Assembly: GCA_024636855.1 (NCBI GenBank)
Contig: JAGXGG010000060.1
Location: forward strand, 36,126 to 100,125
DNA: 64,000 nt
DNA from: Ignavibacteriota bacterium
Lineage (GTDB): Bacteria > Bacteroidota > Ignavibacteria > Kapaibacteriales > UBA2268
Direction: 5' to 3'
Shown here: piece after piece, positions 1-64,000 of the stretch
Position numbering within the stretch: the stretch's first letter is position 1
Layout: every line of letters starts with the position of its first letter
The notes under the pieces: model-generated
What the model was told of the DNA's origin: nothing
What the model saw: the letters and a program-made list of their open reading frames with translations, nothing else
Databases searched by the model: none
Program-made: the position numbers and the translations under genes

Positions 1-1
1 C

Positions 2-100
2 CAAGCGAAAGTAAAAGCATATAATAAAATAGCTGACTTGGATGAACAATCAAGATTACTTTATTATTCAGAGTTTTTCAAAAGTGTTTCTAAAATCTAA
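2..100 (+). CDS. 3' end of a CDS truncated by the window edge (product unknown)
   Basis: Frame 2 is open from the window edge to TAA at 98-100 (QAKVKAYNKIADLDEQSRLLYYSEFFKSVSKI*). It is convergent with the helicase gene. No recognisable motif. Confidence 0.3.
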   Translation, partial: QAKVKAYNKIADLDEQSRLLYYSEFFKSVSKI

Positions 101-103
101 GTT

Positions 104-2365
104 TTAATTTAATCTATCTAGTTTAGCATATTTTAACATTAGTGCTTTTTTACCGAAGTCTTCAAATCGAATAACAGCTTGTCTTTTATCAGCTATACCT
201 TTTAGTCCTGTTATAGTTCCTTTGCCGAATTTCACATGACTAACTTTATCACCAACTTTGTAATCAGTTAAAGTCTCATCAATTTGCGAATAGCTATATT
301 CTATAGTTTGATCAAATTCATTTCTTTGTGGTCTATTAGAAGTAGGTTGACTGCTAAATGCTGAACGTACACTTTCATTTACAGTTTTTCTTTCTACTTT
401 TTTTGCCTTCCAATCAACTAACTTGGATTTAATTTCATGCAAAAATAATGATGGAGTTGTAAATTTTGTTTCTCCAAACCTACTTCTTCTCTTTGCATAT
501 GATAGAAATAGCTTTTCTTTTGCTCTTGTTATTCCAACATAGAATAATCTTCGTTCTTCTTCTTTTTCTTCTAGTACACTCTCAGTTCTTTCTAATGGAA
601 ATAAGCCTTGTTCCATACCTGCGACAAACACACATGGAAATTCTAATCCTTTAGCGCTGTGTAAAGTCATCATAGTGATTTGTTCGTTATCCATCTCTGC
701 TTCGTCTAAATCTGTAATCAAAGCAACTTGTTGCAAGTAGTCATTAAGGGTTACACCTTCGTTTTCTCTAAAGAATAGACCAATATCTGAGATTAATTGC
801 TGAATGTTATTCCATCTATCCAGCGATTCGTCAGTTCCAATCTCTTTGAACATTTCTGGTAATTCAGTTGCTTCGATAAATTCTAAAAGGATTCCAGATT
901 TGTTAACTTCTTGCTCGAATTTATTTCGATATTTTTCAATAAGATGATGAAACTGTTTGAAAGACTTTTGTGCTCTGGATTGTAATTGATCAACTAAATC
1001 TGCTTCGCCGCTACTAGAAAGGAATGATGTTCCTGTTTGATTAGCATAACCATATAAATGTTGTAGTGAAGTCTTACCTAGACCTCTTGGTGGCTCATTT
1101 ATTATTCTATCGAATGATTCGTTGTCATTAGGATTAATAAGTAATCTCAAATAGGAAATTACATCTTTTATTTCCTTTCGTTTGAAGAAAGATATTCCTC
1201 CAACTACTACATAAGATATTCGTTCTTTTTTCAAGGCACTCTCTAATGCAAGAGACTGAGCATTTGTTCTATAAAGAATACATATATCCTTATTCGAGAA
1301 ATCTTGGAAGGTTAGTTCTTTTATTTTTTGTGCAATTTGGTCTGCTTCATGTCTTTCATCGTCACCAGCAGTGATTACAACCAAATCACCTTTAGGATTT
1401 TCCGTCCAAAGTTTCTTTTTCAATTGATTTTTATTGTTTTTAATAACAGAATCAGCAGCATCCAATATAATTTGAGTAGAACGGTAATTCTGTTCTAGTT
1501 TAACAACATTTGCATTCGGATAATCTTTATGAAAATCTAGAATATTCTTTATTTCTGCACCACGCCATCTATATATACTTTGTGCGTCATCTCCAACTAC
1601 ACATATATTACTATGTGCTTTAGATAGTTCTCTAATAGCTATATATTGAGCTCTATTCGTATCTTGGTACTCATCTACTAGTATGTATTTGAATTTAGTT
1701 TGATATTTATCTAATATCTCTCTTGAACTTTTGAGGAGTCTTATCATGTTGATTAGAATATCATCAAAATCCATAGCGTTACTTTGTCTTAGATATTTCT
1801 CATAACCTAAATAAATTAAACCTACTTGCTTATCGAAAGTATTATCAGCTTCTTCGGCAAATTGAGTTGGATTAAGCATATTTGATTTAGCATTACTAAT
1901 CCTAGATCGAACTTGATATGGTGAAAACGATTGGGGAGAGATTCCCTCTTGATTCATTATCTTTTTAATAGCACTCAGTTGATCATCTGCATCATATATG
2001 CTGAAGTCAGAAGTATAACCAATTTCAGTTGCTTCATACCTTAGAATTCTTGCAAAAATAGAGTGAAAAGTACCAGCCCAAACACTTTTAGCCGATTGCT
2101 CACCGACTAATGAAGCAATCCTCTCAGTCATTTCACGTGCAGCCTTATTAGTAAATGTTAATGCAAGTATTTTATAAGGTTGTACCCCTTGTGATATTAG
2201 ATTGGCTATACGATAAGTTAATACTCTTGTTTTACCACTACCAGCACCTGCTAGTACTAGTGTAGGGCCATTTATCTTGTTTACACCATCGAATTGTCTT
2301 TCATTTAAAGTACTAAATATTTTAGGATCTATTTGATGATTTTCTTTTGATAGATTAAGCGACAT
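104..2365 (-). CDS. pcrA: ATP-dependent DNA helicase, UvrD/PcrA family
   Basis: 753-aa ORF with Walker A GAGSGKT, motif II DEYQDT, TLHSAKGLEF and RRLFYVGITRA helicase motifs, and a C-terminal KFGKGTI tail typical of PcrA/UvrD. Confidence 0.9.
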   Translation of the reverse strand: MSLNLSKENHQIDPKIFSTLNERQFDGVNKINGPTLVLAGAGSGKTRVLTYRIANLISQGVQPYKILALTFTNKAAREMTERIASLVGEQSAKSVWAGTFHSIFARILRYEATEIGYTSDFSIYDADDQLSAIKKIMNQEGISPQSFSPYQVRSRISNAKSNMLNPTQFAEEADNTFDKQVGLIYLGYEKYLRQSNAMDFDDILINMIRLLKSSREILDKYQTKFKYILVDEYQDTNRAQYIAIRELSKAHSNICVVGDDAQSIYRWRGAEIKNILDFHKDYPNANVVKLEQNYRSTQIILDAADSVIKNNKNQLKKKLWTENPKGDLVVITAGDDERHEADQIAQKIKELTFQDFSNKDICILYRTNAQSLALESALKKERISYVVVGGISFFKRKEIKDVISYLRLLINPNDNESFDRIINEPPRGLGKTSLQHLYGYANQTGTSFLSSSGEADLVDQLQSRAQKSFKQFHHLIEKYRNKFEQEVNKSGILLEFIEATELPEMFKEIGTDESLDRWNNIQQLISDIGLFFRENEGVTLNDYLQQVALITDLDEAEMDNEQITMMTLHSAKGLEFPCVFVAGMEQGLFPLERTESVLEEKEEERRLFYVGITRAKEKLFLSYAKRRSRFGETKFTTPSLFLHEIKSKLVDWKAKKVERKTVNESVRSAFSSQPTSNRPQRNEFDQTIEYSYSQIDETLTDYKVGDKVSHVKFGKGTITGLKGIADKRQAVIRFEDFGKKALMLKYAKLDRLN

Positions 2366-2430
2366 TTTATTTTCTAAATTTGATTTTTCTAATTATCAAA
2401 GTTAAGTGATATTGTACTATAAAGAAAGAA

Positions 2431-2467
2431 ACAAAAAAAAAAGCTTATGACACATATGCCATAAGCT
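2431..2467 (-). terminator. Rho-independent terminator downstream of the 2494-3324 gene
   Basis: Read on the minus strand, the 8-bp stem AGCTTATG/CATAAGCT (2442-2449 with 2460-2467) is followed by a run of about 9 T (the A-run 2433-2441 on the plus strand). Confidence 0.6.
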
Positions 2468-2493
2468 CTTAATAATTATATTGATTAGAACTA

Positions 2494-3324
2494 TTATTTG
2501 AGGTAAATAAACTTACCAGAACTAACACCATTTTCATTTTCAATTACTAAGAAATAACGGCCTTTTTCTAATTTTGTATTTAGAGTATTTAAGTTTATAG
2601 AATTTTCACCTTTTATTATATTTTGACTTGCGATGTTAGCGATTCTATTACCATTTAAATCATATAAAGTAAATTTGGAGTTGTTTGATTCATTAGAACT
2701 ATTGAAAGTTAATAAATCATTATTCACTACTAAATCAAGTTTTTTAGAGTCTTTTACTATTTCTCTAAATCCATCTTTCACGGCTACAAACTCATCATGA
2801 AGAATGAACCTTGCAATTCTATGTCCTTTATTCTCATCATCCTTATTGCCTTTAAGCTCTTTTCTTCTTTTCGGATGACCATCTTTTTGCTTTAGTTCTT
2901 TGAGTTGGTTTGCAAGAGCTTTTACTGCTTCTTTATTGTTTTCTAATATAGCTTTAAGTTCAGATTTAACATCGTCTCTTTTATCTATATTTGCTTCCAT
3001 CAACTCTTTGATTTTTGTCTTTTTCTCATCTTTTGAAATATCAGAATTTTTAATTTCAGAAATATGATGTTTTAAATCGAGTCTTTCCGATTTTACTTTA
3101 TCTCTCAATAAATTTAATGTATTCAAATCATCTTCGTTTAGTTTCGAATCAAAATCATTTTTTAACTGATTTAGTCGATCAGCTTTCTCTTGTGTCAGAT
3201 TTGGTTTTTCAATTTCACATTTGCCTTTTTTCCCATGGCATTTTTCACCTTTTGCAATAACCGATATGCTTGTAACTAGTGCAAGAGCAATAACTGCAGT
3301 TATAATAAAACTTATTTTTTTCAT
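2494..3324 (-). CDS. Secreted helical Lys/Glu-rich protein with T9SS C-terminal sorting domain
   Basis: Signal peptide MKKISFIITAVIALALVTSISVIA. The central part is a charged helical region with repeated L-x-x-(E/D)-K motifs, reminiscent of Spy/CpxP-type periplasmic proteins. The C-terminal ~80 aa (..FTLYDLNGNRIANI..GRYFLVIENENGVSSGKFIYLK) fits the T9SS CTD pattern. Confidence 0.6.
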   Translation of the reverse strand: MKKISFIITAVIALALVTSISVIAKGEKCHGKKGKCEIEKPNLTQEKADRLNQLKNDFDSKLNEDDLNTLNLLRDKVKSERLDLKHHISEIKNSDISKDEKKTKIKELMEANIDKRDDVKSELKAILENNKEAVKALANQLKELKQKDGHPKRRKELKGNKDDENKGHRIARFILHDEFVAVKDGFREIVKDSKKLDLVVNNDLLTFNSSNESNNSKFTLYDLNGNRIANIASQNIIKGENSINLNTLNTKLEKGRYFLVIENENGVSSGKFIYLK

Positions 3325-3360
3325 ATAAACCTCTTTAATGTTATAATTAATTGATTATTT

Positions 3361-3388
3361 ATTTCTTAGACAATAGTTTCTAAGAAAT
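3361..3388. other. Perfect 10-bp inverted repeat (hairpin) between two co-directional genes
   Basis: ATTTCTTAGA (3361-3370) pairs with TCTAAGAAAT (3379-3388) around an 8-nt loop. It lies between the PASTA gene stop (3397) and the next gene start (3324). No clear T-run follows on either strand, so it is not a canonical terminator. Confidence 0.35.
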
Positions 3389-3396
3389 GGTTTAAT

Positions 3397-4251
3397 CTAC
3401 CTAGCAACAACTATATTAATATATTGTCCAAATTGTGCAAGTGTATTAGATGGTGGAAGTTGAGAAATTATAGTTCCAGGTACAAAAGTATCGTTATCAA
3501 TAAACTCTACATTTCCGAGTTTGAATCCTTCTGAAATAAGATAGTTTTCAATCCCTTCGAATGCCATACCTGAAAGTTTGGGTATATATACTTGATTCTC
3601 AGGACCTTTACTAATTATCAGATTAACGGTGTCACCATATATTAGATTTTTACCTTTTTTAATATTTTGAGAAATAACAGAGTCTTTCGGTACTAAATCA
3701 CTATAAGTGTATTGTATATCGCCTATATTCAATCCATTGTTATATAGACTAACCCTTGCTTGTCTAACGGATATCCCAGTTAGATCAGGCATCTCTATAG
3801 TTTCTTTACCTTTGCTGATAGTTATAAATATAGGTCTTTTGCTTTTAACTTGCTTATTAGCATCGGGGATTTGTTTTAGTATAATTCCTTCTACTTGCCC
3901 TGAGTATTGCTCACTTACTATCTCGTAAAATAGATTGTTAGCATTAAGTATTTCTGAAGCTTCTTTGAGACTTTTTCCTTCTATAGAAGGAACATTTACT
4001 GTCTCTCTATCATGAACCATAGAAGGTAGAATCCATTTATCAGCAATAAAAACCAACAAGAATAATACTATAATAAAACTAAAAAAAGTTATGATATACT
4101 TGAAGCTGTTTCTGCTTCTGTTTACCAAATTCAAAAATTTATTTTCAGTTTTTTTAGTTTTATCATTATTTTCGTCTTCTACATTTGGAGTATTCCTCTT
4201 GTATCGATTCTTCAGATTTTCTAATTCGTTCTCGTTTTCGTCGAATGTCAT
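3397..4251 (-). CDS. PASTA domain-containing membrane protein
   Basis: Charged N-terminal tail, one TM helix (FKYIITFFSFIIVLFLLVFI), then three ~65-aa PASTA-like repeats beginning VNVPSIEGKSLKEA, IEMPDLTGISVRQA and VYIPKLSGMAFEG. Confidence 0.75.
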   Translation of the reverse strand: MTFDENENELENLKNRYKRNTPNVEDENNDKTKKTENKFLNLVNRSRNSFKYIITFFSFIIVLFLLVFIADKWILPSMVHDRETVNVPSIEGKSLKEASEILNANNLFYEIVSEQYSGQVEGIILKQIPDANKQVKSKRPIFITISKGKETIEMPDLTGISVRQARVSLYNNGLNIGDIQYTYSDLVPKDSVISQNIKKGKNLIYGDTVNLIISKGPENQVYIPKLSGMAFEGIENYLISEGFKLGNVEFIDNDTFVPGTIISQLPPSNTLAQFGQYINIVVAR

Positions 4252-4318
4252 TATATGTTCGTATTTTTTACAGAATAAGTCTTAAATTAAGACAATTATT
4301 TAAACAAATCCAATAAAA

Positions 4319-5311
4319 ATGAATTTTACAGAAAAAGCACTTACAATATCCGAAAAAATTGAAAAATCATATAATATTATTATTACTTCACATGTAAGTC
4401 CAGATGGTGATGCAATCGGTTCAATGTTGGCATTACATTTTTTTATTAAAAAGCACTTTAATAAAAAGTCTAAAATGTTTATCCATGGTGGAATTAATAA
4501 TAATCTAAAATTTTTAGAAGGTTGTGATACTATTCTCCGTTATGATGATAGGGTGATGGAAGATATAATCGGAGCCGATTTAATTTTTGTATTAGATTTG
4601 AATGATTTGAGTAGATTAAAAGATGCAGGTGATGCAGTTGCAATGTCTAATGCTTACAAAATAATGATTGATCATCACTTGGAGCCAAAGGAATTTGCAG
4701 ATTTAGAGTTATTAGATACAGATGCAACATCTACAGGTGAGCTTATTTGGGTATTGATTGATGCATTGAAAGGGAAATATGACAAACGAATATCGAATGC
4801 GCTTTATACTGCAATAATGACTGATACAGGTAGTTTCAGATTTGATAGAACAACAGCAGAGACTCATTATATAGTTGCAAAGTTATTGGAAAACGGGGCT
4901 GATCCCGTTAAATGCTATGACGAGATATATAATCAAAAAACAGTACAAGCACTAAAATTATTAGGTATGTCTTTAGCAAATATAGATTTGTATAACCAAG
5001 GTCGTATTTCTATAATGTCACTTAGAAAGTCAGATTTTGATAAAGCAGATGCTATAGAAGATGATACTGAAGGCTTTGTAGCAAATACTCTATCTGTAAA
5101 AGGAGTTGAGGTAGGAGTGCTAATCACTGAAAGAGAAAAAGGTGAGTTAAGAATATCATTCCGTTCAAAAGGTAAATATTCAGTACGCGAAGCTGCTGCA
5201 AAATTTGGTGGAGGAGGACACAAGTTTGCTGCTGGTGCCCGTACCCTCAACCAAGAATTTGATGATGTCAAAAATAATATAATATATGAACTGGATAAAT
5301 TATTTATATAA
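4319..5311 (+). CDS. nrnA: DHH-family phosphoesterase, NrnA-like (oligoribonuclease / pAp phosphatase)
   Basis: DHH motifs SHVSPDGDAIGS, IDHH and MTDTGSF, plus the DHHA1 motif GGGGH near the C-terminus. Confidence 0.85.
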   Translation: MNFTEKALTISEKIEKSYNIIITSHVSPDGDAIGSMLALHFFIKKHFNKKSKMFIHGGINNNLKFLEGCDTILRYDDRVMEDIIGADLIFVLDLNDLSRLKDAGDAVAMSNAYKIMIDHHLEPKEFADLELLDTDATSTGELIWVLIDALKGKYDKRISNALYTAIMTDTGSFRFDRTTAETHYIVAKLLENGADPVKCYDEIYNQKTVQALKLLGMSLANIDLYNQGRISIMSLRKSDFDKADAIEDDTEGFVANTLSVKGVEVGVLITEREKGELRISFRSKGKYSVREAAAKFGGGGHKFAAGARTLNQEFDDVKNNIIYELDKLFI

Positions 5312-6656
5312 TTTGATGTAATGACTGAGAAATTAGTTTGAAACCTTCATCCAATTCACTTTCTGTTATATTCAGTCTAGTCCTGAAACGAACAGAATTA
5401 TTACCACATGCCAAAACAATAAGTCCATTTTCTAGACATTTATTTAGAAGTGGTTTTCTTAATTCTTGCTTTATATCAAAAGCTCTAAAAAGTCCTTTGC
5501 CTCTGACATTGCTAATTAAATCCGGGTTGTCATTTTGTAAATTCTGAAGTAAAGAATGTAAGTAATACCCCATTTTATCCGAATTATATACTAAATTCTC
5601 TTCTTCGATAATTTCTAGATACTTGGTAATCCTCACCATGTCCGTATAATTACCACCCCATGTAGAGTTAATTCTTGAAGATTTATGGAATACATTATCT
5701 TCCACTTCATCTATTCTTTCATTGGATAATATACCGCATACTTGCATTTTTTTACCAAAGCATAAAATATCAGGCTTTATAGAAAGATGTTGATAAGCCC
5801 ACATTTTACCTGTCATTCCAACACCTGTCTGTACTTCGTCAAAAATAAGTAGAGCATCATTTTCGTCACAAATTCTTCTTAATTCAACGAAAAATTCATC
5901 TCTAAAGTGATTATCTCCACCTTCACCTTGTATAGGTTCTATTATTATCGAGCAAATATCATCTTTGTTTTCGATGAATGCATGTTCTATTTGTCTTATG
6001 CTTTCATTCTCTCTTTTAATTAAATCTTCGATATTGTTTTCGATTGGAAAAATAATTTTTGGATTATCAACTCTAGGCCAATCAAATTTAGGGAAATACA
6101 ATACTTTAACTGGGTCTGTATTAGTTATTGAAAGTGTATATCCACTTCTTCCATGAAATGCTTGTTTGAAATGGAGTACTTTTGTTCCTATACTTTCTGA
6201 GAGTCCTTTCTTTATATTCTTTCTAACTTTCCAATCCATAGCAGCTTTTAATGCATTTTCTACTGCTAATGCACCCCCTTCTATATAGAAGCTATATTTG
6301 AAATCACTATTTGGAACAGCAACTTTAAATAAAGTATTAGTAAAAGTAGCTTGAACTTCAGAATATAAGTCAGAATTCGAAGGTTTATTGAGAGAATTGA
6401 TTCCTATATAGTCTAAAAAATCAGACTCTAGCATTTTGGGATGGTTATATCCTAATGGCATAGATGCAAAACAAGTAAAGAAATCCAAATATTTCTTTCC
6501 TGTTTTTCTATCTACAATATTTCCTTTACTTTCATTATTGTCAATCACAATTGACATACCATCTCCAATTTGATACTTAGAAATTAATTCTAAGGCATTA
6601 GAACTGTTTATATAATACTTTGGGGTATAGTTAGTATTTTTCATTTGTTTATCCAT
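5304..6656 (-). CDS. lat: Class-III aminotransferase, L-lysine 6-transaminase-like
   Basis: 450 aa. Class-III PLP signatures FDEVQTGVGMTGKMWA and CFGKK (Schiff-base Lys). The N-terminal segment DRKTGKKYLDFFTCFASMPLGYNHP resembles lysine epsilon-aminotransferases. The last 8 nt overlap the convergent nrnA gene. Confidence 0.7.
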   Translation of the reverse strand: MDKQMKNTNYTPKYYINSSNALELISKYQIGDGMSIVIDNNESKGNIVDRKTGKKYLDFFTCFASMPLGYNHPKMLESDFLDYIGINSLNKPSNSDLYSEVQATFTNTLFKVAVPNSDFKYSFYIEGGALAVENALKAAMDWKVRKNIKKGLSESIGTKVLHFKQAFHGRSGYTLSITNTDPVKVLYFPKFDWPRVDNPKIIFPIENNIEDLIKRENESIRQIEHAFIENKDDICSIIIEPIQGEGGDNHFRDEFFVELRRICDENDALLIFDEVQTGVGMTGKMWAYQHLSIKPDILCFGKKMQVCGILSNERIDEVEDNVFHKSSRINSTWGGNYTDMVRITKYLEIIEEENLVYNSDKMGYYLHSLLQNLQNDNPDLISNVRGKGLFRAFDIKQELRKPLLNKCLENGLIVLACGNNSVRFRTRLNITESELDEGFKLISQSLHQII

Positions 6657-7005
6657 ATTTTTAACTAGAAATTTATTATTATTATCTTATCAAAGTCAAG
6701 TAGCTATAATTAAGTATGGAAGTGTAAAGTAGAGTGGAGATGAGTTTAGAGTGATACAAACAGAATGAAAGTGCAGAACTTCCTCTTATTGTACCCTTAC
6801 TTGTGTTGAAATAGTTTGTATGTGAATTTAAAAATCTCATACTGTAAGATACGCTTTATTACGTAAAAGTTGTCATTATTGAAAACTTTTATTTGTAGAA
6901 ATAAAAACTAAATCTTATCTTATGCTTTACTATCAGCAGTTTTAGTAAAATTAATATTTTTAAACTGAAAAAAAATCATTTAATAATTAATTTATAGGTT
7001 AATGT

Positions 7006-8337
7006 ATGTCTCCAAACAATATGACAGGTAATAAAGAACACAGAGGCGCAGGGTTTGTGCAATGGGTTGTATTCTTAGCTATAACACTAGTAGTAGGTTA
7101 CTTAACTCACTTTCACATTTTACCTCAAGCTACAGCTGGATTCGTAATTTCTCAATTCTCACCTTCAGGTGATGAATTAGGAAAAATAGGATTTGTTGAA
7201 TTCAATGATCTTACTTGGGGGTCTACTTCAAAAGAAAAAGAAGCTTCGATTGGTTCAAACACTACGGTAGCTAAAGATTTGATTAATGATGAGTATATCA
7301 TAGACTTTTCATGGCAAGATAGAAATTTAGAAACTCATGGTTATTCAAAAAAATCTGGAGAATGGTACGTAAAAGCTCCTAAATTAGGTGAGAATCCAAT
7401 TTTCCTAGAACCTCATATTGGTTTCTGGATTCTTTCATTAGTAATTGGTTTATTTGTAGGTGTACTTTTAACAATGTTATTCCCTTCTTCTTTAGGTCTT
7501 ATGGCTGCATTATTTGAAAAGGAGATTGATCACGTTAAAGTTAAAATCAGGCTTCAAACTGGATTTGATGATAGAGTAGTCGAGATGTTAACTTTACCTG
7601 ATATCAGATTGAAAGATGCTGATAGAGATGAAATGGAAAGACTTTATAGAACTATTTGGGATAGAACAACAACTGATACCGAGTTAGCAACTAAAAAGTT
7701 AATTGATTTTGATGATATTTACGATGATGAAACTGACTTGGTTCTTTTCAGAAATGAAGCTTTGTATAATAGAATTAAAGAGTTCTTCTCTGAGTTTGTA
7801 TTAACAGAGATTGTAGATACTAAGAATGGTTTAGATTGGAGAGGTAATCATTTGAAAATTGGAAAAGGTTTCAAACTTTATATGGCTCACCACTTCACAG
7901 AACAATTCTCTAACAACGTAACAGGTCTTGCTTATGGTGGTGCTGCGGTACTTATCGTGGGTGTTGGTATTCGTGGATTGAAATTTATTCCTGCGGATAG
8001 ACCTTCTGTTATCTTATTTGTAATCTTCTTAGAGTTTACGATGCTTGTGCTTCTTGCAATCACGATGTTCTATACTGAAAATGAAGAACGTATGGACAAG
8101 ATGCTTAAGAAAATGGAAGATGCTAATAGATCTCAACTTGAGACTCTTAGAGGCCAACAAGAAGATATTCACCAATTATCTACTGCTTTAGTTGGACAAA
8201 CTTCTGAAATTATCAAAACTAGAGTTGAAAATGCTATTTCTGAGTATATGACTAGTGGCGATAATGTTCAAAGAGAAATCGCAAGTGCAATAGCTGACAA
8301 AATTATTTTTGATATCAAAGGTACTCCTAAAAAATAA
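7006..8337 (+). CDS. Multi-pass membrane protein with C-terminal GldL/PorL-like TM hairpin and coiled-coil tail
   Basis: 443 aa. N-terminal TM helix (FVQWVVFLAITLVVGYL), a ~100-aa loop, a long hydrophobic segment (IGFWILSLVIGLFVGVLLTMLF..), and a ~140-aa charged region. Then comes the hairpin YGGAAVLIVGVGIRGLKF / ILFVIFLEFTMLVLLAITMFYTENEE, followed by a heptad-like tail (MLKKMEDANRSQLETLRGQQEDIHQL..). The hairpin resembles the recalled GldL/PorL signature. Confidence 0.45.
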   Translation: MSPNNMTGNKEHRGAGFVQWVVFLAITLVVGYLTHFHILPQATAGFVISQFSPSGDELGKIGFVEFNDLTWGSTSKEKEASIGSNTTVAKDLINDEYIIDFSWQDRNLETHGYSKKSGEWYVKAPKLGENPIFLEPHIGFWILSLVIGLFVGVLLTMLFPSSLGLMAALFEKEIDHVKVKIRLQTGFDDRVVEMLTLPDIRLKDADRDEMERLYRTIWDRTTTDTELATKKLIDFDDIYDDETDLVLFRNEALYNRIKEFFSEFVLTEIVDTKNGLDWRGNHLKIGKGFKLYMAHHFTEQFSNNVTGLAYGGAAVLIVGVGIRGLKFIPADRPSVILFVIFLEFTMLVLLAITMFYTENEERMDKMLKKMEDANRSQLETLRGQQEDIHQLSTALVGQTSEIIKTRVENAISEYMTSGDNVQREIASAIADKIIFDIKGTPKK

Positions 8338-8370
8338 TTAGTTGAACTAAAATGTAACTTTTTATATTAA

Positions 8371-8408
8371 GGTTGTGTTCATTGTTATATGAACACAACC
8401 TTTTTTTT
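8371..8408 (+). terminator. Rho-independent terminator after the 7006-8337 gene
   Basis: GGTTGTGTTC (8371-8380) pairs with GAACACAACC (8391-8400) around a 10-nt loop and is followed by T8 (8401-8408). Confidence 0.8.
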
Positions 8409-8451
8409 AATAATACGTTTATTCATGAACTAATAATTATAAGTATTAAAT

Positions 8452-11400
8452 ATGTTAAAAATATCATCAGTCCTAATTATATTTCTAATATTTTCGAATA
8501 GTTCCTACTGTAAAGATTATATTTCTGAAACCGAAACTAGTTTAACTGTTAGTATAGACAATTTTGAACATTCTAGTAATAATGAATGGATAGGTGTATT
8601 TGCTGTTGATGAGTTTAATATAAATAGATTTAATATTAGAATTTACGAGTCTAAATCGGAAATTAAATCTAATAATTTCTCTTCAGAGCCTAATTATAAT
8701 TTAAGTTATGCTGGTATTCAACGTCGAGCTAAAATTGCTAATTTAAGTGTAGAATTAACAAGAACTGATCCAATTAATAATATTACTTACAGAGTAGATT
8801 CTATTTCTTTTTCATATAGATTCAAGAATAATATATTATTAAACCTATCTTTAGAAAATAACTTCCATATAAATATTTTAAATAAGAAACAATTAGCTTC
8901 ATTGATAATAGATAAGAAAAAATCAAAAGAAAGTAAAGTACAATCCGAATCAGATTGGTTTAATCCGAAATTGGAGTATTATAAATTTTATACTACCAGA
9001 GATGGAGTAGCAAGGATAAACTTATCTGAATTAATAAAGAATAATAGTAATCTAATTGGAAAATCTACAAGTAATATTCATATTAAAAATCGTGGAAATG
9101 AAATAAAGTTCTATTCAACTTCAAATGCTATCCAACATGATGATTATCTTTATATAGTTGCTTCCCATCCTTACGGAGATACTTCATATTTTGATTACTA
9201 CAATGGTAAAGAGCCCTACTTTATCGTATATGATGAGGATACTCAATCAACTCAGTATGATCTTATCGATAATTTACAAACCAATCAATTTCTTGAAAAG
9301 GTAAGTATAAATAATAGATATGAAGAAGACAAAGTATATGGAAATGGGGTAGATGTAACAGAAACTGAAACAGTATTATCTGAGAATTGGTATTTTGATG
9401 AAATCAGAGTTCCTAATGATTTCAATAAACCTTGGGAATATTTTACAGAATTTTCATTGTTTCCAGTTTCTGATTTACAAATTGAATATGAATATGCTAC
9501 TAATATATTTTTTCTACCAAAGCCTGAGGCGGTTTATAATAAGACTTTAACTTATATAAATGATTTTAGAAATGATACTATCAGAAATGTAGGTAGTAAA
9601 ATTATAAATACTAAAATCACTGTTCCAAAAAACAACCTAATACTTGGTGGAAATACTTTAAATCTAAATTCTTATAAAGTTGTTGAAGATTTCGATAAAA
9701 CCAAGTTCAATGGTATTATCGGGTTTGATTATTATAATGTCACAGGAGAAGTATTACCAATCGCTGAGAATAACTACTTTTCATTTATAACAAATAATAA
9801 TCTAGATTCAAAAGTCATCATCAATGGATTTCAAGATAATTTTGTCGTGGCTATCGATACAATTAACAATTTGATTCAATTCCCAAAAACAACTAATTCT
9901 GACTACCTTGTAATGTCAGCAAACAATAAATATTCATCTATATTCTTTAATAAACAATTATTAACAACAAGGAAGTATGGATATGGAATTGTTACTGATT
10001 TAGGAAACAAAAATAACAGCAACTTTTTTGAATCAGAAACTGAGTTTACGAATTTTCTTAATAATATTAATTCTAGCCAAAATGTAGGATTAATTATTAC
10101 ATCTGAAAGCAATATCAGCAATAGTATTAAATCAAAAATAAGTAGTTTATTTGGAGCAAATAATATTAATTCAGCTACAAATAAATATATGTTTGCTAGA
10201 ATTGGCTCACAGAAATATGAATCAAATAATGAAAATATAATTCAAAAAATAGATAATGGTATCTATTATAATGCTGAAGTATTTCTTCCTAAAGGACAAC
10301 CTTCACGAAAAATTGTTAATTCACTTAGTTCAGTTCAAGAATTACAATTAATAAAAGCTAAAATAAAACCGATTGAAGAGACTAGTGTAGATGCGTTCTA
10401 TATATATAATCCTTTATTCGAGCCTACTATAAGCAAATATACTTCATATATATCAAATATAGAGGCAAAGAAGATATTATCTATAGATGTAGAGCAATTA
10501 TATGATACATATGGATATGGAATAGAAAGCCCACATTCTATTAAGAACTTTCTTAAATTAGCTTATGATAATTGGAGTGCATATCCAGAATTTCTAACGT
10601 TAGTTGGGGATGCGACCTGGGATCCTAAAAAACAAAGAGTTGGTAGTTTTGTAGATCAATTAATCCCTGTTTATGGAATTCCATACTCTGATAATTTCTA
10701 CGGTACATTAGAAGGAGATGATTATATACCAGAAATAGTGATTGGGAGAATTCCTGTTAATAATAATCTAGAGTTTGAAAATTATCTAGAGAAAGTTAAG
10801 ACCTACTATGAAGTCCCTGTTAATCCATGGATGAAAAGTATACTTCAAATAGCTGGAGGAGATGATAACCAAAAATTAGGTTTTGCTCAAAATATGAGTG
10901 ATATAAACGAATTCTTTACATCTACTAACATTTGTCCCGATACAATGTCTATAACTAAATCTTCAAGTCAAACTGTATCTGAATCTCAAGCTAATGATAT
11001 AAAAAGAGAAATCAATAAAGGGAAGATGTGGACTAATTTCTTAGGTCATGGTTCGCCTACAGTTATAGATATGTCAGGTTGGGAAGCTCCTAACTTGAAT
11101 AATCAGGGGAAGTTTGGGTTTCTGAATACATTATCTTGTAATACATCTGCTTTTGCAGAGCCTTGGCAACTAAATTCCATAGGTGAAGAATTTGTAAATA
11201 CAAAGAATAAAGGGTTTGTAGGGGTTATTGGAGGGACATCTACAATAGAAGTACAAACAGCTCTGGCTGTTTCATATTCAATGTTCTTCTCCATTATTAA
11301 TGAGGAATTCCCAGAAAGGAATTTAGGTCGTATATACAACTCATATAAAGCACGAAATCCTAAAGCGATTTCTGCATTGAATCAAGTTATCCTACTTGGA

Positions 11401-13956
11401 GATCCATTGTTAACAGTAAGAATTGCATTGCAACCAGAGATAGTGATTTATAAGAAAGAAGTTATAATAACAAACCAATCTGGAAGTAATATAATTACTG
11501 AAAGTGATAATAAGGTTAAAGTAGATTTAAGTTTGTATAATATAGGGACAGTTAGCAAAGATTCTATGAATGTAAGGTTAATACATACATTCAATGGGAC
11601 CAATGATACTTTAATAAAAAGAATCGAACCTGTTTGTTTCACTTCTAATCTAATATTTGAGTTCGAGTTAGAGAATTCTATTGGTGAACATAGTATCCAA
11701 TTATTTGCCGACTATGATAGCCTTATTAATGATGTGAACTATCAGAATAATAAGGTCGATTTGACATTCAACGTCTTTTCTCAAAGTATTTTACCAGTAG
11801 AACCTCTTAATCATTGGAATGTCTCATCAAAAAATGCAATATTTAGATTTGTAAATCCAACTGGAACTGAAAAAGACTATAACTTTAAAATAAGAAATGA
11901 AAATAATGAAATAGTATATTCTAGTACCACACCAAGCATATTTGAAAATTATATTGAACTTAAAATAGATAATTTGAATAATGATAATGATTATATACTT
12001 GAGTATAGTAGTAAAGAAAAATTAAGTGGAATAGAGTCTTCCATAAAAGAACTCGAATTTCATACTACTACAATTGTTGATTCTATAGTTCATTATGCTA
12101 TAAACAACAACAGTAATACTATTTATTATGATAATCTTGTTAATACACCTGAGGGTTTAGAATTTGATGATAAAGAATTTTCTGTATTCTTATCTTCTGC
12201 CAGAGGAAATCAAACGGCTGAAAGACATGCTATTATTAATCTTATAGATAAAAGTGACAGTAGTGTATTTGCTTTTCTAAATAGGTTACAACGTGGTTTT
12301 AATATAGTAATTATACCAGACACAATTGGTGATACTACATTTACTAGTAGGCATTTTGATACATGGGACAGTAAATTTAATAATGAAGATATATTTATCG
12401 ATTCAAGATGGTTGGATAGATTTCTCAATGATTCACTTCCTTATGGACATTATCTGTTATTAGCTACGGCTGATGTCCCAACTAGAGCTCCAGATATCAT
12501 GAATAATGAGAAAAGTCCCGATAGTGTAGGAAGTATAACTAGAATTAAAGAAGCTTTGTCAGAATTGGGTGCTAAGTACTCTGATTCATTACAATTCAAT
12601 TCAAGTTATGTATTATTTACTCGGATTGGGTTCCCAGAATCAACTATTGACTTTCATTTACTTGGAGATACAATCCAGTTAAGAACTGATATTACAAGAT
12701 ATCAACCAGATGCTAGAATAAGAGTTGATAATATTGGAAATGCAAAGAAGTTTATTGAAAGTAGATTGAACCTAACTCAATCAAATATTAATTATCAAAG
12801 CAAATTTACAACTGATGATAATGAAATATTGGTAAGTAAAGATATAGTTACCGATTTGACTAGTGTAAATGCTGAAAGTGTACCATTATTAAATTTAGAG
12901 TTGAATATTGAGCGAGACAGTGTAGGAGCTCCTTTCTTATTTAAAACTTTTGAAATAGATTTTATACCAACGCCTGAATTAGCAGTAATTGAATCACAGT
13001 CAAAATTAAATAGTGATGAATATGAAAGAGGAGAAAATGCTGAATTCCAGTATTCAGTTGAAAATATATCAACTCGAACAAATGCGGAGAATATAGAATT
13101 CAAATTTACTATTGAAAATAATTTTAATACTGAATCAAAAATTGAAAAACAATCAAATATAAATCCGGATTCTAAGATAAATTCTACTTTGAATTATAAT
13201 ACCACTGGTTTCGCAACTAATAACAAATTAGTATTTGAAATAGATGCAGATAGATTCCAGAATGAGTTATTCGTATTTAATAATAGTTTTAGTTCAGATT
13301 TCAGAATTAATGAAGATACAACTAAACCTTGGTTAATTGCTTACGCAGATGGAGTTGAACTTTCTAATAATACTTATGTTTCTGAAAGACCTATATTTAC
13401 TATTGAATTATATGATGAATCAACCCTTGAAGTATTAAAAGATAATGTTATTTTTAGCAGAATTAATAGAAAAGTAATGCTTAATAATACAGTTGATACT
13501 TTCAATTTTGAATTAATTAATCAAGATGATTTAAAGGCAAGAGTCACTTTTAGACCAATTGATAAACTTGACTTGGGATTAAATAGACTTCAAGTTATCG
13601 GTGAAGATGCAACTGGAAATCAAGCAGACACTCTTAATTTAGATATTTATGTTTCTGATAAATATATAACTAAGGACATTGGGAACTATCCTAATCCCTT
13701 TGGTGAATCTACAACTTTCAAATATAATTATATTGGTAAGGAAAACGGGATTGATATTAGAGTAACTATTTATAATTCATTGGGTTCAAAAATAATAGAA
13801 CTAGAATCATCAGCTAATTTTGGAGAGAATATTCTTGAATGGAATGGGTTTGATGATCACGGTAATTCAATTTCTAGTGGAGTTTATTATTATAGATTAG
13901 ATATAATTAATAAGTCAGCGCAACCTAGTTTCAATAGAATGATAAAAGTGAATTAA
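8452..13956 (+). CDS. Giant secreted peptidase-C25 (gingipain/PorU-like) protein with T9SS C-terminal sorting domain
   Basis: 1834 aa with signal peptide MLKISSVLIIFLIFSNSSYC. The C25-like core includes LTLVGDATWDP, IPYSDNFYG..IVIGRIPV, and a His/Cys dyad context FLGHGSP (His866, codon 11047-11049) and LNTLSCNTSAF (Cys896, codon 11137-11139). The C-terminus YPNPFGESTTFKY..IYNSLGSKI..WNGFDDHGNSISSGVYYYRLDI matches the T9SS CTD pattern. Confidence 0.7.
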   Translation: MLKISSVLIIFLIFSNSSYCKDYISETETSLTVSIDNFEHSSNNEWIGVFAVDEFNINRFNIRIYESKSEIKSNNFSSEPNYNLSYAGIQRRAKIANLSVELTRTDPINNITYRVDSISFSYRFKNNILLNLSLENNFHINILNKKQLASLIIDKKKSKESKVQSESDWFNPKLEYYKFYTTRDGVARINLSELIKNNSNLIGKSTSNIHIKNRGNEIKFYSTSNAIQHDDYLYIVASHPYGDTSYFDYYNGKEPYFIVYDEDTQSTQYDLIDNLQTNQFLEKVSINNRYEEDKVYGNGVDVTETETVLSENWYFDEIRVPNDFNKPWEYFTEFSLFPVSDLQIEYEYATNIFFLPKPEAVYNKTLTYINDFRNDTIRNVGSKIINTKITVPKNNLILGGNTLNLNSYKVVEDFDKTKFNGIIGFDYYNVTGEVLPIAENNYFSFITNNNLDSKVIINGFQDNFVVAIDTINNLIQFPKTTNSDYLVMSANNKYSSIFFNKQLLTTRKYGYGIVTDLGNKNNSNFFESETEFTNFLNNINSSQNVGLIITSESNISNSIKSKISSLFGANNINSATNKYMFARIGSQKYESNNENIIQKIDNGIYYNAEVFLPKGQPSRKIVNSLSSVQELQLIKAKIKPIEETSVDAFYIYNPLFEPTISKYTSYISNIEAKKILSIDVEQLYDTYGYGIESPHSIKNFLKLAYDNWSAYPEFLTLVGDATWDPKKQRVGSFVDQLIPVYGIPYSDNFYGTLEGDDYIPEIVIGRIPVNNNLEFENYLEKVKTYYEVPVNPWMKSILQIAGGDDNQKLGFAQNMSDINEFFTSTNICPDTMSITKSSSQTVSESQANDIKREINKGKMWTNFLGHGSPTVIDMSGWEAPNLNNQGKFGFLNTLSCNTSAFAEPWQLNSIGEEFVNTKNKGFVGVIGGTSTIEVQTALAVSYSMFFSIINEEFPERNLGRIYNSYKARNPKAISALNQVILLGDPLLTVRIALQPEIVIYKKEVIITNQSGSNIITESDNKVKVDLSLYNIGTVSKDSMNVRLIHTFNGTNDTLIKRIEPVCFTSNLIFEFELENSIGEHSIQLFADYDSLINDVNYQNNKVDLTFNVFSQSILPVEPLNHWNVSSKNAIFRFVNPTGTEKDYNFKIRNENNEIVYSSTTPSIFENYIELKIDNLNNDNDYILEYSSKEKLSGIESSIKELEFHTTTIVDSIVHYAINNNSNTIYYDNLVNTPEGLEFDDKEFSVFLSSARGNQTAERHAIINLIDKSDSSVFAFLNRLQRGFNIVIIPDTIGDTTFTSRHFDTWDSKFNNEDIFIDSRWLDRFLNDSLPYGHYLLLATADVPTRAPDIMNNEKSPDSVGSITRIKEALSELGAKYSDSLQFNSSYVLFTRIGFPESTIDFHLLGDTIQLRTDITRYQPDARIRVDNIGNAKKFIESRLNLTQSNINYQSKFTTDDNEILVSKDIVTDLTSVNAESVPLLNLELNIERDSVGAPFLFKTFEIDFIPTPELAVIESQSKLNSDEYERGENAEFQYSVENISTRTNAENIEFKFTIENNFNTESKIEKQSNINPDSKINSTLNYNTTGFATNNKLVFEIDADRFQNELFVFNNSFSSDFRINEDTTKPWLIAYADGVELSNNTYVSERPIFTIELYDESTLEVLKDNVIFSRINRKVMLNNTVDTFNFELINQDDLKARVTFRPIDKLDLGLNRLQVIGEDATGNQADTLNLDIYVSDKYITKDIGNYPNPFGESTTFKYNYIGKENGIDIRVTIYNSLGSKIIELESSANFGENILEWNGFDDHGNSISSGVYYYRLDIINKSAQPSFNRMIKVN

Positions 13957-15839
13957 TCAAAAAATGACCATGCTACGGATAGTTTTACTATTTGACCACG
14001 TTCAGGATAATATGCAACATTATAGTAATTAGCATCTAATAGATTTTCCCATTCTATTTTAACAAATGCATTACCTAATTTCATTATTGAATAAATATTC
14101 AAGCCAGTTGTTTGAATACCAACATTATCAACTGTGGTTACATAGCTATTTGAAATAGGAATAAATCTAGGAGCAGTTTTTGAATCAAGTAAACCCGCTC
14201 TGAAACCAATATTCAATTCACTTTTATTAATCATTAACATATAATTTAATCCAGCATTAAAAGTAAAAAGAGGATAGTAATTATTTAACTCGTCGTTTCC
14301 AGTTATTAAATTTATTCTTGCTTGTAATCTTAAATCAATCATATCATTTTTATCAAATAAGCTAGTTAATACTTGGTCATTATAAGAAGCCGATCCTCCA
14401 AATGCGTGGTAGTCAGCTATATTATATTGCTCAGTATAGTATTCATTAACCAATCTATTAAATATAGGTGTATTGACTATTCTGTAATACCCCTCAAAAT
14501 TAATCGATTCTAGTTTAATTCCAGCTAAAAATAGATTTGTCTTTTCATTTACTAACTCTTTACTATATACTAGTCCATTTTTTGAGATGAATGAATGGTC
14601 TATATAAAGATATGAATTATCAGTTAATTTATGTTTTAGTCTTTCGCCAAATCCAATGAAACCATTTTTAGAATCATTTCCATAATTTACACCACCGGAT
14701 ATACTAGTTGAATTGGTTAACTTTAGCTCTGCTCTTGAATATATATTCCAATAAAATCCACTATAATTAGAAAAGAAGTTCGTACCATCAGAGTTAAAAG
14801 TATTGATATTTGACCCCACTTTAAAGTCTATATTATCAAAAGTAAAATCTAAATTAATTCTATTCCCAATTTGAGTTTCAGTATTACTTGTATTTCCTAA
14901 TGTATCTGCTCCATCAAATCTAGGAAGAGCCCTTTCATTAATATCACTTGTTAGATATGTTGTATTAGTAATATTAAAGAAATCCATTTTATTACTATAA
15001 GTAATATTCAAATCATGTCTATAATTTCTTAGTTGTATTTTGCTAAAATAAGGTGAAGAGTTAATAGGACTATAAATATCAAATGAGTTGTCAGGATCTG
15101 ACCCACCATTAGTTGTAGTCTTATTATTAGTAAAGTTATCAGTAATTGATAGGGAAGATGTAGAATCAATATTATACCTTAATATAAATCTAAGATTCCA
15201 ATAATCCATGGACATATTGTCAAAAGCAAGTCTATCATCCATTTTTTTGAAACCAAAAGTAAAGTTCCAACCATCTGAGAAGTTTTGACTAAAAATTCCA
15301 TCAGCACTAATAAAGGAACCACCTTCCTGTGCATACCAAATTCTAGTAAATGGAATTTTCGAGTTGTATATTATTTCTTGAATATTCAAAAAAGTATTAT
15401 TTGGACTTGCAGAAAGTACGGCAGCATCTGAACCATTAAGTAATTCAATTCTTTCGAAAAATTCTGGTGAATAATTCTCTAAATTATATTTTCCGTTGTA
15501 ATAATTGGTTAATGTACGTCCATTAATCCCTAATGCAATATTATTATCAATGGCTCCATAACTAAGGAAATTATTATAATGGCCATTAATACCTAATGAC
15601 ATACCGAAAAGTTCATTTCTTGTGTTTAAGATATCATATAATGTACTGTAATTAATTCTTTGTATATCAATTTTCTGAATTGAATTAGTAGTATCCTTTA
15701 ATATTAAGCCATGATATTCATTGGGTTTTACGTGTGATATAGAATCACGTGATCTCGAAAATGCTGGATTTATAAAAACAAAAAAAACGCTGAGAAATAT
15801 AATTATCCCAGCGTTATTAATATTTACTCCAATCTTCAT
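13953..15839 (-). CDS. Outer-membrane beta-barrel protein, TonB-dependent-receptor-like (plug + barrel)
   Basis: Start moved to the internal Met (MKIGVNINNAGIIIFLSVFFVFINPAFS signal peptide), 1 nt after the gyrA stop. Plug-like segment IALGINGRTLTNYYNGKYNLENYSPEFFERIELLNGSDAAVL. The long remainder is Asn/Tyr/Gly-rich with alternating beta-strand character and an aromatic-rich C-terminus (VAWSFFD). Confidence 0.5.
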   Translation of the reverse strand: MKIGVNINNAGIIIFLSVFFVFINPAFSRSRDSISHVKPNEYHGLILKDTTNSIQKIDIQRINYSTLYDILNTRNELFGMSLGINGHYNNFLSYGAIDNNIALGINGRTLTNYYNGKYNLENYSPEFFERIELLNGSDAAVLSASPNNTFLNIQEIIYNSKIPFTRIWYAQEGGSFISADGIFSQNFSDGWNFTFGFKKMDDRLAFDNMSMDYWNLRFILRYNIDSTSSLSITDNFTNNKTTTNGGSDPDNSFDIYSPINSSPYFSKIQLRNYRHDLNITYSNKMDFFNITNTTYLTSDINERALPRFDGADTLGNTSNTETQIGNRINLDFTFDNIDFKVGSNINTFNSDGTNFFSNYSGFYWNIYSRAELKLTNSTSISGGVNYGNDSKNGFIGFGERLKHKLTDNSYLYIDHSFISKNGLVYSKELVNEKTNLFLAGIKLESINFEGYYRIVNTPIFNRLVNEYYTEQYNIADYHAFGGSASYNDQVLTSLFDKNDMIDLRLQARINLITGNDELNNYYPLFTFNAGLNYMLMINKSELNIGFRAGLLDSKTAPRFIPISNSYVTTVDNVGIQTTGLNIYSIMKLGNAFVKIEWENLLDANYYNVAYYPERGQIVKLSVAWSFFD

Positions 15840-15840
15840 T

Positions 15841-18330
15841 TTATAGAAGTGTATCTTGGTTGTCAGCTTCTTGTATATCATCATTGTCAATATCTTCGTC
15901 TTCATTTACAATTGTAAAGTCTGAAATCTGATCTCCACTATCTAATCTAATCAGTTTCACACCTTGAGTGTTTCTACCAATAGTTCTGATATCACGGATA
16001 TTTTGTCTAATTAATATACCTTTAGTCGTGATTACGATTAAATCTTGATTGTCTAATACAGACATCATACCAACAACTTTACCAGTCTTAGCTGTCAAGT
16101 TCATTGCTATTACGCCTTTAGCACCACGCTTAGTTAATCTAAATTCGTTAAGTGCAGTCCGTTTACCGTAACCATTCTCACCAATAATTAACAATTGTGC
16201 ATCATTTCTTCTAACTACTACCATCGAAACAACATAATCGTCTTTAGAAAGTCTAATTCCGCGAACACCTTGAGCGGTTCTACCCATATCACGAATTTCA
16301 CTTTCCATAAATCGACATGCAATTCCATGATGAGTTGCCAATACAACTTGATAATCACCATTTGTTAGCATAGCACCAATCATTTTATCATCATCTCTAA
16401 GACCGATTGCTATTATACCGTTTTGACGTATGTTAGCAAATGCAGAAAGCTCAGTCTTCTTTATGGTACCATGTTTAGTACACATAATTATATATGAATC
16501 TTTTGCATCGAAATCTACAACAGCTTGGAAAGCTGTAACGACTTCATCTGGATCCTTCATTATAACATTTGCTAATGAACGACCTTTAGAGGTTCTACTA
16601 CCTTCAGGTAAATCATAAACTTTAATTTTATAAACTTTTCCTTTATCAGTAAAGAACAATAGATTATTATGTGTTGATGCTTGGAATACTTGTTCTACAA
16701 AATCATCATCGTGCGTTCCTGTCCCTTTCGAGCCACGACCACCTTTATTTTGTTTTCTATAATTAGAAACTTTAGTTCTCTTTATCAATCCATTTCTAGT
16801 GATGGTAACTATCACATCTTCATCTGCAATAATATCTTCTATTGCAAAATCATCAGCGTCGTAAACTATTTCAGTTCTTCTCTCATCACCGTATTTATCT
16901 GACATTTCTTTCAATTCATCTGAGATAATCTGTATTTGGAGACTTTTATTTGCTAATATAGATTCTAGTTTTTCAATTGTTTGAAGTACTTCGCGATATT
17001 CATCTCTGATCTTATCTATTTCAAGACCTGTAAGTCTCTGTAAACGCATCTCTAATATTGCTTTTGCTTGAATTTCAGTTAATCCAAACCTTTCTTGTAG
17101 CAATATTGAAGCAGAATTAGGATCTTTTGACTCTCTAATAGTTTTAATAACAGCATCGATATTATCCAATGCAATTATAAAACCTTCTAATATATGAGCT
17201 CTTTTTTTAGCCGCATCTAATTCATACTGAGTTTTTCTAACAATGACTTCATTTCTATGAGCTAGGAATTTCTCCATCATCTCTTTGATAGTCATTACTT
17301 TCGGACGACCTTTGTCTAGTGCTAGTAATATAGCTCCAAAAGTAACTTGCATCTGAGTGTATTTGAAAAGCATATTTAACACTACTAATGCAATAGCGTC
17401 TCTTTTCAATTCTATAACAACTCTCAATCCATCTCTATCAGACTCATCTCTTATATCTGAGATACCTTCAAGAACTTTATTTCTTACTAAATCTGCAATT
17501 TTTTCAATTAAATTTGCTTTGTTTACTTGATACGGAAGTTCATGAACTATTATAGCTTGCTTAGAACCAGTATGGTTTTCTTCTATACTTGCTTTTGCTC
17601 GAACCTTTATCTTTCCTCTACCTGTAGTAATTGCTTCTTGAACACCTTTATAACCATAGATTATACCACCAGTTGGGAAATCAGGTGCCGGTACATATTG
17701 GATCATCTCTTCAGATGTTATGTTCGGATTATCTAGTAGCGCTTGTAAACCTGCACATACTTCTCTTAGATTATGAGGAGGAATGTTTGTAGCCATACCA
17801 ACGGCAATACCAGAAGATCCATTCATCAAGAGTGATGGTACTACAGAAGGCAATACTGTCGGTTCTTCTAATGATTCATCAAAGTTTGCTCTGAAATCTA
17901 CTGTGTTTTTATCAATGTCTCGCAACATCTCAGTAGCAATGTTTGTTAATCTAGTTTCAGTATAACGCATTGCAGCAGGAGAATCACCATCTACCGAGCC
18001 AAAGTTTCCTTGACCATCCACAAATGGATAACGCATACTCCAACTTTGTGCTAAACGCACCATAGCGTCATAAACCGAAGAATCACCATGTGGGTGATAC
18101 TTACCTAAAACTTCCCCGACCAAACGGGCTGATTTCTTATGAGGTTTATTAGGTTGTAATCCTAACTCTTGCATTGCGTATAATATACGCCTATGAACAG
18201 GTTTAAGTCCATCTCTTACATCTGGAAGTGCTCTTGATACAATTACCGACATCGAATAGTCGAGGTAGGAATTACGCATCTCATCTTCTAACGACGTAAC
18301 AACTATGTGTTCGTTACCAAAAAGTGCCAT
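15841..18330 (-). CDS. gyrA: DNA gyrase subunit A
   Basis: 829 aa. [21 protein letters not shown], active-site Tyr context AAMRYTE, and C-terminal beta-pinwheel repeats. Confidence 0.95.
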
Positions 18331-18540
18331 TTATTTATGCTGCTTTATATTATAAATGTAAAAAATTAATCTACTAATATAAGTAATATGAATGTAAAAT
18401 TCCATCTTAATTATCAACATATTAGCTTTAAATAGGTTATAATAGGGAAGTTTTAAAATTCAGAAGTTTTTTTAATAAAATATTGGACATATCAATAATT
18501 ATTAATTAAATTGTGAAGTGAATAATACTGCAGCATATAA

Positions 18541-19587
18541 ATGAATACTGAATCGCATCTAAATTCAATAAAAAATATACTTTTTGCATTTCTTTTTGTT
18601 TTAGTAATGTACTTACTCAAAGAACTTTCTGGTATTTTAGTTCCTATGGCTTTGGCTATTCTAATTGCTTTAATGTTCCAACCTTTAGTCGGTTTCCTTC
18701 AAAAATTCAAAGCTCCGAAGTGGCTAATATTCCCTACAGTTACTATTATAACTTTATTAATAGTTTTTGCTATATATTCTATCTTAAATGAGGCAGTTCA
18801 ATCTATAATAGAGAACCAGGATTTTCTAATAGAAAAGCTTAATATGAGAATCAAGAATGTAGTAGTTTGGATAAATACAAACTTTGGAACTGCAATATCA
18901 ACTGCTGATAAGAAGATAAATCTTGAATATCTAGTTAATGAGTATGGTATTCCAGCTACATTACCTGGGTTAGCTAATTTCCTCAGTTCATTATCTGGCT
19001 CATTTGTTATGTTCTTTCTTTACTATGTTGTTCTTCTTATCGGATTAGCTGACTATGATTTATATATAGCACATGTGAAAGGAGATACTGATTCTACATT
19101 AATAGAAAACATGAGTAGAATTCAAAGTTCTATACTTTCATATCTGATGATTAAAACTCTTATAAGTTTATTGACAGGTATTTTAGTTTATGTAACTTGT
19201 CTATTCTTTGATTTGAATTTTGCTTTCTTCTTTGGTTTCATAGCCTTTTTGTTAAATTTTATACCTTCTATTGGGTCTATACTTGCCACAATACCTCCAG
19301 TTTTGATGGCATTTATTCAATTTGATACTTTTCAACCTGTTATATTATTATTGGTAATTCTTTCTTCCATCCAAATGGTAATGGGAAATCTAGTCGAACC
19401 AATTATTACAGGTGATAGACTTAAACTCAATACCCTCACAGTTATTTTTGGTTTAGTATTTTGGGGTTATATATGGGGGCTAGCTGGTATGATCATTTCT
19501 ATTCCACTTTTAGTTTTATTGAAAATAATCTTCGAGCATTTTCCTGATACTCAGATTTTTGCTAGAATAATGGGATCTCCAGAGTAG
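18541..19587 (+). CDS. AI-2E family transporter (PerM/YhhT-like permease)
   Basis: 348 aa, about 8 TM segments, with the family-typical FIPSIGSILATIPPVLMAF segment. Confidence 0.75.
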   Translation: MNTESHLNSIKNILFAFLFVLVMYLLKELSGILVPMALAILIALMFQPLVGFLQKFKAPKWLIFPTVTIITLLIVFAIYSILNEAVQSIIENQDFLIEKLNMRIKNVVVWINTNFGTAISTADKKINLEYLVNEYGIPATLPGLANFLSSLSGSFVMFFLYYVVLLIGLADYDLYIAHVKGDTDSTLIENMSRIQSSILSYLMIKTLISLLTGILVYVTCLFFDLNFAFFFGFIAFLLNFIPSIGSILATIPPVLMAFIQFDTFQPVILLLVILSSIQMVMGNLVEPIITGDRLKLNTLTVIFGLVFWGYIWGLAGMIISIPLLVLLKIIFEHFPDTQIFARIMGSPE

Positions 19588-19652
19588 AACTGTAACATTT
19601 TTCACTTTTAGTTGTTTATACAACTTAGTCTAATCAAAAATAAAGGATTGTT

Positions 19653-20303
19653 ATGAAGTTTATTTCTTTACTAATTGTATTGTTTTTATTTTTTTCAGAA
19701 TTACTTTTCTCAAGACCAAATAGGGTTTCACAAATCCCTTATGGCGAAAAATTCCAGTGCTCTAGTTGTCATGTAAGTCCAAATGGTGGTGGTCAACGAA
19801 CTCCTTTTGGAGAAACTGTAAATGATAATCTTGGTTCACCCATTTCAACGGCAAATGTGCGTTGGGATTTAATATTCAATATTGATTCTGATGGTGATGG
19901 TTTTACTAATGGGGAAGAGTTACAAGACCCTGATGGACAATGGGCGATTGGACAATCAAATCCTGGAAATCCTGAGTTAGTTTTTCAACCTTGGAATCCA
20001 AACAGTAAACCGACTGTTTCATCAGTTGTAGAAGGCATTGTAAATAACAATGCAACAATTTATCCAGTTCCTTCAAATGGAGTTATAAATTTAGAATATA
20101 TTTCAGATTATTTTGATAATAGCAGATTAGAGTTATTTAATTCTAATGGAAATATAATTCATACTGATAATATGAATACGAAAATAGGTCCAAATAACTG
20201 GACTATAAACTTGAATAATCAATCACTGAATAGTGGTATTTATTATTTAGTACTTAGAAACAAGTATTTTAATATTCGAAAACGAATTGTTTTCACAAAG
20301 TGA
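19653..20303 (+). CDS. Secreted CxxCH-motif protein with thrombospondin-type-3 repeat and T9SS CTD (paralog 1)
   Basis: Signal peptide. CSSCH at residues 36-40 (nt 19758-19772), followed by NGGGQRTPFG. Ca-binding-type repeat DSDGDGFTNGEELQDPDG. C-terminal YPVPSNGVINLEY..GIYYLVLRNKYFNIRKRIVFTK is a T9SS sorting-domain pattern. Confidence 0.65.
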   Translation: MKFISLLIVLFLFFSELLFSRPNRVSQIPYGEKFQCSSCHVSPNGGGQRTPFGETVNDNLGSPISTANVRWDLIFNIDSDGDGFTNGEELQDPDGQWAIGQSNPGNPELVFQPWNPNSKPTVSSVVEGIVNNNATIYPVPSNGVINLEYISDYFDNSRLELFNSNGNIIHTDNMNTKIGPNNWTINLNNQSLNSGIYYLVLRNKYFNIRKRIVFTK

Positions 20304-20316
20304 GATTAAAAAAATC

Positions 20317-20343
20317 AGGCAGCTTTTAAGTTGCCTTTTTTTT
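20317..20343 (+). terminator. Rho-independent terminator after paralog 1
   Basis: Stem AGGCAGC (20317-20323) pairs with GTTGCCT (20330-20336), including one G-U pair, around a 6-nt loop. A T-run extends to 20343. Confidence 0.7.
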
Positions 20344-20508
20344 AATAAAATTATACCTTTTCTAGTCAATTCTTCATAGCTATCTCTCTATTTTGTTATG
20401 TAAAAAATAACATATCTAAAAAATTAAATATTATTCTAAACTCTCTTTAGTCGAAAGGAAAAAATTGCTAATGTTTTTTTCCACAATTATAATTCCTATT
20501 TAGTAAAA

Positions 20509-20540
20509 TTGTATCCTTTTATCTTTTTATGTTATATTTG
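20509..20540 (+). promoter_or_regulatory. Bacteroidetes-type sigma-A promoter candidate for paralog 2
   Basis: TTG (20509-20511), a 21-nt spacer, then TATATTTG (20533-20540), which matches the TAnnTTTG -7 element. It lies about 30 nt upstream of the ATG at 20572. Confidence 0.45.
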
Positions 20541-20571
20541 TATATATATTAATCACAAATCAAGGATAATT

Positions 20572-21216
20572 ATGAAGTTTGTTTTTGTACTGTTTTCGAT
20601 CGTATTTTTAAGTTTTATGTCAGAAACACTATTATCTAAAGAACAATGGGTAAACCAAATCCCTAATGGTCAAGTAAATTCTTGTTCAAATTGCCATGTT
20701 AGTGCTAATGGTGGTGGATCTAGGAATGTTTTTGGAAAAGCTGCTCAAAATTCTATGAGCAATGATAAAATAAGATGGGATAAAATTTTCAATTTAGATT
20801 CTGACGGAGATGGATTTACAAATGGGGAAGAGCTACAAGATCCGGATGGCCAATGGGCTATTGGTCAAGCTGAACCTGGAGTTTCAACATTAGTAACTAA
20901 ACCTTGGGATCCAAATAGTAAACCGACTAAATCATCAGTTTTAGAAAATATAGTAAGTGATAATGCAATAATTTATCCTATTCCATCAAATGGAATCGTA
21001 AATTTAGAATACATTTCAGATTATTTTGATACTAGTAGATTAGAGTTATTCAACTCTAATGGTAGAATTATCTATTCTGATAATATGAATACAAATATTG
21101 GTCCAAATAATTGGACTATAAACTTGAATAATCAATCACTGAATAGTGGTGTTTATTATTTGGTACTTAGAAATAAGTATTTTAACATTCGAAAACGTAT
21201 AGTTTTCTCAAAGTAA
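20572..21216 (+). CDS. Secreted CxxCH-motif protein with thrombospondin-type-3 repeat and T9SS CTD (paralog 2)
   Basis: Start moved from 20509 to the ATG at 20572, which gives MKFVFVLFSIVFLSF, a signal peptide parallel to paralog 1. CSNCH at nt 20683-20697, NGGGSRNVFG, DSDGDGFTNGEELQDPDG, and a T9SS CTD ending YYLVLRNKYFNIRKRIVFSK. Confidence 0.65.
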   Translation: MKFVFVLFSIVFLSFMSETLLSKEQWVNQIPNGQVNSCSNCHVSANGGGSRNVFGKAAQNSMSNDKIRWDKIFNLDSDGDGFTNGEELQDPDGQWAIGQAEPGVSTLVTKPWDPNSKPTKSSVLENIVSDNAIIYPIPSNGIVNLEYISDYFDTSRLELFNSNGRIIYSDNMNTNIGPNNWTINLNNQSLNSGVYYLVLRNKYFNIRKRIVFSK

Positions 21217-21227
21217 GTTTTAAAATT

Positions 21228-21255
21228 AAGGCAGCTAATTTAGCTGCCTTTTTTT
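21228..21255. terminator. Bidirectional rho-independent terminator between convergent genes
   Basis: Perfect 10-bp stem AAGGCAGCTA (21228-21237) with TAGCTGCCTT (21241-21250) and a 3-nt loop. T-run 21249-21255 on the plus strand and an A-rich left flank. It sits between the stops at 21216 (+) and 21257 (-). Confidence 0.75.
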
Positions 21256-21256
21256 A

Positions 21257-21757
21257 TTAAAAATTTCTACCATATATTATAGCATCACTTTTGGTTCCAT
21301 CCATATCTAATACTTTTGGCATATAGCCCCATAGAGAGAATCCAAATTTCTTAAGTAAATATATACTATGCTGATTGTTAGCTAAAAGTATAGCAAATAA
21401 AGAATCAAAATTTATTTTGGAGCGAGAATTGATAACATATTTCAATAAACCAGAGCCCACACCTTTTCCAGTATGATTGCTATCTATATAAAAGCTTACT
21501 TCTTTCGATTTTAGATAAGCCCTACGGTTTGCTCGATAAGGAGATATAGAAATCCATCCTATTACTTCATCATTTAGTATAGCTACAAAAATGGGATATT
21601 CTGTTAGATCACGATTTTTAAATTTTTCATGATATGCTCTAAGCATAATTTCATCTAGTATCGCATTCTGCCGATTTCTAATACCCTCATTATAGATTTC
21701 TACAATACTCTTAGTATCATTTATTGTAGCCAATCTAATTGAAATATTCTTAAGCAT
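21257..21757 (-). CDS. GNAT family N-acetyltransferase (phosphinothricin/MSO acetyltransferase-like)
   Basis: 166 aa. IRLATINDTKSIVEIYNEGI start and acetyl-CoA motif HTGKGVGSGLL, typical of PAT-like GNATs. Confidence 0.75.
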   Translation of the reverse strand: MLKNISIRLATINDTKSIVEIYNEGIRNRQNAILDEIMLRAYHEKFKNRDLTEYPIFVAILNDEVIGWISISPYRANRRAYLKSKEVSFYIDSNHTGKGVGSGLLKYVINSRSKINFDSLFAILLANNQHSIYLLKKFGFSLWGYMPKVLDMDGTKSDAIIYGRNF

Positions 21758-21758
21758 T

Positions 21759-23009
21759 TTAATAAAGTAAGTATTTTTGTCTAGTCTTTAGAAATTCCAT
21801 CATACCTTCACTTGCGAGAGTTACAATCATTTCTTCAGGTAAGTTCGATCTAATTGCATTAAGTATCTTATCTGTTCCTGTAACTTTTTGGAACATTTCT
21901 TTTGATTGTGATTTAAGATTACTATCTGAAAGTAATGTAGGGTTGTTTTTAACTAGCTCTCTTAGTATAAGTAAACCTGATGTATATGGTTTAAGATGGT
22001 TTGAGAGATTGAATTTTAGATAATATCCCTCTACATCTTTTCCACTATACATACCATAAAATGGTCTGTAGTAAGTATGTTGCAAATAAATTCCTTCATA
22101 ATCTACTCTCATATTGTTTAGATTTAGAAATGGTGACCCAATATATCCGAAGGGAGAAGTAGTGCCTATACCTATGCTAATAACTCCCAATTCACCTATT
22201 GTACCTAGGGTTGCAATTCCTCGAACCGAGTTAGCTGTTGGAACATGCGGTGAAGTAGGAATCCACATCAGACCAGTATCGTCCCAAGCCATCCATCGTT
22301 CCCATCCTTCCATAGTAACAACTGTCAAGTTACACTGCTTTTTATTCTCAGTCCATAGTTCACCGTTTATCATCATAGCAAGTTCACCAATTGTACAGCC
22401 ATGAATATAAGTTGTTGGAACTAGTGAAACAAATGATTTGAATTTACTTTCAGGTAGATTGCCATCAACAACTAAACCTCCCAAAGGGTTAGGTCGATCT
22501 AAAACAATTACTTCCACATTATTTTCTGCACAACCTTGAATCAAATAAAGTAAGCTACTGATGTATGTATAAGAACGAACACCAATATCTTGTATATCGA
22601 CCACAACAGCGTCTATATCTGTAAGTACTTTTTTATTCGGAATCTTCAATGAACCATATAATGAGACAATTGGTGTCCCAAATATAGAATCATTAGCAAC
22701 TGGCTCACCTGCAGGTATAGTAGTATAGTAGCCATGCTCTGGAACAAATATTTTTCTTAAATCGACTCGATTATCTTTGGATAGAATTTCAGCTGTAGGT
22801 ACTCCTTTAACGTTTATTCCTGATTGATTAGTAAATAGTGCTAGCCTTTTATTCAAAACTACTTCTATCTCGTCGCTCATCAATATATCTATACCCAATC
22901 TTACATTTTGTGATTGTAGAGAAGAGGAATTTAAAATTAGAATAGTTAGACTACTTATTGTAATCAGCAATGTACTTTTTAGCTGTCTCGTGATTGTTTT
23001 GATTATCAT
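21759..23009 (-). CDS. DUF1343 family protein (exo-beta-N-acetylmuramidase NamZ-like)
   Basis: Signal peptide. Motifs LFTNQSG, FVPEHG, DIQDIGVRSYTYIS, VLDRPNPLGG and HGCTIGELA are characteristic of DUF1343/NamZ. The annotated start overlaps the upstream gene by 59 nt, so the true start is uncertain. Confidence 0.8.
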   Translation of the reverse strand: MIIKTITRQLKSTLLITISSLTILILNSSSLQSQNVRLGIDILMSDEIEVVLNKRLALFTNQSGINVKGVPTAEILSKDNRVDLRKIFVPEHGYYTTIPAGEPVANDSIFGTPIVSLYGSLKIPNKKVLTDIDAVVVDIQDIGVRSYTYISSLLYLIQGCAENNVEVIVLDRPNPLGGLVVDGNLPESKFKSFVSLVPTTYIHGCTIGELAMMINGELWTENKKQCNLTVVTMEGWERWMAWDDTGLMWIPTSPHVPTANSVRGIATLGTIGELGVISIGIGTTSPFGYIGSPFLNLNNMRVDYEGIYLQHTYYRPFYGMYSGKDVEGYYLKFNLSNHLKPYTSGLLILRELVKNNPTLLSDSNLKSQSKEMFQKVTGTDKILNAIRSNLPEEMIVTLASEGMMEFLKTRQKYLLY

Positions 23010-24102
23010 CTACTTCCAATACTTTTTTGAAATAATATAGTGAGTTCTTTTTATCGCCTAATTTTTTATACGATATACCTAATTTAAGTAAACTACTTGA
23101 ATAATAACCACTTTCTTTATCCCCATCTACATATTCGCTTACATCAAGGCATTTCTTCAAGTATTTTATTGCCATTTGTTGGTCTCCCTTTCTTTGGAGA
23201 GATAATCCAACATAATATAGTCCTTCCCTTGCAGTTAAGTTGTCATATCCTAATTCTCGTGCTAGACATTTTTTTACAACTTCTCTCCAAGTTGCTTCTA
23301 TTTCATCCCATTTTCCGAGCTTTACATAGCATCTTCCTAAGTATCTATGGAAATAAGGGTTTCGCGGGAATCTTGTAAATAAATCATTTGCATAGAAAAA
23401 AGCTTGATCAAAATCCTTTTCGAATGAATAATAAACTTGCATCAATGCTACTTCAGCTTCAACACTTGAATATCTTGAGTGATGCATAGAAGCTCTAAGT
23501 TGCAATATCCCTAATTTTTTATTACCCGGAGGGAAAAAAAGTACTACTGGTTTTAGTATAGGATAGTCTTCAGGAATAGCAACAGCAAAATAATTAAATA
23601 ATCCAGTACCAAGCATAATATCATGATTACCAGGTGCTTTTTCATGAGCTCTCATCAATATATCGTAAGCTTCTTTTCCATCCGCTGCTGCACTAAACCA
23701 TTCTTTTTCATTTGAATAGAAACGCGCTCTATATCCTAAAGCCCCACCTTTGAAGAAAAGACCAGTTATATCATATTCATTTTCATCAAGTAATTTATCA
23801 CTTACTTGGATTACTTTATCGATTTTCTGAAGGAAATCATCGTTGATTTTGTCCGTATATCTATATAAAGTAATTCTCCAAAAATCAACCATAGCTTGTA
23901 AGAAATATCCTGCAGGATGTTCAGGATATCTTTTTATGACTTCTTGAAAGGCAACTTCGGCACTATCAAATTGCACATTATATATGTGATTAGCACCTTC
24001 TCTAACTAAGCTATCTGCATCACTTTTCAGTATCGACCATTGTGAGAAACTGCTACTTGTAGTTAGAAATAAACCTATTATGATTGTATATATTAATTTC
24101 AT
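22951..24102 (-). CDS. Secreted TPR-like repeat protein
   Basis: 383 aa with signal peptide MKLIYTIIIGLFLTTSSSFS. Repeated helical-hairpin patterns (..AEVAFQEVIKRYPEHP.., ..YYVGLSLQRKGDQQMAIKYLKKCL.., ..LGISYKKLGDKKNSLYYFKKVLE..). Confidence 0.5.
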   Translation of the reverse strand: MKLIYTIIIGLFLTTSSSFSQWSILKSDADSLVREGANHIYNVQFDSAEVAFQEVIKRYPEHPAGYFLQAMVDFWRITLYRYTDKINDDFLQKIDKVIQVSDKLLDENEYDITGLFFKGGALGYRARFYSNEKEWFSAAADGKEAYDILMRAHEKAPGNHDIMLGTGLFNYFAVAIPEDYPILKPVVLFFPPGNKKLGILQLRASMHHSRYSSVEAEVALMQVYYSFEKDFDQAFFYANDLFTRFPRNPYFHRYLGRCYVKLGKWDEIEATWREVVKKCLARELGYDNLTAREGLYYVGLSLQRKGDQQMAIKYLKKCLDVSEYVDGDKESGYYSSSLLKLGISYKKLGDKKNSLYYFKKVLEVDDNQNNHETAKKYIADYNK

Positions 24103-24962
24103 TTTTCTAGTAATTTACTTTCTTCAAATCTAATTTTAAATTTTGTTGCCATAATATATGGGTTTTGTTTATTTATCTTAAACGAGATAATAGTCAAAAT
24201 AGTTAGAAGAATTGTAGTTAATAAACCTTCTTCAATTCCAAATTGTCCACCAAAAAGCCAAGCGGAATTATTACCAATTGCTGTAAGTTGAAATATTTCA
24301 ATGTCAAAGCTAATACCACTTACATTTGAACCTAGAAGTATTTGTTGATTAAGATTCCAAAAGAAATGTACTGAAATTGGTAACCACAAAGATTCAGTTG
24401 TAATATACAAAACTGAAAGCATAATCCCTGCTACAATTATATTTACCAATCCCATATTTGAGATATTAGGATTATTGTAATGCGCAAAGGCAAAGAATAT
24501 ACTTAATAAGACAATTGCAATGATGTCACCAAATCGTTCTCTAATTGTTTGGAATACTAACCCTCTAAATAGAATTTCTTCTAAATAAGCCATTACAAAT
24601 ATTTGAGAAGTGAAAAATAAGAGTGTAATATAATCTAATGTTTTATAATTCTCATGTAGTTTGTATTCGTAACCCATTAATAAACCAACAAGTATGAATA
24701 TTAAATTCATTATAACTACAATTAATAAACCTTTGAAAAAATCAATAAATGCATATTTATCAATCTGTAAACCAAATGCGTTAAAATTGGAACCAGTTCT
24801 CATAGCAAGTACTGAAATACTTACAACTGTTAGTGTAATTGCTAGAAAAATTGTTAAAAAGATAAATCCAAAAGAAAAAATAATTTGAAGGGAAAATATA
24901 AAAATTGACGCAATGATAGCGATAATAAGTCTAAACCACCAATGCGCCAATAATTTCTGCAT
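24099..24962 (-). CDS. CPBP family intramembrane glutamic endopeptidase (CAAX protease / Abi-like)
   Basis: Multi-TM protein with the three CPBP motifs EEILFRG, FAFAHY and HFFWN. Confidence 0.8.
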   Translation of the reverse strand: MQKLLAHWWFRLIIAIIASIFIFSLQIIFSFGFIFLTIFLAITLTVVSISVLAMRTGSNFNAFGLQIDKYAFIDFFKGLLIVVIMNLIFILVGLLMGYEYKLHENYKTLDYITLLFFTSQIFVMAYLEEILFRGLVFQTIRERFGDIIAIVLLSIFFAFAHYNNPNISNMGLVNIIVAGIMLSVLYITTESLWLPISVHFFWNLNQQILLGSNVSGISFDIEIFQLTAIGNNSAWLFGGQFGIEEGLLTTILLTILTIISFKINKQNPYIMATKFKIRFEESKLLEK

Positions 24963-24964
24963 GC

Positions 24965-25159
24965 TTAGTTCGCTGATTTTATAGATTCTATATGCTTATT
25001 AATTTGTTCAACCATAAGTCCATAGACCTCTTCATGTTCTCCACCAGCTAACATATGATTCAATTGAGGACAATATGAAGCGTATTTACCTTCACCTCTT
25101 TTTCGTATCAATATCTCATAATCATTTGCATTTACACTTTTAGAAATTTGTCTTTCCAT
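24965..25159 (-). CDS. Small HicB-like (antitoxin N-terminal fold) protein
   Basis: 64 aa. YEILIRKRGEGKYASYCPQLNHMLAGGEHEEVYGLMVEQINKHIES fits the HicB-N pattern (Y-x-A-x-x-P-x-L ... G-x-x-x-E-E). It has no DNA-binding domain and no hicA-like gene adjacent. Confidence 0.4.
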   Translation of the reverse strand: MERQISKSVNANDYEILIRKRGEGKYASYCPQLNHMLAGGEHEEVYGLMVEQINKHIESIKSAN

Positions 25160-25241
25160 TATATAATTCCCATTTTTCGGTTTAGTAATAATTCAAAATT
25201 AACAAATTTATGCTAACTTGTTTATTGATTTTGCATAAAGA

Positions 25242-27167
25242 ATGAAATCGTTCAAAATGAACATAGATAATCTAAAAAAAGCTGCACGAATCGACCATAA
25301 AATCGTTTATCGAAAGCTGAAAAATAAACTAACAAACAATTTACTAGATAAATTGTACAGAATGCGTGACAAAAAAGTCTCGACTTATTCCTATGATTAT
25401 ATATCTTACTTTAGAGTTGATTACACTAAGTCACTTAATATTAAAGAATTGTTAGATATAAAATTAGATCAAAGTGAAATAGAGTTATTTTCACAACAAT
25501 GTTTAGAACACAATTTTAGAGTTCTTTCGGATAAATTCGTATCTATAAACTCTACAAAAGATTACACTTCGCTTCAAAATAAATTTAATCCCAAGTTGAT
25601 TCCATTTTCTACACAATGTTTCAATAAAATAAGCGACGAATATAAATTAATTGATTGGCAAAAAGACTATAATTCAAACTATAACTGGGAATTTAAGTGG
25701 TTTAAGGATATAAAATATGGTAATAATTCTAGGAATGATATAAAAGTACCTTGGGAGATTGGTCGCTTACAGCATTTACCTCTATTGGCGATTGAGTCCA
25801 TTAGAGAGGAATCAGATCAATTATTATTAGAGATAAAAAATCAAATTTTCGATTTCATGGCTTCCAACCCTCCAAATTTTGGAGTACAATGGATGACTTC
25901 AATGGATATAGGTATAAGATTAGTTAACCTATTATTTACTTTGTTTACACTCAACAGGAAAGAGAAAGATCAGTTCTTCGATAAAAATGAACTAGAGCTT
26001 ATTGATTCTTATTTATTTGATCATTATTTACATATTAAAGAGAATATAGAATACTCTGAAGGAATGAGAGGTAATCATTATCTTTCTAATTTATGCAGCT
26101 TAATAATATATGTTAGCTTTACTGAAGAGAATGATGGTAAGAATGCACTTCTATCAAAGTACTTAAAACTAATTGAAATTGAATTAGATTACCAATTCCA
26201 TGATGAGGGTACTAATTTCGAAGGGTCAACAAGATATCATATATTCACTCATCAGATGCTCCTAACAGTTGATTTGATTTTAAAAAAATATGGTATAGGA
26301 CAATTAACAAGTAACAAAATGAATCGAATAGCTGGCTTTACTTTATCATTATTTGAATATGAGTTTCCACCTCAAATAGGGGATAATGATTCTGGTTTTT
26401 ATTGGAAAGTTTTAGATTCAGAGAAACTGACTTATAATTCTTTAAAAAGTATAATAAATAAGAGTTACGATGCTCATAATATAATTAATTACAATGAATT
26501 CGGATATGTACAGAATAAATATGATAAGTACGATGTAATATTTAAATGTGGAAAACTCGGTCAGAAAGGAAAAGGGGGTCATGATCATAATGATAATCTT
26601 TCTTATCAATTATATATGGATAAGTACCCATTTATAGTAGATATTGGTTCATTCTGTTATACCTCAAATTTTAAAGAAAGGAATATATATCGTTCTACTC
26701 GCTCACACAATGCTTTATGGATCGAAGGTATTGAGCAAAATGTTTTTTCAGAATTAAGAAATGATGATATGTTTTGGTTAGATACTGATAAATCCAAACC
26801 TGAAATAATTATAAATGAAGCAAATAGATTATCTGGAACTATTGAGTATGGTGGAAAACCATATACTAGAGATATAGAGTTGAATTCTGATGAAATAGTT
26901 ATAACCGATAATTATAACAGTAAATTAGTAAAATATATAAATCTTTATTTATACCCAGACATCAAGATAGAGCATGTGGAAAACAATGTTTATAAGCTGT
27001 GGAATGAGAAAAAAATGGTTTATCTAGATGCAGCAAGTTCAGAATTAATAATAGATAAATATGACTTCTCTCCTAGTTATGGAGTAAAACTACGATCTAC
27101 TAGAATCGTATTGTCTTCAAGAAATGATAAAATAATACACAAATTCAGAGTATCAATTGAGAGTTAA
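25242..27167 (+). CDS. Heparinase II/III-like protein (polysaccharide-modifying/lyase family)
   Basis: 641 aa. Motifs GNHYLSNL, STRYH, GGHDHNDNLSY, DIGSFCYTS and RSTRSHNALWIEG match the alginate-lyase-N plus heparinase II/III-C architecture. Confidence 0.6.
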   Translation: MKSFKMNIDNLKKAARIDHKIVYRKLKNKLTNNLLDKLYRMRDKKVSTYSYDYISYFRVDYTKSLNIKELLDIKLDQSEIELFSQQCLEHNFRVLSDKFVSINSTKDYTSLQNKFNPKLIPFSTQCFNKISDEYKLIDWQKDYNSNYNWEFKWFKDIKYGNNSRNDIKVPWEIGRLQHLPLLAIESIREESDQLLLEIKNQIFDFMASNPPNFGVQWMTSMDIGIRLVNLLFTLFTLNRKEKDQFFDKNELELIDSYLFDHYLHIKENIEYSEGMRGNHYLSNLCSLIIYVSFTEENDGKNALLSKYLKLIEIELDYQFHDEGTNFEGSTRYHIFTHQMLLTVDLILKKYGIGQLTSNKMNRIAGFTLSLFEYEFPPQIGDNDSGFYWKVLDSEKLTYNSLKSIINKSYDAHNIINYNEFGYVQNKYDKYDVIFKCGKLGQKGKGGHDHNDNLSYQLYMDKYPFIVDIGSFCYTSNFKERNIYRSTRSHNALWIEGIEQNVFSELRNDDMFWLDTDKSKPEIIINEANRLSGTIEYGGKPYTRDIELNSDEIVITDNYNSKLVKYINLYLYPDIKIEHVENNVYKLWNEKKMVYLDAASSELIIDKYDFSPSYGVKLRSTRIVLSSRNDKIIHKFRVSIES

Positions 27168-28464
27168 AGATCATTTAGATAAAATCTCTTGGTCATTCGC
27201 AAATAGACTAATATACTTAGTTTGGGGACTAATTAACCTTGTTATAATTGGTCATACTGATCCTTACAACTATGGGCTTTATTTTCTTTTTACCCAACTA
27301 ATTACTTATTTAGCAAGTGTCTCTGATTCTTTTTCATTACAAGGATTGATTCAATTTGGTAAAAAAGAAGAAGATAGACCAAAACTGAATAGTATTGCGA
27401 TAATTTTGCAGTTATTTTTTTTATTCGTTATACCACTAATTTTGTTTCTTTTCAGACATCAATTTGCTGGATTACTTGGTGGTGATGAATTTATCGAAGT
27501 ATCTTATTTTTTACCTCTAATTTCAGTTTTTGTAATCCCAAGGACTTTTGCTTACAAGGTACTCGCACGTGATTTGAATTATAAAAAATCATTCTTTATT
27601 GATCTGATTAACTTTGGAGTAATGACATTAGTTATTGTATATTATATATTTACTAAAGATTTCCTGTATTTCAATGACTTAATCATTTCTTATTTAATTG
27701 GGGGAATATGTTCTGGAATTTATTCAACAATGATTTTAATGAAAAAATCATCATTTGGATTAAATGGGAAAATAACTTTTAAGAAATATTTTAATTTTGC
27801 AATACCTTGGACTATTCATGCAATATTCTATTCTTCAATTAAGTATTTAGATGTTTATGCTATTTCTTTTGCAATAAATACTTCAGATAGTATAAAAATA
27901 GTGGGTCTATATAGTTCAGCAAAAACATTGTTCAAGGTATTCGAACAAATGTCTGATGGTGTTTCAGCCTTAGTTTATCCATCTGCAATTAAAAATATCG
28001 ATCATAAAGATAAAGTCAGAAGTATAATGACGAAAAGTACTTCCTTCATATTAGTACTTAATTTAACTGTATTTATCATACTTCAATTTGGATTTGCTGA
28101 TTTTCTAATATACAATTTCTTACCTATTAAGTTCCATGAAGCAACTAGCTATTTCAAAATCATGCTTTTTGCAGCTTTATTCTTACCATTTGCTTCACTT
28201 AATATGATACTTACAGCAATTAATAAAATAAAATCAGTAGTTTATATTAGTATTATTGCTGCTATTACTTCACTTATATCTATTTTTGTAATTGCACACT
28301 TTACCGAATATCAATTCGTTTCATTAGGAATTGTTATTTATTATATTATAATAGGTTTATCTAGTTTATATATAGTGAAAAAGCAACTTGGATTCCCTAT
28401 AAGTGACATATTTAGAGCTATTCCAGACACTCGAAATTTTATTAATGAAATATTTAAAAAATGA
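27157..28464 (+). CDS. Polysaccharide biosynthesis / oligosaccharide flippase family protein (MOP superfamily)
   Basis: 435 aa, about 12 TM segments, Wzx-like layout. Apparent TTG start overlapping the upstream gene by 11 nt. Confidence 0.55.
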   Translation: MRVKDHLDKISWSFANRLIYLVWGLINLVIIGHTDPYNYGLYFLFTQLITYLASVSDSFSLQGLIQFGKKEEDRPKLNSIAIILQLFFLFVIPLILFLFRHQFAGLLGGDEFIEVSYFLPLISVFVIPRTFAYKVLARDLNYKKSFFIDLINFGVMTLVIVYYIFTKDFLYFNDLIISYLIGGICSGIYSTMILMKKSSFGLNGKITFKKYFNFAIPWTIHAIFYSSIKYLDVYAISFAINTSDSIKIVGLYSSAKTLFKVFEQMSDGVSALVYPSAIKNIDHKDKVRSIMTKSTSFILVLNLTVFIILQFGFADFLIYNFLPIKFHEATSYFKIMLFAALFLPFASLNMILTAINKIKSVVYISIIAAITSLISIFVIAHFTEYQFVSLGIVIYYIIIGLSSLYIVKKQLGFPISDIFRAIPDTRNFINEIFKK

Positions 28465-29546
28465 GAATATTAGACAGATACTTAATAAAGTCATTTATAA
28501 CTACATTGCTATTTTCCTTTGTAGCACTTTATACTATTTTTCTAATAGTAGATATGATAGAGAATTTAGAAGAATTCCTTGATAATGGAATGGGTTTTTT
28601 CAAGATTGCTGAGTATTACTTTTACTTTTTCCCTGAAATATTAAAATTATTAGTTCCTGTTGCAATGTTACTTTCTACTTTATTTACTGTAGGACGACTT
28701 TCAGGTCTGAATGAAATAACAGCTATAAAATCTGGTGGCATCAGTCTATATAGATTTATGGCTCCCTTGATGATATTGAGTATTCTCGTAAGTGGCATAC
28801 ATTTATATTTCAATGGTTGGGTTGTTCCGAAAGCTAATATTGCTAAAAATGATATCGAACGTGAGTATATGAACAAAGGTAGTAGTGTAGGTTCTATATA
28901 CGATTTATACTTTCGAGAGTCTCCGATAGCTAATCTTCATATGAAGTCATATAATAGTAACCAACAGAAAGGTTTTAGCATAGGGCTAGAATACTTTACA
29001 AATGTTGATTCACCTAGATTGAATAAAACTATAGAAGCAAACTCGATATCGTGGGATTCAGTTGCTAATAACTGGATGCTTTATGAAGTAATTATTCGAC
29101 AATTTAATTCAAAGAATATTGAATCTGTAGCTAGAAAGAATTCTATGAGAATTGAACTAACATTAACTCATGAAAAAATAATAGATTTGAAAAGATCAAC
29201 AGATGAAATGACTTTTGATGAATTAAGATCATATTTGAGTTTACTTAAAAATGGTGGTAAAAATGTTGATTTGGAAATGACTGATTACTATGGACAATAT
29301 GCTTTTCCTATTGCAAATATAATAGTAGTTCTATTTGGAGTTCCATTTGCTTCGGTCAAAAAGAAAGGTGGTATTGCTGTACAAATTGGAGCAGCTCTCG
29401 TTATATCTTTTCTTTATCTCATATTTACTAAGGTTAGTCAAGCAATAGTATTAGGAACGGGACTTAACCCAATAATTGCCGGTTGGTTCGCAAATGGCTT
29501 GTTTTTTGTTGTAGGAATTATAAACTTAATTAAAACCAGAACTTAG
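28461..29546 (+). CDS. LptF/LptG family permease (YjgP/YjgQ)
   Basis: 361 aa. N-terminus MRILDRYLIKSFITTLLFSF.. is typical. TM1-3, then a periplasmic beta-jellyroll-sized insert, then TM4-6. ATGA overlap with the upstream gene. Confidence 0.75.
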   Translation: MRILDRYLIKSFITTLLFSFVALYTIFLIVDMIENLEEFLDNGMGFFKIAEYYFYFFPEILKLLVPVAMLLSTLFTVGRLSGLNEITAIKSGGISLYRFMAPLMILSILVSGIHLYFNGWVVPKANIAKNDIEREYMNKGSSVGSIYDLYFRESPIANLHMKSYNSNQQKGFSIGLEYFTNVDSPRLNKTIEANSISWDSVANNWMLYEVIIRQFNSKNIESVARKNSMRIELTLTHEKIIDLKRSTDEMTFDELRSYLSLLKNGGKNVDLEMTDYYGQYAFPIANIIVVLFGVPFASVKKKGGIAVQIGAALVISFLYLIFTKVSQAIVLGTGLNPIIAGWFANGLFFVVGIINLIKTRT

Positions 29547-29549
29547 ATA

Positions 29550-30353
29550 ATGGAAAAGAAAATAGAAACCCTAACATCATTGGATGGTAGAAAATTTTTA
29601 AATGAATTATATCAAAAGCTGAAATATGAGAATGAGCTTTCTGGATTTATGATTCTTATTATTTGTTGGAAAGTATGTGTATTTGAAAAGAATCCCAGCA
29701 AATTTGTCAAAACTGATATTACTATATTGCATAAGCTTGGCACTTGGAAAGGTACTACGTTATGGATAGAAGAGATAGTTAATAGACATTTCTATTCTAC
29801 TATAAACTCATTTGTTTACTTTGGAGCAGCAATTCTACTAGTTCTAATTGGTGTCAGAAAGTTCTCAGATGCTATTTCTTCAGAACTTGTTATAGCCAGT
29901 ATCATATTCGAAGCTAGTATGTTATTCCTTATATTTGTTGTTATGCTTTTTTCTCCTGATGAAGATTTGATAATAGATGAAAAGGAATCCGAAGAAAGTA
30001 TTCTAATTCAAGAAATTGGTGAAATAGGTACTGATTTCGCTACTGCAGTTAGTAAATTAGAAAATGTGAGTTTGGAACTAAAGAATTTCAATAATAGTCA
30101 AGCTGAATTAATAAATAAATTAGCAGAGGCAACTAATAATATATCGAAAGCTGTATCTCCATCTGATGAATTTATTTATAATATAAAACAGACTAATGAA
30201 CAGCTTGCGAACTTGCGAACTCAGATAGAATCTCTAACTGAATCAACAAGAAATATAAGAGAAAAAGACATAAGATTTGAAATAAGAAGAGAAATAGAAA
30301 ATTTGCTAATCGATAGAGTCAGAGACAATGACACAACAGAAAAAAAGGACTAA
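29550..30353 (+). CDS. GldL/PorL-like membrane protein (putative stator-like subunit)
   Basis: 267 aa. TM hairpin FVYFGAAILLVLIGVRKF / IASIIFEASMLFLIFVVMLFSPDEDL with an intramembrane Glu, then a ~130-aa heptad-like cytoplasmic tail (..NISKAVSPSDEF..QIESLTES..). The layout and motifs resemble the recalled GldL/PorL proteins. An ~85-aa N-terminal extension is atypical. Confidence 0.45.
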   Translation: MEKKIETLTSLDGRKFLNELYQKLKYENELSGFMILIICWKVCVFEKNPSKFVKTDITILHKLGTWKGTTLWIEEIVNRHFYSTINSFVYFGAAILLVLIGVRKFSDAISSELVIASIIFEASMLFLIFVVMLFSPDEDLIIDEKESEESILIQEIGEIGTDFATAVSKLENVSLELKNFNNSQAELINKLAEATNNISKAVSPSDEFIYNIKQTNEQLANLRTQIESLTESTRNIREKDIRFEIRREIENLLIDRVRDNDTTEKKD

Positions 30354-31749
30354 AGTAGAGATTTATTTTATTCTCTATCTTGCTGCCTTGATTTTAATAT
30401 TACCCGATAGCAAGAAGAGCAATGATGAATCCGAAGTTTCAACTGACATTGTATTACGTTTAGTTCCTGAAAGAACTGTTCTTAATTTACGTTTATTAAA
30501 AAAAGATGGTAAGAATAATATCATCCGATTTGATTCAGTAAATAAAGTATTCTTTGATGGGGAATATGATAACATTGATTTCACATATACAATTAGTGAT
30601 GTTAACAGGGGTGAAACTGTTGAGATTAATGAATTAAATAACTCTAAAGAACAGTTCCAAATTTCAGAAAATTTTCAAGATAAATTTATTAGTTTCAAAT
30701 GGAATCCCGATTTTAATTTTGACTATAATTCTACTTATTTGGTTAAATTAACAGCAGTAATAGAAAGGAATGGTAAATCTAAGACATCTTCGGCACAATT
30801 TACATTGAATACATTATTCTTGAATCAAGTAATAAATCAAGATTATGCAGACAATCAAATAGATTCTGCTAATTTTGATTTTAATTATTTCAATACTCCA
30901 TTATCTATCCCTACTAACCTTTTTGAAATGGATGTAAAAGTACGTAAAAACCCAATTATAACTTTTGCCGATAATGAGTGGTCGAATTATGTTATAATAT
31001 ATAATATAGCTTCAATTGATGATTTGGTTGGTCCTCCTAAAGTAACTATTAGTGGTGATTCATTGCTAGGTGGGACTGCGAGGTTTGAATCCTCAGAAGG
31101 GAATAATTTTGTATTTTCAGGCATGTCACCAACTTACGATACAATGAAAGTTATTATAAAACTTAGAAGAAAAGCAGATGATTCTGAACTTTCGTTTGAT
31201 TTTATGGTAATTCCATCACCAAGAATTGCCCCAGATATACCAAGTGTTATGTACGTAGGTGAAAATTATAATATGAATACTCGGTTGGAAGCTAGTACAT
31301 CTCTAGATTCATACACTATTATAAAATCAGGGAATAGCTTTGAAAAGCGATATAACAATAGTCAATTCTACTTTACACCAGATGCAAGTATGTTAGAATC
31401 AAATGCAACTTTGACTCGATATGTAGAGAATAAGAGATTAGATAGTTATAATCTTATAATTAAAAGAAAACCAAAACCCGTCGTTGAATATATTGAGTTA
31501 AAAGATAATAGAATAATTATAAAAACAAAGTCTTTTAGTTTACAAAAAAATAAAAATTATGTAGAAACAATTAAAAATAGTGCTAATTTAAAGTTTAATG
31601 ATATTATAGGTAAAAGTTACTTCGATGACGGATACCAATTCCAAACCTTTGAAAGTGAAAGGATTGATAAACCTGTGAATACAATTGAAATTCAATTAAT
31701 CGAAAAGAATGGACAGTATTCTTCAAAGAAAACATTTACTCCTAGATAG
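30328..31749 (+). CDS. Single-pass inner-membrane protein with large periplasmic domain (GldM/PorM-like architecture)
   Basis: 473 aa, overlapping the upstream gene by 26 nt. Basic N-terminus plus one TM helix (MTQQKKRTKVEIYFILYLAALILIL). The remainder is predicted periplasmic and beta-rich. Similarity to GldM is architectural only. Confidence 0.35.
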   Translation: MTQQKKRTKVEIYFILYLAALILILPDSKKSNDESEVSTDIVLRLVPERTVLNLRLLKKDGKNNIIRFDSVNKVFFDGEYDNIDFTYTISDVNRGETVEINELNNSKEQFQISENFQDKFISFKWNPDFNFDYNSTYLVKLTAVIERNGKSKTSSAQFTLNTLFLNQVINQDYADNQIDSANFDFNYFNTPLSIPTNLFEMDVKVRKNPIITFADNEWSNYVIIYNIASIDDLVGPPKVTISGDSLLGGTARFESSEGNNFVFSGMSPTYDTMKVIIKLRRKADDSELSFDFMVIPSPRIAPDIPSVMYVGENYNMNTRLEASTSLDSYTIIKSGNSFEKRYNNSQFYFTPDASMLESNATLTRYVENKRLDSYNLIIKRKPKPVVEYIELKDNRIIIKTKSFSLQKNKNYVETIKNSANLKFNDIIGKSYFDDGYQFQTFESERIDKPVNTIEIQLIEKNGQYSSKKTFTPR

Positions 31750-31796
31750 CTCTGTAACTAAAATGTTAGAATTACGTAATAGCAATTAAAAATATT

Positions 31797-33137
31797 ATGG
31801 CGAGTTTGATGAAGTTTTTATTACTTTTTTTATTTCTACCACTAACACTTTTTCCTCAAATATCAGGTCCAGGTGCTACTTTAACCCTCGATGAATGCAT
31901 AAATATTGCACTAGAGAAAAACTTTGATCTACTAATAAGTAAAGAAAGAATTGATGTTGCAGAAGCGGGTTTAAGAAGTTCATTTGGAGAGTATTTACCT
32001 ACTATCTCTGCAAATATTGGTTATAGCAGACAGCTAAACAATCTTAATCAATCATTAGTATTCGGAGATAGGGTAATCCAGTCCAATCAAAACCCGAATA
32101 GATATAATGCAACAACAGGGGCTAGGTTGACTTTATTCGATGGTTTCAGTCGTGAATATAATTATTCTGCTTCTAAAGACAATTTAGAATCAGTAAAATT
32201 CAATGTAGAGCAACTTAAGAGAGATATAAAGATTCAAGTTTATCGTGCTTTTACAGAAGTGATACGAAATAGTCAAATTGTTAGAATTAGACAAGAAAAT
32301 ATACAATTGGGCAAAAATGATTTAGAAAAAATGAAAGCTCAGTATAAAGCCGGTGTATCAGCTCTCCCACAAATATATTCTCAAGAAGCAGAATTGGGTA
32401 ATTTAGAGTATGACTTATTAACTGCCGAGAATAGCCAATTTACATCAAAAGCAAATTTATTAATGATAATGGGGCTTGCTCCAGATTTAGATATAAATTT
32501 CGATATAAATAGTATTCCTGCCGATGTAACTGATAAGGAAGTTGACAGTTTCTATAACAATCACAAAGATCAGGATGATTTAGTTAAGAAAGCTCTTAAT
32601 AATAGATATGATATAAAGTCTTATGATTTAAGTGAGAATGCTGCGAAAGCAGCAAAGAAGGCTGCTGAAGGCAATTATTATCCAAATGTATCTGCTTCCT
32701 CTGGTTGGTCTTGGGCAAATACAGAGATTAATGATTTTAGTACTAGAGGAAACTTTGCTCTTGGTTTGAACCTAAGTGTTCCAATTTTTAACAATTTCAG
32801 AACAGATCAGCAAGTTCAAAATGCAGAAATGCAACATAAACAAGCAGAAATTGAAAAACAAAGATTAGAAAACCAAGTTAGAAATGAAGTGAAAACAACA
32901 TTATTAGGTTTAGAAATTTCTCAAAAACAACTGAAAGTATCTGACAAATCTTTAGAGTCGTCTAAAAGAAATAATGAAAGTACAAAAGAAAGATATAAAG
33001 TAGGTGCAGCTACGGTTTTAGAACTTCAAACTTCTAATGCTCAATTTATTAATTCTCAGCTTAATAGAGTAAATGCAGTTTACAATTATTTCAAATCTAA
33101 GAAAGAACTATTAAATTCAATTGGTGTCGAACAATAG
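31797..33137 (+). CDS. TolC family outer-membrane efflux protein
   Basis: 446 aa with a signal peptide. LTLDECINIALEKNFDL start and two repeated coiled-coil/beta halves typical of OEP/TolC. Confidence 0.85.
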   Translation: MASLMKFLLLFLFLPLTLFPQISGPGATLTLDECINIALEKNFDLLISKERIDVAEAGLRSSFGEYLPTISANIGYSRQLNNLNQSLVFGDRVIQSNQNPNRYNATTGARLTLFDGFSREYNYSASKDNLESVKFNVEQLKRDIKIQVYRAFTEVIRNSQIVRIRQENIQLGKNDLEKMKAQYKAGVSALPQIYSQEAELGNLEYDLLTAENSQFTSKANLLMIMGLAPDLDINFDINSIPADVTDKEVDSFYNNHKDQDDLVKKALNNRYDIKSYDLSENAAKAAKKAAEGNYYPNVSASSGWSWANTEINDFSTRGNFALGLNLSVPIFNNFRTDQQVQNAEMQHKQAEIEKQRLENQVRNEVKTTLLGLEISQKQLKVSDKSLESSKRNNESTKERYKVGAATVLELQTSNAQFINSQLNRVNAVYNYFKSKKELLNSIGVEQ

Positions 33138-33148
33138 GAATAACAAAT

Positions 33149-33757
33149 ATGAACGATAATTACGATCTTCAAAATGTTCCTCAAGAAGGAACTCAAGAGC
33201 ATGATGACTATATGAAAAGCCAATTTGGTGATGACTACGAATTGGGTTATCGAGTTGGGTTTGGACGTAGATTTGGTGCCTTTATAATTGATTTTATTTT
33301 TAATGCAATTATTGGGACAATTATTATGTTAACTACGGGTGTATTTAGTGAAATAATGACTATGGATAACCCCCTTAATAACATAGAAGCAATTACATTA
33401 ATTATGCAAGACTCTAGCTTAATAGCTGTAGTAATAGGGTTAGTCTATTATTCTACGGAAGTATTACTAGGTGCTTCAATTGGAAAAATGTTACTTGGTA
33501 TTAAAATAGCAAGCTCTGATAGGAGTGAAGCTAGTACATCTCAATTATTAAGTAGATATTTATTAAAGCATTCTAATTCAATATTCTCAGTATTAGGTAT
33601 ATTATTATCAATACATTTCTTTCAAGGACTATCTAGTATAGTCATCGTAATAATTGTAATTGGATTCTTTTTTACACTTGGATCTAAAAGACAAGCTATT
33701 CACGATATGGTTACTAATACCGCAGTTTACTATAAAGATAACATAAAAAATTACTAG
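33149..33757 (+). CDS. RDD family membrane protein
   Basis: 202 aa. RRFGAFIIDFIF, GASIGKMLLGIKI and QAIHDMVTNTAV match the RDD domain pattern. Confidence 0.7.
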   Translation: MNDNYDLQNVPQEGTQEHDDYMKSQFGDDYELGYRVGFGRRFGAFIIDFIFNAIIGTIIMLTTGVFSEIMTMDNPLNNIEAITLIMQDSSLIAVVIGLVYYSTEVLLGASIGKMLLGIKIASSDRSEASTSQLLSRYLLKHSNSIFSVLGILLSIHFFQGLSSIVIVIIVIGFFFTLGSKRQAIHDMVTNTAVYYKDNIKNY

Positions 33758-33765
33758 GAAATAAA

Positions 33766-35046
33766 ATGGCAAGGAAAAAATCAAAAGGAAAAATAATTTT
33801 TCTAATTATTCTAATTATTGCTGCTATTGCTGCTGTTGGATACTTTTTATCAAAAGATAAAACAGTAGATATCCCAGTAAGGACAGATAAAGTTAGCCTT
33901 AGAACTATTACACAAAAAGTAAATGCAATTGGTAATTTACATCCAGAAACTGAAGTAAAAATCTCTTCAGAAGCAAGTGGTGAAATAATTGAATTACCTG
34001 TTATGGAAGGTGATACAGTTAGAAAGGGACAATTACTAGCACGTATAAAGCCTGATTTGATCCAAACTCAATTAGAGCAATACCAAGCTGCATTAGATGC
34101 TTCCAAAACAGATATTGATTATCAAAAATCTTCATTAGAAAGAGCTGAGTATGAGTTCAGTAGAATGAGAGACCTTTATCAGAAAGAATATGTTGCTAAA
34201 CAAGATTTAGATAGAGCTAAAACTACTTTGGACCAAGCGAGAAGTCAATATCAAAACTCTCTAGCAAGATATGACCAATCAAAAGCTTCATTAAAACAAA
34301 TACAACAAAATGCTTCTAGAACTACCATATTGTCACCAATCGATGGTATAGTAACTGCATTAAATATAGAAGTTGGAGAAAAGGTTTTAGGTACAGTTCA
34401 GAATCTAGGTACAGAAATGATGCGTATCTCTGATTTATCTACTATGAATACTAAAGTAGATGTTGATGAAAACGACATAGTTCTAATTAATGTAGGTGAT
34501 ACTGCAAGCATAGAAATTGATGCTTTCCCTGATAAAATATTCAAAGGAATTGTAAAAGAAATTGGTCATTCAGCAAAATTAACTTCTCAATCTTCACAAG
34601 ACCAAGTTACTAACTTTGAAGTGAAAATCAGACTTTTGGATATTGACCCTAAAATGCGACCTGGTATGAGTTGTAATGTGGATATTGAAACTGAGACACA
34701 TAGCAATATAATTGCTGTTCCATTACAGTCAGTTACAGTAAGAGCTGATATTGGTTATTCTGAAGCTAATCAACCCAAAATAAGAAAAGTTAATTCAGAT
34801 CAAAATAAAATGAAAGATAAACCTCAATCAATTGTGTTTGTCGTGAATGGAAACAAAGTTGATGCCGTGAATGTGGAAACAGGGATCAGTGATGAAGGTT
34901 ACATAGAAATTAAAACTGGTCTGAAAAAAGATGAAGAAATAGTAACTGGAAGTTTTAGCGCCATAAGCAAGGAATTAACTGACGGAGCTAAGATTAAGAA
35001 AGAAGATAATAATATGTCTAATGGACGAAGAAGTGGTAGAAAATAA
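33766..35046 (+). CDS. Efflux transporter periplasmic adaptor subunit (HlyD/MacA family)
   Basis: 426 aa. N-terminal anchor, lipoyl-like halves flanking a long coiled-coil hairpin, then beta-barrel and MP domains. Confidence 0.85.
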
Positions 35047-35753
35047 TGCCTAAAACTATAATTGATATTAGAAATATTAGTAAAGTTTATAAAATGGGAA
35101 CTCAATTAGTTCATGCATTACGTGATGTCAGTGTTTCTATTGAAGAAAATGAGTACGTAGCATTAATGGGCCCATCTGGTTCTGGCAAATCTACACTTAT
35201 GAATATTTTAGGTTGTTTAGATACTCCAAGTACTGGTACTTATTTATTTAATGGAACTAATGTTAATGAACTAAATGATAACGAATTAGCAGAAATAAGA
35301 AATAGAGAAATTGGTTTTGTTTTCCAAACTTTTAATTTACTACCAAGAGCATCAGCATTAAAAAATATTGAATTACCTCTAGTTTATTCGGGTATTAAAA
35401 AATATGATCGACTAGATAGGGCAGAGGCAGCTTTAAAAAGTGTTGGATTAGAAGATAGAATGGAACATAAGCCCAATGAACTATCAGGTGGTCAAAGGCA
35501 AAGGGTTGCTATTGCTCGTGCTTTAGTTACATCGCCTTCTATAATCTTAGCTGACGAACCTACAGGAAATCTAGATACCAAAACTGGAAATGACATAATG
35601 AAGCTATTTCAAAATCTATGGGAAAAAGGTAATACAATAATTATAGTTACCCATGAGGAAGAAATTGCTTTACATGCGAAGAGAATTATAAGACTAAGAG
35701 ATGGTCTAGTAGAAACGGATGAAATTAATCAGAATCAAGTTACATTCAACTAA
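35046..35753 (+). CDS. ABC transporter ATP-binding protein (MacB/LolD-type)
   Basis: Walker [10 protein letters not shown], signature LSGGQRQR, Walker B ILADEPT, H-loop VTHE. TAATG stop-start overlap with the adaptor gene. Confidence 0.9.
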
Positions 35754-35756
35754 TTT

Positions 35757-37007
35757 ATGCTTTACGAAATAAAAGAATCAATAATACTATCGTTTGATGC
35801 TCTTAGGTCTAACAAATTAAGAGCTTTTTTAGCATCATTAGGCGTAGTAATTGGTATTTCAATAGTAATTATGATGGGATGGCTATTAGGTGGGTTAGAT
35901 AAAGCAATGCAAGATACTTTTTCTGTTATTGGTACTGACATGCTTTATGTTGACAAATGGGATTGGACTGGTGGAGACAAATGGGATAGGTTAAGAAATA
36001 GGAAAAACGTCACTATGAGTCAGGCGGAACAATTAAAAGAGTTACACGGATCAGCTGAATACGTTATTCCTAACATAAATCAATGGGCAACTACTATTGA
36101 GTTTGGAGGTGAAACTTATGCAGGAATGACTGCGGTAGGAACAACTGCTGAAAATGTTCATACCCCTGTTGGGAATTTGTTATTAGGTAGATTTTTTAAT
36201 GATTTTGAAGAAGAGTATGGATCTAATGTAATCGTAATTGGTTATTTGGTCTATGCAACAATATTCCAAGGGAAAGATCCTATAGGCAAAACTATAAAAC
36301 TAAATGGAAGACCGCTTAGAGTAATTGGGGTTGTTCAGAAAAGAGGGACTATGTTCTTTGATTTTATTGACAGGCAGATGTTCCTACCTTTAAAAAAATA
36401 TGCAGGTATATGGAGTATTGATAAGAGATCAATGTCGATTGGAATAAAAGCAGGTTTAAATAAAGACTTAGATGAGGTAAGAAATGAGACGATTGGTCTC
36501 ATGAGAATTATTAGAAATTTAAAACCAAATGAACCCAATGATTTCTCCGTAAATGAAACTAAAGCATTTGAGAAGTCTATTGCTGATATCAGATTCCAAG
36601 TATATACGGTTGGTATAGGTATGACTCTATTAGCATTTATAGTGGGTATAATTGGAATAATGAATATAATGTTCGTTACTGTAACCGAAAGAACTAAAGA
36701 AATAGGAATAAGAAAGTCACTAGGAGCTAAGAAAAGGTCTATTTGGATACAGTTTTTAGTGGAGTCATCAATTTTGTGCCTATTGGGCGCGTTTCTTTCA
36801 TTAGTAATTTGTTCAATTATAGCATATTTAGCAGCTACTTATCTCCCTACGTATTTCCCGGAAATAGGCTTTTTACTCCCAGTATTACCAACTGAATTAT
36901 TTATTATTGCAGCTATAGTTTCTGTTTTAGTTGGTCTATTAGCTGGTCTTATACCCGCAATTAGAGCTTCCAATTTAGATCCAGTTGAAGCTTTGAGGTT
37001 TGACTAA
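35757..37007 (+). CDS. ABC transporter permease (MacB-PCD + FtsX domain)
   Basis: 416 aa. TM1, a large periplasmic domain, then a C-terminal FtsX 3-TM bundle with [14 protein letters not shown]. Confidence 0.85.
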
Positions 37008-38236
37008 TGAATATATCAGAAAGTATAAGAATGGCTATTGCTTCAATATTTACGCATAAATTAAGATCATTTCTTACTCTATTAAGCGTTGCTATTGGTG
37101 TATTTGCTATAATGGGATCTGGTTCATTGGTATCTTCAATTGATGAGACTGTAGAAACGGAAATGGCGAATTTAGGTGAAAATTCATTCAAAGTTACCCG
37201 TATGCCTTCCGTACAAACAGGGAGAGGTTCATGGAGAAAATATAACAAACGAGAAAAGATAGATTATAAGCAATACTCACAACTTAAGAAAAATATTGGT
37301 GAGATGGCTTATGTTAGTGTAGAGTCAAGTCAAGGCTCTATGACAGTTAAGTATTTAGAATTTCAAACAGATCCAGATGTTAATTTACAGGGTACAAATG
37401 AAGTTTATTTTAATATAAATGACAGAGATGTTCCATTAGGTAGAGCAATAACAGAAGCAGATGTGGAGTTTGATCGAAATGTAGCTGTGATTGGGAATGA
37501 TATAAGAAATAAAATATTTAAAGGTATTAATCCAATTGGTAAAGAAATCAAAATTGGGAATCAAAGATTTGAAGTTATTGGATTGCTAGATGAGAAAGGA
37601 GCTATTTTAGGTCAAAGTCAAGATAATCAAGTCATCATTCCTATTAGTAAATTTAATAAGTATTATAGCAATTGGTGGGAATCATTAGATATTAAAGTCA
37701 AAGCATTTAATAAGGAATCTTTCGTCTATGTACTAGACGAAACTATTGGCGCTCTAAGAACTTTAAGAGGTGATAAACCTTGGGAAGATAATAGCTTTGA
37801 GATAGAAACTAATGAATCTATTACAGAACAGTTTTCTGGATTAACTGGATATTTATCTTATTTTGGATTACTAGCAGGATTTTTTGCGCTAGCGGCTGCA
37901 GGAGTTGGTATTACCAATATAATGCTAGTAGCTATCAAAGAAAGAACTAGAGAAATAGGTTTACGAAAGGCACTAGGTGCTCGTCGTTTTTGGATTACAA
38001 TGCAGTTCCTAGTCGAAACTATGACAATTACACTAATTGGTGGGTTAATTGGTATAATTATGGGGTATCTAATGTCCACAATACTTGGACTCGCTTTGGG
38101 ACTAACAGTAACTATTCCAATTAATTGGATAATTATAAGTCTAACTGTGACTACATTTTTAGGGCTAATATCTGGTTTGTATCCAGCATATAAAGCAGCT
38201 GGTTTAGACCCAATCGAAGCACTAAGATATGAGTAA
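37007..38236 (+). CDS. ABC transporter permease (MacB-PCD + FtsX domain), second copy
   Basis: 409 aa with the same architecture and [19 protein letters not shown] overlap with the previous gene. Confidence 0.85.
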
Positions 38237-39082
38237 TTAATTAGCTAAAAGCTCTTTTAATCTCTTCATATCTTCCCATACTGGTCTTTTAAGATTTGGA
38301 TTCCTTAGCAGGGCAGAAGGGTGGTAAGTAATCATTAACTTCTTACCTCTGTAATCCATAATTTTACCACGTATATCTTTCATTACACATTTTTCTTTGA
38401 GTAAAGTATCAGCTGCAGTTAAACCTAATGCTAGTATATATTTAGGATTAATCAATTCAATCTGCTTATGCAAGTACTCTTCACATGTATCAACTTCAGA
38501 TGTTGAAGGACGGCGGTTATTTGGAGGACGACATTTAAGTATATTTGCTATAAATACATCGTCTCTTGATAGTTGAATAGATTCCAGAATAGTTGTCAGT
38601 AATTTACCAGATCTTCCTACAAAAGGTTCTCCTTGTAAATCCTCATCTCTTCCTGGTGCCTCACCTATAATTAACAAATCGGCATTTGGGTCACCAGTTC
38701 CGAAGACAAATTTATTCCTAGTAGAACCCAATTCACATCTCATACAATCATGAATATTGTTATAAAGTACTTCTAATGAGTCTGAATTTTGCCAATTTTT
38801 TTCAACAGAATTTTCATCAATATTTACAATTTGTGGGGTTGCATTTTGCTCTACATTATTCGTTTTAGTTTTCTTAATATTCGTATCAGCAACTAAAGTA
38901 TTTTTTTCAATTTTAGGTTTAGTATTTGGTGATTGTTTCTTTGCCATATTTTCTCTTACAATGTCCTTATCTATTTTAAAATCAATACCATCATCTTCGA
39001 AAAATATATTATTTCCATATATTTTTTGACTTTCCAAATAATTCAATATATCTGTTTTAAGATTACTCAACGTCCAAATCAC
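38237..39082 (-). CDS. Uracil-DNA glycosylase, family 4, with ~100-aa N-terminal extension
   Basis: GEAPGRDEDLQGEPFVGRSG, NILKCRPPNNR and HPSALL motifs with Cys ligands (CMRCELG). The N-terminal ~100 aa are low-complexity and not part of the UDG fold. Confidence 0.8.
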   Translation of the reverse strand: MIWTLSNLKTDILNYLESQKIYGNNIFFEDDGIDFKIDKDIVRENMAKKQSPNTKPKIEKNTLVADTNIKKTKTNNVEQNATPQIVNIDENSVEKNWQNSDSLEVLYNNIHDCMRCELGSTRNKFVFGTGDPNADLLIIGEAPGRDEDLQGEPFVGRSGKLLTTILESIQLSRDDVFIANILKCRPPNNRRPSTSEVDTCEEYLHKQIELINPKYILALGLTAADTLLKEKCVMKDIRGKIMDYRGKKLMITYHPSALLRNPNLKRPVWEDMKRLKELLAN

Positions 39083-40598
39083 CTACAACTGATTCTACAG
39101 CGTCTAATATTTCGTTTGATCTTACTAAATCTGTAATAGTATTATGATCATTATACAAAGGTCTATCTACATCAAGGTACTCAATGTATTTTCTAATAAC
39201 TTCGAAAGCCTTTGCAACACCGTCGCCATATTTGAAATCTCTGAAGTCTAGGGCTTGTGCTGCAGCAAAAAACTCGATTCCTATGATGCTATGAGCATTT
39301 TCTAAGATTTGTTTATTCTTTAATGCAGTATTCATTCCCATAGAAACAAAATCTTCTTGATCGGCAGCAGCAGGTATAGATTGTACAGAAGCTGGAGCAG
39401 ATAACATTCTTTGTTCAACTATTAAAGTATCTGCAGTGTACTGACTTAACATTAACCCACTATACAATCCAGCTTTATCTGTTAAGAAACTAGGTAATCC
39501 TTGACTAAGAGCTGGATTAAGCAATCGATTCAATCTTCTTTCAGAAAGTACAGATATCATTGTAATAGCTGCACCAGCTGAATCCATTGGTAATGAGACA
39601 GGTGATCCTTGGAAATTAGCACCAGATAATACTTCATTATCATCAGGGAAAAATATCGGATTATCTCCAACACCATTTAATTCTATTTCTACTTGTTCTT
39701 GAGCCCATCTGATAGCATCTCTTGCTGCCCCAATGACTTGTGGGCTAGAACGCATAGAGTAAGCATCTTGTACTTTTGTTTTTATTTTACCAGTAATTAG
39801 GTCACTACCCTCTAAACATTTTCTGATGGAGATTGCGCTCTTCACTGCTCCTTGGAATCCACGAACTTCATGCAACTTTTTACTGTATGGTTTCATATTT
39901 GCCATTAATGCTTCTAATGACATAGCAGCTGCTATTTCTGAGTGCTTTATTAATTTTTTGAAGTCATACAAATGAATGGCACTCATAGCTGTCAATAAAT
40001 TTGAACCGTTAATAAATGCTAATCCATCTCTAGCTTTCAAACCCGGAATAGGTATTCCTGCACGTTCAAATGCTTCTTTACCTGGTAACAATTCACCTTG
40101 GTAGTAAGCTTGACCTTCTCCTAACATAAGCAAAGCAGCCTGTGCCATTGGAGCTAAATCTCCACTTGCACCTACAGATCCTTTCTGACAAACGAAAGGA
40201 GTAACACCCTTGTTAAGCATTTCAACTATTGTTTGAGTAATTTCTAGTCTGCAACCACTGTTCCCATTAGAATGAACATTTATTCGACCTGCTAAAGCTC
40301 CACGAACATATTCTATTGGAGCAGGGGCACCAATTCCAGCTGAATGATTGTATATTAGGTTCTTTTGAAATTGTTCTAATTGCTCATCATTTAATACTAT
40401 TTCTGAAAATTCACCAATTCCTGTATTAACGCCATACATAACCACATTTGCTTTGATCTTAGATTCTAGAAACAAGCGGCATTTTTTAATTTTTTCGACA
40501 CTATCATCTGCTATTTTTACTTTTGCATTGTTGCGTGCTATATCTACAATTGCATCTATTGTTAGACTTTTGCCATTCAATTGATATACTTTTGACAT
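39063..40598 (-). CDS. hutH: Histidine ammonia-lyase (aromatic amino acid lyase family, MIO cofactor)
   Basis: 511 aa. MIO-forming GSVGASGDLAPM, YGVNTGIG, and a His-containing NHSAGIG segment consistent with HAL rather than PAL/TAL. Confidence 0.8.
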   Translation of the reverse strand: MSKVYQLNGKSLTIDAIVDIARNNAKVKIADDSVEKIKKCRLFLESKIKANVVMYGVNTGIGEFSEIVLNDEQLEQFQKNLIYNHSAGIGAPAPIEYVRGALAGRINVHSNGNSGCRLEITQTIVEMLNKGVTPFVCQKGSVGASGDLAPMAQAALLMLGEGQAYYQGELLPGKEAFERAGIPIPGLKARDGLAFINGSNLLTAMSAIHLYDFKKLIKHSEIAAAMSLEALMANMKPYSKKLHEVRGFQGAVKSAISIRKCLEGSDLITGKIKTKVQDAYSMRSSPQVIGAARDAIRWAQEQVEIELNGVGDNPIFFPDDNEVLSGANFQGSPVSLPMDSAGAAITMISVLSERRLNRLLNPALSQGLPSFLTDKAGLYSGLMLSQYTADTLIVEQRMLSAPASVQSIPAAADQEDFVSMGMNTALKNKQILENAHSIIGIEFFAAAQALDFRDFKYGDGVAKAFEVIRKYIEYLDVDRPLYNDHNTITDLVRSNEILDAVESVVGDLDVE

Positions 40599-40609
40599 AA
40601 TTACCTCAT

Positions 40610-41815
40610 TTATTCTGCTAATTTAAGAAAACCATCTGTTAACCAATTAGCTATTGCCTGTCTATTATTTTTTTCTACTAATCTTATTTGATCTTGTTCA
40701 TTTTGTATGTTTCCAAGTTCTATATATACCGTAACTGGAACAGTATTGCGAAGCATATATAAACCTCTTGCCGAAACAGACCCATTATAGCCTCTTCCGG
40801 GTTGTGCAGCTCTATATTTCTCTTCAATCGTCCCTAGTAGAGTACTTGCTATTACTTTTCCTCTCTCAGAATTTTGGTTGTGATAGAAAAATATATCTAT
40901 TCTTCTACTTTTATTCTCTCTACTATCAACATGAATAGGAACAACAATGTGTTCTTTTGCACTATTTTTGTTTTTATAATACTCATTATTTATTATTTCA
41001 ACTCTCTTTCTAAGTCTTGCTAATTGATTTCGGGGAATTTCTTGATCTCCATAATATACTTCTTTGAAACTATTATTCAAATAAACATCATCACGAATAC
41101 CATCTTCTTTATCCTGAACTATTATCTTAACGGTTGCTCCTTGTTCCATTAAGTTTTTAGCTAATCTTAGAATAATATCATAAGCATATTCATCTTCATG
41201 TAGTTCGTTGCCATATCTCCTCCCAATTGCACCAGGATCCGGACCGCCATGTCCACCAACTAAATAATATATATTATCTTTTAGATTGTGACTAATCTCT
41301 TTAACTTCTTTGTATCTTTCTCCGAATAAAGGCTCAATGTAAGTCTGCAAACCACTTTTCTTTGTTTTTGTTACAATACTATTATTAGTAACTATATTCT
41401 CACCCTCTTTCAAATAGAATGTAATATCAGGGACCCAAAGTTCTTTATTAATTCTATAATTATTGCTTTTTATACCTTTTGAGAAAAGTAAATCATTGTA
41501 ATCTTGTATAGTAACTGCGTAGTCATAGTCAGAGTTTCCGATACTAGACCTTATAGATTTACCATTATACTCAAATAAGTGTATAGGTAATTTATATTTA
41601 ACACCTAAATATAATGAGTTACTAGAACCCAATTTAGATTGATTCAAACTATTAAATACAGAGACATTTTGTTCAGTATAATCTAATCGATAACGTTGGA
41701 ATATAGTCTTAAGACCATCCCCATTCTGTGGAAGTATCTCTAGATACTCCGTACTTAACATTGGTAAGACGTTAATTAATACAACTACAAATATAATTCT
41801 AATTATTTTCATCAA
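40610..41815 (-). CDS. N-acetylmuramoyl-L-alanine amidase (Amidase_3) with N-terminal LysM-like/unknown domain
   Basis: Signal peptide. The C-terminal half has GGHGGPDPGA, EDEYAYDI, HVDS and ELGNIQN, which are Amidase_3 motifs. Confidence 0.8.
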   Translation of the reverse strand: MMKIIRIIFVVVLINVLPMLSTEYLEILPQNGDGLKTIFQRYRLDYTEQNVSVFNSLNQSKLGSSNSLYLGVKYKLPIHLFEYNGKSIRSSIGNSDYDYAVTIQDYNDLLFSKGIKSNNYRINKELWVPDITFYLKEGENIVTNNSIVTKTKKSGLQTYIEPLFGERYKEVKEISHNLKDNIYYLVGGHGGPDPGAIGRRYGNELHEDEYAYDIILRLAKNLMEQGATVKIIVQDKEDGIRDDVYLNNSFKEVYYGDQEIPRNQLARLRKRVEIINNEYYKNKNSAKEHIVVPIHVDSRENKSRRIDIFFYHNQNSERGKVIASTLLGTIEEKYRAAQPGRGYNGSVSARGLYMLRNTVPVTVYIELGNIQNEQDQIRLVEKNNRQAIANWLTDGFLKLAE

Positions 41816-42007
41816 TTATGGTATTTTATTAGCTACTAATTTAAAAAATCAATTATGTATCAAAGAACAATAAGTTCTTATTTATCGAATTGTTGATAAT
41901 TAATATAGATTCAATTAATAAGTTGTCAAGAAATTGCTCTAAATCTCGAATAATTGCTATTTTGTGTCTTTAAAAATGTCAAATAAGTAAAATATAGAAT
42001 TATAATA

Positions 42008-43414
42008 ATGGATTTGTTAGAAAAGATAATTTCGCTATCGAAAAGAAAAGGGTTTGTATTCCAATCATCTGAAATTTATGGTGGATTAAATGGATGTTGG
42101 GATTTTGGACCATTAGGTGTCGAATTGCTAAAAAACATTAAAGATGAATGGTGGAAAGCAATGACATACAGAGATAATATAGAAGGACTTGATGCAGCTA
42201 TTCTAATGCATCCACGTACATGGGATGCTTCAGGACATACAGTCCAGTTTTCTGACCCAATGATTGATAATAAAACTACAAAGAAAAGATTTAGAGCAGA
42301 TAACCTAATAGAAGAAGAAATACAGAAATTACTAAAAAAAGGTAAGACTGAAAAAGCTGAAGAACTTCAGAATAAGTTAGAATCTGCCCAGAATAATGAA
42401 GATTATTATAACATAATAATAGAATCAGATATCCATGACAATGGAAGTAGAGAATGGACTGACGTTAAGAATTTTAACCTTATGTTCAAGACATTTGTGG
42501 GTCCTGTGGAAGATTCTTCTAATACTGTATACTTGAGACCAGAAACTGCTCAAGGTATATTTGTCAATTTCAAAAACGTAATGGAATCGGGTAGACAAAA
42601 AGTACCATTTGGTATTGCTCAGATTGGTAAAGCGTTTAGAAATGAAATAAATACTAAAAATTTTTTATTTAGAACTCGAGAATTCGAACAAATGGAGATG
42701 CAGTATTTTGTGAAACCAGGTACTGAGAAAGAGAATTTCGAACATTGGCAAAAAGAAAGATGGGACTGGTACGTTAGTTTGGGTATGAAAGAAGAAAACC
42801 TTCGTTGGCACAATCATGAGAAACTAGCACACTATGCAAACTTTGCATCAGATATAGAATTCAAATTTCCTTTTGGTTTCGGAGAAATGGAAGGAGTCCA
42901 TTCTCGAACAGATTTTGATTTACTAAAACATCAAGAGTATTCGGGTAAAAAATTAGAATATGTAGATACAGTTAACGGAGATAGATTTGTTCCTTATGTT
43001 ATTGAAACTTCAGGAGGTGTATCACGTTCATTTATGGCATTCTTATGCAATGCCTATGAAGAAGAAATAATAAAAGACGGTGATAAAGAAGATACTCGAA
43101 CTGTGTTAAGATTTCATAAAAAATTAGCTCCGATAAAAGCAGCTGTATTTCCATTGGTAAAAAAAGATGGAATGCCTGAAATAGCAAAAGATATATATAA
43201 TCAAATACAAACTACATACAAAGCCCAATACGATGAATCAGGGGCAGTAGGTAGAAGATACAGAAGACAAGATGAAATAGGGACACCTTATTGTATTACT
43301 GTTGATGGTCAATCAGTTGAAGATGGTACTGTTACAATCAGAGATAGAGATACTATGGAACAAATTAGAATTCATAAAGATACTGTACTATCTTATTTAA
43401 AAAATAATATTTAA
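42008..43414 (+). CDS. glyQS: Glycine--tRNA ligase (homodimeric type)
   Basis: 468 aa. Class-II motifs including RPETAQGIFVNF and FRNEI, and a C-terminal anticodon-binding domain. Confidence 0.95.
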   Translation: MDLLEKIISLSKRKGFVFQSSEIYGGLNGCWDFGPLGVELLKNIKDEWWKAMTYRDNIEGLDAAILMHPRTWDASGHTVQFSDPMIDNKTTKKRFRADNLIEEEIQKLLKKGKTEKAEELQNKLESAQNNEDYYNIIIESDIHDNGSREWTDVKNFNLMFKTFVGPVEDSSNTVYLRPETAQGIFVNFKNVMESGRQKVPFGIAQIGKAFRNEINTKNFLFRTREFEQMEMQYFVKPGTEKENFEHWQKERWDWYVSLGMKEENLRWHNHEKLAHYANFASDIEFKFPFGFGEMEGVHSRTDFDLLKHQEYSGKKLEYVDTVNGDRFVPYVIETSGGVSRSFMAFLCNAYEEEIIKDGDKEDTRTVLRFHKKLAPIKAAVFPLVKKDGMPEIAKDIYNQIQTTYKAQYDESGAVGRRYRRQDEIGTPYCITVDGQSVEDGTVTIRDRDTMEQIRIHKDTVLSYLKNNI

Positions 43415-43419
43415 ATTAA

Positions 43420-45057
43420 TTGAAATTTATAAAATACATATTATTATTTCTAATTCCTTTAGCATTGATAAGTGCGAAAAAGGATGATAAGTATTTCGAC
43501 ATTTATAACTCTCTTAATACATTTGGACGAGCATACGAACAGCTTAATATTGGCTATGTCAGTGATGTTAATCCAAATGAACTCATAAAACAGTCTATAA
43601 TAGGAATGGTTTCTGAGTTAGATCCATATACTAGATATGAAGAGAATGAAGGTGAGTCACAATCAGATTATCTTTCAACTGGCTATTATATTGGGTTTGG
43701 ATTCACTGTAGATAAAGTTAATTCGAAAAACACAATTGTAAAAGTAGTTGAAAATTATCCTGCAGATAAAGCTGGTTTGAGAATCGGAGATGAACTGATT
43801 TCAATTGATAGTATTTATGTAGGTAAGTTAAACCAAGACTCTTTAAGAAAAATATTAGTTGGCAAATCTGGAATAAAGGCATTATTTAGATATTATAGAT
43901 TAGGCAACAAAGATACAAACGAAGTAGAAATAGCAAGAACAGAAGTCGTTATAAAAGATGTCCCATTCCAAAAAATCATTAAAGACTCTATTGCTTATAT
44001 TAAATTAGATCAATTTTCTGTAAAAGCAGATTTTGCATTTAGAAAAGCATTGAGAGAATTAGAATACGAAGGTAAATTTAATTCATTAATTATAGATTTG
44101 AGAGATAATCCTGGTGGTGTTTTACAAGCATCTATTAGAATTCTTGAGCTTTTCGTTCCAGAAAATACTTTACTTCTTACCACACGTGGCAAATTAAAAG
44201 AAAATTCACAGGACTATTATTCAAGAACTGAACCTCTTTACCCCGACTTAAAAGTAGCAATATTAATTAATGATAATAGTGCATCTGCTAGTGAAATAGT
44301 AGCTGGGGCTTTCCAAGATACAGATAGGGGAGTCGTAATTGGAAGAAAATCATTTGGAAAAGGATTAGTTCAACAGACATTGCCTCTCGATGAGAATTCG
44401 AAGTTAAGAATGACTATAGCAAAGTATTATACACCTTCTGGACGTTGTATTCAGAAGCTAGATTACAATATTGAGAAGAATAAATACGACTTATCATCTT
44501 CTATATTATTTAAAACAAAGAATGGAAGAACTGTAAATAAAGAGGATGGCATCAGTCCAGATAAAAATGTGAATAAGAAAGATTACCCTGAAATCATTAA
44601 TAATTTGATAAAGAGTGATATCATCTTTAATTTTGCAGTTATGCACTCTGCCAAATATGAAAAATCTTTTGAAAATTACAAATTGAAGGTAGATGAATTT
44701 CATAAATTCTTAGATTTCTTAAATGAAGAGAAAAGATATTATAAATTTGATGAATTAAAACTAATAGAGGATTTGTCAAATAGAAAATATAAAGATGTTA
44801 TTTCGTCACAGTCACAAGACAACTTAACGGTTCTAGAAAGTTCTTTAAAATCAGATATTAAAAAGAATATAATTGAGAATAAAACTCTAATTATTGAATT
44901 GATTAATGAAATGTCAACATATATTCTTAAAGGTAGGGAATTTACTTTCTTTGAGAATATAGACACTGATGAATATATAATAGAAGCTATTAATTCATTA
45001 TCAGATAAATATGATACTATATTGAATGCTAATGTTTTAAATAAAAAAGAAAACTAA
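43420..45057 (+). CDS. S41 family C-terminal processing peptidase with PDZ domain
   Basis: TTG start and signal peptide. PDZ segment (AGLRIGDELISID), S41 core DLRDNPGG, NDNSASASEIVAG (Ser) and SFGKGLVQ (Lys). Confidence 0.85.
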   Translation: MKFIKYILLFLIPLALISAKKDDKYFDIYNSLNTFGRAYEQLNIGYVSDVNPNELIKQSIIGMVSELDPYTRYEENEGESQSDYLSTGYYIGFGFTVDKVNSKNTIVKVVENYPADKAGLRIGDELISIDSIYVGKLNQDSLRKILVGKSGIKALFRYYRLGNKDTNEVEIARTEVVIKDVPFQKIIKDSIAYIKLDQFSVKADFAFRKALRELEYEGKFNSLIIDLRDNPGGVLQASIRILELFVPENTLLLTTRGKLKENSQDYYSRTEPLYPDLKVAILINDNSASASEIVAGAFQDTDRGVVIGRKSFGKGLVQQTLPLDENSKLRMTIAKYYTPSGRCIQKLDYNIEKNKYDLSSSILFKTKNGRTVNKEDGISPDKNVNKKDYPEIINNLIKSDIIFNFAVMHSAKYEKSFENYKLKVDEFHKFLDFLNEEKRYYKFDELKLIEDLSNRKYKDVISSQSQDNLTVLESSLKSDIKKNIIENKTLIIELINEMSTYILKGREFTFFENIDTDEYIIEAINSLSDKYDTILNANVLNKKEN

Positions 45058-45112
45058 TCCAATTGGGTTAGTATTAAAATAGTAAACAATTTAATTACTT
45101 AATTGAAGTAGT

Positions 45113-45976
45113 ATGAGAATAACCAAACAATATACAAATCGTGAGTCACAATCACTTGATAAATACCTTCAAGAGATTGGCAAAGTCGATTTGATAACAG
45201 CAGAAGAAGAAATAGAATTAGCTCAACTGATAAAAAAAGGCGGTGTACCAGGTATGCGTGCTTTGGAAAAAATGGTAAAAGCTAATCTTCGTTTCGTAGT
45301 CTCTGTAGCTAAACAATACCAAAATCAAGGTTTATCATTGGGTGACTTGATTAATGAAGGTAACTTGGGTCTAATAAAAGCAGCGAAACGATTTGATGAA
45401 ACTAGAGGATTCAAATTTATTTCCTATGCTGTATGGTGGATTAGACAGTCTATACTTCAAGCATTAGCTGAGCAATCAAGAATCGTAAGATTACCTCTCA
45501 ATAGAGTTGGTGCTTTGAACAAAATTGGAAAGAAATTTTCAGAATTAGAACAAGAGTTTGAAAGAGAACCAACGGCTACCGAACTAGCTGATGAACTCGA
45601 GATGAGTATTTCTGAGATAACAGAGACAATCAAAATATCTGGAAGACATTTATCAGTTGATGCACCTTTTGTTCAAGGTGAAGACAATAGTTTATTGGAT
45701 GTATTACCTAACGAGCAACAACCTCCACCAGATACTGATTTGATGCAGGAATCATTGAGAACTGAAGTAAAACAAGTACTTACTACTTTATCAGAAAGAG
45801 AAGCAGAAGTAATAAAGCTTTATTTTGGAATAGATGGTAATAGTCTTACATTAGAAGAAATAGGTGAGAAGTTTAATTTGACAAGAGAAAGAGTAAGACA
45901 AATAAAAGAAAAAGCTATTCGAAGACTAAGACATCAGTCAAGGTCAAAATCACTAAGGACTTTTTTAGGTCAATAG
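45113..45976 (+). CDS. rpoD: RNA polymerase primary sigma factor (short, Bacteroidetes-type RpoD)
   Basis: 287 aa. Regions 1.2-4.2 are present ([52 protein letters not shown]) and there is no region 1.1. Confidence 0.9.
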
Positions 45977-45994
45977 ATAATATTAAGGAAATAT

Positions 45995-46939
45995 ATGCAG
46001 CAAATTGATATACCGGTTCTTACAAAACCGAAATTAGAAGATAAAGTTAAGATTCCTCAATTCAAAAATAACAATAGAAATAACCCCGAGTTAAAAACTA
46101 CTCGTGGTAAAAGACCAGAATGGTTAAAAGTTCAAGCTCCAGGGGGAGATAGTTTTGCAAATATAAAGAAGATGATGAGATCGAAATCACTTCATACTGT
46201 TTGTGAAGAAGCTAGATGTCCAAATATAGGTGAATGTTGGGGTAGTGGTACTGCAACCTTTATGATTCTTGGTGATACATGTACTCGTGCATGTAGCTTT
46301 TGTGCTATAAAAACAGGAAGACCTGGTACACTTAACTGGGAAGAGCCAAATGATGTTGCTAGATCTGTGAAAGAGATGCAGTTAAAGCATGCAGTAGTTA
46401 CATCTGTAAATAGAGATGAGTTGAAAGATCAAGGATCTACTTTATGGGCAAAAACTATTGAAAAAATAAAAGAAGAGAACCCAACAACGACCGTTGAAGT
46501 TCTTATACCTGATTTTAAAGGGGACATGGAGTGTCTGAAAAGAGTTACTGATGCTAAACCAGATGTTCTGAACCATAATATAGAAACAGTTCCTCGTTTA
46601 TATAGAATAGTTAGACCTCAAGCAAGGTATCAAAGATCACTCGATTTACTTGAAGAAGCAAAAAGATTAGGAATGAGAACTAAGACTGGAATAATGGTTG
46701 GAATTGGCGAAACAGATGAAGAGGTTTATGAATTGATGAAAGATTTGGTAAAAATCAAAGTCAATGTCTTCACAATTGGACAGTATTTACAACCATCTGT
46801 TAAACATTCACCTGTAGATAGATTTGTTCACCCTGATACTTTCAAAAAATATAAGGAAATAGGGGAGGCAATGGGTATCGAGTATGTAGAGTCAGGACCA
46901 TTAGTACGTTCTTCCTATCATGCTGAAAGACATGTCTGA
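45995..46939 (+). CDS. lipA: Lipoyl synthase
   Basis: CEEARCPNIGECW and radical-SAM CTRACSFC cluster motifs. Confidence 0.95.
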   Translation: MQQIDIPVLTKPKLEDKVKIPQFKNNNRNNPELKTTRGKRPEWLKVQAPGGDSFANIKKMMRSKSLHTVCEEARCPNIGECWGSGTATFMILGDTCTRACSFCAIKTGRPGTLNWEEPNDVARSVKEMQLKHAVVTSVNRDELKDQGSTLWAKTIEKIKEENPTTTVEVLIPDFKGDMECLKRVTDAKPDVLNHNIETVPRLYRIVRPQARYQRSLDLLEEAKRLGMRTKTGIMVGIGETDEEVYELMKDLVKIKVNVFTIGQYLQPSVKHSPVDRFVHPDTFKKYKEIGEAMGIEYVESGPLVRSSYHAERHV

Positions 46940-47723
46940 TGATAATAAATTTGAATTAAAATTATTAGGTACAGGGACTTCAACTGGAGTCCCTACCATT
47001 TCTTGTACTTGCCCAACCTGCATTTCGACAGACCCAAAAGATAAACGACTTCGCTGTTCAGCACTTATTTCATTTAATAATAAGAACATTATTATAGATA
47101 CTGGTCCGGACTTTAGACAGCAATTCCTAAATTATCAAATAAAAAAAATAGATTCTGTTATTTATACGCATCATCATTTTGATCATATTGGTGGATTCGA
47201 TGATATCCGTGGTATTAATTTTACTTCGAAAAGTAAGCTCCCAATTTATCTTAATTCTGAGACCTTAGACAATCTTTCTAGAATATTTTCTTATGCATTC
47301 AGGGATTATAATGAAACTGGAGGAGGAATACCGATGGTGGACGTAAATTTAATTTCTGAAGGCGAATTCTATATCGATAGTTTGAAAATTACTATATTAC
47401 CATTGATGCATGGATCGCTTGAAGTATTAGGATTTCGAATAGGAAATATTGCTTATTGTACTGATACAAACTTCATCCCTGAAAGTACACTTGAGTTAAT
47501 GAATAATTTAGATGTATTAATATTAGATGGGTTAAGGCCAAAACCACATAAAACTCATTTTAATTTGGAACAGGCCATAGAACAAGCAAAAAAAATAAGC
47601 TCTAAGCAAACTTTTCTCACTCATATAGCCCATCAAATTAAACATTCTGATGTTGAGCCTACATTACCAGATGGTATTAATTTAGCTTATGATGGATTAA
47701 CAATTAGAGGTAATATAAAATGA
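46920..47723 (+). CDS. MBL-fold metallo-hydrolase (PhnP-like)
   Basis: 267 aa. N-terminal Cys cluster (CTCPTC) and THHHFDHIGG metal motif. 20-nt overlap with lipA. Confidence 0.8.
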   Translation: MLKDMSDDNKFELKLLGTGTSTGVPTISCTCPTCISTDPKDKRLRCSALISFNNKNIIIDTGPDFRQQFLNYQIKKIDSVIYTHHHFDHIGGFDDIRGINFTSKSKLPIYLNSETLDNLSRIFSYAFRDYNETGGGIPMVDVNLISEGEFYIDSLKITILPLMHGSLEVLGFRIGNIAYCTDTNFIPESTLELMNNLDVLILDGLRPKPHKTHFNLEQAIEQAKKISSKQTFLTHIAHQIKHSDVEPTLPDGINLAYDGLTIRGNIK

Positions 47724-48130
47724 TAAAAATCAGAGTAGATTATTTGGGTGATCTTTATTGCAATGTAGTTCATACTCCATCGGGTAATTCGTTCAAAACA
47801 AATGCTCCAATTGATAATAAAGGTAAGGGAGACTTTATTTCTCCCACTGATTTAGTAGCAGCATCAATTGCTTCTTGCGTAACAACTATAATGGGTATTA
47901 AAGCACAGGACAAAGGAATTGATATCAAAGGTATGAATATTACTGCATCTAAGATTATGACTGAAGTCCCATTCAGACGAATTGAAAAGTTGATATTGGA
48001 TATTACTTTTCCAAACAAATTAAATGACGAAAATTTTAAGTTATTATCTAATGTTGTGAAGACTTGTCCGGTAACTAGAAGTCTAACTTCAGAAATAAAA
48101 CTTGAATATAATTTCAATTTTGCTGAATAA
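47720..48130 (+). CDS. OsmC family protein
   Basis: 136 aa. DLVAASIASCVTT and VKTCPV, the two conserved Cys contexts of OsmC/Ohr. ATGA overlap with the upstream gene. Confidence 0.75.
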   Translation: MIKIRVDYLGDLYCNVVHTPSGNSFKTNAPIDNKGKGDFISPTDLVAASIASCVTTIMGIKAQDKGIDIKGMNITASKIMTEVPFRRIEKLILDITFPNKLNDENFKLLSNVVKTCPVTRSLTSEIKLEYNFNFAE

Positions 48131-48205
48131 GATTACCTAATCTGTGTTAGTTTTTTTATATTTGTTTCTAATTATAAAACCAATGTTAATATTTGGAATA
48201 GAACT

Positions 48206-48766
48206 ATGAAAATCAAAGAAGTATTAAGTTCAAATCAATCAATTGAGAAAACAGTTGAAATTGCAGAAAATTTAAAAAACGATTTTATAGAAGAGACAAT
48301 TAAGTTTGTTCCTCAATGGTACGAAAGCATTTTAAATAAATTTATACTCACTTTCCCACCTGCGGCAGATAAATTAACTGTAGAACATATAAAAAATATG
48401 AAGAAAGAGTTAAAACTATTACAAGATTCAATTCATATTGAATTAACTGATATTTTAACTAGAGACCAATACTGGTGGCATTCAGGACAGATTACTGAAG
48501 TACCTCGTGATTTCTATAAGGATATTGATAATTTATTAGATTTCGATTTGAGAGTATTATTTGGTAAAATCGGTGATGTCCTTGAAGAATATGGGTTTAT
48601 TAAGAAAAACCATTTCGATGGTGATAAAGGTTTCGTTTCTCATAAGGACGGTAGTAACAAATATTATTTTGAATATGTTTATCCAATCTATTGGTCAGAT
48701 ATGATGAAAAGAAGAATGGATAATTATTGGGAGAATTATAAATACTACTTATCCATAAAAAAGTAA
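48206..48766 (+). CDS. Hypothetical cytoplasmic protein
   Basis: 186-aa ORF with no signal peptide, TM segment or motif I recognise. Trp/Tyr-rich C-terminal half. Confidence 0.5.
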   Translation: MKIKEVLSSNQSIEKTVEIAENLKNDFIEETIKFVPQWYESILNKFILTFPPAADKLTVEHIKNMKKELKLLQDSIHIELTDILTRDQYWWHSGQITEVPRDFYKDIDNLLDFDLRVLFGKIGDVLEEYGFIKKNHFDGDKGFVSHKDGSNKYYFEYVYPIYWSDMMKRRMDNYWENYKYYLSIKK

Positions 48767-48793
48767 TTCACTTACAAATAAGCAGAAATAAAA

Positions 48794-50287
48794 ATGAAGA
48801 AAGTACCACTGCATGTCCAGATATTATTAGCTTTAATACTCGGAGCAGCATTTGGTGCTTTTTTTAGTGTTGATAAAAATAAGCTCGAAATCACTTTCAA
48901 GAAGGATTCTGGTCAAATTGTAGAGTCAGTTAGTAATTGGTCTACTGCATCAATCATTATTAATGATAGTACTGTATCAAAGTTCGAACCTAATGATCAA
49001 ATTGCAATCATTAACAAGTTTAAGCATTACCATAAATCTTCTAAAAATTCGATAAAACTTGAATTTGAAAAAGAGAAACGGAAACTTGAATTCTCTGAAG
49101 TCATAGCTGTTCGGAAAGAACATACTCTCGCAACATATATTAAGCCTGTTGGTGATTTATTTATTAGACTTCTTAGTTTTCTTGCAATACCTTTAGTTAT
49201 ATCTACCCTTATAGTTGGTGCCGCAAGTCTTTCTGATTTTAAAAAGCTAGGTAGTATTGGTATTAAAACCTTTTCGCTTTACATAATAACGACTGTAATT
49301 GCAATTACTATTGGTCTTGTATTAGCAAATGTAATTTCTCCCGGTAATAGAATTGATTCTACATCAAAAGAAAGGTTAAAGTCATCTTTTCAAGAGGAAT
49401 CTGCTGAAAAAGCAGTAGAATCTCTAGATATTAGTATAGTGGATTTCTTTGTAGAGATTGTACCTAAGAATCCATTTGACGCTATTAGCAATGGAAATAT
49501 GCTTCAAATCGTATTTTTAGCTGTGATATTTGGTATTACTCTTACTTTAATAGAAAAGAAAAAAAGAGATACAGTTTTAGAATTCTTTGATGGTGTAAGT
49601 GATACGATGATAAAAATGGTCGACATTTTTATGTTGATTGCTCCATTTGGAGTATTTGCACTAATTGCTGCTACTATTGCCGATTTTGGATTTGAGATAA
49701 TAAGCACATTGATTTGGTATATTGCTGCTGTCATCATTGGTTTATTTATACAAACTTATATTGTTTATGGGGCAATGCTAAAATGGATTGGTAAAGTCTC
49801 ACTTAAAGATTTCTTCTTAAATATTAGAAATGCTCAAGCAATCGGTTTTTCAACTAGTTCAAGTGCTGCTACACTTCCTATAACTCTGGATTGTGTAGAA
49901 AATAAGATGAAAACTAATAAAGAAATTGCAGGATTCGTTTTACCTTTAGGAGCCACTATTAATATGGATGGTACTGCTCTTTATCAAGGTGTAGCAGCAG
50001 TATTCATTGCACAAGTATATGGCTTTGATTTAACAATAGTACAGCAGTTGACAATAGTAATTACAACTGTGTTAGCATCTATAGGAACAGCTCCAGTTCC
50101 CGGTGTAGGTATAATTATGCTTGTTATGATATTAAATGCACTAAACATACCAGCACAAGGAATTGCTTTAATATTGGGGGTAGATAGGATATTAGATATG
50201 ATAAGAACTATTACTAATGTGACCGGTGATGCTGCGGTTGCAGTAACTATAGCAAGTACAGAAGAAAGAGCTAAGTTGAGAAAATGA
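48794..50287 (+). CDS. Dicarboxylate/amino acid:cation symporter (DAACS, GltP/DctA family)
   Basis: 497 aa with SSSAATLP and NMDGTALY signature motifs. It carries an ~85-aa hydrophilic insertion after TM1. Confidence 0.85.
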   Translation: MKKVPLHVQILLALILGAAFGAFFSVDKNKLEITFKKDSGQIVESVSNWSTASIIINDSTVSKFEPNDQIAIINKFKHYHKSSKNSIKLEFEKEKRKLEFSEVIAVRKEHTLATYIKPVGDLFIRLLSFLAIPLVISTLIVGAASLSDFKKLGSIGIKTFSLYIITTVIAITIGLVLANVISPGNRIDSTSKERLKSSFQEESAEKAVESLDISIVDFFVEIVPKNPFDAISNGNMLQIVFLAVIFGITLTLIEKKKRDTVLEFFDGVSDTMIKMVDIFMLIAPFGVFALIAATIADFGFEIISTLIWYIAAVIIGLFIQTYIVYGAMLKWIGKVSLKDFFLNIRNAQAIGFSTSSSAATLPITLDCVENKMKTNKEIAGFVLPLGATINMDGTALYQGVAAVFIAQVYGFDLTIVQQLTIVITTVLASIGTAPVPGVGIIMLVMILNALNIPAQGIALILGVDRILDMIRTITNVTGDAAVAVTIASTEERAKLRK

Positions 50288-50817
50288 AAATACTATTTAC
50301 ACTATTCTTTATGTTCTTTATATCTTGTAGTCAGGATAAAAAAGAGGTTAAAACCTTATTTGCTATAGATGAAGTCAAAGATAGTCCGGATCAAATAAGT
50401 TATGATTTTAGTGTGTATTTCATGGATTCTTCACTCGTAAAAGCCTATTTAAAAGCAGATAGAGCAAGAATATATGAAAAACAAAAAGAAACAAAATTGG
50501 ATAGTCATGTAGTAGTAGATTTTTATTCTAAAGAAAATGGCAAGAAAGTAAGTAATTTAAGAGCTGATAGTGTCACAATTGATGATGCAACTAAAAATAT
50601 GATAGCAATGGGAAATGTAGTAGTAGTATCCGATAGTAATAATACTACAGTTCGTACTTCAGTTTTAGAATGGCATAATGAATCAAGAAAACTTACATCT
50701 GATAAATATGTGAAAATTGTATCACCAGACCAAGAAATTGAGGGAATTGGTTTCGAATCAGATGAAACTTTAAAGAATTACACTATTTATAAAGTGAAAG
50801 GAGTTAAATATAAATGA
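50284..50817 (+). CDS. LptC-like LPS export lipoprotein
   Basis: 177 aa. Lipobox FFISCS and an OstA/LptC-like beta-jellyroll pattern (LRADSVTID..AMGNVVVV..LEWHNESRKLTSDKYVKI). ATGA overlap. Confidence 0.55.
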   Translation: MKILFTLFFMFFISCSQDKKEVKTLFAIDEVKDSPDQISYDFSVYFMDSSLVKAYLKADRARIYEKQKETKLDSHVVVDFYSKENGKKVSNLRADSVTIDDATKNMIAMGNVVVVSDSNNTTVRTSVLEWHNESRKLTSDKYVKIVSPDQEIEGIGFESDETLKNYTIYKVKGVKYK

Positions 50818-51563
50818 GTAAGTATTTAATTGCCGGAAATTGGAAAATGAATACCAATTTAGATGAAGCAAAAAAGATAACAGATAGTTTACATAGTTTC
50901 ATAGGCTTTGATAGTGAAGTGGAAATGTTGATATGTCCTCCATTTACTCATCTAGTATTTTTATCTGAGATTATAGATTTAAGTAGAATATCACTTGGTG
51001 CTCAAAACGTGCATTATGAAGAAAAAGGTGCATTCACAGGTGAAATTTCTAACGAGATGTTACTAAGTGTTGGTTGTGAATACGTAATCATAGGACACTC
51101 GGAGAGAAGAACTTTATTTGGTGAAACTGATGAAATGGTTAATAAGAAAGTTATGAATTCATTGAAAACAGGTCTAAGAGTTATCCTATGTATTGGAGAA
51201 ACTTTAGAAGAAAGAGAAAGTGATAATACAAATTCAGTATTAGAAACTCAGTTAAATAAAGCTTTATTAGGAGTAGACACTACAATTAACCTCAAAATAG
51301 CCTACGAACCAGTATGGGCAATTGGGACTGGTCGTACAGCATCTGTTGAACAAATTTCTGAAACACATGGATTTATATCGAATTATTTAAATAATAGATT
51401 TGGTACTAATACTATAAAGAAACTTTATGGTGGGAGTATGAATTCAGAAAATGCTAAAGAAATTCTATCAATCCCGAATGTAAATGGAGATTTAATTGGT
51501 GGTGCCTCACTTAAACCAGAAAATTTCATATCTATTTACAATTCAGCTCTTGAACTCTGTTGA
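50814..51563 (+). CDS. tpiA: Triose-phosphate isomerase
   Basis: AGNWKMN, IIGHSERR and AYEPVWAIGTG motifs. Confidence 0.95.
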   Translation: MSKYLIAGNWKMNTNLDEAKKITDSLHSFIGFDSEVEMLICPPFTHLVFLSEIIDLSRISLGAQNVHYEEKGAFTGEISNEMLLSVGCEYVIIGHSERRTLFGETDEMVNKKVMNSLKTGLRVILCIGETLEERESDNTNSVLETQLNKALLGVDTTINLKIAYEPVWAIGTGRTASVEQISETHGFISNYLNNRFGTNTIKKLYGGSMNSENAKEILSIPNVNGDLIGGASLKPENFISIYNSALELC

Positions 51564-52153
51564 TGTTGTTTAGTATACCAAATATTATCTCATACTTCCG
51601 AATATTGGTGGCCCCTTTTTTCTTGTTTTTTTTTATTTCAGATAATAAGACATTAGTTATAATCTCAATTATACTCTTTGTACTTGGTGCCTTTAGTGAT
51701 TGGTTGGATGGTTGGTATGCTCGTAGATTTAATCAATCTTCAAAATGGGGTATATTCATAGATCCTTTAGCTGACAAAATACTTAATTCAACTGCTTTTC
51801 TTGCTTTTGTATTCGAAGGTATAATTCCTTTTTGGATGTTACTAATTATTATACTCCGTGATTCTTTTATGACCTTTCTTCGATTATTTGCAGATTCGCA
51901 TAAATTACCTATCAGAACGAAGAATATTGCTAAGATAAAAACTGTTTTTCAGTTCGTATTAATTATTTATGTTATTTCTATTTATTTTATTAGTTTGTTA
52001 CTAAATGATGATGCAATTAAAGAATTAGTAACAAAAGATTACATCTATTATTCGATGTTGTTTTTAACTATTTTTACCGTCTGGACTGTATATGATTACA
52101 TAAAGGATAACAAAAAAGTAGTACAAATATTATTCGGTTATGAAAAAAAATAG
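51560..52153 (+). CDS. CDP-alcohol phosphatidyltransferase family protein
   Basis: DWLDGWYARRF..G..IDPLADK is the D-x2-D-G-x2-A-R...D-x3-D motif. About 5 TM segments. Confidence 0.85.
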   Translation: MMLFSIPNIISYFRILVAPFFLFFFISDNKTLVIISIILFVLGAFSDWLDGWYARRFNQSSKWGIFIDPLADKILNSTAFLAFVFEGIIPFWMLLIIILRDSFMTFLRLFADSHKLPIRTKNIAKIKTVFQFVLIIYVISIYFISLLLNDDAIKELVTKDYIYYSMLFLTIFTVWTVYDYIKDNKKVVQILFGYEKK

Positions 52154-52241
52154 TTACATTTAGTGCGAAATAGTAACAAAAAAGGCAAAAAAACGCTTTA
52201 ATCACGATTTATTAGACCTTATAGCAACTTTTTTTTCAAAA

Positions 52242-52249
52242 TATGTTTG
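52242..52249 (+). promoter_or_regulatory. Possible -7 promoter element upstream of the HU gene
   Basis: TATGTTTG matches TAnnTTTG, but no clear TTG -33 element sits at the expected spacing. AAGGAG Shine-Dalgarno at 52311-52316. Confidence 0.3.
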
Positions 52250-52324
52250 GATATTATAAATAAATTTTTAAATTGCATTTAACGGTATTATTCTTTAACC
52301 TAACATACTAAGGAGTTAACAAGT

Positions 52325-52609
52325 ATGAACAAATCAGAACTAATTGACGCAGTTGCAAAATCAACTGACATGACAAAAGCTGCTTCTGAAAGAGCTATAA
52401 ATAGCACGATTGCAGAAATATCTAAAGAGCTAAAAGGTGGCGGAGATGTACGTCTTATAGGTTTTGGAACTTTTTCAGTAGCTCAAAGAGCTGCTCGTAA
52501 AGGTGTAAACCTACAGACTGGCAAGCCAATGAAAATAGCTGCTAAAAAAGTAGCTAAATTCAAGCCAGGTAAAGCGCTTGCAGAATCTGTTAATGGTAAA
52601 AAGAAGTAA
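52325..52609 (+). CDS. hup: HU family DNA-binding protein
   Basis: 94 aa. MNKSELIDAVA.., GFGTFSV..RAARKGVNLQTGKPMKIAAKKVAKFKPGKAL. Confidence 0.95.
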   Translation: MNKSELIDAVAKSTDMTKAASERAINSTIAEISKELKGGGDVRLIGFGTFSVAQRAARKGVNLQTGKPMKIAAKKVAKFKPGKALAESVNGKKK

Positions 52610-52633
52610 TCTTTTTTCTACAGAGCAAATAAT

Positions 52634-52661
52634 AGCCGTTCATTTGAACGGCTTTTTTTTT
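52634..52661 (+). terminator. Rho-independent terminator after hup
   Basis: AGCCGTTC pairs with GAACGGCT (52634-52641 with 52646-52653) around a 4-nt loop. A T-run extends to 52661. Confidence 0.8.
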
Positions 52662-52690
52662 ATATTTGATTTTAAAAAATAGGTTGATTT

Positions 52691-53581
52691 TTGAAAAATT
52701 TATTTTCAATTGAACAGCTCAGTAAAAATGAAATTAATGAGATTCTACAGATTGCTTCAGAATATGATTTGAACTTTGTATCTGATGAGTTTAGACATAA
52801 AAAACTCGTTTTAGCTTTTTTCGAAACATCTACTAGAACTAAATTATCATTTGAGATAGCAGCTAAAAATTTAGGGGTACAAGTAATTGATTTTATGCCC
52901 GAATTGAGCAGTATCCAAAAAGGAGAATCATTAGTAGAAACTCTGAGAACTTTAGAAGCAATGGGTGTAGATGTAGCAGTTGTAAGGCATAGGGAAGAGG
53001 GTACTGCCAAAATGTTATCAACTCAATTAGATATGTCAATACTTAATGCTGGGGATGGTGTCAACCAACATCCGAGCCAAGCTCTATTAGATGCACTAAC
53101 TTTAAAAGAAGTTTTTGGTGAACTCGAAGATTTCAAGATTACTATTTGTGGTGATATACTTCATAGTAGGGTAGCTAGATCTAATATTGAACTACTATCC
53201 AAATTTAACGTAGATGTATCATTATGTGCCCCAAAGGAATTACTCGATAATAATTTCTCATCCCTTAACTATCATGATAACATTGATATTGCTGTGCAAG
53301 AATCTGATGTAGTTATGTGTCTTAGGATACAGAAAGAAAGAATGGAACAAATGGAAGTACCGAATACTAGTGAATATTTTGAGAAGTATGGGTTCAAGAA
53401 AAAGCATTTTGAAATGAATAAAGATATTCTTCTTATGCACCCCGGCCCTGTAAACTATGGTGTTGATATTGAGAATGGTTTACAGAATCATGATAGATGT
53501 CTTATAAATAGTCAAGTGAAAAATGGAGTTTTAACTAGAATGGCAATTTTAAAGAAAATACTGAATTACATTGGAAAATAA
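52691..53581 (+). CDS. pyrB: Aspartate carbamoyltransferase catalytic subunit
   Basis: TTG start. FFETSTRT, HPSQALLD and HPGP motifs. A TATATTTG motif lies at 52661-52668 just upstream. Confidence 0.9.
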   Translation: MKNLFSIEQLSKNEINEILQIASEYDLNFVSDEFRHKKLVLAFFETSTRTKLSFEIAAKNLGVQVIDFMPELSSIQKGESLVETLRTLEAMGVDVAVVRHREEGTAKMLSTQLDMSILNAGDGVNQHPSQALLDALTLKEVFGELEDFKITICGDILHSRVARSNIELLSKFNVDVSLCAPKELLDNNFSSLNYHDNIDIAVQESDVVMCLRIQKERMEQMEVPNTSEYFEKYGFKKKHFEMNKDILLMHPGPVNYGVDIENGLQNHDRCLINSQVKNGVLTRMAILKKILNYIGK

Positions 53582-54419
53582 GATCTGGCGTATAATCGAC
53601 ATTATCAATTGGTCTAAAGAGTATCTTGAGAAAAACAAAATTGATTCTCCACGATTGAATATAGAGTTAATGCTTACTCATGTTCTTGGAATTGAGAGGA
53701 TTAAATTATATACAGACTTCGATAAACCCCTTTCCGAAAAGGAACTTTCGACTATCAAATCAATGATTCAACTTAGAGTTAAGAGACATCCTTTGCAATA
53801 TATTCTTGGACAAGTTGAATTCTTAAATAGAAAGTTTATTGTTAATCCAAATGTACTAATCCCAAGACCTGAGACCGAAGAGCTAGTAGTAAAGGTTATT
53901 AAGGATAATAATAACGATTCTGAATATAAAATACTTGATATTGGTACTGGTTCTGGATGTATTGCAATTAGTTTAGCAAAAGTATTTAATAATTCTACAA
54001 TAACAGCACTTGATAATTCAACTTCAGCATTAAAAGTAGCTAAGCAAAACTCTATTGACTTAGAAGTAGAAAATGTAAAGTTTATATATGCAGATATATT
54101 AACATCTGAACCTAAATTAAAATATGATATAATAGTATCAAACCCACCTTATGTATCTTCGAATGAAATGGGTGAAATAGAACCAGAATTGAGATTTGAA
54201 CCTACTTTTGCTCTTACAGACAACTCAGATGGATTAGAATTCTATCGCAGATTTGTAACTATTTTCAAGAACATATTGTCTATAGATGGAGTATTTTATT
54301 TAGAATTGAATAGTTTTTTGTCTGAAGATATAAAACAGATGTTTTCAAAAGACTATCGTGTAGAGATTATAAATGATTTATTTGAGAAGCCGAGAATACT
54401 AAAAGGTAGATTAAGTTAA
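53571..54419 (+). CDS. prmC: Peptide chain release factor N5-glutamine methyltransferase
   Basis: SAM motif LDIGTGSGCIA and catalytic NPPY. Confidence 0.85.
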   Translation: MENKIWRIIDIINWSKEYLEKNKIDSPRLNIELMLTHVLGIERIKLYTDFDKPLSEKELSTIKSMIQLRVKRHPLQYILGQVEFLNRKFIVNPNVLIPRPETEELVVKVIKDNNNDSEYKILDIGTGSGCIAISLAKVFNNSTITALDNSTSALKVAKQNSIDLEVENVKFIYADILTSEPKLKYDIIVSNPPYVSSNEMGEIEPELRFEPTFALTDNSDGLEFYRRFVTIFKNILSIDGVFYLELNSFLSEDIKQMFSKDYRVEIINDLFEKPRILKGRLS

Positions 54420-54503
54420 ATTTCAGTTAATTTAATTATTAACTTATCCACCTAAATGATTTTTAAGGAAATAAAATAGTATTTTTCATAATAAATAAAT
54501 AAA

Positions 54504-54533
54504 TTGCGAAATGTTTAAGAAGTGTGTTCGCAA
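54504..54533. promoter_or_regulatory. Inverted repeat TTGCGAA-N16-TTCGCAA upstream of the STAS/exbB cluster
   Basis: The 7-bp arms at 54504-54510 and 54527-54533 are perfect reverse complements. They lie 18 nt upstream of the ATG at 54551. This could be an operator or a 5' hairpin. Confidence 0.3.
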
Positions 54534-54550
54534 ATAATATACATTTAATA

Positions 54551-54886
54551 ATGACTCAAATAATAGTAGAAAATGAAGAAAATTTTGTATTTCTTCGATT
54601 AGCTGGGAGATTTATTGGTGGTGATGAAACTGATGCACTTCGTTCAAAGTTAACACAATTATCAAACAATAACCTGATAATTGATTTAAGTAATGTTACT
54701 TATATGAACTCGACTGCATTAGGTATTTTGATATCTGCACATTCGGTTTTTATAACAAAAAGTAATCAGATTTTGTTAGTCAATGCCTCTGACTCTGTAA
54801 GAGATATATTGAATCTAACACAATTAACTTTAGTTTTTAAAGTACTTAGTACTTATGAAGAAGCAAAAAATATTATTAATAATTAA
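54551..54886 (+). CDS. STAS domain protein (anti-sigma-factor antagonist-like)
   Basis: Start moved to the ATG at 54551 (MTQIIVENEENFVFLRLAGRF..). LIIDLSNVTYMNSTALGILI is typical of SpoIIAA-like STAS domains, with Ser/Thr in the NST context. Confidence 0.7.
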   Translation: MTQIIVENEENFVFLRLAGRFIGGDETDALRSKLTQLSNNNLIIDLSNVTYMNSTALGILISAHSVFITKSNQILLVNASDSVRDILNLTQLTLVFKVLSTYEEAKNIINN

Positions 54887-54906
54887 TTAAATTTAGTAGG
54901 AGTATT

Positions 54907-55686
54907 ATGAAGAACTTGTTCAATATCATAGTAATTGTTCTTGCACTAGTAGTTTCATTTGCATTTTATTACGGTGTAATGGGTGACGCAAGTGGTTTTC
55001 AAAATCTTGAAAAAACTGAACCAATTCCTGGAAATATATTAGCAACCATTTATACGGGTGGTCCACTAGTTGCATTGCTTTTATCTTTCATTTTGATAGG
55101 TATTACTTTTAGTATCGAAAGATTCCTTTCTATAACTAAAGCTCAAGGTAAAAATGACCCAGAAAAATTTGTTAAAGAATTATCTGGCTTACTTTCTCAA
55201 GGAAATCTAGATGGTGCTGTAGCGCTATGCGATACTCAAAGAGGAAGTATAGGTAATGTGATGAGAGCTGGAATAGAAAGATTCAGAGAAGTTCAAAATG
55301 ATACTGAATACCCCGCACCTGCAAAAATTTCTGAAGTTCAAAGAGCAATCGATGAACAAATGAACTTGGAAACTCCATTATTGGAAAAAAATCTAGTGAT
55401 ATTATCAACTGTAGCATCTATCTCGACGATGGTTGGTCTACTAGGTACAACGCTAGGTATGATTAGAGCATTCCAAGCTCTTGCAGAAAGTGGAACTGTT
55501 TCTGCTACTCAATTATCGATTGGTATCTCAGAAGCACTTTACAATACCGCTGGTGGTTTATTAGGTGCAATTGTAGCAATCGTAGCTTATAACTTCTTTA
55601 CAACAAAAGTAGATAATTTCGTGTATGTAATTGATGAAGGTATCCTTAGTGTTACTGAAATCTTTACTAGTATGGTAAGAAAATAA
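54907..55686 (+). CDS. exbB: MotA/TolQ/ExbB proton-channel family protein
   Basis: 259 aa with 3 TM segments. Conserved C-terminal GLLGTTLGMIRAF...ISEALYNTAGGL. Confidence 0.9.
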   Translation: MKNLFNIIVIVLALVVSFAFYYGVMGDASGFQNLEKTEPIPGNILATIYTGGPLVALLLSFILIGITFSIERFLSITKAQGKNDPEKFVKELSGLLSQGNLDGAVALCDTQRGSIGNVMRAGIERFREVQNDTEYPAPAKISEVQRAIDEQMNLETPLLEKNLVILSTVASISTMVGLLGTTLGMIRAFQALAESGTVSATQLSIGISEALYNTAGGLLGAIVAIVAYNFFTTKVDNFVYVIDEGILSVTEIFTSMVRK

Positions 55687-55706
55687 ACCTTTAATGGGGA
55701 ATTAAT

Positions 55707-56216
55707 ATGCCAAAAGTAAAAAAGAAAAGAGTCGGTTTTGTGATAGATATGACACCGTTGGTGGATATCACATTCCTATTACTTACATTCTTCATGTTTA
55801 CAGCTAAGTTCAAATCTGAAGCTGAAGCAGAACAAAAGTTCTTTATTGAAAGACCTTTGGCATCTGCTGATACATCAAAGCTTCCAGAACAAGATTTAGC
55901 TATCGTAAAGATTGCTTTTCCAGACTCAACTAAACAAGACACTTCATACTTTTATGAAATGACTAACGAAGCTGATTGGAATGCAGTTAAATCTGGAATC
56001 GAAGGTTTAACTCCAGAGCAAATGCAAGGTGCACAATTGCAAGTCTCAATTGAGACTTTGGAAGCATTGATAAAGCGTACTTATATTGTTAATTCTGAAA
56101 CTTCTATGGCTATAGACGCAGATAAAAGTATTAGGTTCAAATGGGTATCAGAGGCAATGGATGTGTTAAGTAAGAATAGATTCACAAAGTTTAATTACGT
56201 AACTAAGAAAAGATAA
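55707..56216 (+). CDS. exbD: Biopolymer transport protein ExbD/TolR (copy 1)
   Basis: KKRVGFVIDMTPLVDITFLLLTFFM, the conserved Asp-containing TM helix. Confidence 0.85.
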   Translation: MPKVKKKRVGFVIDMTPLVDITFLLLTFFMFTAKFKSEAEAEQKFFIERPLASADTSKLPEQDLAIVKIAFPDSTKQDTSYFYEMTNEADWNAVKSGIEGLTPEQMQGAQLQVSIETLEALIKRTYIVNSETSMAIDADKSIRFKWVSEAMDVLSKNRFTKFNYVTKKR

Positions 56217-56258
56217 ATAAAACTTTAGTACTTATACTAAGGTATTAGGAGTAATATT

Positions 56259-56840
56259 ATGGCTGGTGGTGGTTCTTTAGGCGGCGGAGGTCGCTCAAAA
56301 AGAGGAAAATCGTCTAAAAGAAAATCTAAAAAAAGAGTAGGCTTCGTTCTTGATATGACACCTTTGGTGGATATCACGTTTCTACTTCTTACTTTCTTTA
56401 TGTTTACTACGACAATGGCAACTCCTCAGGTAATGGAAATGAAAGTTCCACCTGAGATAGATGTTCCTGTAGAAGTGAAAGAGTCTGAACTATTAAGTAT
56501 TCTTGTAGATAAGGACGGTGATTTATTTTACTTCAGAGGTCAAGGTGAAGCAGAAGAATTAAAAATGAAAAATTTGAAAAATTTAGCAATAAAGGAAAAT
56601 CTTAATCAGATTAATAGATTGATTATTGTATTAAAAGTTTCAGATGATACTGAATATGGAACAGTAGTACAAGTATTAGATGAGCTAAATTTAGCAGAAG
56701 CTGGTATAGTTGATGAGATGAGAGTTAAACGTAATCAACCTAATTTCGAAAGAAGTAGAAAGTTTACTATAGCTGATCTAACTGAAGATGATATGGAAAA
56801 GATTGCGACTTTAAAACCGCAAACTGGAGGTAGTCAATAA
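56259..56840 (+). CDS. exbD: Biopolymer transport protein ExbD/TolR (copy 2)
   Basis: KKRVGFVLDMTPLVDITFLLLTFFM, near-identical to copy 1 in the TM region, plus a Gly-rich basic N-terminus. Confidence 0.85.
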   Translation: MAGGGSLGGGGRSKRGKSSKRKSKKRVGFVLDMTPLVDITFLLLTFFMFTTTMATPQVMEMKVPPEIDVPVEVKESELLSILVDKDGDLFYFRGQGEAEELKMKNLKNLAIKENLNQINRLIIVLKVSDDTEYGTVVQVLDELNLAEAGIVDEMRVKRNQPNFERSRKFTIADLTEDDMEKIATLKPQTGGSQ

Positions 56841-57613
56841 TGTCTGTAAAAGTAGTTCCAATCCCTCAACGTAACGAATACGGTGCGTTAGAGCTAAAAA
56901 CATACATTAATAAATCTACAATGCGTGGATTTATAGTAACTACGTCTATATTACTATTATTTTTAATATATCATCTAATTAGTGGTTCCATTGCTGGTAA
57001 AGCTGAAGCCCCTCCATTAGCTCCTATAGCTAAGCTTGATTTAATTAGCTTAGATGCTCCGGCAGAGGAAGTGGAAGCTCCACCTCCACCTGCACCAGAG
57101 CAAATTGTTGCTGGTCCAGCTGCTAGAGCGGGTACACCGACTCCTATTCCCGATGCAGAGATTGCACCAGATTTGCAAGATTTCGCAGATATGGATGTAC
57201 TAGATAGAGCATCAGCTGCTGGTGGTGATGGTATTGATATGGGTAACTTCGCTAACAATATAGATTGGGAAGGCGATGGTGTAAAAGTAGAGACTAGAGA
57301 ATCTGAACCAGATCCTGATGAGTTTGTTCCTGTAGAGAAACAACCAGGTATGGATATCGCTGAACTTCAAAAATTAGTAGAATATCCTAAGTTAGCTAAA
57401 GAAGCTGGCGTAGAGGGTAGAGTAATCGTAAAAGCTTTGATAGATGCAAATGGTAAGGTAAGAAAGACTTTAGTAGAATATACTGATAACTCATTATTGA
57501 ACCAAGCAGCTATAGATGCAATAAAAAATTATAAAAACTTTACTCCTGCTATTCAGAATAATAAACCTGTTATGGTATGGATTTCAATACCATTAAGATT
57601 TAAACTTAGATAA
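56840..57613 (+). CDS. tonB: Energy transducer TonB
   Basis: N-terminal anchor, Pro/Ala-rich spacer (APPPPAPEQIVAGPAA), and C-terminal TonB domain (VEYPKLAKEAGVEGRVIV...WISIPLRFKL). Confidence 0.85.
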   Translation: MSVKVVPIPQRNEYGALELKTYINKSTMRGFIVTTSILLLFLIYHLISGSIAGKAEAPPLAPIAKLDLISLDAPAEEVEAPPPPAPEQIVAGPAARAGTPTPIPDAEIAPDLQDFADMDVLDRASAAGGDGIDMGNFANNIDWEGDGVKVETRESEPDPDEFVPVEKQPGMDIAELQKLVEYPKLAKEAGVEGRVIVKALIDANGKVRKTLVEYTDNSLLNQAAIDAIKNYKNFTPAIQNNKPVMVWISIPLRFKLR

Positions 57614-57647
57614 AAGTTTAACATATGTGTAACCTTTTTATTGAAAA

Positions 57648-57676
57648 ATGCCTCTATATACTACAGAGGCATTTTT
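57648..57676 (+). terminator. Rho-independent terminator after tonB
   Basis: ATGCCTCT (57648-57655) pairs with AGAGGCAT (57665-57672) around a 9-nt loop and is followed by T5. Confidence 0.7.
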
Positions 57677-57699
57677 AAATTTATATAAAGAGGTTCAAG

Positions 57700-58482
57700 A
57701 TGAAAAAGTTAAATAATCTCCCTTATGGAGCAGCTGAGCTTAAAAAGCAAATTAATAGCTCTACAATGAAAGGATTTATCCTTAGCTTAATGTTCTTTAT
57801 GGTATTTGGTCTAGCCGTATCATCATTACATAATTTGGTTAATGATACAAAAAGTCCAGAAATAACAGATATTCCGATAACAGTTGTTTCAAACTATGAA
57901 CTTAAAAAAACAGTAGACATTAGCAACAATGGTACAAAAGGTAAATTAACTAATTCGACAACTGAAATTATTGGTAAGAATCAAAAGTTTACTGAAGAGG
58001 TAGATATACCTAAAATTAATGCTTCAATATTTGATGTTGGTATTAATACTGACGAGATATTAAATAATATTGGAAATGCATTAGGTTTAGGAAGTGATGT
58101 TGAATCTGGAAATGGTGAATTATTAGTTGGAAATAAGAATCTGAAGAATGGAAATTCTGAAGAAGCAATGGATATATCTAAAGAATTTGTTCAACAAGAT
58201 ATGCAAAAATTTCCTAGTATGGATTATGATAGAATAAAAAGTCTAGTGAAATATCCACAACAAGCAAAATCTTTAAATCTAAGTGGTAGTGTGCATATAG
58301 CAGCATTGATAGATAAATCAGGAAAACTTGCGAAAAGTTATATTTATAGTTCAACTAATTCGTTATTCGATGAAGAGGCATTACAGGCTGTGAGAAACTA
58401 TAATGATTTCTCTCCTGCTATTAATAATGGAAAAACAGTTGATTGTTGGATAATTATACCAATTAAATTCAAATTGAAATGA
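57700..58482 (+). CDS. TonB paralog with non-proline (Asn/Gly-rich) spacer
   Basis: The N-terminus (YGAAELKKQINSSTMKGFIL) and the C-terminal domain (VKYPQQAKSLNLSGSVHI...WIIIPIKFKL) parallel the upstream TonB. The spacer has almost no Pro. Confidence 0.75.
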   Translation: MKKLNNLPYGAAELKKQINSSTMKGFILSLMFFMVFGLAVSSLHNLVNDTKSPEITDIPITVVSNYELKKTVDISNNGTKGKLTNSTTEIIGKNQKFTEEVDIPKINASIFDVGINTDEILNNIGNALGLGSDVESGNGELLVGNKNLKNGNSEEAMDISKEFVQQDMQKFPSMDYDRIKSLVKYPQQAKSLNLSGSVHIAALIDKSGKLAKSYIYSSTNSLFDEEALQAVRNYNDFSPAINNGKTVDCWIIIPIKFKLK

Positions 58483-58685
58483 TAAATGACGTTATAAACT
58501 ACGGTATCCGAATATTAATAATCCTATTAGGGTTACTATTCGTAAGTGGATATTTTATGCCCGAAGATTCTGATTCAACTATGATGAGAGTCTTCGGAGC
58601 TATTTTTGTGTTATTCGGATTCTACAGATTAGCGTTATATAGAGCAAATAAAAAACGATATAATACGAGAAAAGATGAAAATTAA
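58479..58685 (+). CDS. Small two-TM membrane protein
   Basis: 68 aa with two hydrophobic helices and a basic C-tail. ATGA overlap with the upstream gene and an 11-nt overlap with the downstream gene. Confidence 0.55.
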   Translation: MINDVINYGIRILIILLGLLFVSGYFMPEDSDSTMMRVFGAIFVLFGFYRLALYRANKKRYNTRKDEN

Positions 58686-59592
58686 ATTGATGATATTATC
58701 TTTTGTAATTCTATTAGTTAGTTGTGATAGTAAATACGAAGCAAAAGATCCAAATGATGTAGAGACTCTTAATTCAGGTAAATTAAAGGTTTATTGTGAT
58801 GAGCTTATAAAACCAGTTCTTGATTCAGCTTTTGTACTTTATACTCAGGAGTATGAAAAAGTCGAATTAACAGTAGAATATGCAAATTCAAGAAACGTAA
58901 TGTCACAATTGCTATCGAAAGAAGCAAGAGTAGTAGTTAACGCTCGTGATTACCTCAAAGATGAGGATTCACTTATGAATGCCTTCAAATTAGAAAAACA
59001 TAAAAGATTTGTAATTGCATATGATGGACTAGTCTTTTTTGTGAATAAAGAGTTTCCTATAGATACCCTCAATACAAATCAATTAGAAAAAGCAATCGTA
59101 AATGGTGAAGACCTTAGTAAAACTACAAAAGGACTTGATTTTGAACCTACTTATGCTACATTAGATCAGTACTCATCAGTATATGCTAATTTCAATTCTA
59201 TGATAGTAAAAGACAATCCACTTAAAAGAAAAGTAGAATTATATGAAAATATTGATGATTTGAAGAAACAAGTTGCCTCTAATAGTAGTATTATAGGTAT
59301 CGGATATCTTTCACAAATCAATAATGATAAGAATTTTAAGATGTTAAGATTAGGTTTTGATAGTGATTCTTTAAAAAGATATATAACACCAAAACCTGTT
59401 CATCAAGGATATATAGTTCAAGACTTATATCCTTACAAAGTTCCATATTATGCTTATCTATTAGAAGATAGACAAAATTTACCTTTTTGGTTTGGAACTT
59501 ATTTAGCAAAACAAGAAAATGTACAAAAATTATTTTTAGATCAAGGTATAGTTCCAGCATTTGCAAGAATAAAACTTAAATATGAGGAGTAA
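58675..59592 (+). CDS. PstS-fold (PBP type 2) substrate-binding lipoprotein
   Basis: Lipobox LLVSCDS. GKLKVYCDE...VAYDGLVFFVN...LEKAIVNGE pattern of the phosphate-binding-protein-like family. Confidence 0.6.
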   Translation: MKIKLMILSFVILLVSCDSKYEAKDPNDVETLNSGKLKVYCDELIKPVLDSAFVLYTQEYEKVELTVEYANSRNVMSQLLSKEARVVVNARDYLKDEDSLMNAFKLEKHKRFVIAYDGLVFFVNKEFPIDTLNTNQLEKAIVNGEDLSKTTKGLDFEPTYATLDQYSSVYANFNSMIVKDNPLKRKVELYENIDDLKKQVASNSSIIGIGYLSQINNDKNFKMLRLGFDSDSLKRYITPKPVHQGYIVQDLYPYKVPYYAYLLEDRQNLPFWFGTYLAKQENVQKLFLDQGIVPAFARIKLKYEE

Positions 59593-59593
59593 G

Positions 59594-61300
59594 ATGAACT
59601 TTTACAAAATAATAGCAATTCTATTATTAACATTATCATTCAATTTGTATTCACAATCAGTTGAGGAGTTACAATCTCTAATTAGCAAAGGTAAGTACCT
59701 TGAAGCTGAGGCTATTGCAAAGAATATCAATAATAATAGTGATAATCAGAAATTATTTATTCTAAAAGGTGATATATATTTAGAGTTAGAGAAATATGAT
59801 GAAGCCAAAAAAGCTTACGAAAAAGCTTATGAAATTGATGATAACGAAATAGCTTTTGTTAGGTATGGTAAAATATTATCAGTCTCTAAAGAGTATGAGA
59901 AAGCAGAAAAGCTTTTAAAAAATGGAATTGATGATTTTGAAAAAAGTATTCCTATCAGATTAGAACATGCAAGTAATTATATTAGAGCCGGTAAACTAAC
60001 TGATGCAGAAGTACAGATTAAACGTGCTCGTGATATAAACGAGAATGACCCTCGTATATATATTACTGAAGGAGACATGTACTTTGATCAAAGGGTATAC
60101 GAGTTATCTAAAAAATCTTATGAAAAAGCTTTAGCATTGGATGAGAATCAAAAGGAAGCACGTTCGAAACTTGCTACTTCATATTATTGGTTAGCAAATA
60201 GAGAAGCAGACCAAGATTTGTCTAATGAGTTATTTACAATGTCACTAAAAGAATGGGATAGAGTTACTAAACAAGATACAATGGATGCAAGTGCATTCTT
60301 CAATAAGGGTAAAATTCTATTTTTTGCAAAACAATATAAAGATGCTGTACCTGCATTATTCAGATATTATGAGTTAAGACCTACAGGTGATCTAGGTAGA
60401 TGGTATTTGGGACAATCACTATACGAATTAGGACTTTGTGATTCAGCTGCACCTCAATTAAAATATGTATCTGAACATATTGATTCTGTCAAGTTCAAAG
60501 CTAATTTACTAATGGCTCGTTGCTATTATGATAACAAAGATTATCCAAACTCTAAAGCTGCTTACAAAGCAATATTAGCTATGGATAAAGACAATCCAGA
60601 AATAGAAGAAGCTGATATAAGAAGATATGGTACTGCTGAACTTTTTACTGGTGATACTACAGCTGCTTTGACTATATATAAAGATTTGGTAAACAAGAAT
60701 CCAGATGCATCATGTAACTTGATGAATATGGTTGGACGATTGATGTTCTCAGCTAAAAAATATGATGAAGCGTTGTTCTTTTTTGATAAAAGACTAAATA
60801 CTGCTGCATGTAATGATAGTACGGATTCTAAAATTATCTATTATAAAGGACTATCTTACCTATTTATGGAACAAAGAGACACTGCAATTGTTTACTTAGA
60901 AAAATCAGCTAAGATGGACAGTACAGATGCAGGATCTAATGTTTATTTGGGTGATGCCTATGCAGGAATGGATGATGATAAGAAAGCAATTGAGAATTTC
61001 GAGAAAGCAATTAGTATTTCTAAAGCGTTTCCTGAAGTGAATAAAAACAATATTAGATCAGCTTATGGAAAACTTTCAGGACTTTATTATAAAGCAAAGG
61101 AATGGAAAAAACTATCTACTGTTGCAATAAGCTGGTCAGAAGAACAACCTGAAATAGAGTATGGATATCTATATGCTGCAATAGCTTATCAAGGTATGGG
61201 TGATATTAAAAATGCTTGCTTATGGTATAAGAAAGTATTGAAAGTGAACCCAGATAACAAGGCCGCTGCACAAAATAGATCTGCTCTTGGATGTGATTAA
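59594..61300 (+). CDS. Secreted tetratricopeptide repeat protein
   Basis: I prefer the ATG at 59594, which is preceded by GAGGAG at 59584-59589, over the alternative ATG at 59582. Signal peptide MNFYKIIAILLLTLSFNLYS, then many TPR units (..YDEAKKAYEKAYEID.., ..KKAIENFEKAISI.., ..NACLWYKKVLKVNPDN..). Confidence 0.8.
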   Translation: MNFYKIIAILLLTLSFNLYSQSVEELQSLISKGKYLEAEAIAKNINNNSDNQKLFILKGDIYLELEKYDEAKKAYEKAYEIDDNEIAFVRYGKILSVSKEYEKAEKLLKNGIDDFEKSIPIRLEHASNYIRAGKLTDAEVQIKRARDINENDPRIYITEGDMYFDQRVYELSKKSYEKALALDENQKEARSKLATSYYWLANREADQDLSNELFTMSLKEWDRVTKQDTMDASAFFNKGKILFFAKQYKDAVPALFRYYELRPTGDLGRWYLGQSLYELGLCDSAAPQLKYVSEHIDSVKFKANLLMARCYYDNKDYPNSKAAYKAILAMDKDNPEIEEADIRRYGTAELFTGDTTAALTIYKDLVNKNPDASCNLMNMVGRLMFSAKKYDEALFFFDKRLNTAACNDSTDSKIIYYKGLSYLFMEQRDTAIVYLEKSAKMDSTDAGSNVYLGDAYAGMDDDKKAIENFEKAISISKAFPEVNKNNIRSAYGKLSGLYYKAKEWKKLSTVAISWSEEQPEIEYGYLYAAIAYQGMGDIKNACLWYKKVLKVNPDNKAAAQNRSALGCD

Positions 61301-61321
61301 GTAAAAAATTAAAGAATATAC

Positions 61322-61352
61322 TTGATAATACTATAATCAGTTAGTATATTTG
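61322..61352 (+). promoter_or_regulatory. Bacteroidetes-type sigma-A promoter candidate for yceD-rpmF-plsX-fabH
   Basis: TTG (61322-61324), a 20-nt spacer, then TATATTTG (61345-61352). This is the same -7 octamer as upstream of 20572. Confidence 0.5.
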
Positions 61353-61370
61353 TAGCTTGTATTTAAACGT

Positions 61371-61868
61371 TTGTTTGAAATGTTATTATTAAATGCCCAA
61401 GGTTTATCAAACGGTAAACATTATATTGAAATCAGTGGTATAGCTGATGGAGAATTTAAATCTGACATTATAGATTCAGAAGTCTTTATAGAAGGCTCTC
61501 TTAGAGTTTATAATGATAGAATAATATTGAATGGAAAGGCTTGGACTTCTGCTAAGTTAATATGTGATTTATCACTTGAAGTGTATAGAGAAAAAATCGA
61601 AGCAGAAATTAGCATTAATGTAATAAAAGGTATGAAAGAAGAATACCGAACTGAAGTTGACGAGAATATTATATATATAGGCGAAGAAGAAAAAAACGCA
61701 AATATAACTGAAATAGTAGTTCAAGAGTTATTGGTCAAAGTACCAATGAAGAAAGTATCTCCAAAATATATTGACAAAGATATAGAAGAGATATATCCAG
61801 AGATAAAAGAGATTAAAAAGGAAGGGCTTAGCCCATTTGATATTTTAAAAAATTTGAAAATTAATTAA
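61371..61868 (+). CDS. yceD: YceD/DUF177 family protein
   Basis: 165 aa and acidic. It occupies the conserved position immediately upstream of rpmF-plsX-fabH. The start (TTG 61371 or ATG 61380) is uncertain. Confidence 0.6.
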   Translation: MFEMLLLNAQGLSNGKHYIEISGIADGEFKSDIIDSEVFIEGSLRVYNDRIILNGKAWTSAKLICDLSLEVYREKIEAEISINVIKGMKEEYRTEVDENIIYIGEEEKNANITEIVVQELLVKVPMKKVSPKYIDKDIEEIYPEIKEIKKEGLSPFDILKNLKIN

Positions 61869-61885
61869 ATTTAAAGGTTAATACA

Positions 61886-62071
61886 ATGGCACATCCGAAA
61901 CGAAAGATTTCGAAATCTAGAAGAGATAAGAGAAGAACTCATTATAAATTAGAACAGCCAACGCTATCAACATGTGTACAGACAGGTGAAATTAAAAGAT
62001 CACACAGAGCTACATTAGTTGTTGAAGACGGTAAAAAAGTTTACTATTACAATGGCAGAAAATTCGATTAA
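61886..62071 (+). CDS. rpmF: 50S ribosomal protein L32
   Basis: MAHPKRKISKSRRDKRRTHYKL N-terminus. Confidence 0.95.
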   Translation: MAHPKRKISKSRRDKRRTHYKLEQPTLSTCVQTGEIKRSHRATLVVEDGKKVYYYNGRKFD

Positions 62072-62088
62072 TTTTCTGAGGTAGTATC

Positions 62089-63114
62089 ATGTCAGGAGCA
62101 AAGCAAAATATTAATATCGCAATAGATATAATGGGAAGTGATTTTGCTCCTGAAAGTGAGATAGTAGGTGCTTTAGAATTCCTCAATGAGAATAAAGACA
62201 AAAGTATTAAATTATTCTTCGTTGGTGAAGAAGAATTGATAAAGTCTGAAATAGAAAAGCACCCTTCAATAAAAAACTTCAAATTCGAAATTGTAAATGC
62301 TACTCAAGTAATTACAATGGGAGATGATGCCACTGCAGGTGTCAAATCCAAAAAAAACTCATCAATTTCCATAGGCCTTGATTTATTAAAAGATAGTAAA
62401 GTGAATGCTTTTATTTCTGCAGGAAATACAGGTGCTATATTATCTACTTCTACTCTTAAGTTAGGAAGAATCAAAGGTGTTAGTAGACCAACTATTGGAT
62501 CTTTTTTCCCAACTCTAAAAGAAAATCCGACTTTACTTTTAGATGTAGGTGCAAACTCCGAAGTCAAACCACAATTTCTATACGAGTTTGCTGTAATGGG
62601 GCAAGTATATCTCTCTGAAATGTATAATATTAAAAATCCATCTATTGGGTTACTTAATATAGGTGAAGAAGAGAAGAAAGGAACTGAGACCGTCCAAGAA
62701 GCTTACAAACTCCTCAAAGAATCTAATTTAAACTTTATTGGTAATGTTGAAGGAAGAGATATTTTTCCTGGAGCAGCTGATATTGTAGTTTGTGATGGAT
62801 TTGTTGGGAATATTGTCCTAAAGTTCGCAGAGAGTTTTATGGGTTTTTTCAAAGAGACTCTAAAAATATATGCTAATCAAAGTCCTTTAAAAAAGATAAA
62901 AGTAGGTTTGATGGCACCAACTATCAAAGATGTTTTTCGTGGATTTGATTACCAGGACCATGGGGGAGTGCCACTATTAGGAGTTAATGGTGTAGTTATA
63001 ATTGGTCACGGTAAGTCCTCACCTAAAGCAATCAAAAATATGCTTTATACAGCGTTGATAACTTATACTAAAGAAATTAACAAGAAAATTGAAATTTCTT
63101 TACAATCTTCTTAA
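62089..63114 (+). CDS. plsX: Phosphate acyltransferase PlsX
   Basis: 341 aa. IAIDIMGSDFAP, SAGNTGA, DGFVGNI and IIGHGKS motifs. Confidence 0.95.
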   Translation: MSGAKQNINIAIDIMGSDFAPESEIVGALEFLNENKDKSIKLFFVGEEELIKSEIEKHPSIKNFKFEIVNATQVITMGDDATAGVKSKKNSSISIGLDLLKDSKVNAFISAGNTGAILSTSTLKLGRIKGVSRPTIGSFFPTLKENPTLLLDVGANSEVKPQFLYEFAVMGQVYLSEMYNIKNPSIGLLNIGEEEKKGTETVQEAYKLLKESNLNFIGNVEGRDIFPGAADIVVCDGFVGNIVLKFAESFMGFFKETLKIYANQSPLKKIKVGLMAPTIKDVFRGFDYQDHGGVPLLGVNGVVIIGHGKSSPKAIKNMLYTALITYTKEINKKIEISLQSS

Positions 63115-63149
63115 TTTCCAAAATAGATTTTATAAATTTGAGAAATAAA

Positions 63150-64000
63150 CATGCCAGCAACAATAACTGCGATTGCTCATTATTATCCTGAAGACAAACT
63201 AACGAACAAACATTTCGAGTCTTACTTAGATACTAGTGATGAGTGGATAAAAACGCGTACTGGTATTAACGAAAGAAGAATAATGAAGAATGGTGCTACT
63301 TCTGATATGATAGTACCTGCAGCATTGAAATGTATTGAAAATGCTGGAATAGATAAACAAGAAATAGACTGTATTATAGTAGCAACCGTTACTCCTGACC
63401 ATATGTATCCTTCTACTGCTGCAGTAGTACAACACAAATTGGGAATAACCAATGTATGGGGCTTCGATATTTCAGCTGCATGCTCTGGTTTTCTTTTTGC
63501 ATTGAAAACGGCAGCCAGTTTAGTTGAGTCAGGTGCTGCCAAAAAAGTGTTGCTCTGTGGAGCTGATAAAATGTCATCAATTCTTAATATGAATGATAGA
63601 AACACTGCTATCTTATTTGGAGATGCTGCTGGTGTTTGTCTTATAGAAAAGTCAGATGATGATAATTATGGAATTTTAGATTCTATACTTCATATAGATG
63701 GTGTTGGTGGTCAATATCTTAACCAGAAAGCTGGTGGAAGTGCTTTTCCGGCTACTGAAGAAACCGTTAGAAATATGGAACATACTGTTTTTCAAGACGG
63801 TAAAACAGTTTTCAAATATGCTGTGAAAGGTATGGCAGATGTTTCTAAAGAGATTATGGAAAAAAACAAACTTACTGGTGATGATGTTTCATATTTAGTA
63901 CCACATCAAGCAAACTTGAGAATTATTAGTGCAACTGCTGAACGAATGGGTGTTGGTATGGATAAAGTAATGGTAAATATTGAAAAATATGGTAATACTA
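63150..64000 (+). CDS. fabH: 3-oxoacyl-ACP synthase III (FabH), 3'-truncated by the window edge
   Basis: My own translation from the ATG at 63150 is open to the window end: MPATITAIAHYYPEDKLTNKHFE..SDEWIKTRTGINERR..DISAACSGF (active Cys)..VPHQANLRII (His). It is absent from the ORF track because there is no stop codon in the window. Confidence 0.9.

What the first reader, a model, noticed from the sequence alone, without database searches (positions are those of the whole stretch)
19653..21216. Tandem paralogs combining a CxxCH heme-c motif, a thrombospondin-type-3 Ca-binding repeat and a T9SS sorting domain
Both ORFs have a signal peptide. Each then has a conserved Q-I-P-x-G...C-S-x-C-H-V-S-x-N-G-G-G-x-R-x-x-F-G block (CSSCH at nt 19758-19772, CSNCH at nt 20683-20697). 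An identical DSDGDGFTNGEELQDPDGQWAIGQ segment and a T9SS CTD follow. CxxCH is the covalent heme c attachment motif, and DxDxDGxxDxxD is the TSP3-type calcium-binding repeat. A small monoheme-like module exported to the cell surface by the T9SS would be an unusual cargo class, possibly a surface redox or heme/metal-binding protein. The two genes are a recent duplication or are being homogenised. The last ~75 residues differ at only ~10 positions by hand alignment, while the N-terminal third is much more diverged. Each copy has its own terminator, and copy 2 has its own TTG-N21-TATATTTG promoter-like motif. A single CxxCH can occur by chance, but its conservation in both diverged N-terminal regions, within a conserved block, argues for function.
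Basis: partly seen in the sequence, partly recalled or inferred. Interest (0 to 1): 0.6.

Follow-up and report, generated by a model that had tools for sequence, protein, structure and literature searches.

The report
Surface-exported temptin-like haem-motif protein pair
Two neighbouring genes of a Kapabacteria-like bacterium encode small proteins sent to the cell surface, whose head domain is a bacterial relative of the sea-slug pheromone protein temptin and carries an invariant haem-attachment motif beside a calcium loop, so it is probably an unrecognised kind of small cytochrome, though nobody has shown that it binds haem.

Summary
Both genes (19653-20303 and 20572-21216) encode a signal peptide, a ~100-aa head and a T9SS type-A C-terminal sorting domain (CTD). 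The head is not an orphan: it is Pfam Temptin_C (PF24784), in a family of about 1,500 50%-identity clusters.

CxxCH occurs in every full-length bacterial homologue examined. Eukaryote-type homologues keep only the His and have a disulfide pair instead. The "TSP3 repeat" is really an EF-hand-type loop inside the domain; its invariant residues fall on positions 1, 3, 5, 6, 9 and 12.

The genome encodes Ccm system I and a T9SS core, but 99% of the phylum has cytochrome c maturation genes, so that test is uninformative. In other genomes the gene sits beside a CxxCH-headed porin, or after a PSCyt1-like/YceI/DUF5777 trio.

The duplication is old, and only the CTD is homogenised by gene conversion.

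Best reading (about 0.55): a calcium-stabilised monohaem c domain with a new fold, displayed on the cell surface. Arguments against:
- no conserved sixth ligand;
- no match to any known cytochrome family or fold;
- no experiment.

The parts
19653..20303 (+). Copy 1 gene (216 aa): signal peptide, Temptin_C head, linker, T9SS type-A CTD
   Evidence: ORF; Pfam PF24784 E 2.4e-11 (res 22-103) and PF18962 E 5.3e-8 (res 136-212); falls in the 'upstream-copy' orthologue clade
19653..19712 (+). Copy 1 Sec signal peptide (about 20 aa, MKFISLLIVLFLFFSELLFS)
   Evidence: Read from the sequence; no dedicated predictor was run
19758..19772 (+). CSSCH (C36-H40), candidate haem c attachment site of copy 1
   Evidence: column invariant
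19884..19919 (+). EF-hand-type Ca2+ loop DSDGDGFTNGEE of copy 1 (D78-E89)
   Evidence: invariant D/D/D/G/N/E at loop positions 1, 3, 5, 6, 9, 12; TSP3_bac below cut-off
20058..20300 (+). T9SS type-A C-terminal sorting domain of copy 1 (res 136-216)
   Evidence: PF18962 and TIGR04183 above cut-offs; beta-sandwich model matches the PorU CTD and DUF3244
20317..20346 (+). Terminator-like hairpin plus T-run after copy 1
   Evidence: 8 pairs, 4 G-C, T8
20509..20540 (+). Bacteroidota-type promoter-like motif TTG-N21-TATATTTG upstream of copy 2
   Evidence: weak, since TAnnTTTG occurs about once per kb in the window
20572..21216 (+). Copy 2 gene (214 aa): signal peptide, Temptin_C head, linker, T9SS type-A CTD
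   Evidence: PF24784 E 6.2e-14 (res 22-109) and PF18962 E 4.7e-8; falls in the 'downstream-copy' orthologue clade
20683..20697 (+). CSNCH (C38-H42), candidate haem c attachment site of copy 2
   Evidence: invariant C38, C41, H42
20797..20832 (+). EF-hand-type Ca2+ loop DSDGDGFTNGEE of copy 2 (D76-E87)
   Evidence: changing the three Asp to Ala lowers the Pfam score by 13.4 bits
20971..21213 (+). T9SS type-A CTD of copy 2 (res 134-214); homogenised with the copy 1 CTD
   Evidence: 88% identity to the paralogue CTD against 65-73% to orthologue CTDs; dS 0.5 against 1.1-1.5 in the head
21228..21260 (+). Terminator-like hairpin plus T-run after copy 2
   Evidence: 10 pairs, 5 G-C

Best explanation
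Each gene encodes a small cell-surface protein. A Sec signal peptide takes it to the periplasm. There the ~100-aa Temptin_C head folds around a Ca2+ ion held by an EF-hand-type loop. The genome's Ccm system I is inferred to attach one haem c to the invariant CxxCH, with its His as proximal ligand. The C-terminal beta-sandwich CTD is then recognised by the T9SS (SprA, PorV and PorU are all present). The folded holo-protein crosses the outer membrane, the CTD is removed, and the head is anchored on or released from the surface. The most likely role is a surface redox or ligand-binding haem module, for electron exchange with extracellular substrates or partners. This is suggested by relatives whose orthologue is operon-linked to a CxxCH-headed outer-membrane porin or to a PSCyt1-like cytochrome/YceI/DUF5777-barrel trio.

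Shown here: domain identity, motif invariance, and the presence of Ccm and T9SS.
Inferred: haem attachment, Ca2+ binding, surface location and redox role.

The pair is an old tandem duplication kept as two orthologous lineages, with gene conversion confined to the sorting domain.
For: - Temptin_C and T9SS CTD both score above curated cut-offs.
- CxxCH occurs exactly once in 120/120 close homologues, and is present in all full-length bacterial representatives examined, with the two inner residues variable (21 variants). That pattern is typical of a haem c site.
- Repeat proteins carry 4-7 units, each with its own CxxCH and Ca loop.
- C38, C41 and H42 are invariant, as are D76, D78, D80, G81, N84 and E87, which are EF-hand loop positions 1, 3, 5, 6, 9 and 12.
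- The genome has CcmC-like, CcmE, CcmF and a TlpA/CcmG-like thioredoxin on contig C62, plus about 15 other CxxCH proteins.
- The T9SS core is present.
- In three genomes the orthologue lies in the same orientation downstream of the ccm genes: directly after ccmF in L007/L022 and G164, and roughly 1.7 kb beyond it by my estimate in G040.
- Recurrent gene order: TEMPTIN then a CxxCH-porin in 15 of 79 loci; PSCyt1 (CX4CH), YceI, DUF5777 then TEMPTIN in 11 loci.
- The haem-motif segment is profile-similar to the head of that porin (hhalign probability 96%, 26 columns).
- NCBIfam's nearest model is called a dihaem protein (weak match).
- In longer relatives the head is always N-terminal, on Ig-like stalks or with surface-sorting tails.
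- Temptin replaces the DOMON domain in lophotrochozoan DBH-like monooxygenases (PMC2762978). This fits an electron-donor role.
Against: - No invariant Met or second His is available as a sixth ligand. Only 79 of 246 domains have any Met or His between CxxCH and the Ca loop.
- No known cytochrome c family or fold matches: Cytochrome_CBB3 E 0.05-0.2; no PDB sequence hit; Foldseek finds nothing for a confident domain model with pLDDT 89.9.
- Eukaryote-type homologues lack both Cys, and the Pfam model does not reward them: C38A -0.8 bits, C41G +2.8 bits. The fold therefore does not need covalent haem.
- AlphaFold models the apo domain confidently.
- The presence of Ccm is uninformative, because 297 of 301 genomes in the phylum have it.
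- ccm adjacency is rare.
- This genome lacks the CxxCH-porin, and its PSCyt1/YceI/DUF5777 trio is unlinked.
- I found no paper on a T9SS-exported c-type cytochrome or on bacterial temptin-like proteins.
Confidence: 0.55

Rival explanations
1. It is a non-haem metal-binding surface domain. Cys-x-x-Cys-His, with the conserved His, would bind copper, iron or zinc, and the protein would serve metal capture, delivery or sensing at the cell surface.
For: - The His is kept in eukaryote-type homologues that lack the Cys pair, so it acts as a ligand independently of thioether bonds.
- A weak CopD-like membrane protein (E 8e-5, below cut-off) lies divergently upstream in Melioribacter-type loci.
- Animal temptin is fused to copper monooxygenases (PMC2762978).
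- There is no conserved sixth haem ligand.
Against: - The exact CxxCH spacing is kept through more than 250 diverse sequences and in every unit of the repeat proteins.
- Neighbouring genes carry haem motifs rather than known metallochaperone domains.
- The CopD-like match is below its cut-off.
- No Met-rich or extra Cys/His ligands are conserved.
Confidence: 0.17
2. It is a purely structural Ca2+-binding adhesion or signalling head, like the proposed role of animal temptin as a protein-complex 'glue'. The CxxC would form a stabilising disulfide and there would be no cofactor.
For: - Animal temptin is described as a disulfide-bonded water-borne pheromone component (cited in PMC2762978).
- The apo model is confident.
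- The domain sits on Ig-like stalks or dockerins, as adhesins do.
- In this window there are no redox partners next to the genes.
Against: - A structural disulfide does not explain the invariant adjacent His, which is kept even where the Cys are lost.
- Eukaryotic forms place their disulfide elsewhere, flanking the Ca loop.
- The gene recurs beside CxxCH and CX4CH proteins.
Confidence: 0.15
3. It is a haem-scavenging or haem-storage surface protein (haemophore-like) that binds haem for uptake rather than for electron transfer, with or without covalent attachment.
For: - The lack of a sixth ligand would suit an open or five-coordinate haem site.
- It is predicted to be at the surface, through the T9SS.
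- From my own knowledge, not tested here: Porphyromonas gingivalis HBP35 is a T9SS cargo that binds haemin.
Against: - Covalent CxxCH attachment is incompatible with haem hand-over.
- No TonB-dependent haem receptor or hmu/hus genes recur beside the gene in 79 loci.
- These organisms make their own cytochromes.
Confidence: 0.08

Closest known systems
Temptin (Aplysia californica water-borne pheromone-complex protein) and Pfam PF24784 Temptin_C
   Same: There is whole-domain homology, above the Pfam gathering score, covering profile positions 3-94 of 98. The shared features are the IPNG motif, the His, GGGxRNxFG, a Trp, and the DSDGDGxTNGEEL(Q/G)DP calcium loop.
   Different: The bacterial proteins have CxxCH where eukaryote-type members have xxGH. 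They also lack the Cys pair that flanks the Ca loop in eukaryote-type members; introducing those Cys raises the Pfam score by 12 bits. The bacterial proteins carry a T9SS sorting domain. No pheromone role is expected.
Cyc2-type fused cytochrome-porins (monohaem head plus 16-strand barrel; Keffer et al. 2021, PMC8406198)
   Same: The short N-terminal CxxCH head is preceded by a PxF-type motif. The unnamed CxxCH-porin encoded next to temptin-like genes in Melioribacteraceae has that architecture, and its head matches the temptin haem-motif segment in profile comparison. Both imply haem at the outer face of the envelope.
   Different: The window proteins have no barrel. The neighbour porin does not fit the Cyc2 consensus spacing (AxPxFAR[Q/K][T/Y]-5-CxxCH, then PxL), has no annotation, and is absent from this genome. 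Haem binding is proven only for Cyc2.
NCBIfam NF041762, GEGP motif-containing dihaem protein
   Same: There is a weak local match (E 4.4e-5) running from the CxxCH to the Ca loop. Curators read that CxxCH as a haem site.
   Different: The score is 15-23 bits against a cut-off of 300, so these are not members. They have one motif, not two, and a different architecture.
T9SS type-A cargo proteins (for example gingipains, and the haemin-binding HBP35 of Porphyromonas gingivalis)
   Same: They share a Sec signal peptide with a C-terminal Ig-like beta-sandwich CTD, and the translocon, shuttle and sortase genes are present.
   Different: The cargo here is a ~100-aa putative cytochrome head rather than an enzyme or adhesin. 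In this genome only these 2 of 126 or more CTD-bearing ORFs have CxxCH. The HBP35 comparison rests on my own knowledge.
DOMON domains of DBH-like monooxygenases and cellobiose dehydrogenase (haem b or electron-transfer heads)
   Same: This is a functional analogy only. Temptin occupies the DOMON position in lophotrochozoan DBH-like enzymes (PMC2762978).
   Different: No sequence or fold relationship was detected, and DOMON domains bind haem b non-covalently.

Membership tests
Pfam PF24784 Temptin_C | HMM score above the gathering threshold (27 bits) over most of the profile | tested here: met
   44.4 and 52.7 bits, profile positions 5-87 and 3-94 of 98; 54.6 bits for the excised domain
Pfam PF24784 Temptin_C | Conserved His and DxDxDG calcium loop | tested here: met
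   H42A costs 4.0 bits and D76A/D78A/D80A costs 13.4 bits against the Pfam model; both features are invariant in homologues
Pfam PF24784 Temptin_C | Cys pair flanking the Ca loop (the disulfide of eukaryotic temptins) | tested here: not met
   F73 and G93 stand at those positions; putting Cys there raises the score by 12.1 bits. Eukaryote-type P0285 and P0287 have the Cys. The window genes therefore belong to a distinct bacterial CxxCH branch of the family.
T9SS type-A cargo (TIGR04183 / PF18962 Por_Secre_tail) | CTD model above cut-off at the extreme C-terminus | tested here: met
   TIGR04183 29.7 and 29.6 bits (cut-off 23); PF18962 33.5 and 33.7 bits (cut-off 27); the match ends 2-4 residues before the stop
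T9SS type-A cargo (TIGR04183 / PF18962 Por_Secre_tail) | N-terminal Sec signal peptide | tested here: inconclusive
   Hydrophobic N-termini of 20-22 aa can be read from the sequence; no signal-peptide predictor was available
T9SS type-A cargo (TIGR04183 / PF18962 Por_Secre_tail) | The genome encodes the T9SS translocon, shuttle and sortase | tested here: met
   SprA 769.8 bits, PorV 258 bits (summed), PorU 807.8 bits, all above cut-offs
c-type cytochrome (functional class) | CxxCH motif in an exported protein, conserved in homologues | tested here: met
c-type cytochrome (functional class) | Cytochrome c maturation system in the genome | tested here: met
   CcmC-like, CcmE (CPSKY variant), CcmF and a thioredoxin-like protein on C62. 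This does not discriminate, since 297 of 301 genomes in the phylum have PF01578.
c-type cytochrome (functional class) | Conserved distal axial ligand (Met or His) | tested here: not met
   No invariant Met or second His; only 79 of 246 domains have either between CxxCH and the Ca loop. Five-coordinate c-type haems exist, so this weakens the haem reading but does not exclude it.
c-type cytochrome (functional class) | Sequence or fold match to a known cytochrome c family | tested here: not met
   Cytochrome_CBB3 E 0.05-0.2; no PDB sequence hit; no Foldseek PDB hit for the domain model
c-type cytochrome (functional class) | Covalently bound haem demonstrated | not testable with these tools
   Needs haem staining, pyridine haemochrome or mass spectrometry
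Thrombospondin type-3 repeat (PF18884 TSP3_bac) | HMM above cut-off (25 bits) and a DxDxDGxxDxxD repeat | tested here: not met
   19.6-21 bits. There is a single loop with Asn at position 9 and Glu at position 12, which is the EF-hand pattern, and it lies inside the Temptin_C domain.
NCBIfam NF041762 GEGP dihaem protein | Score above 300 bits and two haem motifs | tested here: not met
   15.1 and 22.8 bits; one CxxCH

The most novel reading that the evidence does not exclude
The bacterial branch of the temptin family would be an unrecognised class of small monohaem c-type cytochrome. It would have its own fold and a built-in EF-hand Ca2+ site. It would be displayed on the cell surface by T9SS CTDs, and in other phyla by dockerin or MYXO-CTERM-like tails. 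It would act as the outermost station of envelope electron-transfer modules (CxxCH-porin, or PSCyt1/YceI/DUF5777). Animal and protist temptins, including the temptin head of lophotrochozoan DBH-like monooxygenases, would then be descendants that lost the thioether Cys but kept the axial His.
Probability: 0.35. Interest if true: 0.8.

Novelty: new variant of a known kind. Interest (0 to 1): 0.55.

Why it matters
If the head really carries haem c, three things follow.

1. A family of more than a thousand sequence clusters, now labelled "T9SS sorting domain-containing protein" or "hypothetical", becomes a new cytochrome fold.
2. The T9SS gains holo-cytochromes as a cargo class. This gives Ignavibacteriota, Kapabacteria and other FCB-group bacteria a previously unseen route for putting redox centres on the cell surface, which bears on iron, humic-substance and electrode respiration in sediments and aquifers.
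3. It would suggest a redox origin for the animal pheromone protein temptin, and for the temptin head of mollusc and annelid DBH-like enzymes.

If the head does not bind haem, the locus is an ordinary member of a catalogued domain family of unknown function.

Tried and rejected
- Full-length structure search returned only CTD-type beta-sandwich hits such as the PorU CTD and DUF3244, which say nothing about the head. The domain-only model had no PDB neighbour.
- Sequence search of the PDB gave only chance hits with E about 1.
- The test "the genome must have Ccm" passes, but I rejected it as evidence after finding PF01578 in 297 of 301 genomes of the phylum.
- ccm adjacency looked striking in the first locus. 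It holds for only 1 of 80 fetched loci and 2 of 19 genomes, so it counts as anecdotal support only.
- "Recent duplication" is rejected. The tandem pair is syntenic in a relative at 61% identity, and each copy groups with its own orthologues.
- "The identical 24-aa block reflects gene conversion" is rejected, because dS there is about 1.5.
- The TSP3 repeat assignment is rejected: it scores below cut-off and the ligand pattern is EF-hand-like.
- Literature searches for temptin plus haem or CxxCH, T9SS plus c-type cytochrome, T9SS/multihaem/Ignavibacteria, and DUF5777 found nothing relevant. The Melioribacter roseus multi-omics paper does not mention such a protein.
- Model coordinates are not exposed, so I could not inspect a haem pocket.
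Full report
**Observation**

The region holds two co-directional ORFs, 19653-20303 (216 aa) and 20572-21216 (214 aa). The mechanical ORF list starts copy 2 at a TTG at 20509. The ATG at 20572 is the likely start, because both genes then begin MKF, both are preceded by AAGGAT, and they align from residue 1.

- The proteins are 69% identical.
- The 24-residue DSDGDGFTNGEELQDPDGQWAIGQ block is identical in both copies.
- Each gene is followed by a G+C-rich hairpin and a T-run. Four terminator-like sites were found in 1.85 kb against 0.4 expected.
- TTG-N21-TATATTTG lies at 20509-20540. The -7-like octamer occurs about once per kb in this 31% GC window, so it is weak evidence.

**What the proteins are**

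Both match two Pfam families above curated cut-offs. Temptin_C (PF24784) covers residues 22-103 in copy 1 and 22-109 in copy 2. Por_Secre_tail, the T9SS type-A sorting domain (CTD), covers the last ~80 residues; TIGR04183 agrees.

The "thrombospondin type-3 repeat" is only a sub-threshold TSP3_bac match of 19.6-21 bits against a cut-off of 25. In an alignment of 50 homologues the invariant residues D76, D78, D80, G81, N84 and E87 fall on positions 1, 3, 5, 6, 9 and 12 of a canonical EF-hand loop. The motif is therefore an integral EF-hand-type calcium loop of the Temptin_C domain, not a separate TSP3 repeat.

An AlphaFold model of the whole protein (pLDDT 84.5) gives a beta-sandwich CTD that matches the PorU CTD and DUF3244 structures. 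A model of the head alone is confident (pLDDT 89.9, pTM 0.82). It has no Foldseek neighbour in the PDB and no PDB sequence relative.

**Size of the family and conservation of CxxCH**

A word-indexed search found 266 full-length relatives. Most have the same Temptin_C plus T9SS CTD architecture and come from Kapabacteria, Ignavibacteria, Melioribacteraceae, Calditrichota and Bacteroidota. An exhaustive phmmer search with the 100-aa head found 1,557 50%-identity clusters at E <= 0.001, of which 658 had E <= 1e-10.

CxxCH occurs exactly once in 120/120 of the first set, with 21 different inner-residue pairs. It occurs once in 137 of the 142 new representatives. The five exceptions are:
- one N-terminally truncated fragment;
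- one spurious eukaryotic repeat protein;
- three proteins with 2, 4 and 7 CxxCH; in the 4- and 7-motif proteins each ~82-aa repeat unit has its own CxxCH and Ca loop.

**The eukaryotic branch differs**

I probed the Pfam model with point variants of the copy 2 head:

| Variant | Change in score (bits) |
|---|---|
| C38A | -0.8 |
| C41A | +1.6 |
| C41G | +2.8 |
| H42A | -4.0 |
| D76A/D78A/D80A | -13.4 |
| Cys introduced at F73 and G93 | +12.1 |

The Pfam model, which is weighted towards eukaryotes, thus expects xxGH and a Cys pair flanking the Ca loop.

A search restricted to short proteins recovered two such eukaryote-type sequences. P0285 has ...KAIGH... and LCCGDSDGDG...GDPCCVW. P0287 has ...NAVGH... 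and LCSLDSDGDG...GDPNCTW.

The His is therefore universal, and the two Cys are specific to the bacterial branch. This cuts both ways. The fold does not need covalent haem. The His behaves as a ligand that outlives the Cys, which a purely structural CxxC disulfide would not explain.

**Prerequisites in this genome**

The assembly (3.1 Mb, 110 contigs, 96% complete) encodes a Ccm system I cluster on contig C62. The cluster comprises a CcmC-like protein with a WGxxWxWD motif, CcmE, CcmF and a TlpA/CcmG-like thioredoxin. The genome also has about 15 other credible CxxCH proteins, including an ACIII-type pentahaem, cbb3 oxidase subunits and dihaem peroxidases. SprA, PorV and PorU are all present above cut-offs.

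Of at least 126 ORFs with a CTD like this one, only these two also have CxxCH.

Maturation genes are nearly universal in the phylum. PF01578 is present in 297 of 301 genomes, and Temptin_C in 20 of 301. The 20/20 co-occurrence therefore carries no weight.

**Context elsewhere**

In the window the pair lies between an AI-2E-family transporter gene and a GNAT acetyltransferase gene. That arrangement, including the tandem pair, is syntenic in a relative at 61% identity.

Across 79 usable loci from named genomes, two operon-like arrangements recur.

1. In 15 loci the temptin-like gene is followed within 8-50 nt (about 640 nt in one locus, L079) by a ~370-aa protein. These loci include the cultured Melioribacter sp. 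Ez-97 and OK-6-Me and Rosettibacter primus. The protein has an N-terminal ALPRFAxxQxDxCxxCHxNPTGG head and a porin-like body. It has no Pfam or NCBIfam match. It has at least 532 relatives, and every one that a source names is called hypothetical.
2. In 11 loci the gene follows, or in three of them is neighboured by, a trio. The trio is a PSCyt1-like lipoprotein with CX4CH, a YceI-like protein and a DUF5777 barrel.

This genome has that trio, unlinked, on C11:36733-38591. It has no CxxCH-porin.

A profile-profile comparison aligns the temptin haem-motif segment with the porin head (hhalign probability 96%, 26 columns). The porin architecture resembles Cyc2, whose head was shown experimentally to bind haem c. 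It does not fit the Cyc2 consensus spacing (PMC8406198).

In three genomes the gene lies in the same orientation downstream of the ccm genes: directly after ccmF in two, and roughly 1.7 kb beyond it by my estimate in G040. That is supportive but rare.

In longer relatives the head is always N-terminal. It sits on Ig-like, PKD, FN3 or cadherin-like stalks, or is joined to CHRD or dockerin domains, or ends in a MYXO-CTERM-like tail. This points to surface display.

In lophotrochozoan DBH-like monooxygenases a temptin domain stands where DOMON normally sits (PMC2762978). That fits an electron-donor role.

**Evolution of the pair**

- Overall dS is 0.69.
- The identical 24-aa block has dS about 1.5 and dN 0.07. 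It is identical because of purifying selection, not recent conversion.
- In a maximum-likelihood tree copy 1 groups with the upstream copies of other genomes and copy 2 with the downstream copies. Support is moderate, 81-88.
- By region, the heads follow orthology: 80-81% identity to orthologues against 62% to the paralogue.
- The CTDs follow the genome: 88% within this window and 93% within L010, against 65-68% between the two. The third genome, L008, shows no such effect.

The duplication is therefore old. Gene conversion, or co-adaptation to the local secretion machinery, is confined to the sorting domain. The lower dS of the CTD (0.5) favours conversion.

**Mechanism and rivals**

The best-supported reading is a Sec-exported, Ccm-matured, calcium-stabilised monohaem head that the T9SS puts on the cell surface, probably for redox exchange. 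I put it at about 0.55.

The main counter-evidence is:
- no conserved sixth ligand;
- no similarity to any known cytochrome;
- Cys-free eukaryotic relatives;
- no experimental data or literature.

The rivals are a non-haem metal site (0.17), a cofactor-free Ca-binding adhesion or signalling head (0.15) and a haemophore-like protein (0.08).

**Relation to earlier notes of this scan**

I consulted the earlier notes. Several agents met the same family in other genomes and reached similar readings. These are unchecked AI notes, so I do not count them as evidence. The four-gene module and the invariance of CxxCH were found independently here.

**Verdict**

The finding is real and more than chance. 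It is a typical member of a large, catalogued but unstudied bacterial branch of the temptin family. The haem interpretation is plausible and testable but unproven.

Noticed in passing
L017:9842-11736 (also L018, L020, L023, L026, L027, L030, L032, L034, L044, L046, L049, L057, L078, L079): In Melioribacteraceae and other Ignavibacteria the temptin-like T9SS gene is followed, within 8-50 nt in all but L079 (about 640 nt), by an unannotated ~370-aa protein. It has an N-terminal ALPRFAxxQxDxCxxCHxNPTGG head and a porin-like body, which is a Cyc2-like architecture. It has at least 532 relatives, and every one that a source names is called hypothetical. It has no Pfam or NCBIfam family.
   Followed up: partly
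L019:7756-10609; own genome G000:C11:36733-38591 (outside the window): A trio recurs directly upstream of temptin-like genes in 11 loci: a PSCyt1-like lipoprotein with CX4CH, a YceI-like protein and a DUF5777 barrel. The window's genome has the trio, but on another contig and unlinked to the temptin pair.
   Followed up: partly
window 20058-20300 and 20971-21213: Concerted evolution is confined to the T9SS sorting domains. Paralogue CTDs are 88% identical here and 93% in L010, against 65-68% between those two genomes. The heads follow orthology instead.
   Followed up: yes
G000:C62:8998-9396 (near L001/L002, outside the window): CcmE carries CPSKY in place of the usual HxxxY haem-binding motif. 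This is the Cys-type CcmE variant known from some archaea and Desulfovibrio (my own knowledge). The CcmC-like protein is long, at 359 aa, with an N-terminal extension.
   Followed up: no
P0272; P0266-P0268 (homologues, not in the window): Other phyla attach the same CxxCH/Ca-loop head to different C-terminal tails. One is a MYXO-CTERM-like GCSS...RRRR tail. Another is a short conserved ...SSVEEWRFY / ...IEEWMFY C-terminus of unknown meaning.
   Followed up: no
P0169 and P0239 (homologues, not in the window): These proteins are built from 7 and 4 tandem ~82-aa units, each with its own CxxCH and DSDGDG loop. They look like beads-on-a-string multihaem-type versions of the module.
   Followed up: partly
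window 20188-20203 and 21101-21116, minus strand: The terminator scan flags the same short hairpin (GTCCA(A/G)TTATTTGGAC) inside both CTD-coding regions. It lies in the conserved GPNNWT codons and is probably incidental.
   Followed up: no
L055:6647-8618: A Candidatus Kapaibacterium MAG carries three tandem temptin-like T9SS genes that cluster together in the tree. This is an independent, more recent local expansion.
   Followed up: partly

Follow-up and report, generated by a model that had tools for sequence, protein, structure and literature searches.

Does a pair of overlapping genes in the genome of an Ignavibacteriota bacterium encode a membrane motor related to GldLM, and if so, which process would it serve? 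The genes lie in a stretch of 64,000 nucleotides, referred to below as the window, and were interpreted in a preliminary description as a GldL/PorL-like and GldM/PorM-like pair embedded in an export operon. GldL/PorL is the five-copy stator subunit of the GldLM/PorLM motor of type IX secretion (T9SS) and gliding. GldM/PorM is the two-copy, periplasm-spanning rotor subunit, in which a helical D1 domain is followed by three Ig-like domains.

Architecture of the two genes and their products

The ORF calls placed the two genes exactly where the preliminary description had put them, with an overlap of 26 nt. This overlap suggests that translation of the second gene is coupled to that of the first. 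The protein encoded by the 5' gene is referred to as the L-like protein and that encoded by the 3' gene as the partner. Their features are as follows:

29550..30353, + strand: ORF of the L-like protein, 267 aa, with a predicted soluble N-domain, two TM helices in a GldL-type hairpin and an extended helical tail in the cytoplasm
29550..29789, + strand: N-terminal soluble domain, residues 1-80, a small alpha/beta domain in the AF2 model, conserved across the family
29793..29864, + strand: TM1, residues 82-105, motif N86-x-F-V-Y90-x-G92-A93-A94 ... G101-x-R103-K104
29880..29948, + strand: TM2, residues 111-133, carrying the membrane-embedded Glu121
29955-29966, + strand: Pro136-x-acidic exit after TM2, with P136 conserved and aligned to the GldL exit
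29991..30344, + strand: helical tail in the cytoplasm, residues 148-265, modelled by AF2 as two long helices; the motif SP(N)P...TN is conserved
30328..30353, + strand: 26-nt ORF overlap, suggestive of translational coupling
30328..31749, + strand: ORF of the M-like partner, 473 aa, in which a short, basic N-terminus on the cytoplasmic side leads into a single TM helix and then into four beta-sandwich domains in the periplasm
30340..30405, + strand: partner N-terminal motif, K5-K6-R7-x-K9, Glu11 (nt 30358-30360), I-Y13-F-I-L-Y17-L-A-A and Pro26 at the helix end
30454..31746, + strand: partner periplasmic region, with AF2 beta-sandwich domains at about residues 43-164, 200-297, 300-378 and 385-473 and a disordered linker at 168-197

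Both proteins were modelled with AF2 as monomers. The model of the L-like protein (mean pLDDT 79) contains TM1 at residues 82-105, TM2 at 111-133 and two long helices spanning 148-202 and 206-265. The segment FVYFGAAILLVLIGVRKF corresponds to residues 88-105 and the segment IASIIFEASMLFLIFVVMLFSPDEDL to residues 115-140, with Glu121 encoded by nt 29910-29912. About 200 homologues were found, all of them unnamed and derived from Kapabacteria/Ignavibacteria MAGs, and the motif residues proved invariant or nearly so across 181 non-identical sequences. In TM1, Y90 and A93 were present in 181/181 sequences and G92 in 180/181; in the TM2 region, E121 was present in 180/181 and P136 in 181/181. Further conserved positions were observed in the tail (P204, T215 and N216), and the family alignment shows G13-R14, W40, E75 and N78-R79 of the N-domain to be invariant. 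The two-helix hairpin with a Glu in its second helix and a heptad-like tail behind it, as originally described, is borne out by the AF2 helices and the invariant E121. A third TM segment, which had been suspected within an N-terminal extension of about 85 aa, was ruled out. The family-averaged hydropathy of this extension of about 80 aa, taken over 19 residues, peaked at about 0.5, far under the values of 1.9 and 2.5 obtained for the two real TM helices, and the extension is accordingly not regarded as membrane-embedded. From these features we infer a topology with cytoplasmic N- and C-termini and a short periplasmic loop.

The partner begins MTQQKKRTKVEIYFILYLAALILIL and has an N-in bitopic topology, its basic N-terminus lying ahead of the single TM helix. 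In its AF2 model (mean pLDDT 79) one TM helix at about residues 11-25 is followed by the four beta-sandwich domains. Forty-two homologues, again all unnamed, were identified. An acidic residue in the TM motif was observed in all 57 distinct N-termini (56 Glu, 1 Asp), accompanied by Pro at +15 in 55/57 and by Arg/Lys at -4 in 50/57. The resulting helix signature, [E/D]-I-Y-F-x-L-Y-L, contains the invariant acidic residue and two invariant Tyr (Y13 and Y17). The roughly 430 periplasmic residues would in principle be of sufficient length to extend towards the outer membrane. Two features in the preliminary description, a basic stretch and single TM helix ahead of a beta-rich periplasmic part, and the lack of a helical first periplasmic domain, agree with the ORF and with the model, which places a beta-sandwich at residues 43-164. 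With about 200 and 42 homologues of the two proteins and conservation across 181 sequences, the feature lies far beyond chance expectation.

Relationship of the L-like protein to GldL/PorL

Curated models did not recognise the L-like protein as GldL. No GldL match was returned by Pfam and NCBIfam at E <= 1, and the isolated hairpin gave no match at E <= 10 to GldL_N (Pfam PF22827), under which genuine GldL/PorL hairpins reached 1e-27 to 1e-29. The profile searches proposed in the preliminary description, with curated GldL and GldM models, came out negative for both proteins of the pair. Additionally, when 1.84 billion proteins were searched with a profile, many remote relatives of the hairpin were returned, among them zero annotated GldL.

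Alignment of the L-like hairpin to GldL_N by hhalign gave a probability of 66-82% in a single register (P = 1.2e-5 at 81%, and 5.6e-5 at 66% in the other direction), a value that stays <90% where the usual standard for homology is 90-95%. In this register Y90 falls on GldL Y13, G92-A93-A94 on G16-A17-A18 and P136-x-ED on P60-V-ED, R103/K104 lie near K27, and E121 falls on E49 in every hhalign run. Three L-like subfamilies aligned separately gave probabilities of 32-65% with the identical register. The real score of 32.4 compares with about 10 for a reversed-profile null, and none of 150 within-segment permutations equalled or exceeded it (mean 14.9, SD 4.0), the highest value being 31.6 in a single permutation. 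In a decoy set of 1,460 proteins, GldL and the L-like family were each other's best non-self family: of the 25 matches that followed the query's own family block, 19 were GldL when the search was started from the L-like protein, and 20 of the 20 matches that followed the GldL block were L-like when it was started from GldL.

Comparisons outside the hairpin were less informative. The tails of the two families aligned co-linearly but not significantly (hhalign P = 0.057). Structures of the GldLM/PorLM motor are PDB entries 6ys8, 7sat, 7sau, 7sax and 7saz; a PDB sequence-profile search with the L-like protein found GldL 7sax_C at E = 0.023, via the coiled-coil tail only, and Foldseek with its model placed PorL 7sat_D at rank 11 with E = 5.6. 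Fold searches of this kind are uninformative, since plain helical hairpins and arrays of Ig-like domains do not separate families.

The likeness extends to the overall plan. Like the L-like protein, GldL/PorL is a two-helix N-in/C-in hairpin with a basic residue in a short periplasmic loop, carries Tyr-x-Gly-Ala-Ala in TM1 and a buried Glu in TM2, leaves the membrane through a Pro-x-acidic exit into a long helical cytoplasmic tail, and is encoded immediately 5' of the gene for a coupled bitopic partner. Unlike GldL, the L-like protein carries about 80 additional residues at its N-terminus, which form a conserved domain. It has no equivalent of His30, although the basic R103/K104 lie near K27, and its TM2 contains a 4-residue insertion after the Glu (Glu-to-Pro spacing of 15, versus 11 in GldL). 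Relative to GldL E49, Glu121 would therefore be shifted by about one turn away from the cytoplasmic face. The invariant E49 and the highly conserved Y13 of GldL are required for motor function (10.1101/2020.05.11.089193). The proposal of a GldL-like protein is moderately supported by the hairpin register, the nulls, the reciprocal best families and the Y90/E121 pair, while the silence of the curated models and the non-significant tail weigh against it.

Relationship of the partner to GldM/PorM

All sequence and fold tests of the GldM-like reading were negative. Pfam and NCBIfam gave no GldM match to the partner (the GldM/PorM models in Pfam being PF12081, PF21601, PF21602 and PF12080). A PDB sequence search returned nothing at E <= 10, and hence no GldM/PorM structure. 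Alignment by hhalign to 61 full-length GldM sequences gave P = 0.069, and alignment of the N-terminal region alone gave P = 0.1. Among the 50 Foldseek matches listed for the partner model there was no GldM/PorM; these matches were solely to generic tandem Ig-like folds, namely Ig, cadherin and FN3-type arrays. A bridge resembling LptC/LptA, an idea suggested by the adjacent LptG-type gene, was also discarded, as the partner showed Ig-like folds instead and zero Lpt matches.

What stood of the GldM-like reading was architecture and gene order. GldM/PorM, like the partner, is N-in bitopic with a basic N-terminus, conserved Tyr residues in the TM helix and several periplasmic beta-sandwich domains, and the two are of similar length (473 aa for the partner, about 515 aa for GldM), each encoded directly 3' of the hairpin gene. 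The two differ in the first periplasmic domain, a beta-sandwich in the partner but helical in GldM, and in the invariant Glu11 at the cytoplasmic end of the TM helix, for which GldM has no counterpart. In the partner, a basic cluster together with Y13 and Y17 may be compared with Arg9 and Tyr17 of GldM, a comparison in which no significant alignment sets equivalences. The likeness of the partner to GldM is therefore one of architecture and coupled gene order only.

Conservation of the pair and of its neighbourhood

The partner gene was the first gene 3' of the L-like gene in 53/59 loci, the junctions in relatives mostly being overlaps of 4-32 nt, and the pairing was preserved in relatives at about 40% identity. 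In two remote loci, L004 and L088, the pair was present even as tandem duplicates, with partners recognisable in the N-terminal motif only. Such tandem paralogous pairs indicate that the module diversifies. Partnerless variants, such as a stand-alone four-TM form of the hairpin at locus L005, indicate that the hairpin serves in several contexts. Among named sequences, both families were confined to non-Bacteroidia FCB lineages (Kapabacteria, Ignavibacteria, "Chlorobi" MAGs and Fibrobacter-like organisms). The conserved unit is the L-like/partner pair, a two-protein inner-membrane module.

The genes flanking the pair in the window were identified as follows, those downstream by Pfam/NCBIfam family matches:

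28461..29546, + strand: LptF/G-family permease (Pfam LptF_LptG 2.3e-75), its stop codon 4 nt ahead of the L-like start
31797-33137, + strand: TolC-type OEP
33149-33757, + strand: RDD protein
33766-35046, + strand: MacA-like adaptor
35046-35753, + strand: ABC ATPase
35757-37007 and 37007-38236, + strand: two MacB/FtsX permeases

The whole downstream block (31797..38236, +) is tightly packed. The co-directional export run of the preliminary description was found with the flanking genes as described, except that it contains a single lptF/G-like gene and not an LptF/LptG pair; NCBIfam LptG scored 207.7 bits against this permease, under its cutoff of 240. An LptF/G-type gene lay immediately 5' of the L-like gene in 29/63 loci and was the sole recurrent neighbour. 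The LptG-pair-TolC-RDD-MacA-MacB order was kept at about 40-65% identity in L002, L003, L170 and several metagenome loci, and in other lineages the pair is surrounded by unrelated housekeeping genes or is duplicated in tandem. Comparison with relatives thus upheld the synteny of the pair itself but not that of the TolC/MacAB genes, which were found 3' of the pair in 12/48 loci only. The TolC/MacAB block is a lineage-specific neighbourhood and is not counted in the module. A promoter and terminator scan of the region gave results at chance level and is therefore silent on operon structure.

Evidence for type IX secretion

Components associated with T9SS were identified elsewhere in the window:

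8452..13956, + strand: PorU-related C25 sortase-like protein, 1834 aa (Pfam Peptidase_C25 5e-60)
2494..3324, - strand: T9SS type A CTD cargo (TIGR04183 match)
19653-20303 and 20509-21216, + strand: two further T9SS type A CTD cargo proteins (TIGR04183 matches)

The sortase-like protein also matched the NCBIfam models PorU2 N-terminal (1.1e-71) and T9SS_sortase (1.7e-48), both under their equivalog cutoffs. The three cargo proteins scored 35.0, 29.7 and 29.3 bits against TIGR04183, for which the cutoff is 23, and CTD proteins also occur in the loci of relatives. These sequence matches are evidence for a putative T9SS in the organism.

Unlike a gldK-L-M-N cluster, the L-like gene has no linked gldK or gldN. 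Neither in the window nor in 86 related loci did a K-like or N-like gene, sprA or porV adjoin the pair, the neighbours being only housekeeping genes, in line with the original observation that gldK/gldN-like genes do not flank it. PorK/N ring, SprA/Sov and PorV genes were likewise not seen across the 64-kb window and flanks of <=20 kb in relatives. Canonical gldLMN clusters are readily detected by Pfam where present, so their absence near the pair is real. A GldL_N protein on a 2.25-Mb contig, considered as a case of co-occurrence, was rejected since it belongs to an unrelated genome with canonical gldLMN. For Ignavibacteria, Kapabacteria and Fibrobacter, a survey of the literature for T9SS motors yielded nothing relevant except T9SS-type CTDs on F. 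succinogenes enzymes. With T9SS cargo and a PorU-like sortase in the window, the pair would plausibly be a divergent T9SS motor located apart from its ring genes.

Proposed mechanism and alternative explanations

The preferred reading, to which we assign a probability of about one half, is that the L-like protein is a very distant GldL/PorL homologue and that the pair works as a GldLM-type motor. In such a motor the hairpin subunits would form a ring around the TM helices of a partner dimer, as in GldLM/PorLM. Protons would pass via the buried Glu121/Tyr90 site, with participation of the charged and aromatic TM residues of the partner, and their flow would set the partner in motion, either by a conformational change or by rotation. 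This movement could then carry energy over the periplasm to an outer-membrane process. Given the T9SS cargo and the PorU-like sortase of the organism, T9SS would be the most plausible target, ahead of the neighbouring MacAB-TolC and Lpt genes, which are ATP-driven. More tentatively, and with the odds somewhat against it, the pair may represent a deeply divergent GldLM-type 5:2 branch that energises T9SS or another outer-membrane process in Kapabacteria and in Ignavibacteria-, Chlorobi- and Fibrobacter-type lineages. If so, the hairpin may define a wider superfamily, comprising tandem paralogues and four-TM stand-alone forms, that is absent from curated libraries.

The resemblance to GldL could also be convergent, arising from small-residue packing and a buried Glu, in which case the pair would be a non-motor inner-membrane complex such as a scaffold, anchor or sensor. 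We regard this as rather unlikely. It would accommodate the failure of curated GldL and GldM models to match either protein, the lack of GldM homology in the partner, an hhalign probability of just 66-82% with one permuted profile at 31.6 against the real 32.4, the uninformative Foldseek result for the hairpin protein and the partnerless four-TM variants. It is countered by the identical register of three independent subfamilies, by GldL being the reciprocal best non-self family, and by the placement of both key functional residues of GldL on invariant positions. A co-linear architecture (hairpin, acidic exit, tail and a coupled bitopic partner with invariant polar TM residues) argues in the same direction, and an invariant buried Glu would be costly unless functional.

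Two further explanations retain a motor but assign it a different role. A paralogous GldLM-like motor, existing beside canonical gldKLMN elsewhere in the genome and powering a different outer-membrane process, is distinctly unlikely in our estimate: the pair lacks any linked gene for the T9SS ring or translocon, canonical gldLMN near it would have been easily detected by Pfam, and tandem paralogous pairs do occur at L004 and L088, yet the named family members are restricted to non-Bacteroidia FCB lineages, as expected of a divergent orthologous motor. Very unlikely is the recruitment of a GldLM-type stator as an energy source or bridge for the LptF/G permease and/or MacAB-TolC, one of the two possibilities raised in the preliminary description and one that the synteny does not support. 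Tight co-directional packing in the window, the block shared with L002, L003, L170 and metagenome loci, and the LptF/G-type gene 5' of the pair in 29/63 loci would fit such a machine. Outside the 12/48 loci with TolC/MacAB, though, the pair stands among housekeeping genes or in tandem duplicates, and the domains of the partner are Ig-like rather than LptC/LptA-type jellyrolls. Furthermore, MacAB-TolC and LptB2FG are ATP-driven and have no known need of a PMF stator.

Comparison with known systems

The best curated match of the L-like protein was UPF0242 (PF06785), which aligned residues 79-237 with profile positions 1-163 at E = 1e-5 and 26.1 bits, under the Pfam gathering threshold of 33.5. 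The match to the N-terminus of UPF0242, a family of uncharacterised chlamydial proteins, spans the hairpin and the coiled coil, and several L-like homologues bear precomputed PF06785 matches. UPF0242 is without known function, and the match therefore contributes no mechanism. A direct family assignment of the pair was abandoned, as Pfam, NCBIfam and PADLOC gave only this sub-threshold match and MCP/ZorA coiled-coil noise. Identity as a defence system was rejected; the PADLOC matches were coiled-coil noise only, with ZorA scoring 17 bits against the L-like tail in a coiled-coil-type match.

The known families of ion-driven membrane motors are few, namely F/V-ATPases, MotAB-type 5:2 stators (including ExbBD, TolQR and ZorAB) and GldLM. 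GldLM is regarded as Bacteroidetes-specific. The pair hints at an unrecognised branch of the GldL-type motor family in relatives of the Bacteroidetes. If the preferred reading is correct, a distant GldL-like hairpin with a different periplasm-spanning partner would extend the GldLM motor class to sister lineages that have T9SS-type cargo, among which it is widespread, and would reveal what is essential to the class, namely a buried Glu, a Tyr in TM1 and a coupled bitopic partner. The pair would also be a candidate power source for the secretion of CTD cargo in Fibrobacter-type cellulose degraders and in Kapabacteria, for which no motor is known to have been described. Were the resemblance convergent, the family would still be a widely conserved, wholly unannotated envelope module in need of a name.

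The 5:2 stators MotAB, ExbBD, TolQR and ZorAB, like the pair described here, combine a multi-copy polytopic subunit with a bitopic subunit that extends into the periplasm. The L-like hairpin protein differs from MotA/ExbB/TolQ in having two TM helices and not three or four, and Pfam gave it no MotA/ExbB/TolQ family match. Similarly, the partner is distinguished from MotB/ExbD-type subunits in that it carries no OmpA-like or TonB-type domain. Bitopic stator subunits have an acidic residue near the cytoplasmic end of the TM helix (MotB Asp32, ExbD Asp25 and TolR Asp23), and it is this residue that Glu11 of the partner resembles in its position.

A coupled gene pair in a co-directional run

The genes for the L-like hairpin protein and the M-like bitopic protein overlap by 26 nt in a region of ~30% GC, and both belong to a tightly packed run of co-directional genes. 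The features are as follows (window positions).

29550-30353, + strand, L-like ORF, 267 aa
30328-31749, + strand, M-like ORF, 473 aa
25242-38236, co-directional run, 5' to 3': heparinase II/III-like protein, flippase-like protein, LptF/G-family permease, L/M pair, TolC-type OEP, RDD protein, MacA-like adaptor, ABC ATPase and two MacB/FtsX permeases

The coordinates, overlap and all peptide strings quoted in a preliminary description of the two ORFs were recovered from the sequence. That description had placed the pair in an LptFG-TolC-MacAB run; the packed co-directional order was borne out, but only one lptF/G-type gene is present.

In the part of this tight run that lies upstream of the pair (25242-29546, + strand), a 435-aa multi-TM protein is encoded between the heparinase II/III-like protein and the LptF/G-type permease. 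The counterpart of the multi-TM protein in a relative's locus (L002) matches Polysacc_synt, and the Hepar-Flippase-LptG-L-M block is kept in many relatives, more often than the TolC/MacAB block. Downstream, the gene for an RDD-family membrane protein (33149-33757, + strand) is flanked by those for the TolC-type and MacA-like proteins. All relatives with the efflux block have it in this position, which suggests that the RDD protein is an accessory subunit of the MacAB-TolC-type system.

Conservation of gene order

Synteny was analysed at 86 loci, consisting of three Kapabacteria genomes, several remote relatives and 80 metagenome contigs. The M-like gene was first downstream of the L-like gene at 53/59 loci with enough sequence, so that the pair is indeed conserved in relatives, and the junction usually showed an overlap of 4-32 nt among the loci analysed. 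An LptF/G-type permease lay directly upstream of the L-like gene at 29/63 loci. Since TolC followed the pair at only 12/48 loci, the efflux genes (TolC/MacAB) are a lineage-specific neighbourhood. No gldK/N, sprA or porV family was a recurrent neighbour at the 86 loci, where the other neighbours were unrelated housekeeping genes.

Tandem paralogous pairs were found in two remote loci, one from a 'Chlorobi'-labelled MAG (L004, 3095-8189) and one from a Fibrobacter-like MAG (L088, 8941-15715), the second hairpin protein being of a remote type in each. The second-type partners start with K-K-Y-Q-V-Y-F-F-L-Y-L-A-V-I-C-E-L-L followed by a helical stretch, contain a Glu within the TM helix, and are nearer to the helical D1 architecture of GldM than the window partner is. 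Across remote partners, the TM motif is the sole part still recognised. The recurrent order of the two genes, together with the tandem pairs in remote loci, identifies the L/M pair as an old, co-evolving two-gene module.

Distribution of the families

Among clusters at 90% identity, ~200 homologues of the L-like protein and 42 of the M-like protein were found, all unnamed and all from Kapabacteria and Ignavibacteria-type MAGs; no annotation of the family was found in Pfam, NCBIfam, PADLOC or the searched literature. A profile of the N-domain and hairpin of the L-like family, run by index-free HMM search against 1.84 billion representatives, returned 95 proteins at E <= 1e-3, including a tail of remote hairpin-only matches in which Pfam GldL_N was absent throughout. 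The remote hairpin proteins have in common the core Y-x-N-N-[VI]-Q-x-F-x-Y-x-G-A-A ... G-[LV]-R-G ... [LI]-E-[AF]-x-x-L ... Y-[TS]-P-E-[ED], and those bearing a name belong to Kapabacteria, "Chlorobi" and Bacteroidota MAGs.

A broader superfamily of unannotated hairpin proteins (P0203-P0255 from the profile search; loci L005 and L006) likewise has a Y-x-G-A-A / buried Glu / P-E-E core. Variants of 320-440 aa have a Q-K-I-E-R-E-I motif and, towards the N-terminus, two additional TM segments, and in at least one case (L005) the hairpin variant stands alone without a bitopic partner.

Anatomy of the L-like protein

In the AF2 model (mean pLDDT 79, ~90 across the hairpin), a small alpha/beta N-terminal domain (residues 1-80) precedes TM1 (82-105) and TM2 (111-133), which are joined by a five-residue loop; two long helices follow (148-202 and 206-265). 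A third TM segment in the N-terminal extension, raised earlier as a concern, is ruled out by the family-averaged hydropathy, which has just two peaks at TM level (1.9 and 2.5) and reaches only ~0.5 in the extension. Over 181 non-identical sequences, Y90, A93, P136 and E75 are each kept in 181/181 and G92, E121 and R79 in 180/181, so the hairpin Glu (E121, codon at 29910-29912) is conserved among homologues as anticipated.

The tail (window 29991-30344) gave weak matches to Zorya ZorA coiled-coil tails (PADLOC, 17 bits), MCP signalling domains and chlamydial UPF0242. Several homologues are labelled 'methyl-accepting chemotaxis protein' by JGI, which is probably a coiled-coil artefact.

Comparison of the hairpin with GldL

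Pfam GldL_N and NCBIfam did not match the L-like protein, even with the hairpin isolated; authentic GldL/PorL hairpins score ~1e-29 with the Pfam model. Curated GldL/GldM family models, proposed earlier as a check, matched neither protein of the pair, and Foldseek with the L-like protein was uninformative. Profiles were compared using authentic GldL/PorL hairpins of five species (PDB) and 120 GldL_N-annotated sequences, with full-length GldL and GldM taken from Flavobacteriaceae loci.

By hhalign, the window family matched the five PDB hairpins with a probability of 16% (P = 0.0016). The 117-sequence hairpin superfamily matched the deeper GldL profile at 81% (P = 1.2e-5) with GldL as query and at 66% (P = 5.6e-5) in the reverse direction. 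The register was constant, with N86/F88/Y90-x-G92-A93-A94 on N10/F11/Y13-G-x-G16-A17-A18, R103/K104 near K27, E121 on E49 and P136-x-E-D on P60-V-E-D, and a single insertion of 4 residues following the Glu. When three subfamilies were compared separately, they gave 32-65% each, all in this register. A reversed profile scored ~10 (probability 0.1-0.2%), and none of 150 within-segment column permutations (mean 14.9, SD 4.0, maximum 31.6) reached the real score of 32.4. Against a membrane-protein-rich decoy set (1,460 proteins), 19/25 of the hairpin-HMM matches ranking next after its own family were GldL, and 20/20 of those following the GldL block with the GldL_N-HMM were L-like proteins. The tails aligned co-linearly, without significance (P = 0.057).

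In GldL, E49 is invariant and Y13 highly conserved, and both are required for motor function (10.1101/2020.05.11.089193); the loop residues K27 and H30 also matter (10.1101/2020.05.11.089193; 10.1101/2022.01.28.478170). Two of these four residues correspond to invariant residues of the L-like family, a third falls at a basic position that is conserved, and nothing corresponds to His30. The profile comparisons indicate that the two hairpins are probably remotely homologous, at odds of roughly two to one, which falls short of proof.

The M-like partner

In the AF2 model of the M-like protein (mean pLDDT 79), a single TM helix is accompanied by four beta-sandwich domains and a disordered linker. 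The first periplasmic domain is not helical, as had been suspected. Among 57 distinct N-termini, an acidic residue precedes I-Y-F-x-L-Y-L in 57/57 (56 Glu, 1 Asp), with Pro at +15 in 55/57 and Arg/Lys at -4 in 50/57.

No GldM match was obtained from curated models (Pfam, NCBIfam) or a PDB sequence search, hhalign gave P = 0.069 against full-length GldM and P = 0.1 for the TM region, there was no reciprocal ranking, and the fold search returned generic Ig-like matches only. Nothing beyond architecture and gene order therefore supports a relation to GldM. Of the GldLM-type pair first proposed, the hairpin half is moderately supported, while the GldM-like partner retains its architecture and gene order but finds no counterpart in sequence or fold.

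T9SS context

Candidate T9SS components were identified elsewhere in the window.

2494-3324, - strand, T9SS type A CTD protein, TIGR04183 above curated cutoff
19653-20303, + strand, T9SS type A CTD protein, TIGR04183 above curated cutoff
20509-21216, + strand, T9SS type A CTD protein, TIGR04183 above curated cutoff
8452-13956, + strand, Peptidase_C25 protein, 1834 aa; 1e-71 with the PorU2 N-terminal model and 1.7e-48 with the T9SS sortase model (NCBIfam), neither reaching its equivalog cutoff

The three CTD proteins (T9SS cargo) are 216-276 aa long; two are adjacent paralogue-like genes, with C-termini resembling those of T9SS-dependent M36 peptidases. The C25 protein may be a PorU-type sortase of unusual length, and its residues 1281-1393 match an ILEI-like domain. 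A 443-aa ORF just upstream of its gene (7006-8337) had no family match. Relatives' loci likewise encode CTD proteins, and F. succinogenes enzymes have been reported with T9SS-type CTDs, with no motor described (PMC6851124). On the basis of this cargo and the PorU-like protein, lineages carrying the pair appear to use T9SS-type secretion. The source organism of L088 has a Fib_succ_major protein.

On a 2.25-Mb contig (L169; ENA ERZ1714335 scaffold_580), a canonical gldL-gldM-gldN cluster is broken into many short ORFs. The contig resembles a long-read assembly with many frameshifts and has no relation to the window organism.

Discussion

Together the L-like and M-like proteins make up a conserved, coupled unit of the inner membrane. 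A buried Glu and a Tyr are invariant in the hairpin subunit, and the bitopic partner combines invariant polar residues in the TM helix with a multi-domain periplasmic arm. If the unit works as GldLM does, a partner dimer would have its TM helices encircled by a ring of hairpin subunits. Protons passing through the site formed by the Glu and Tyr would set the partner in motion, and this movement would bring energy to the outer membrane, with the T9SS as the most plausible target. We assign this motor-type explanation a probability of about 0.5.

A rival explanation is that the pair forms a non-motor membrane complex, the hairpin features in common with GldL being convergent. The pair could also be a paralogous motor co-existing with a canonical GldLM; where a gldLMN cluster of the canonical type is present, Pfam finds it with ease. 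Recruitment as a stator for the adjoining Lpt or MacAB-TolC machinery, considered in the preliminary description, is weakly supported because the neighbourhood is not conserved and both systems are ATP-driven.

The pair is probably a new variant of the GldLM kind, outside GldL/GldM membership proper, since it fails the curated membership tests yet has the defining hairpin residues and two-gene logic of GldL in common. Where GldM has its helical D1, the M-like protein has a beta-sandwich. The TM helix of the M-like protein, at its cytoplasmic end, also has an invariant Glu that sets it apart from GldM and is more reminiscent of the Asp of MotB, ExbD and TolR.
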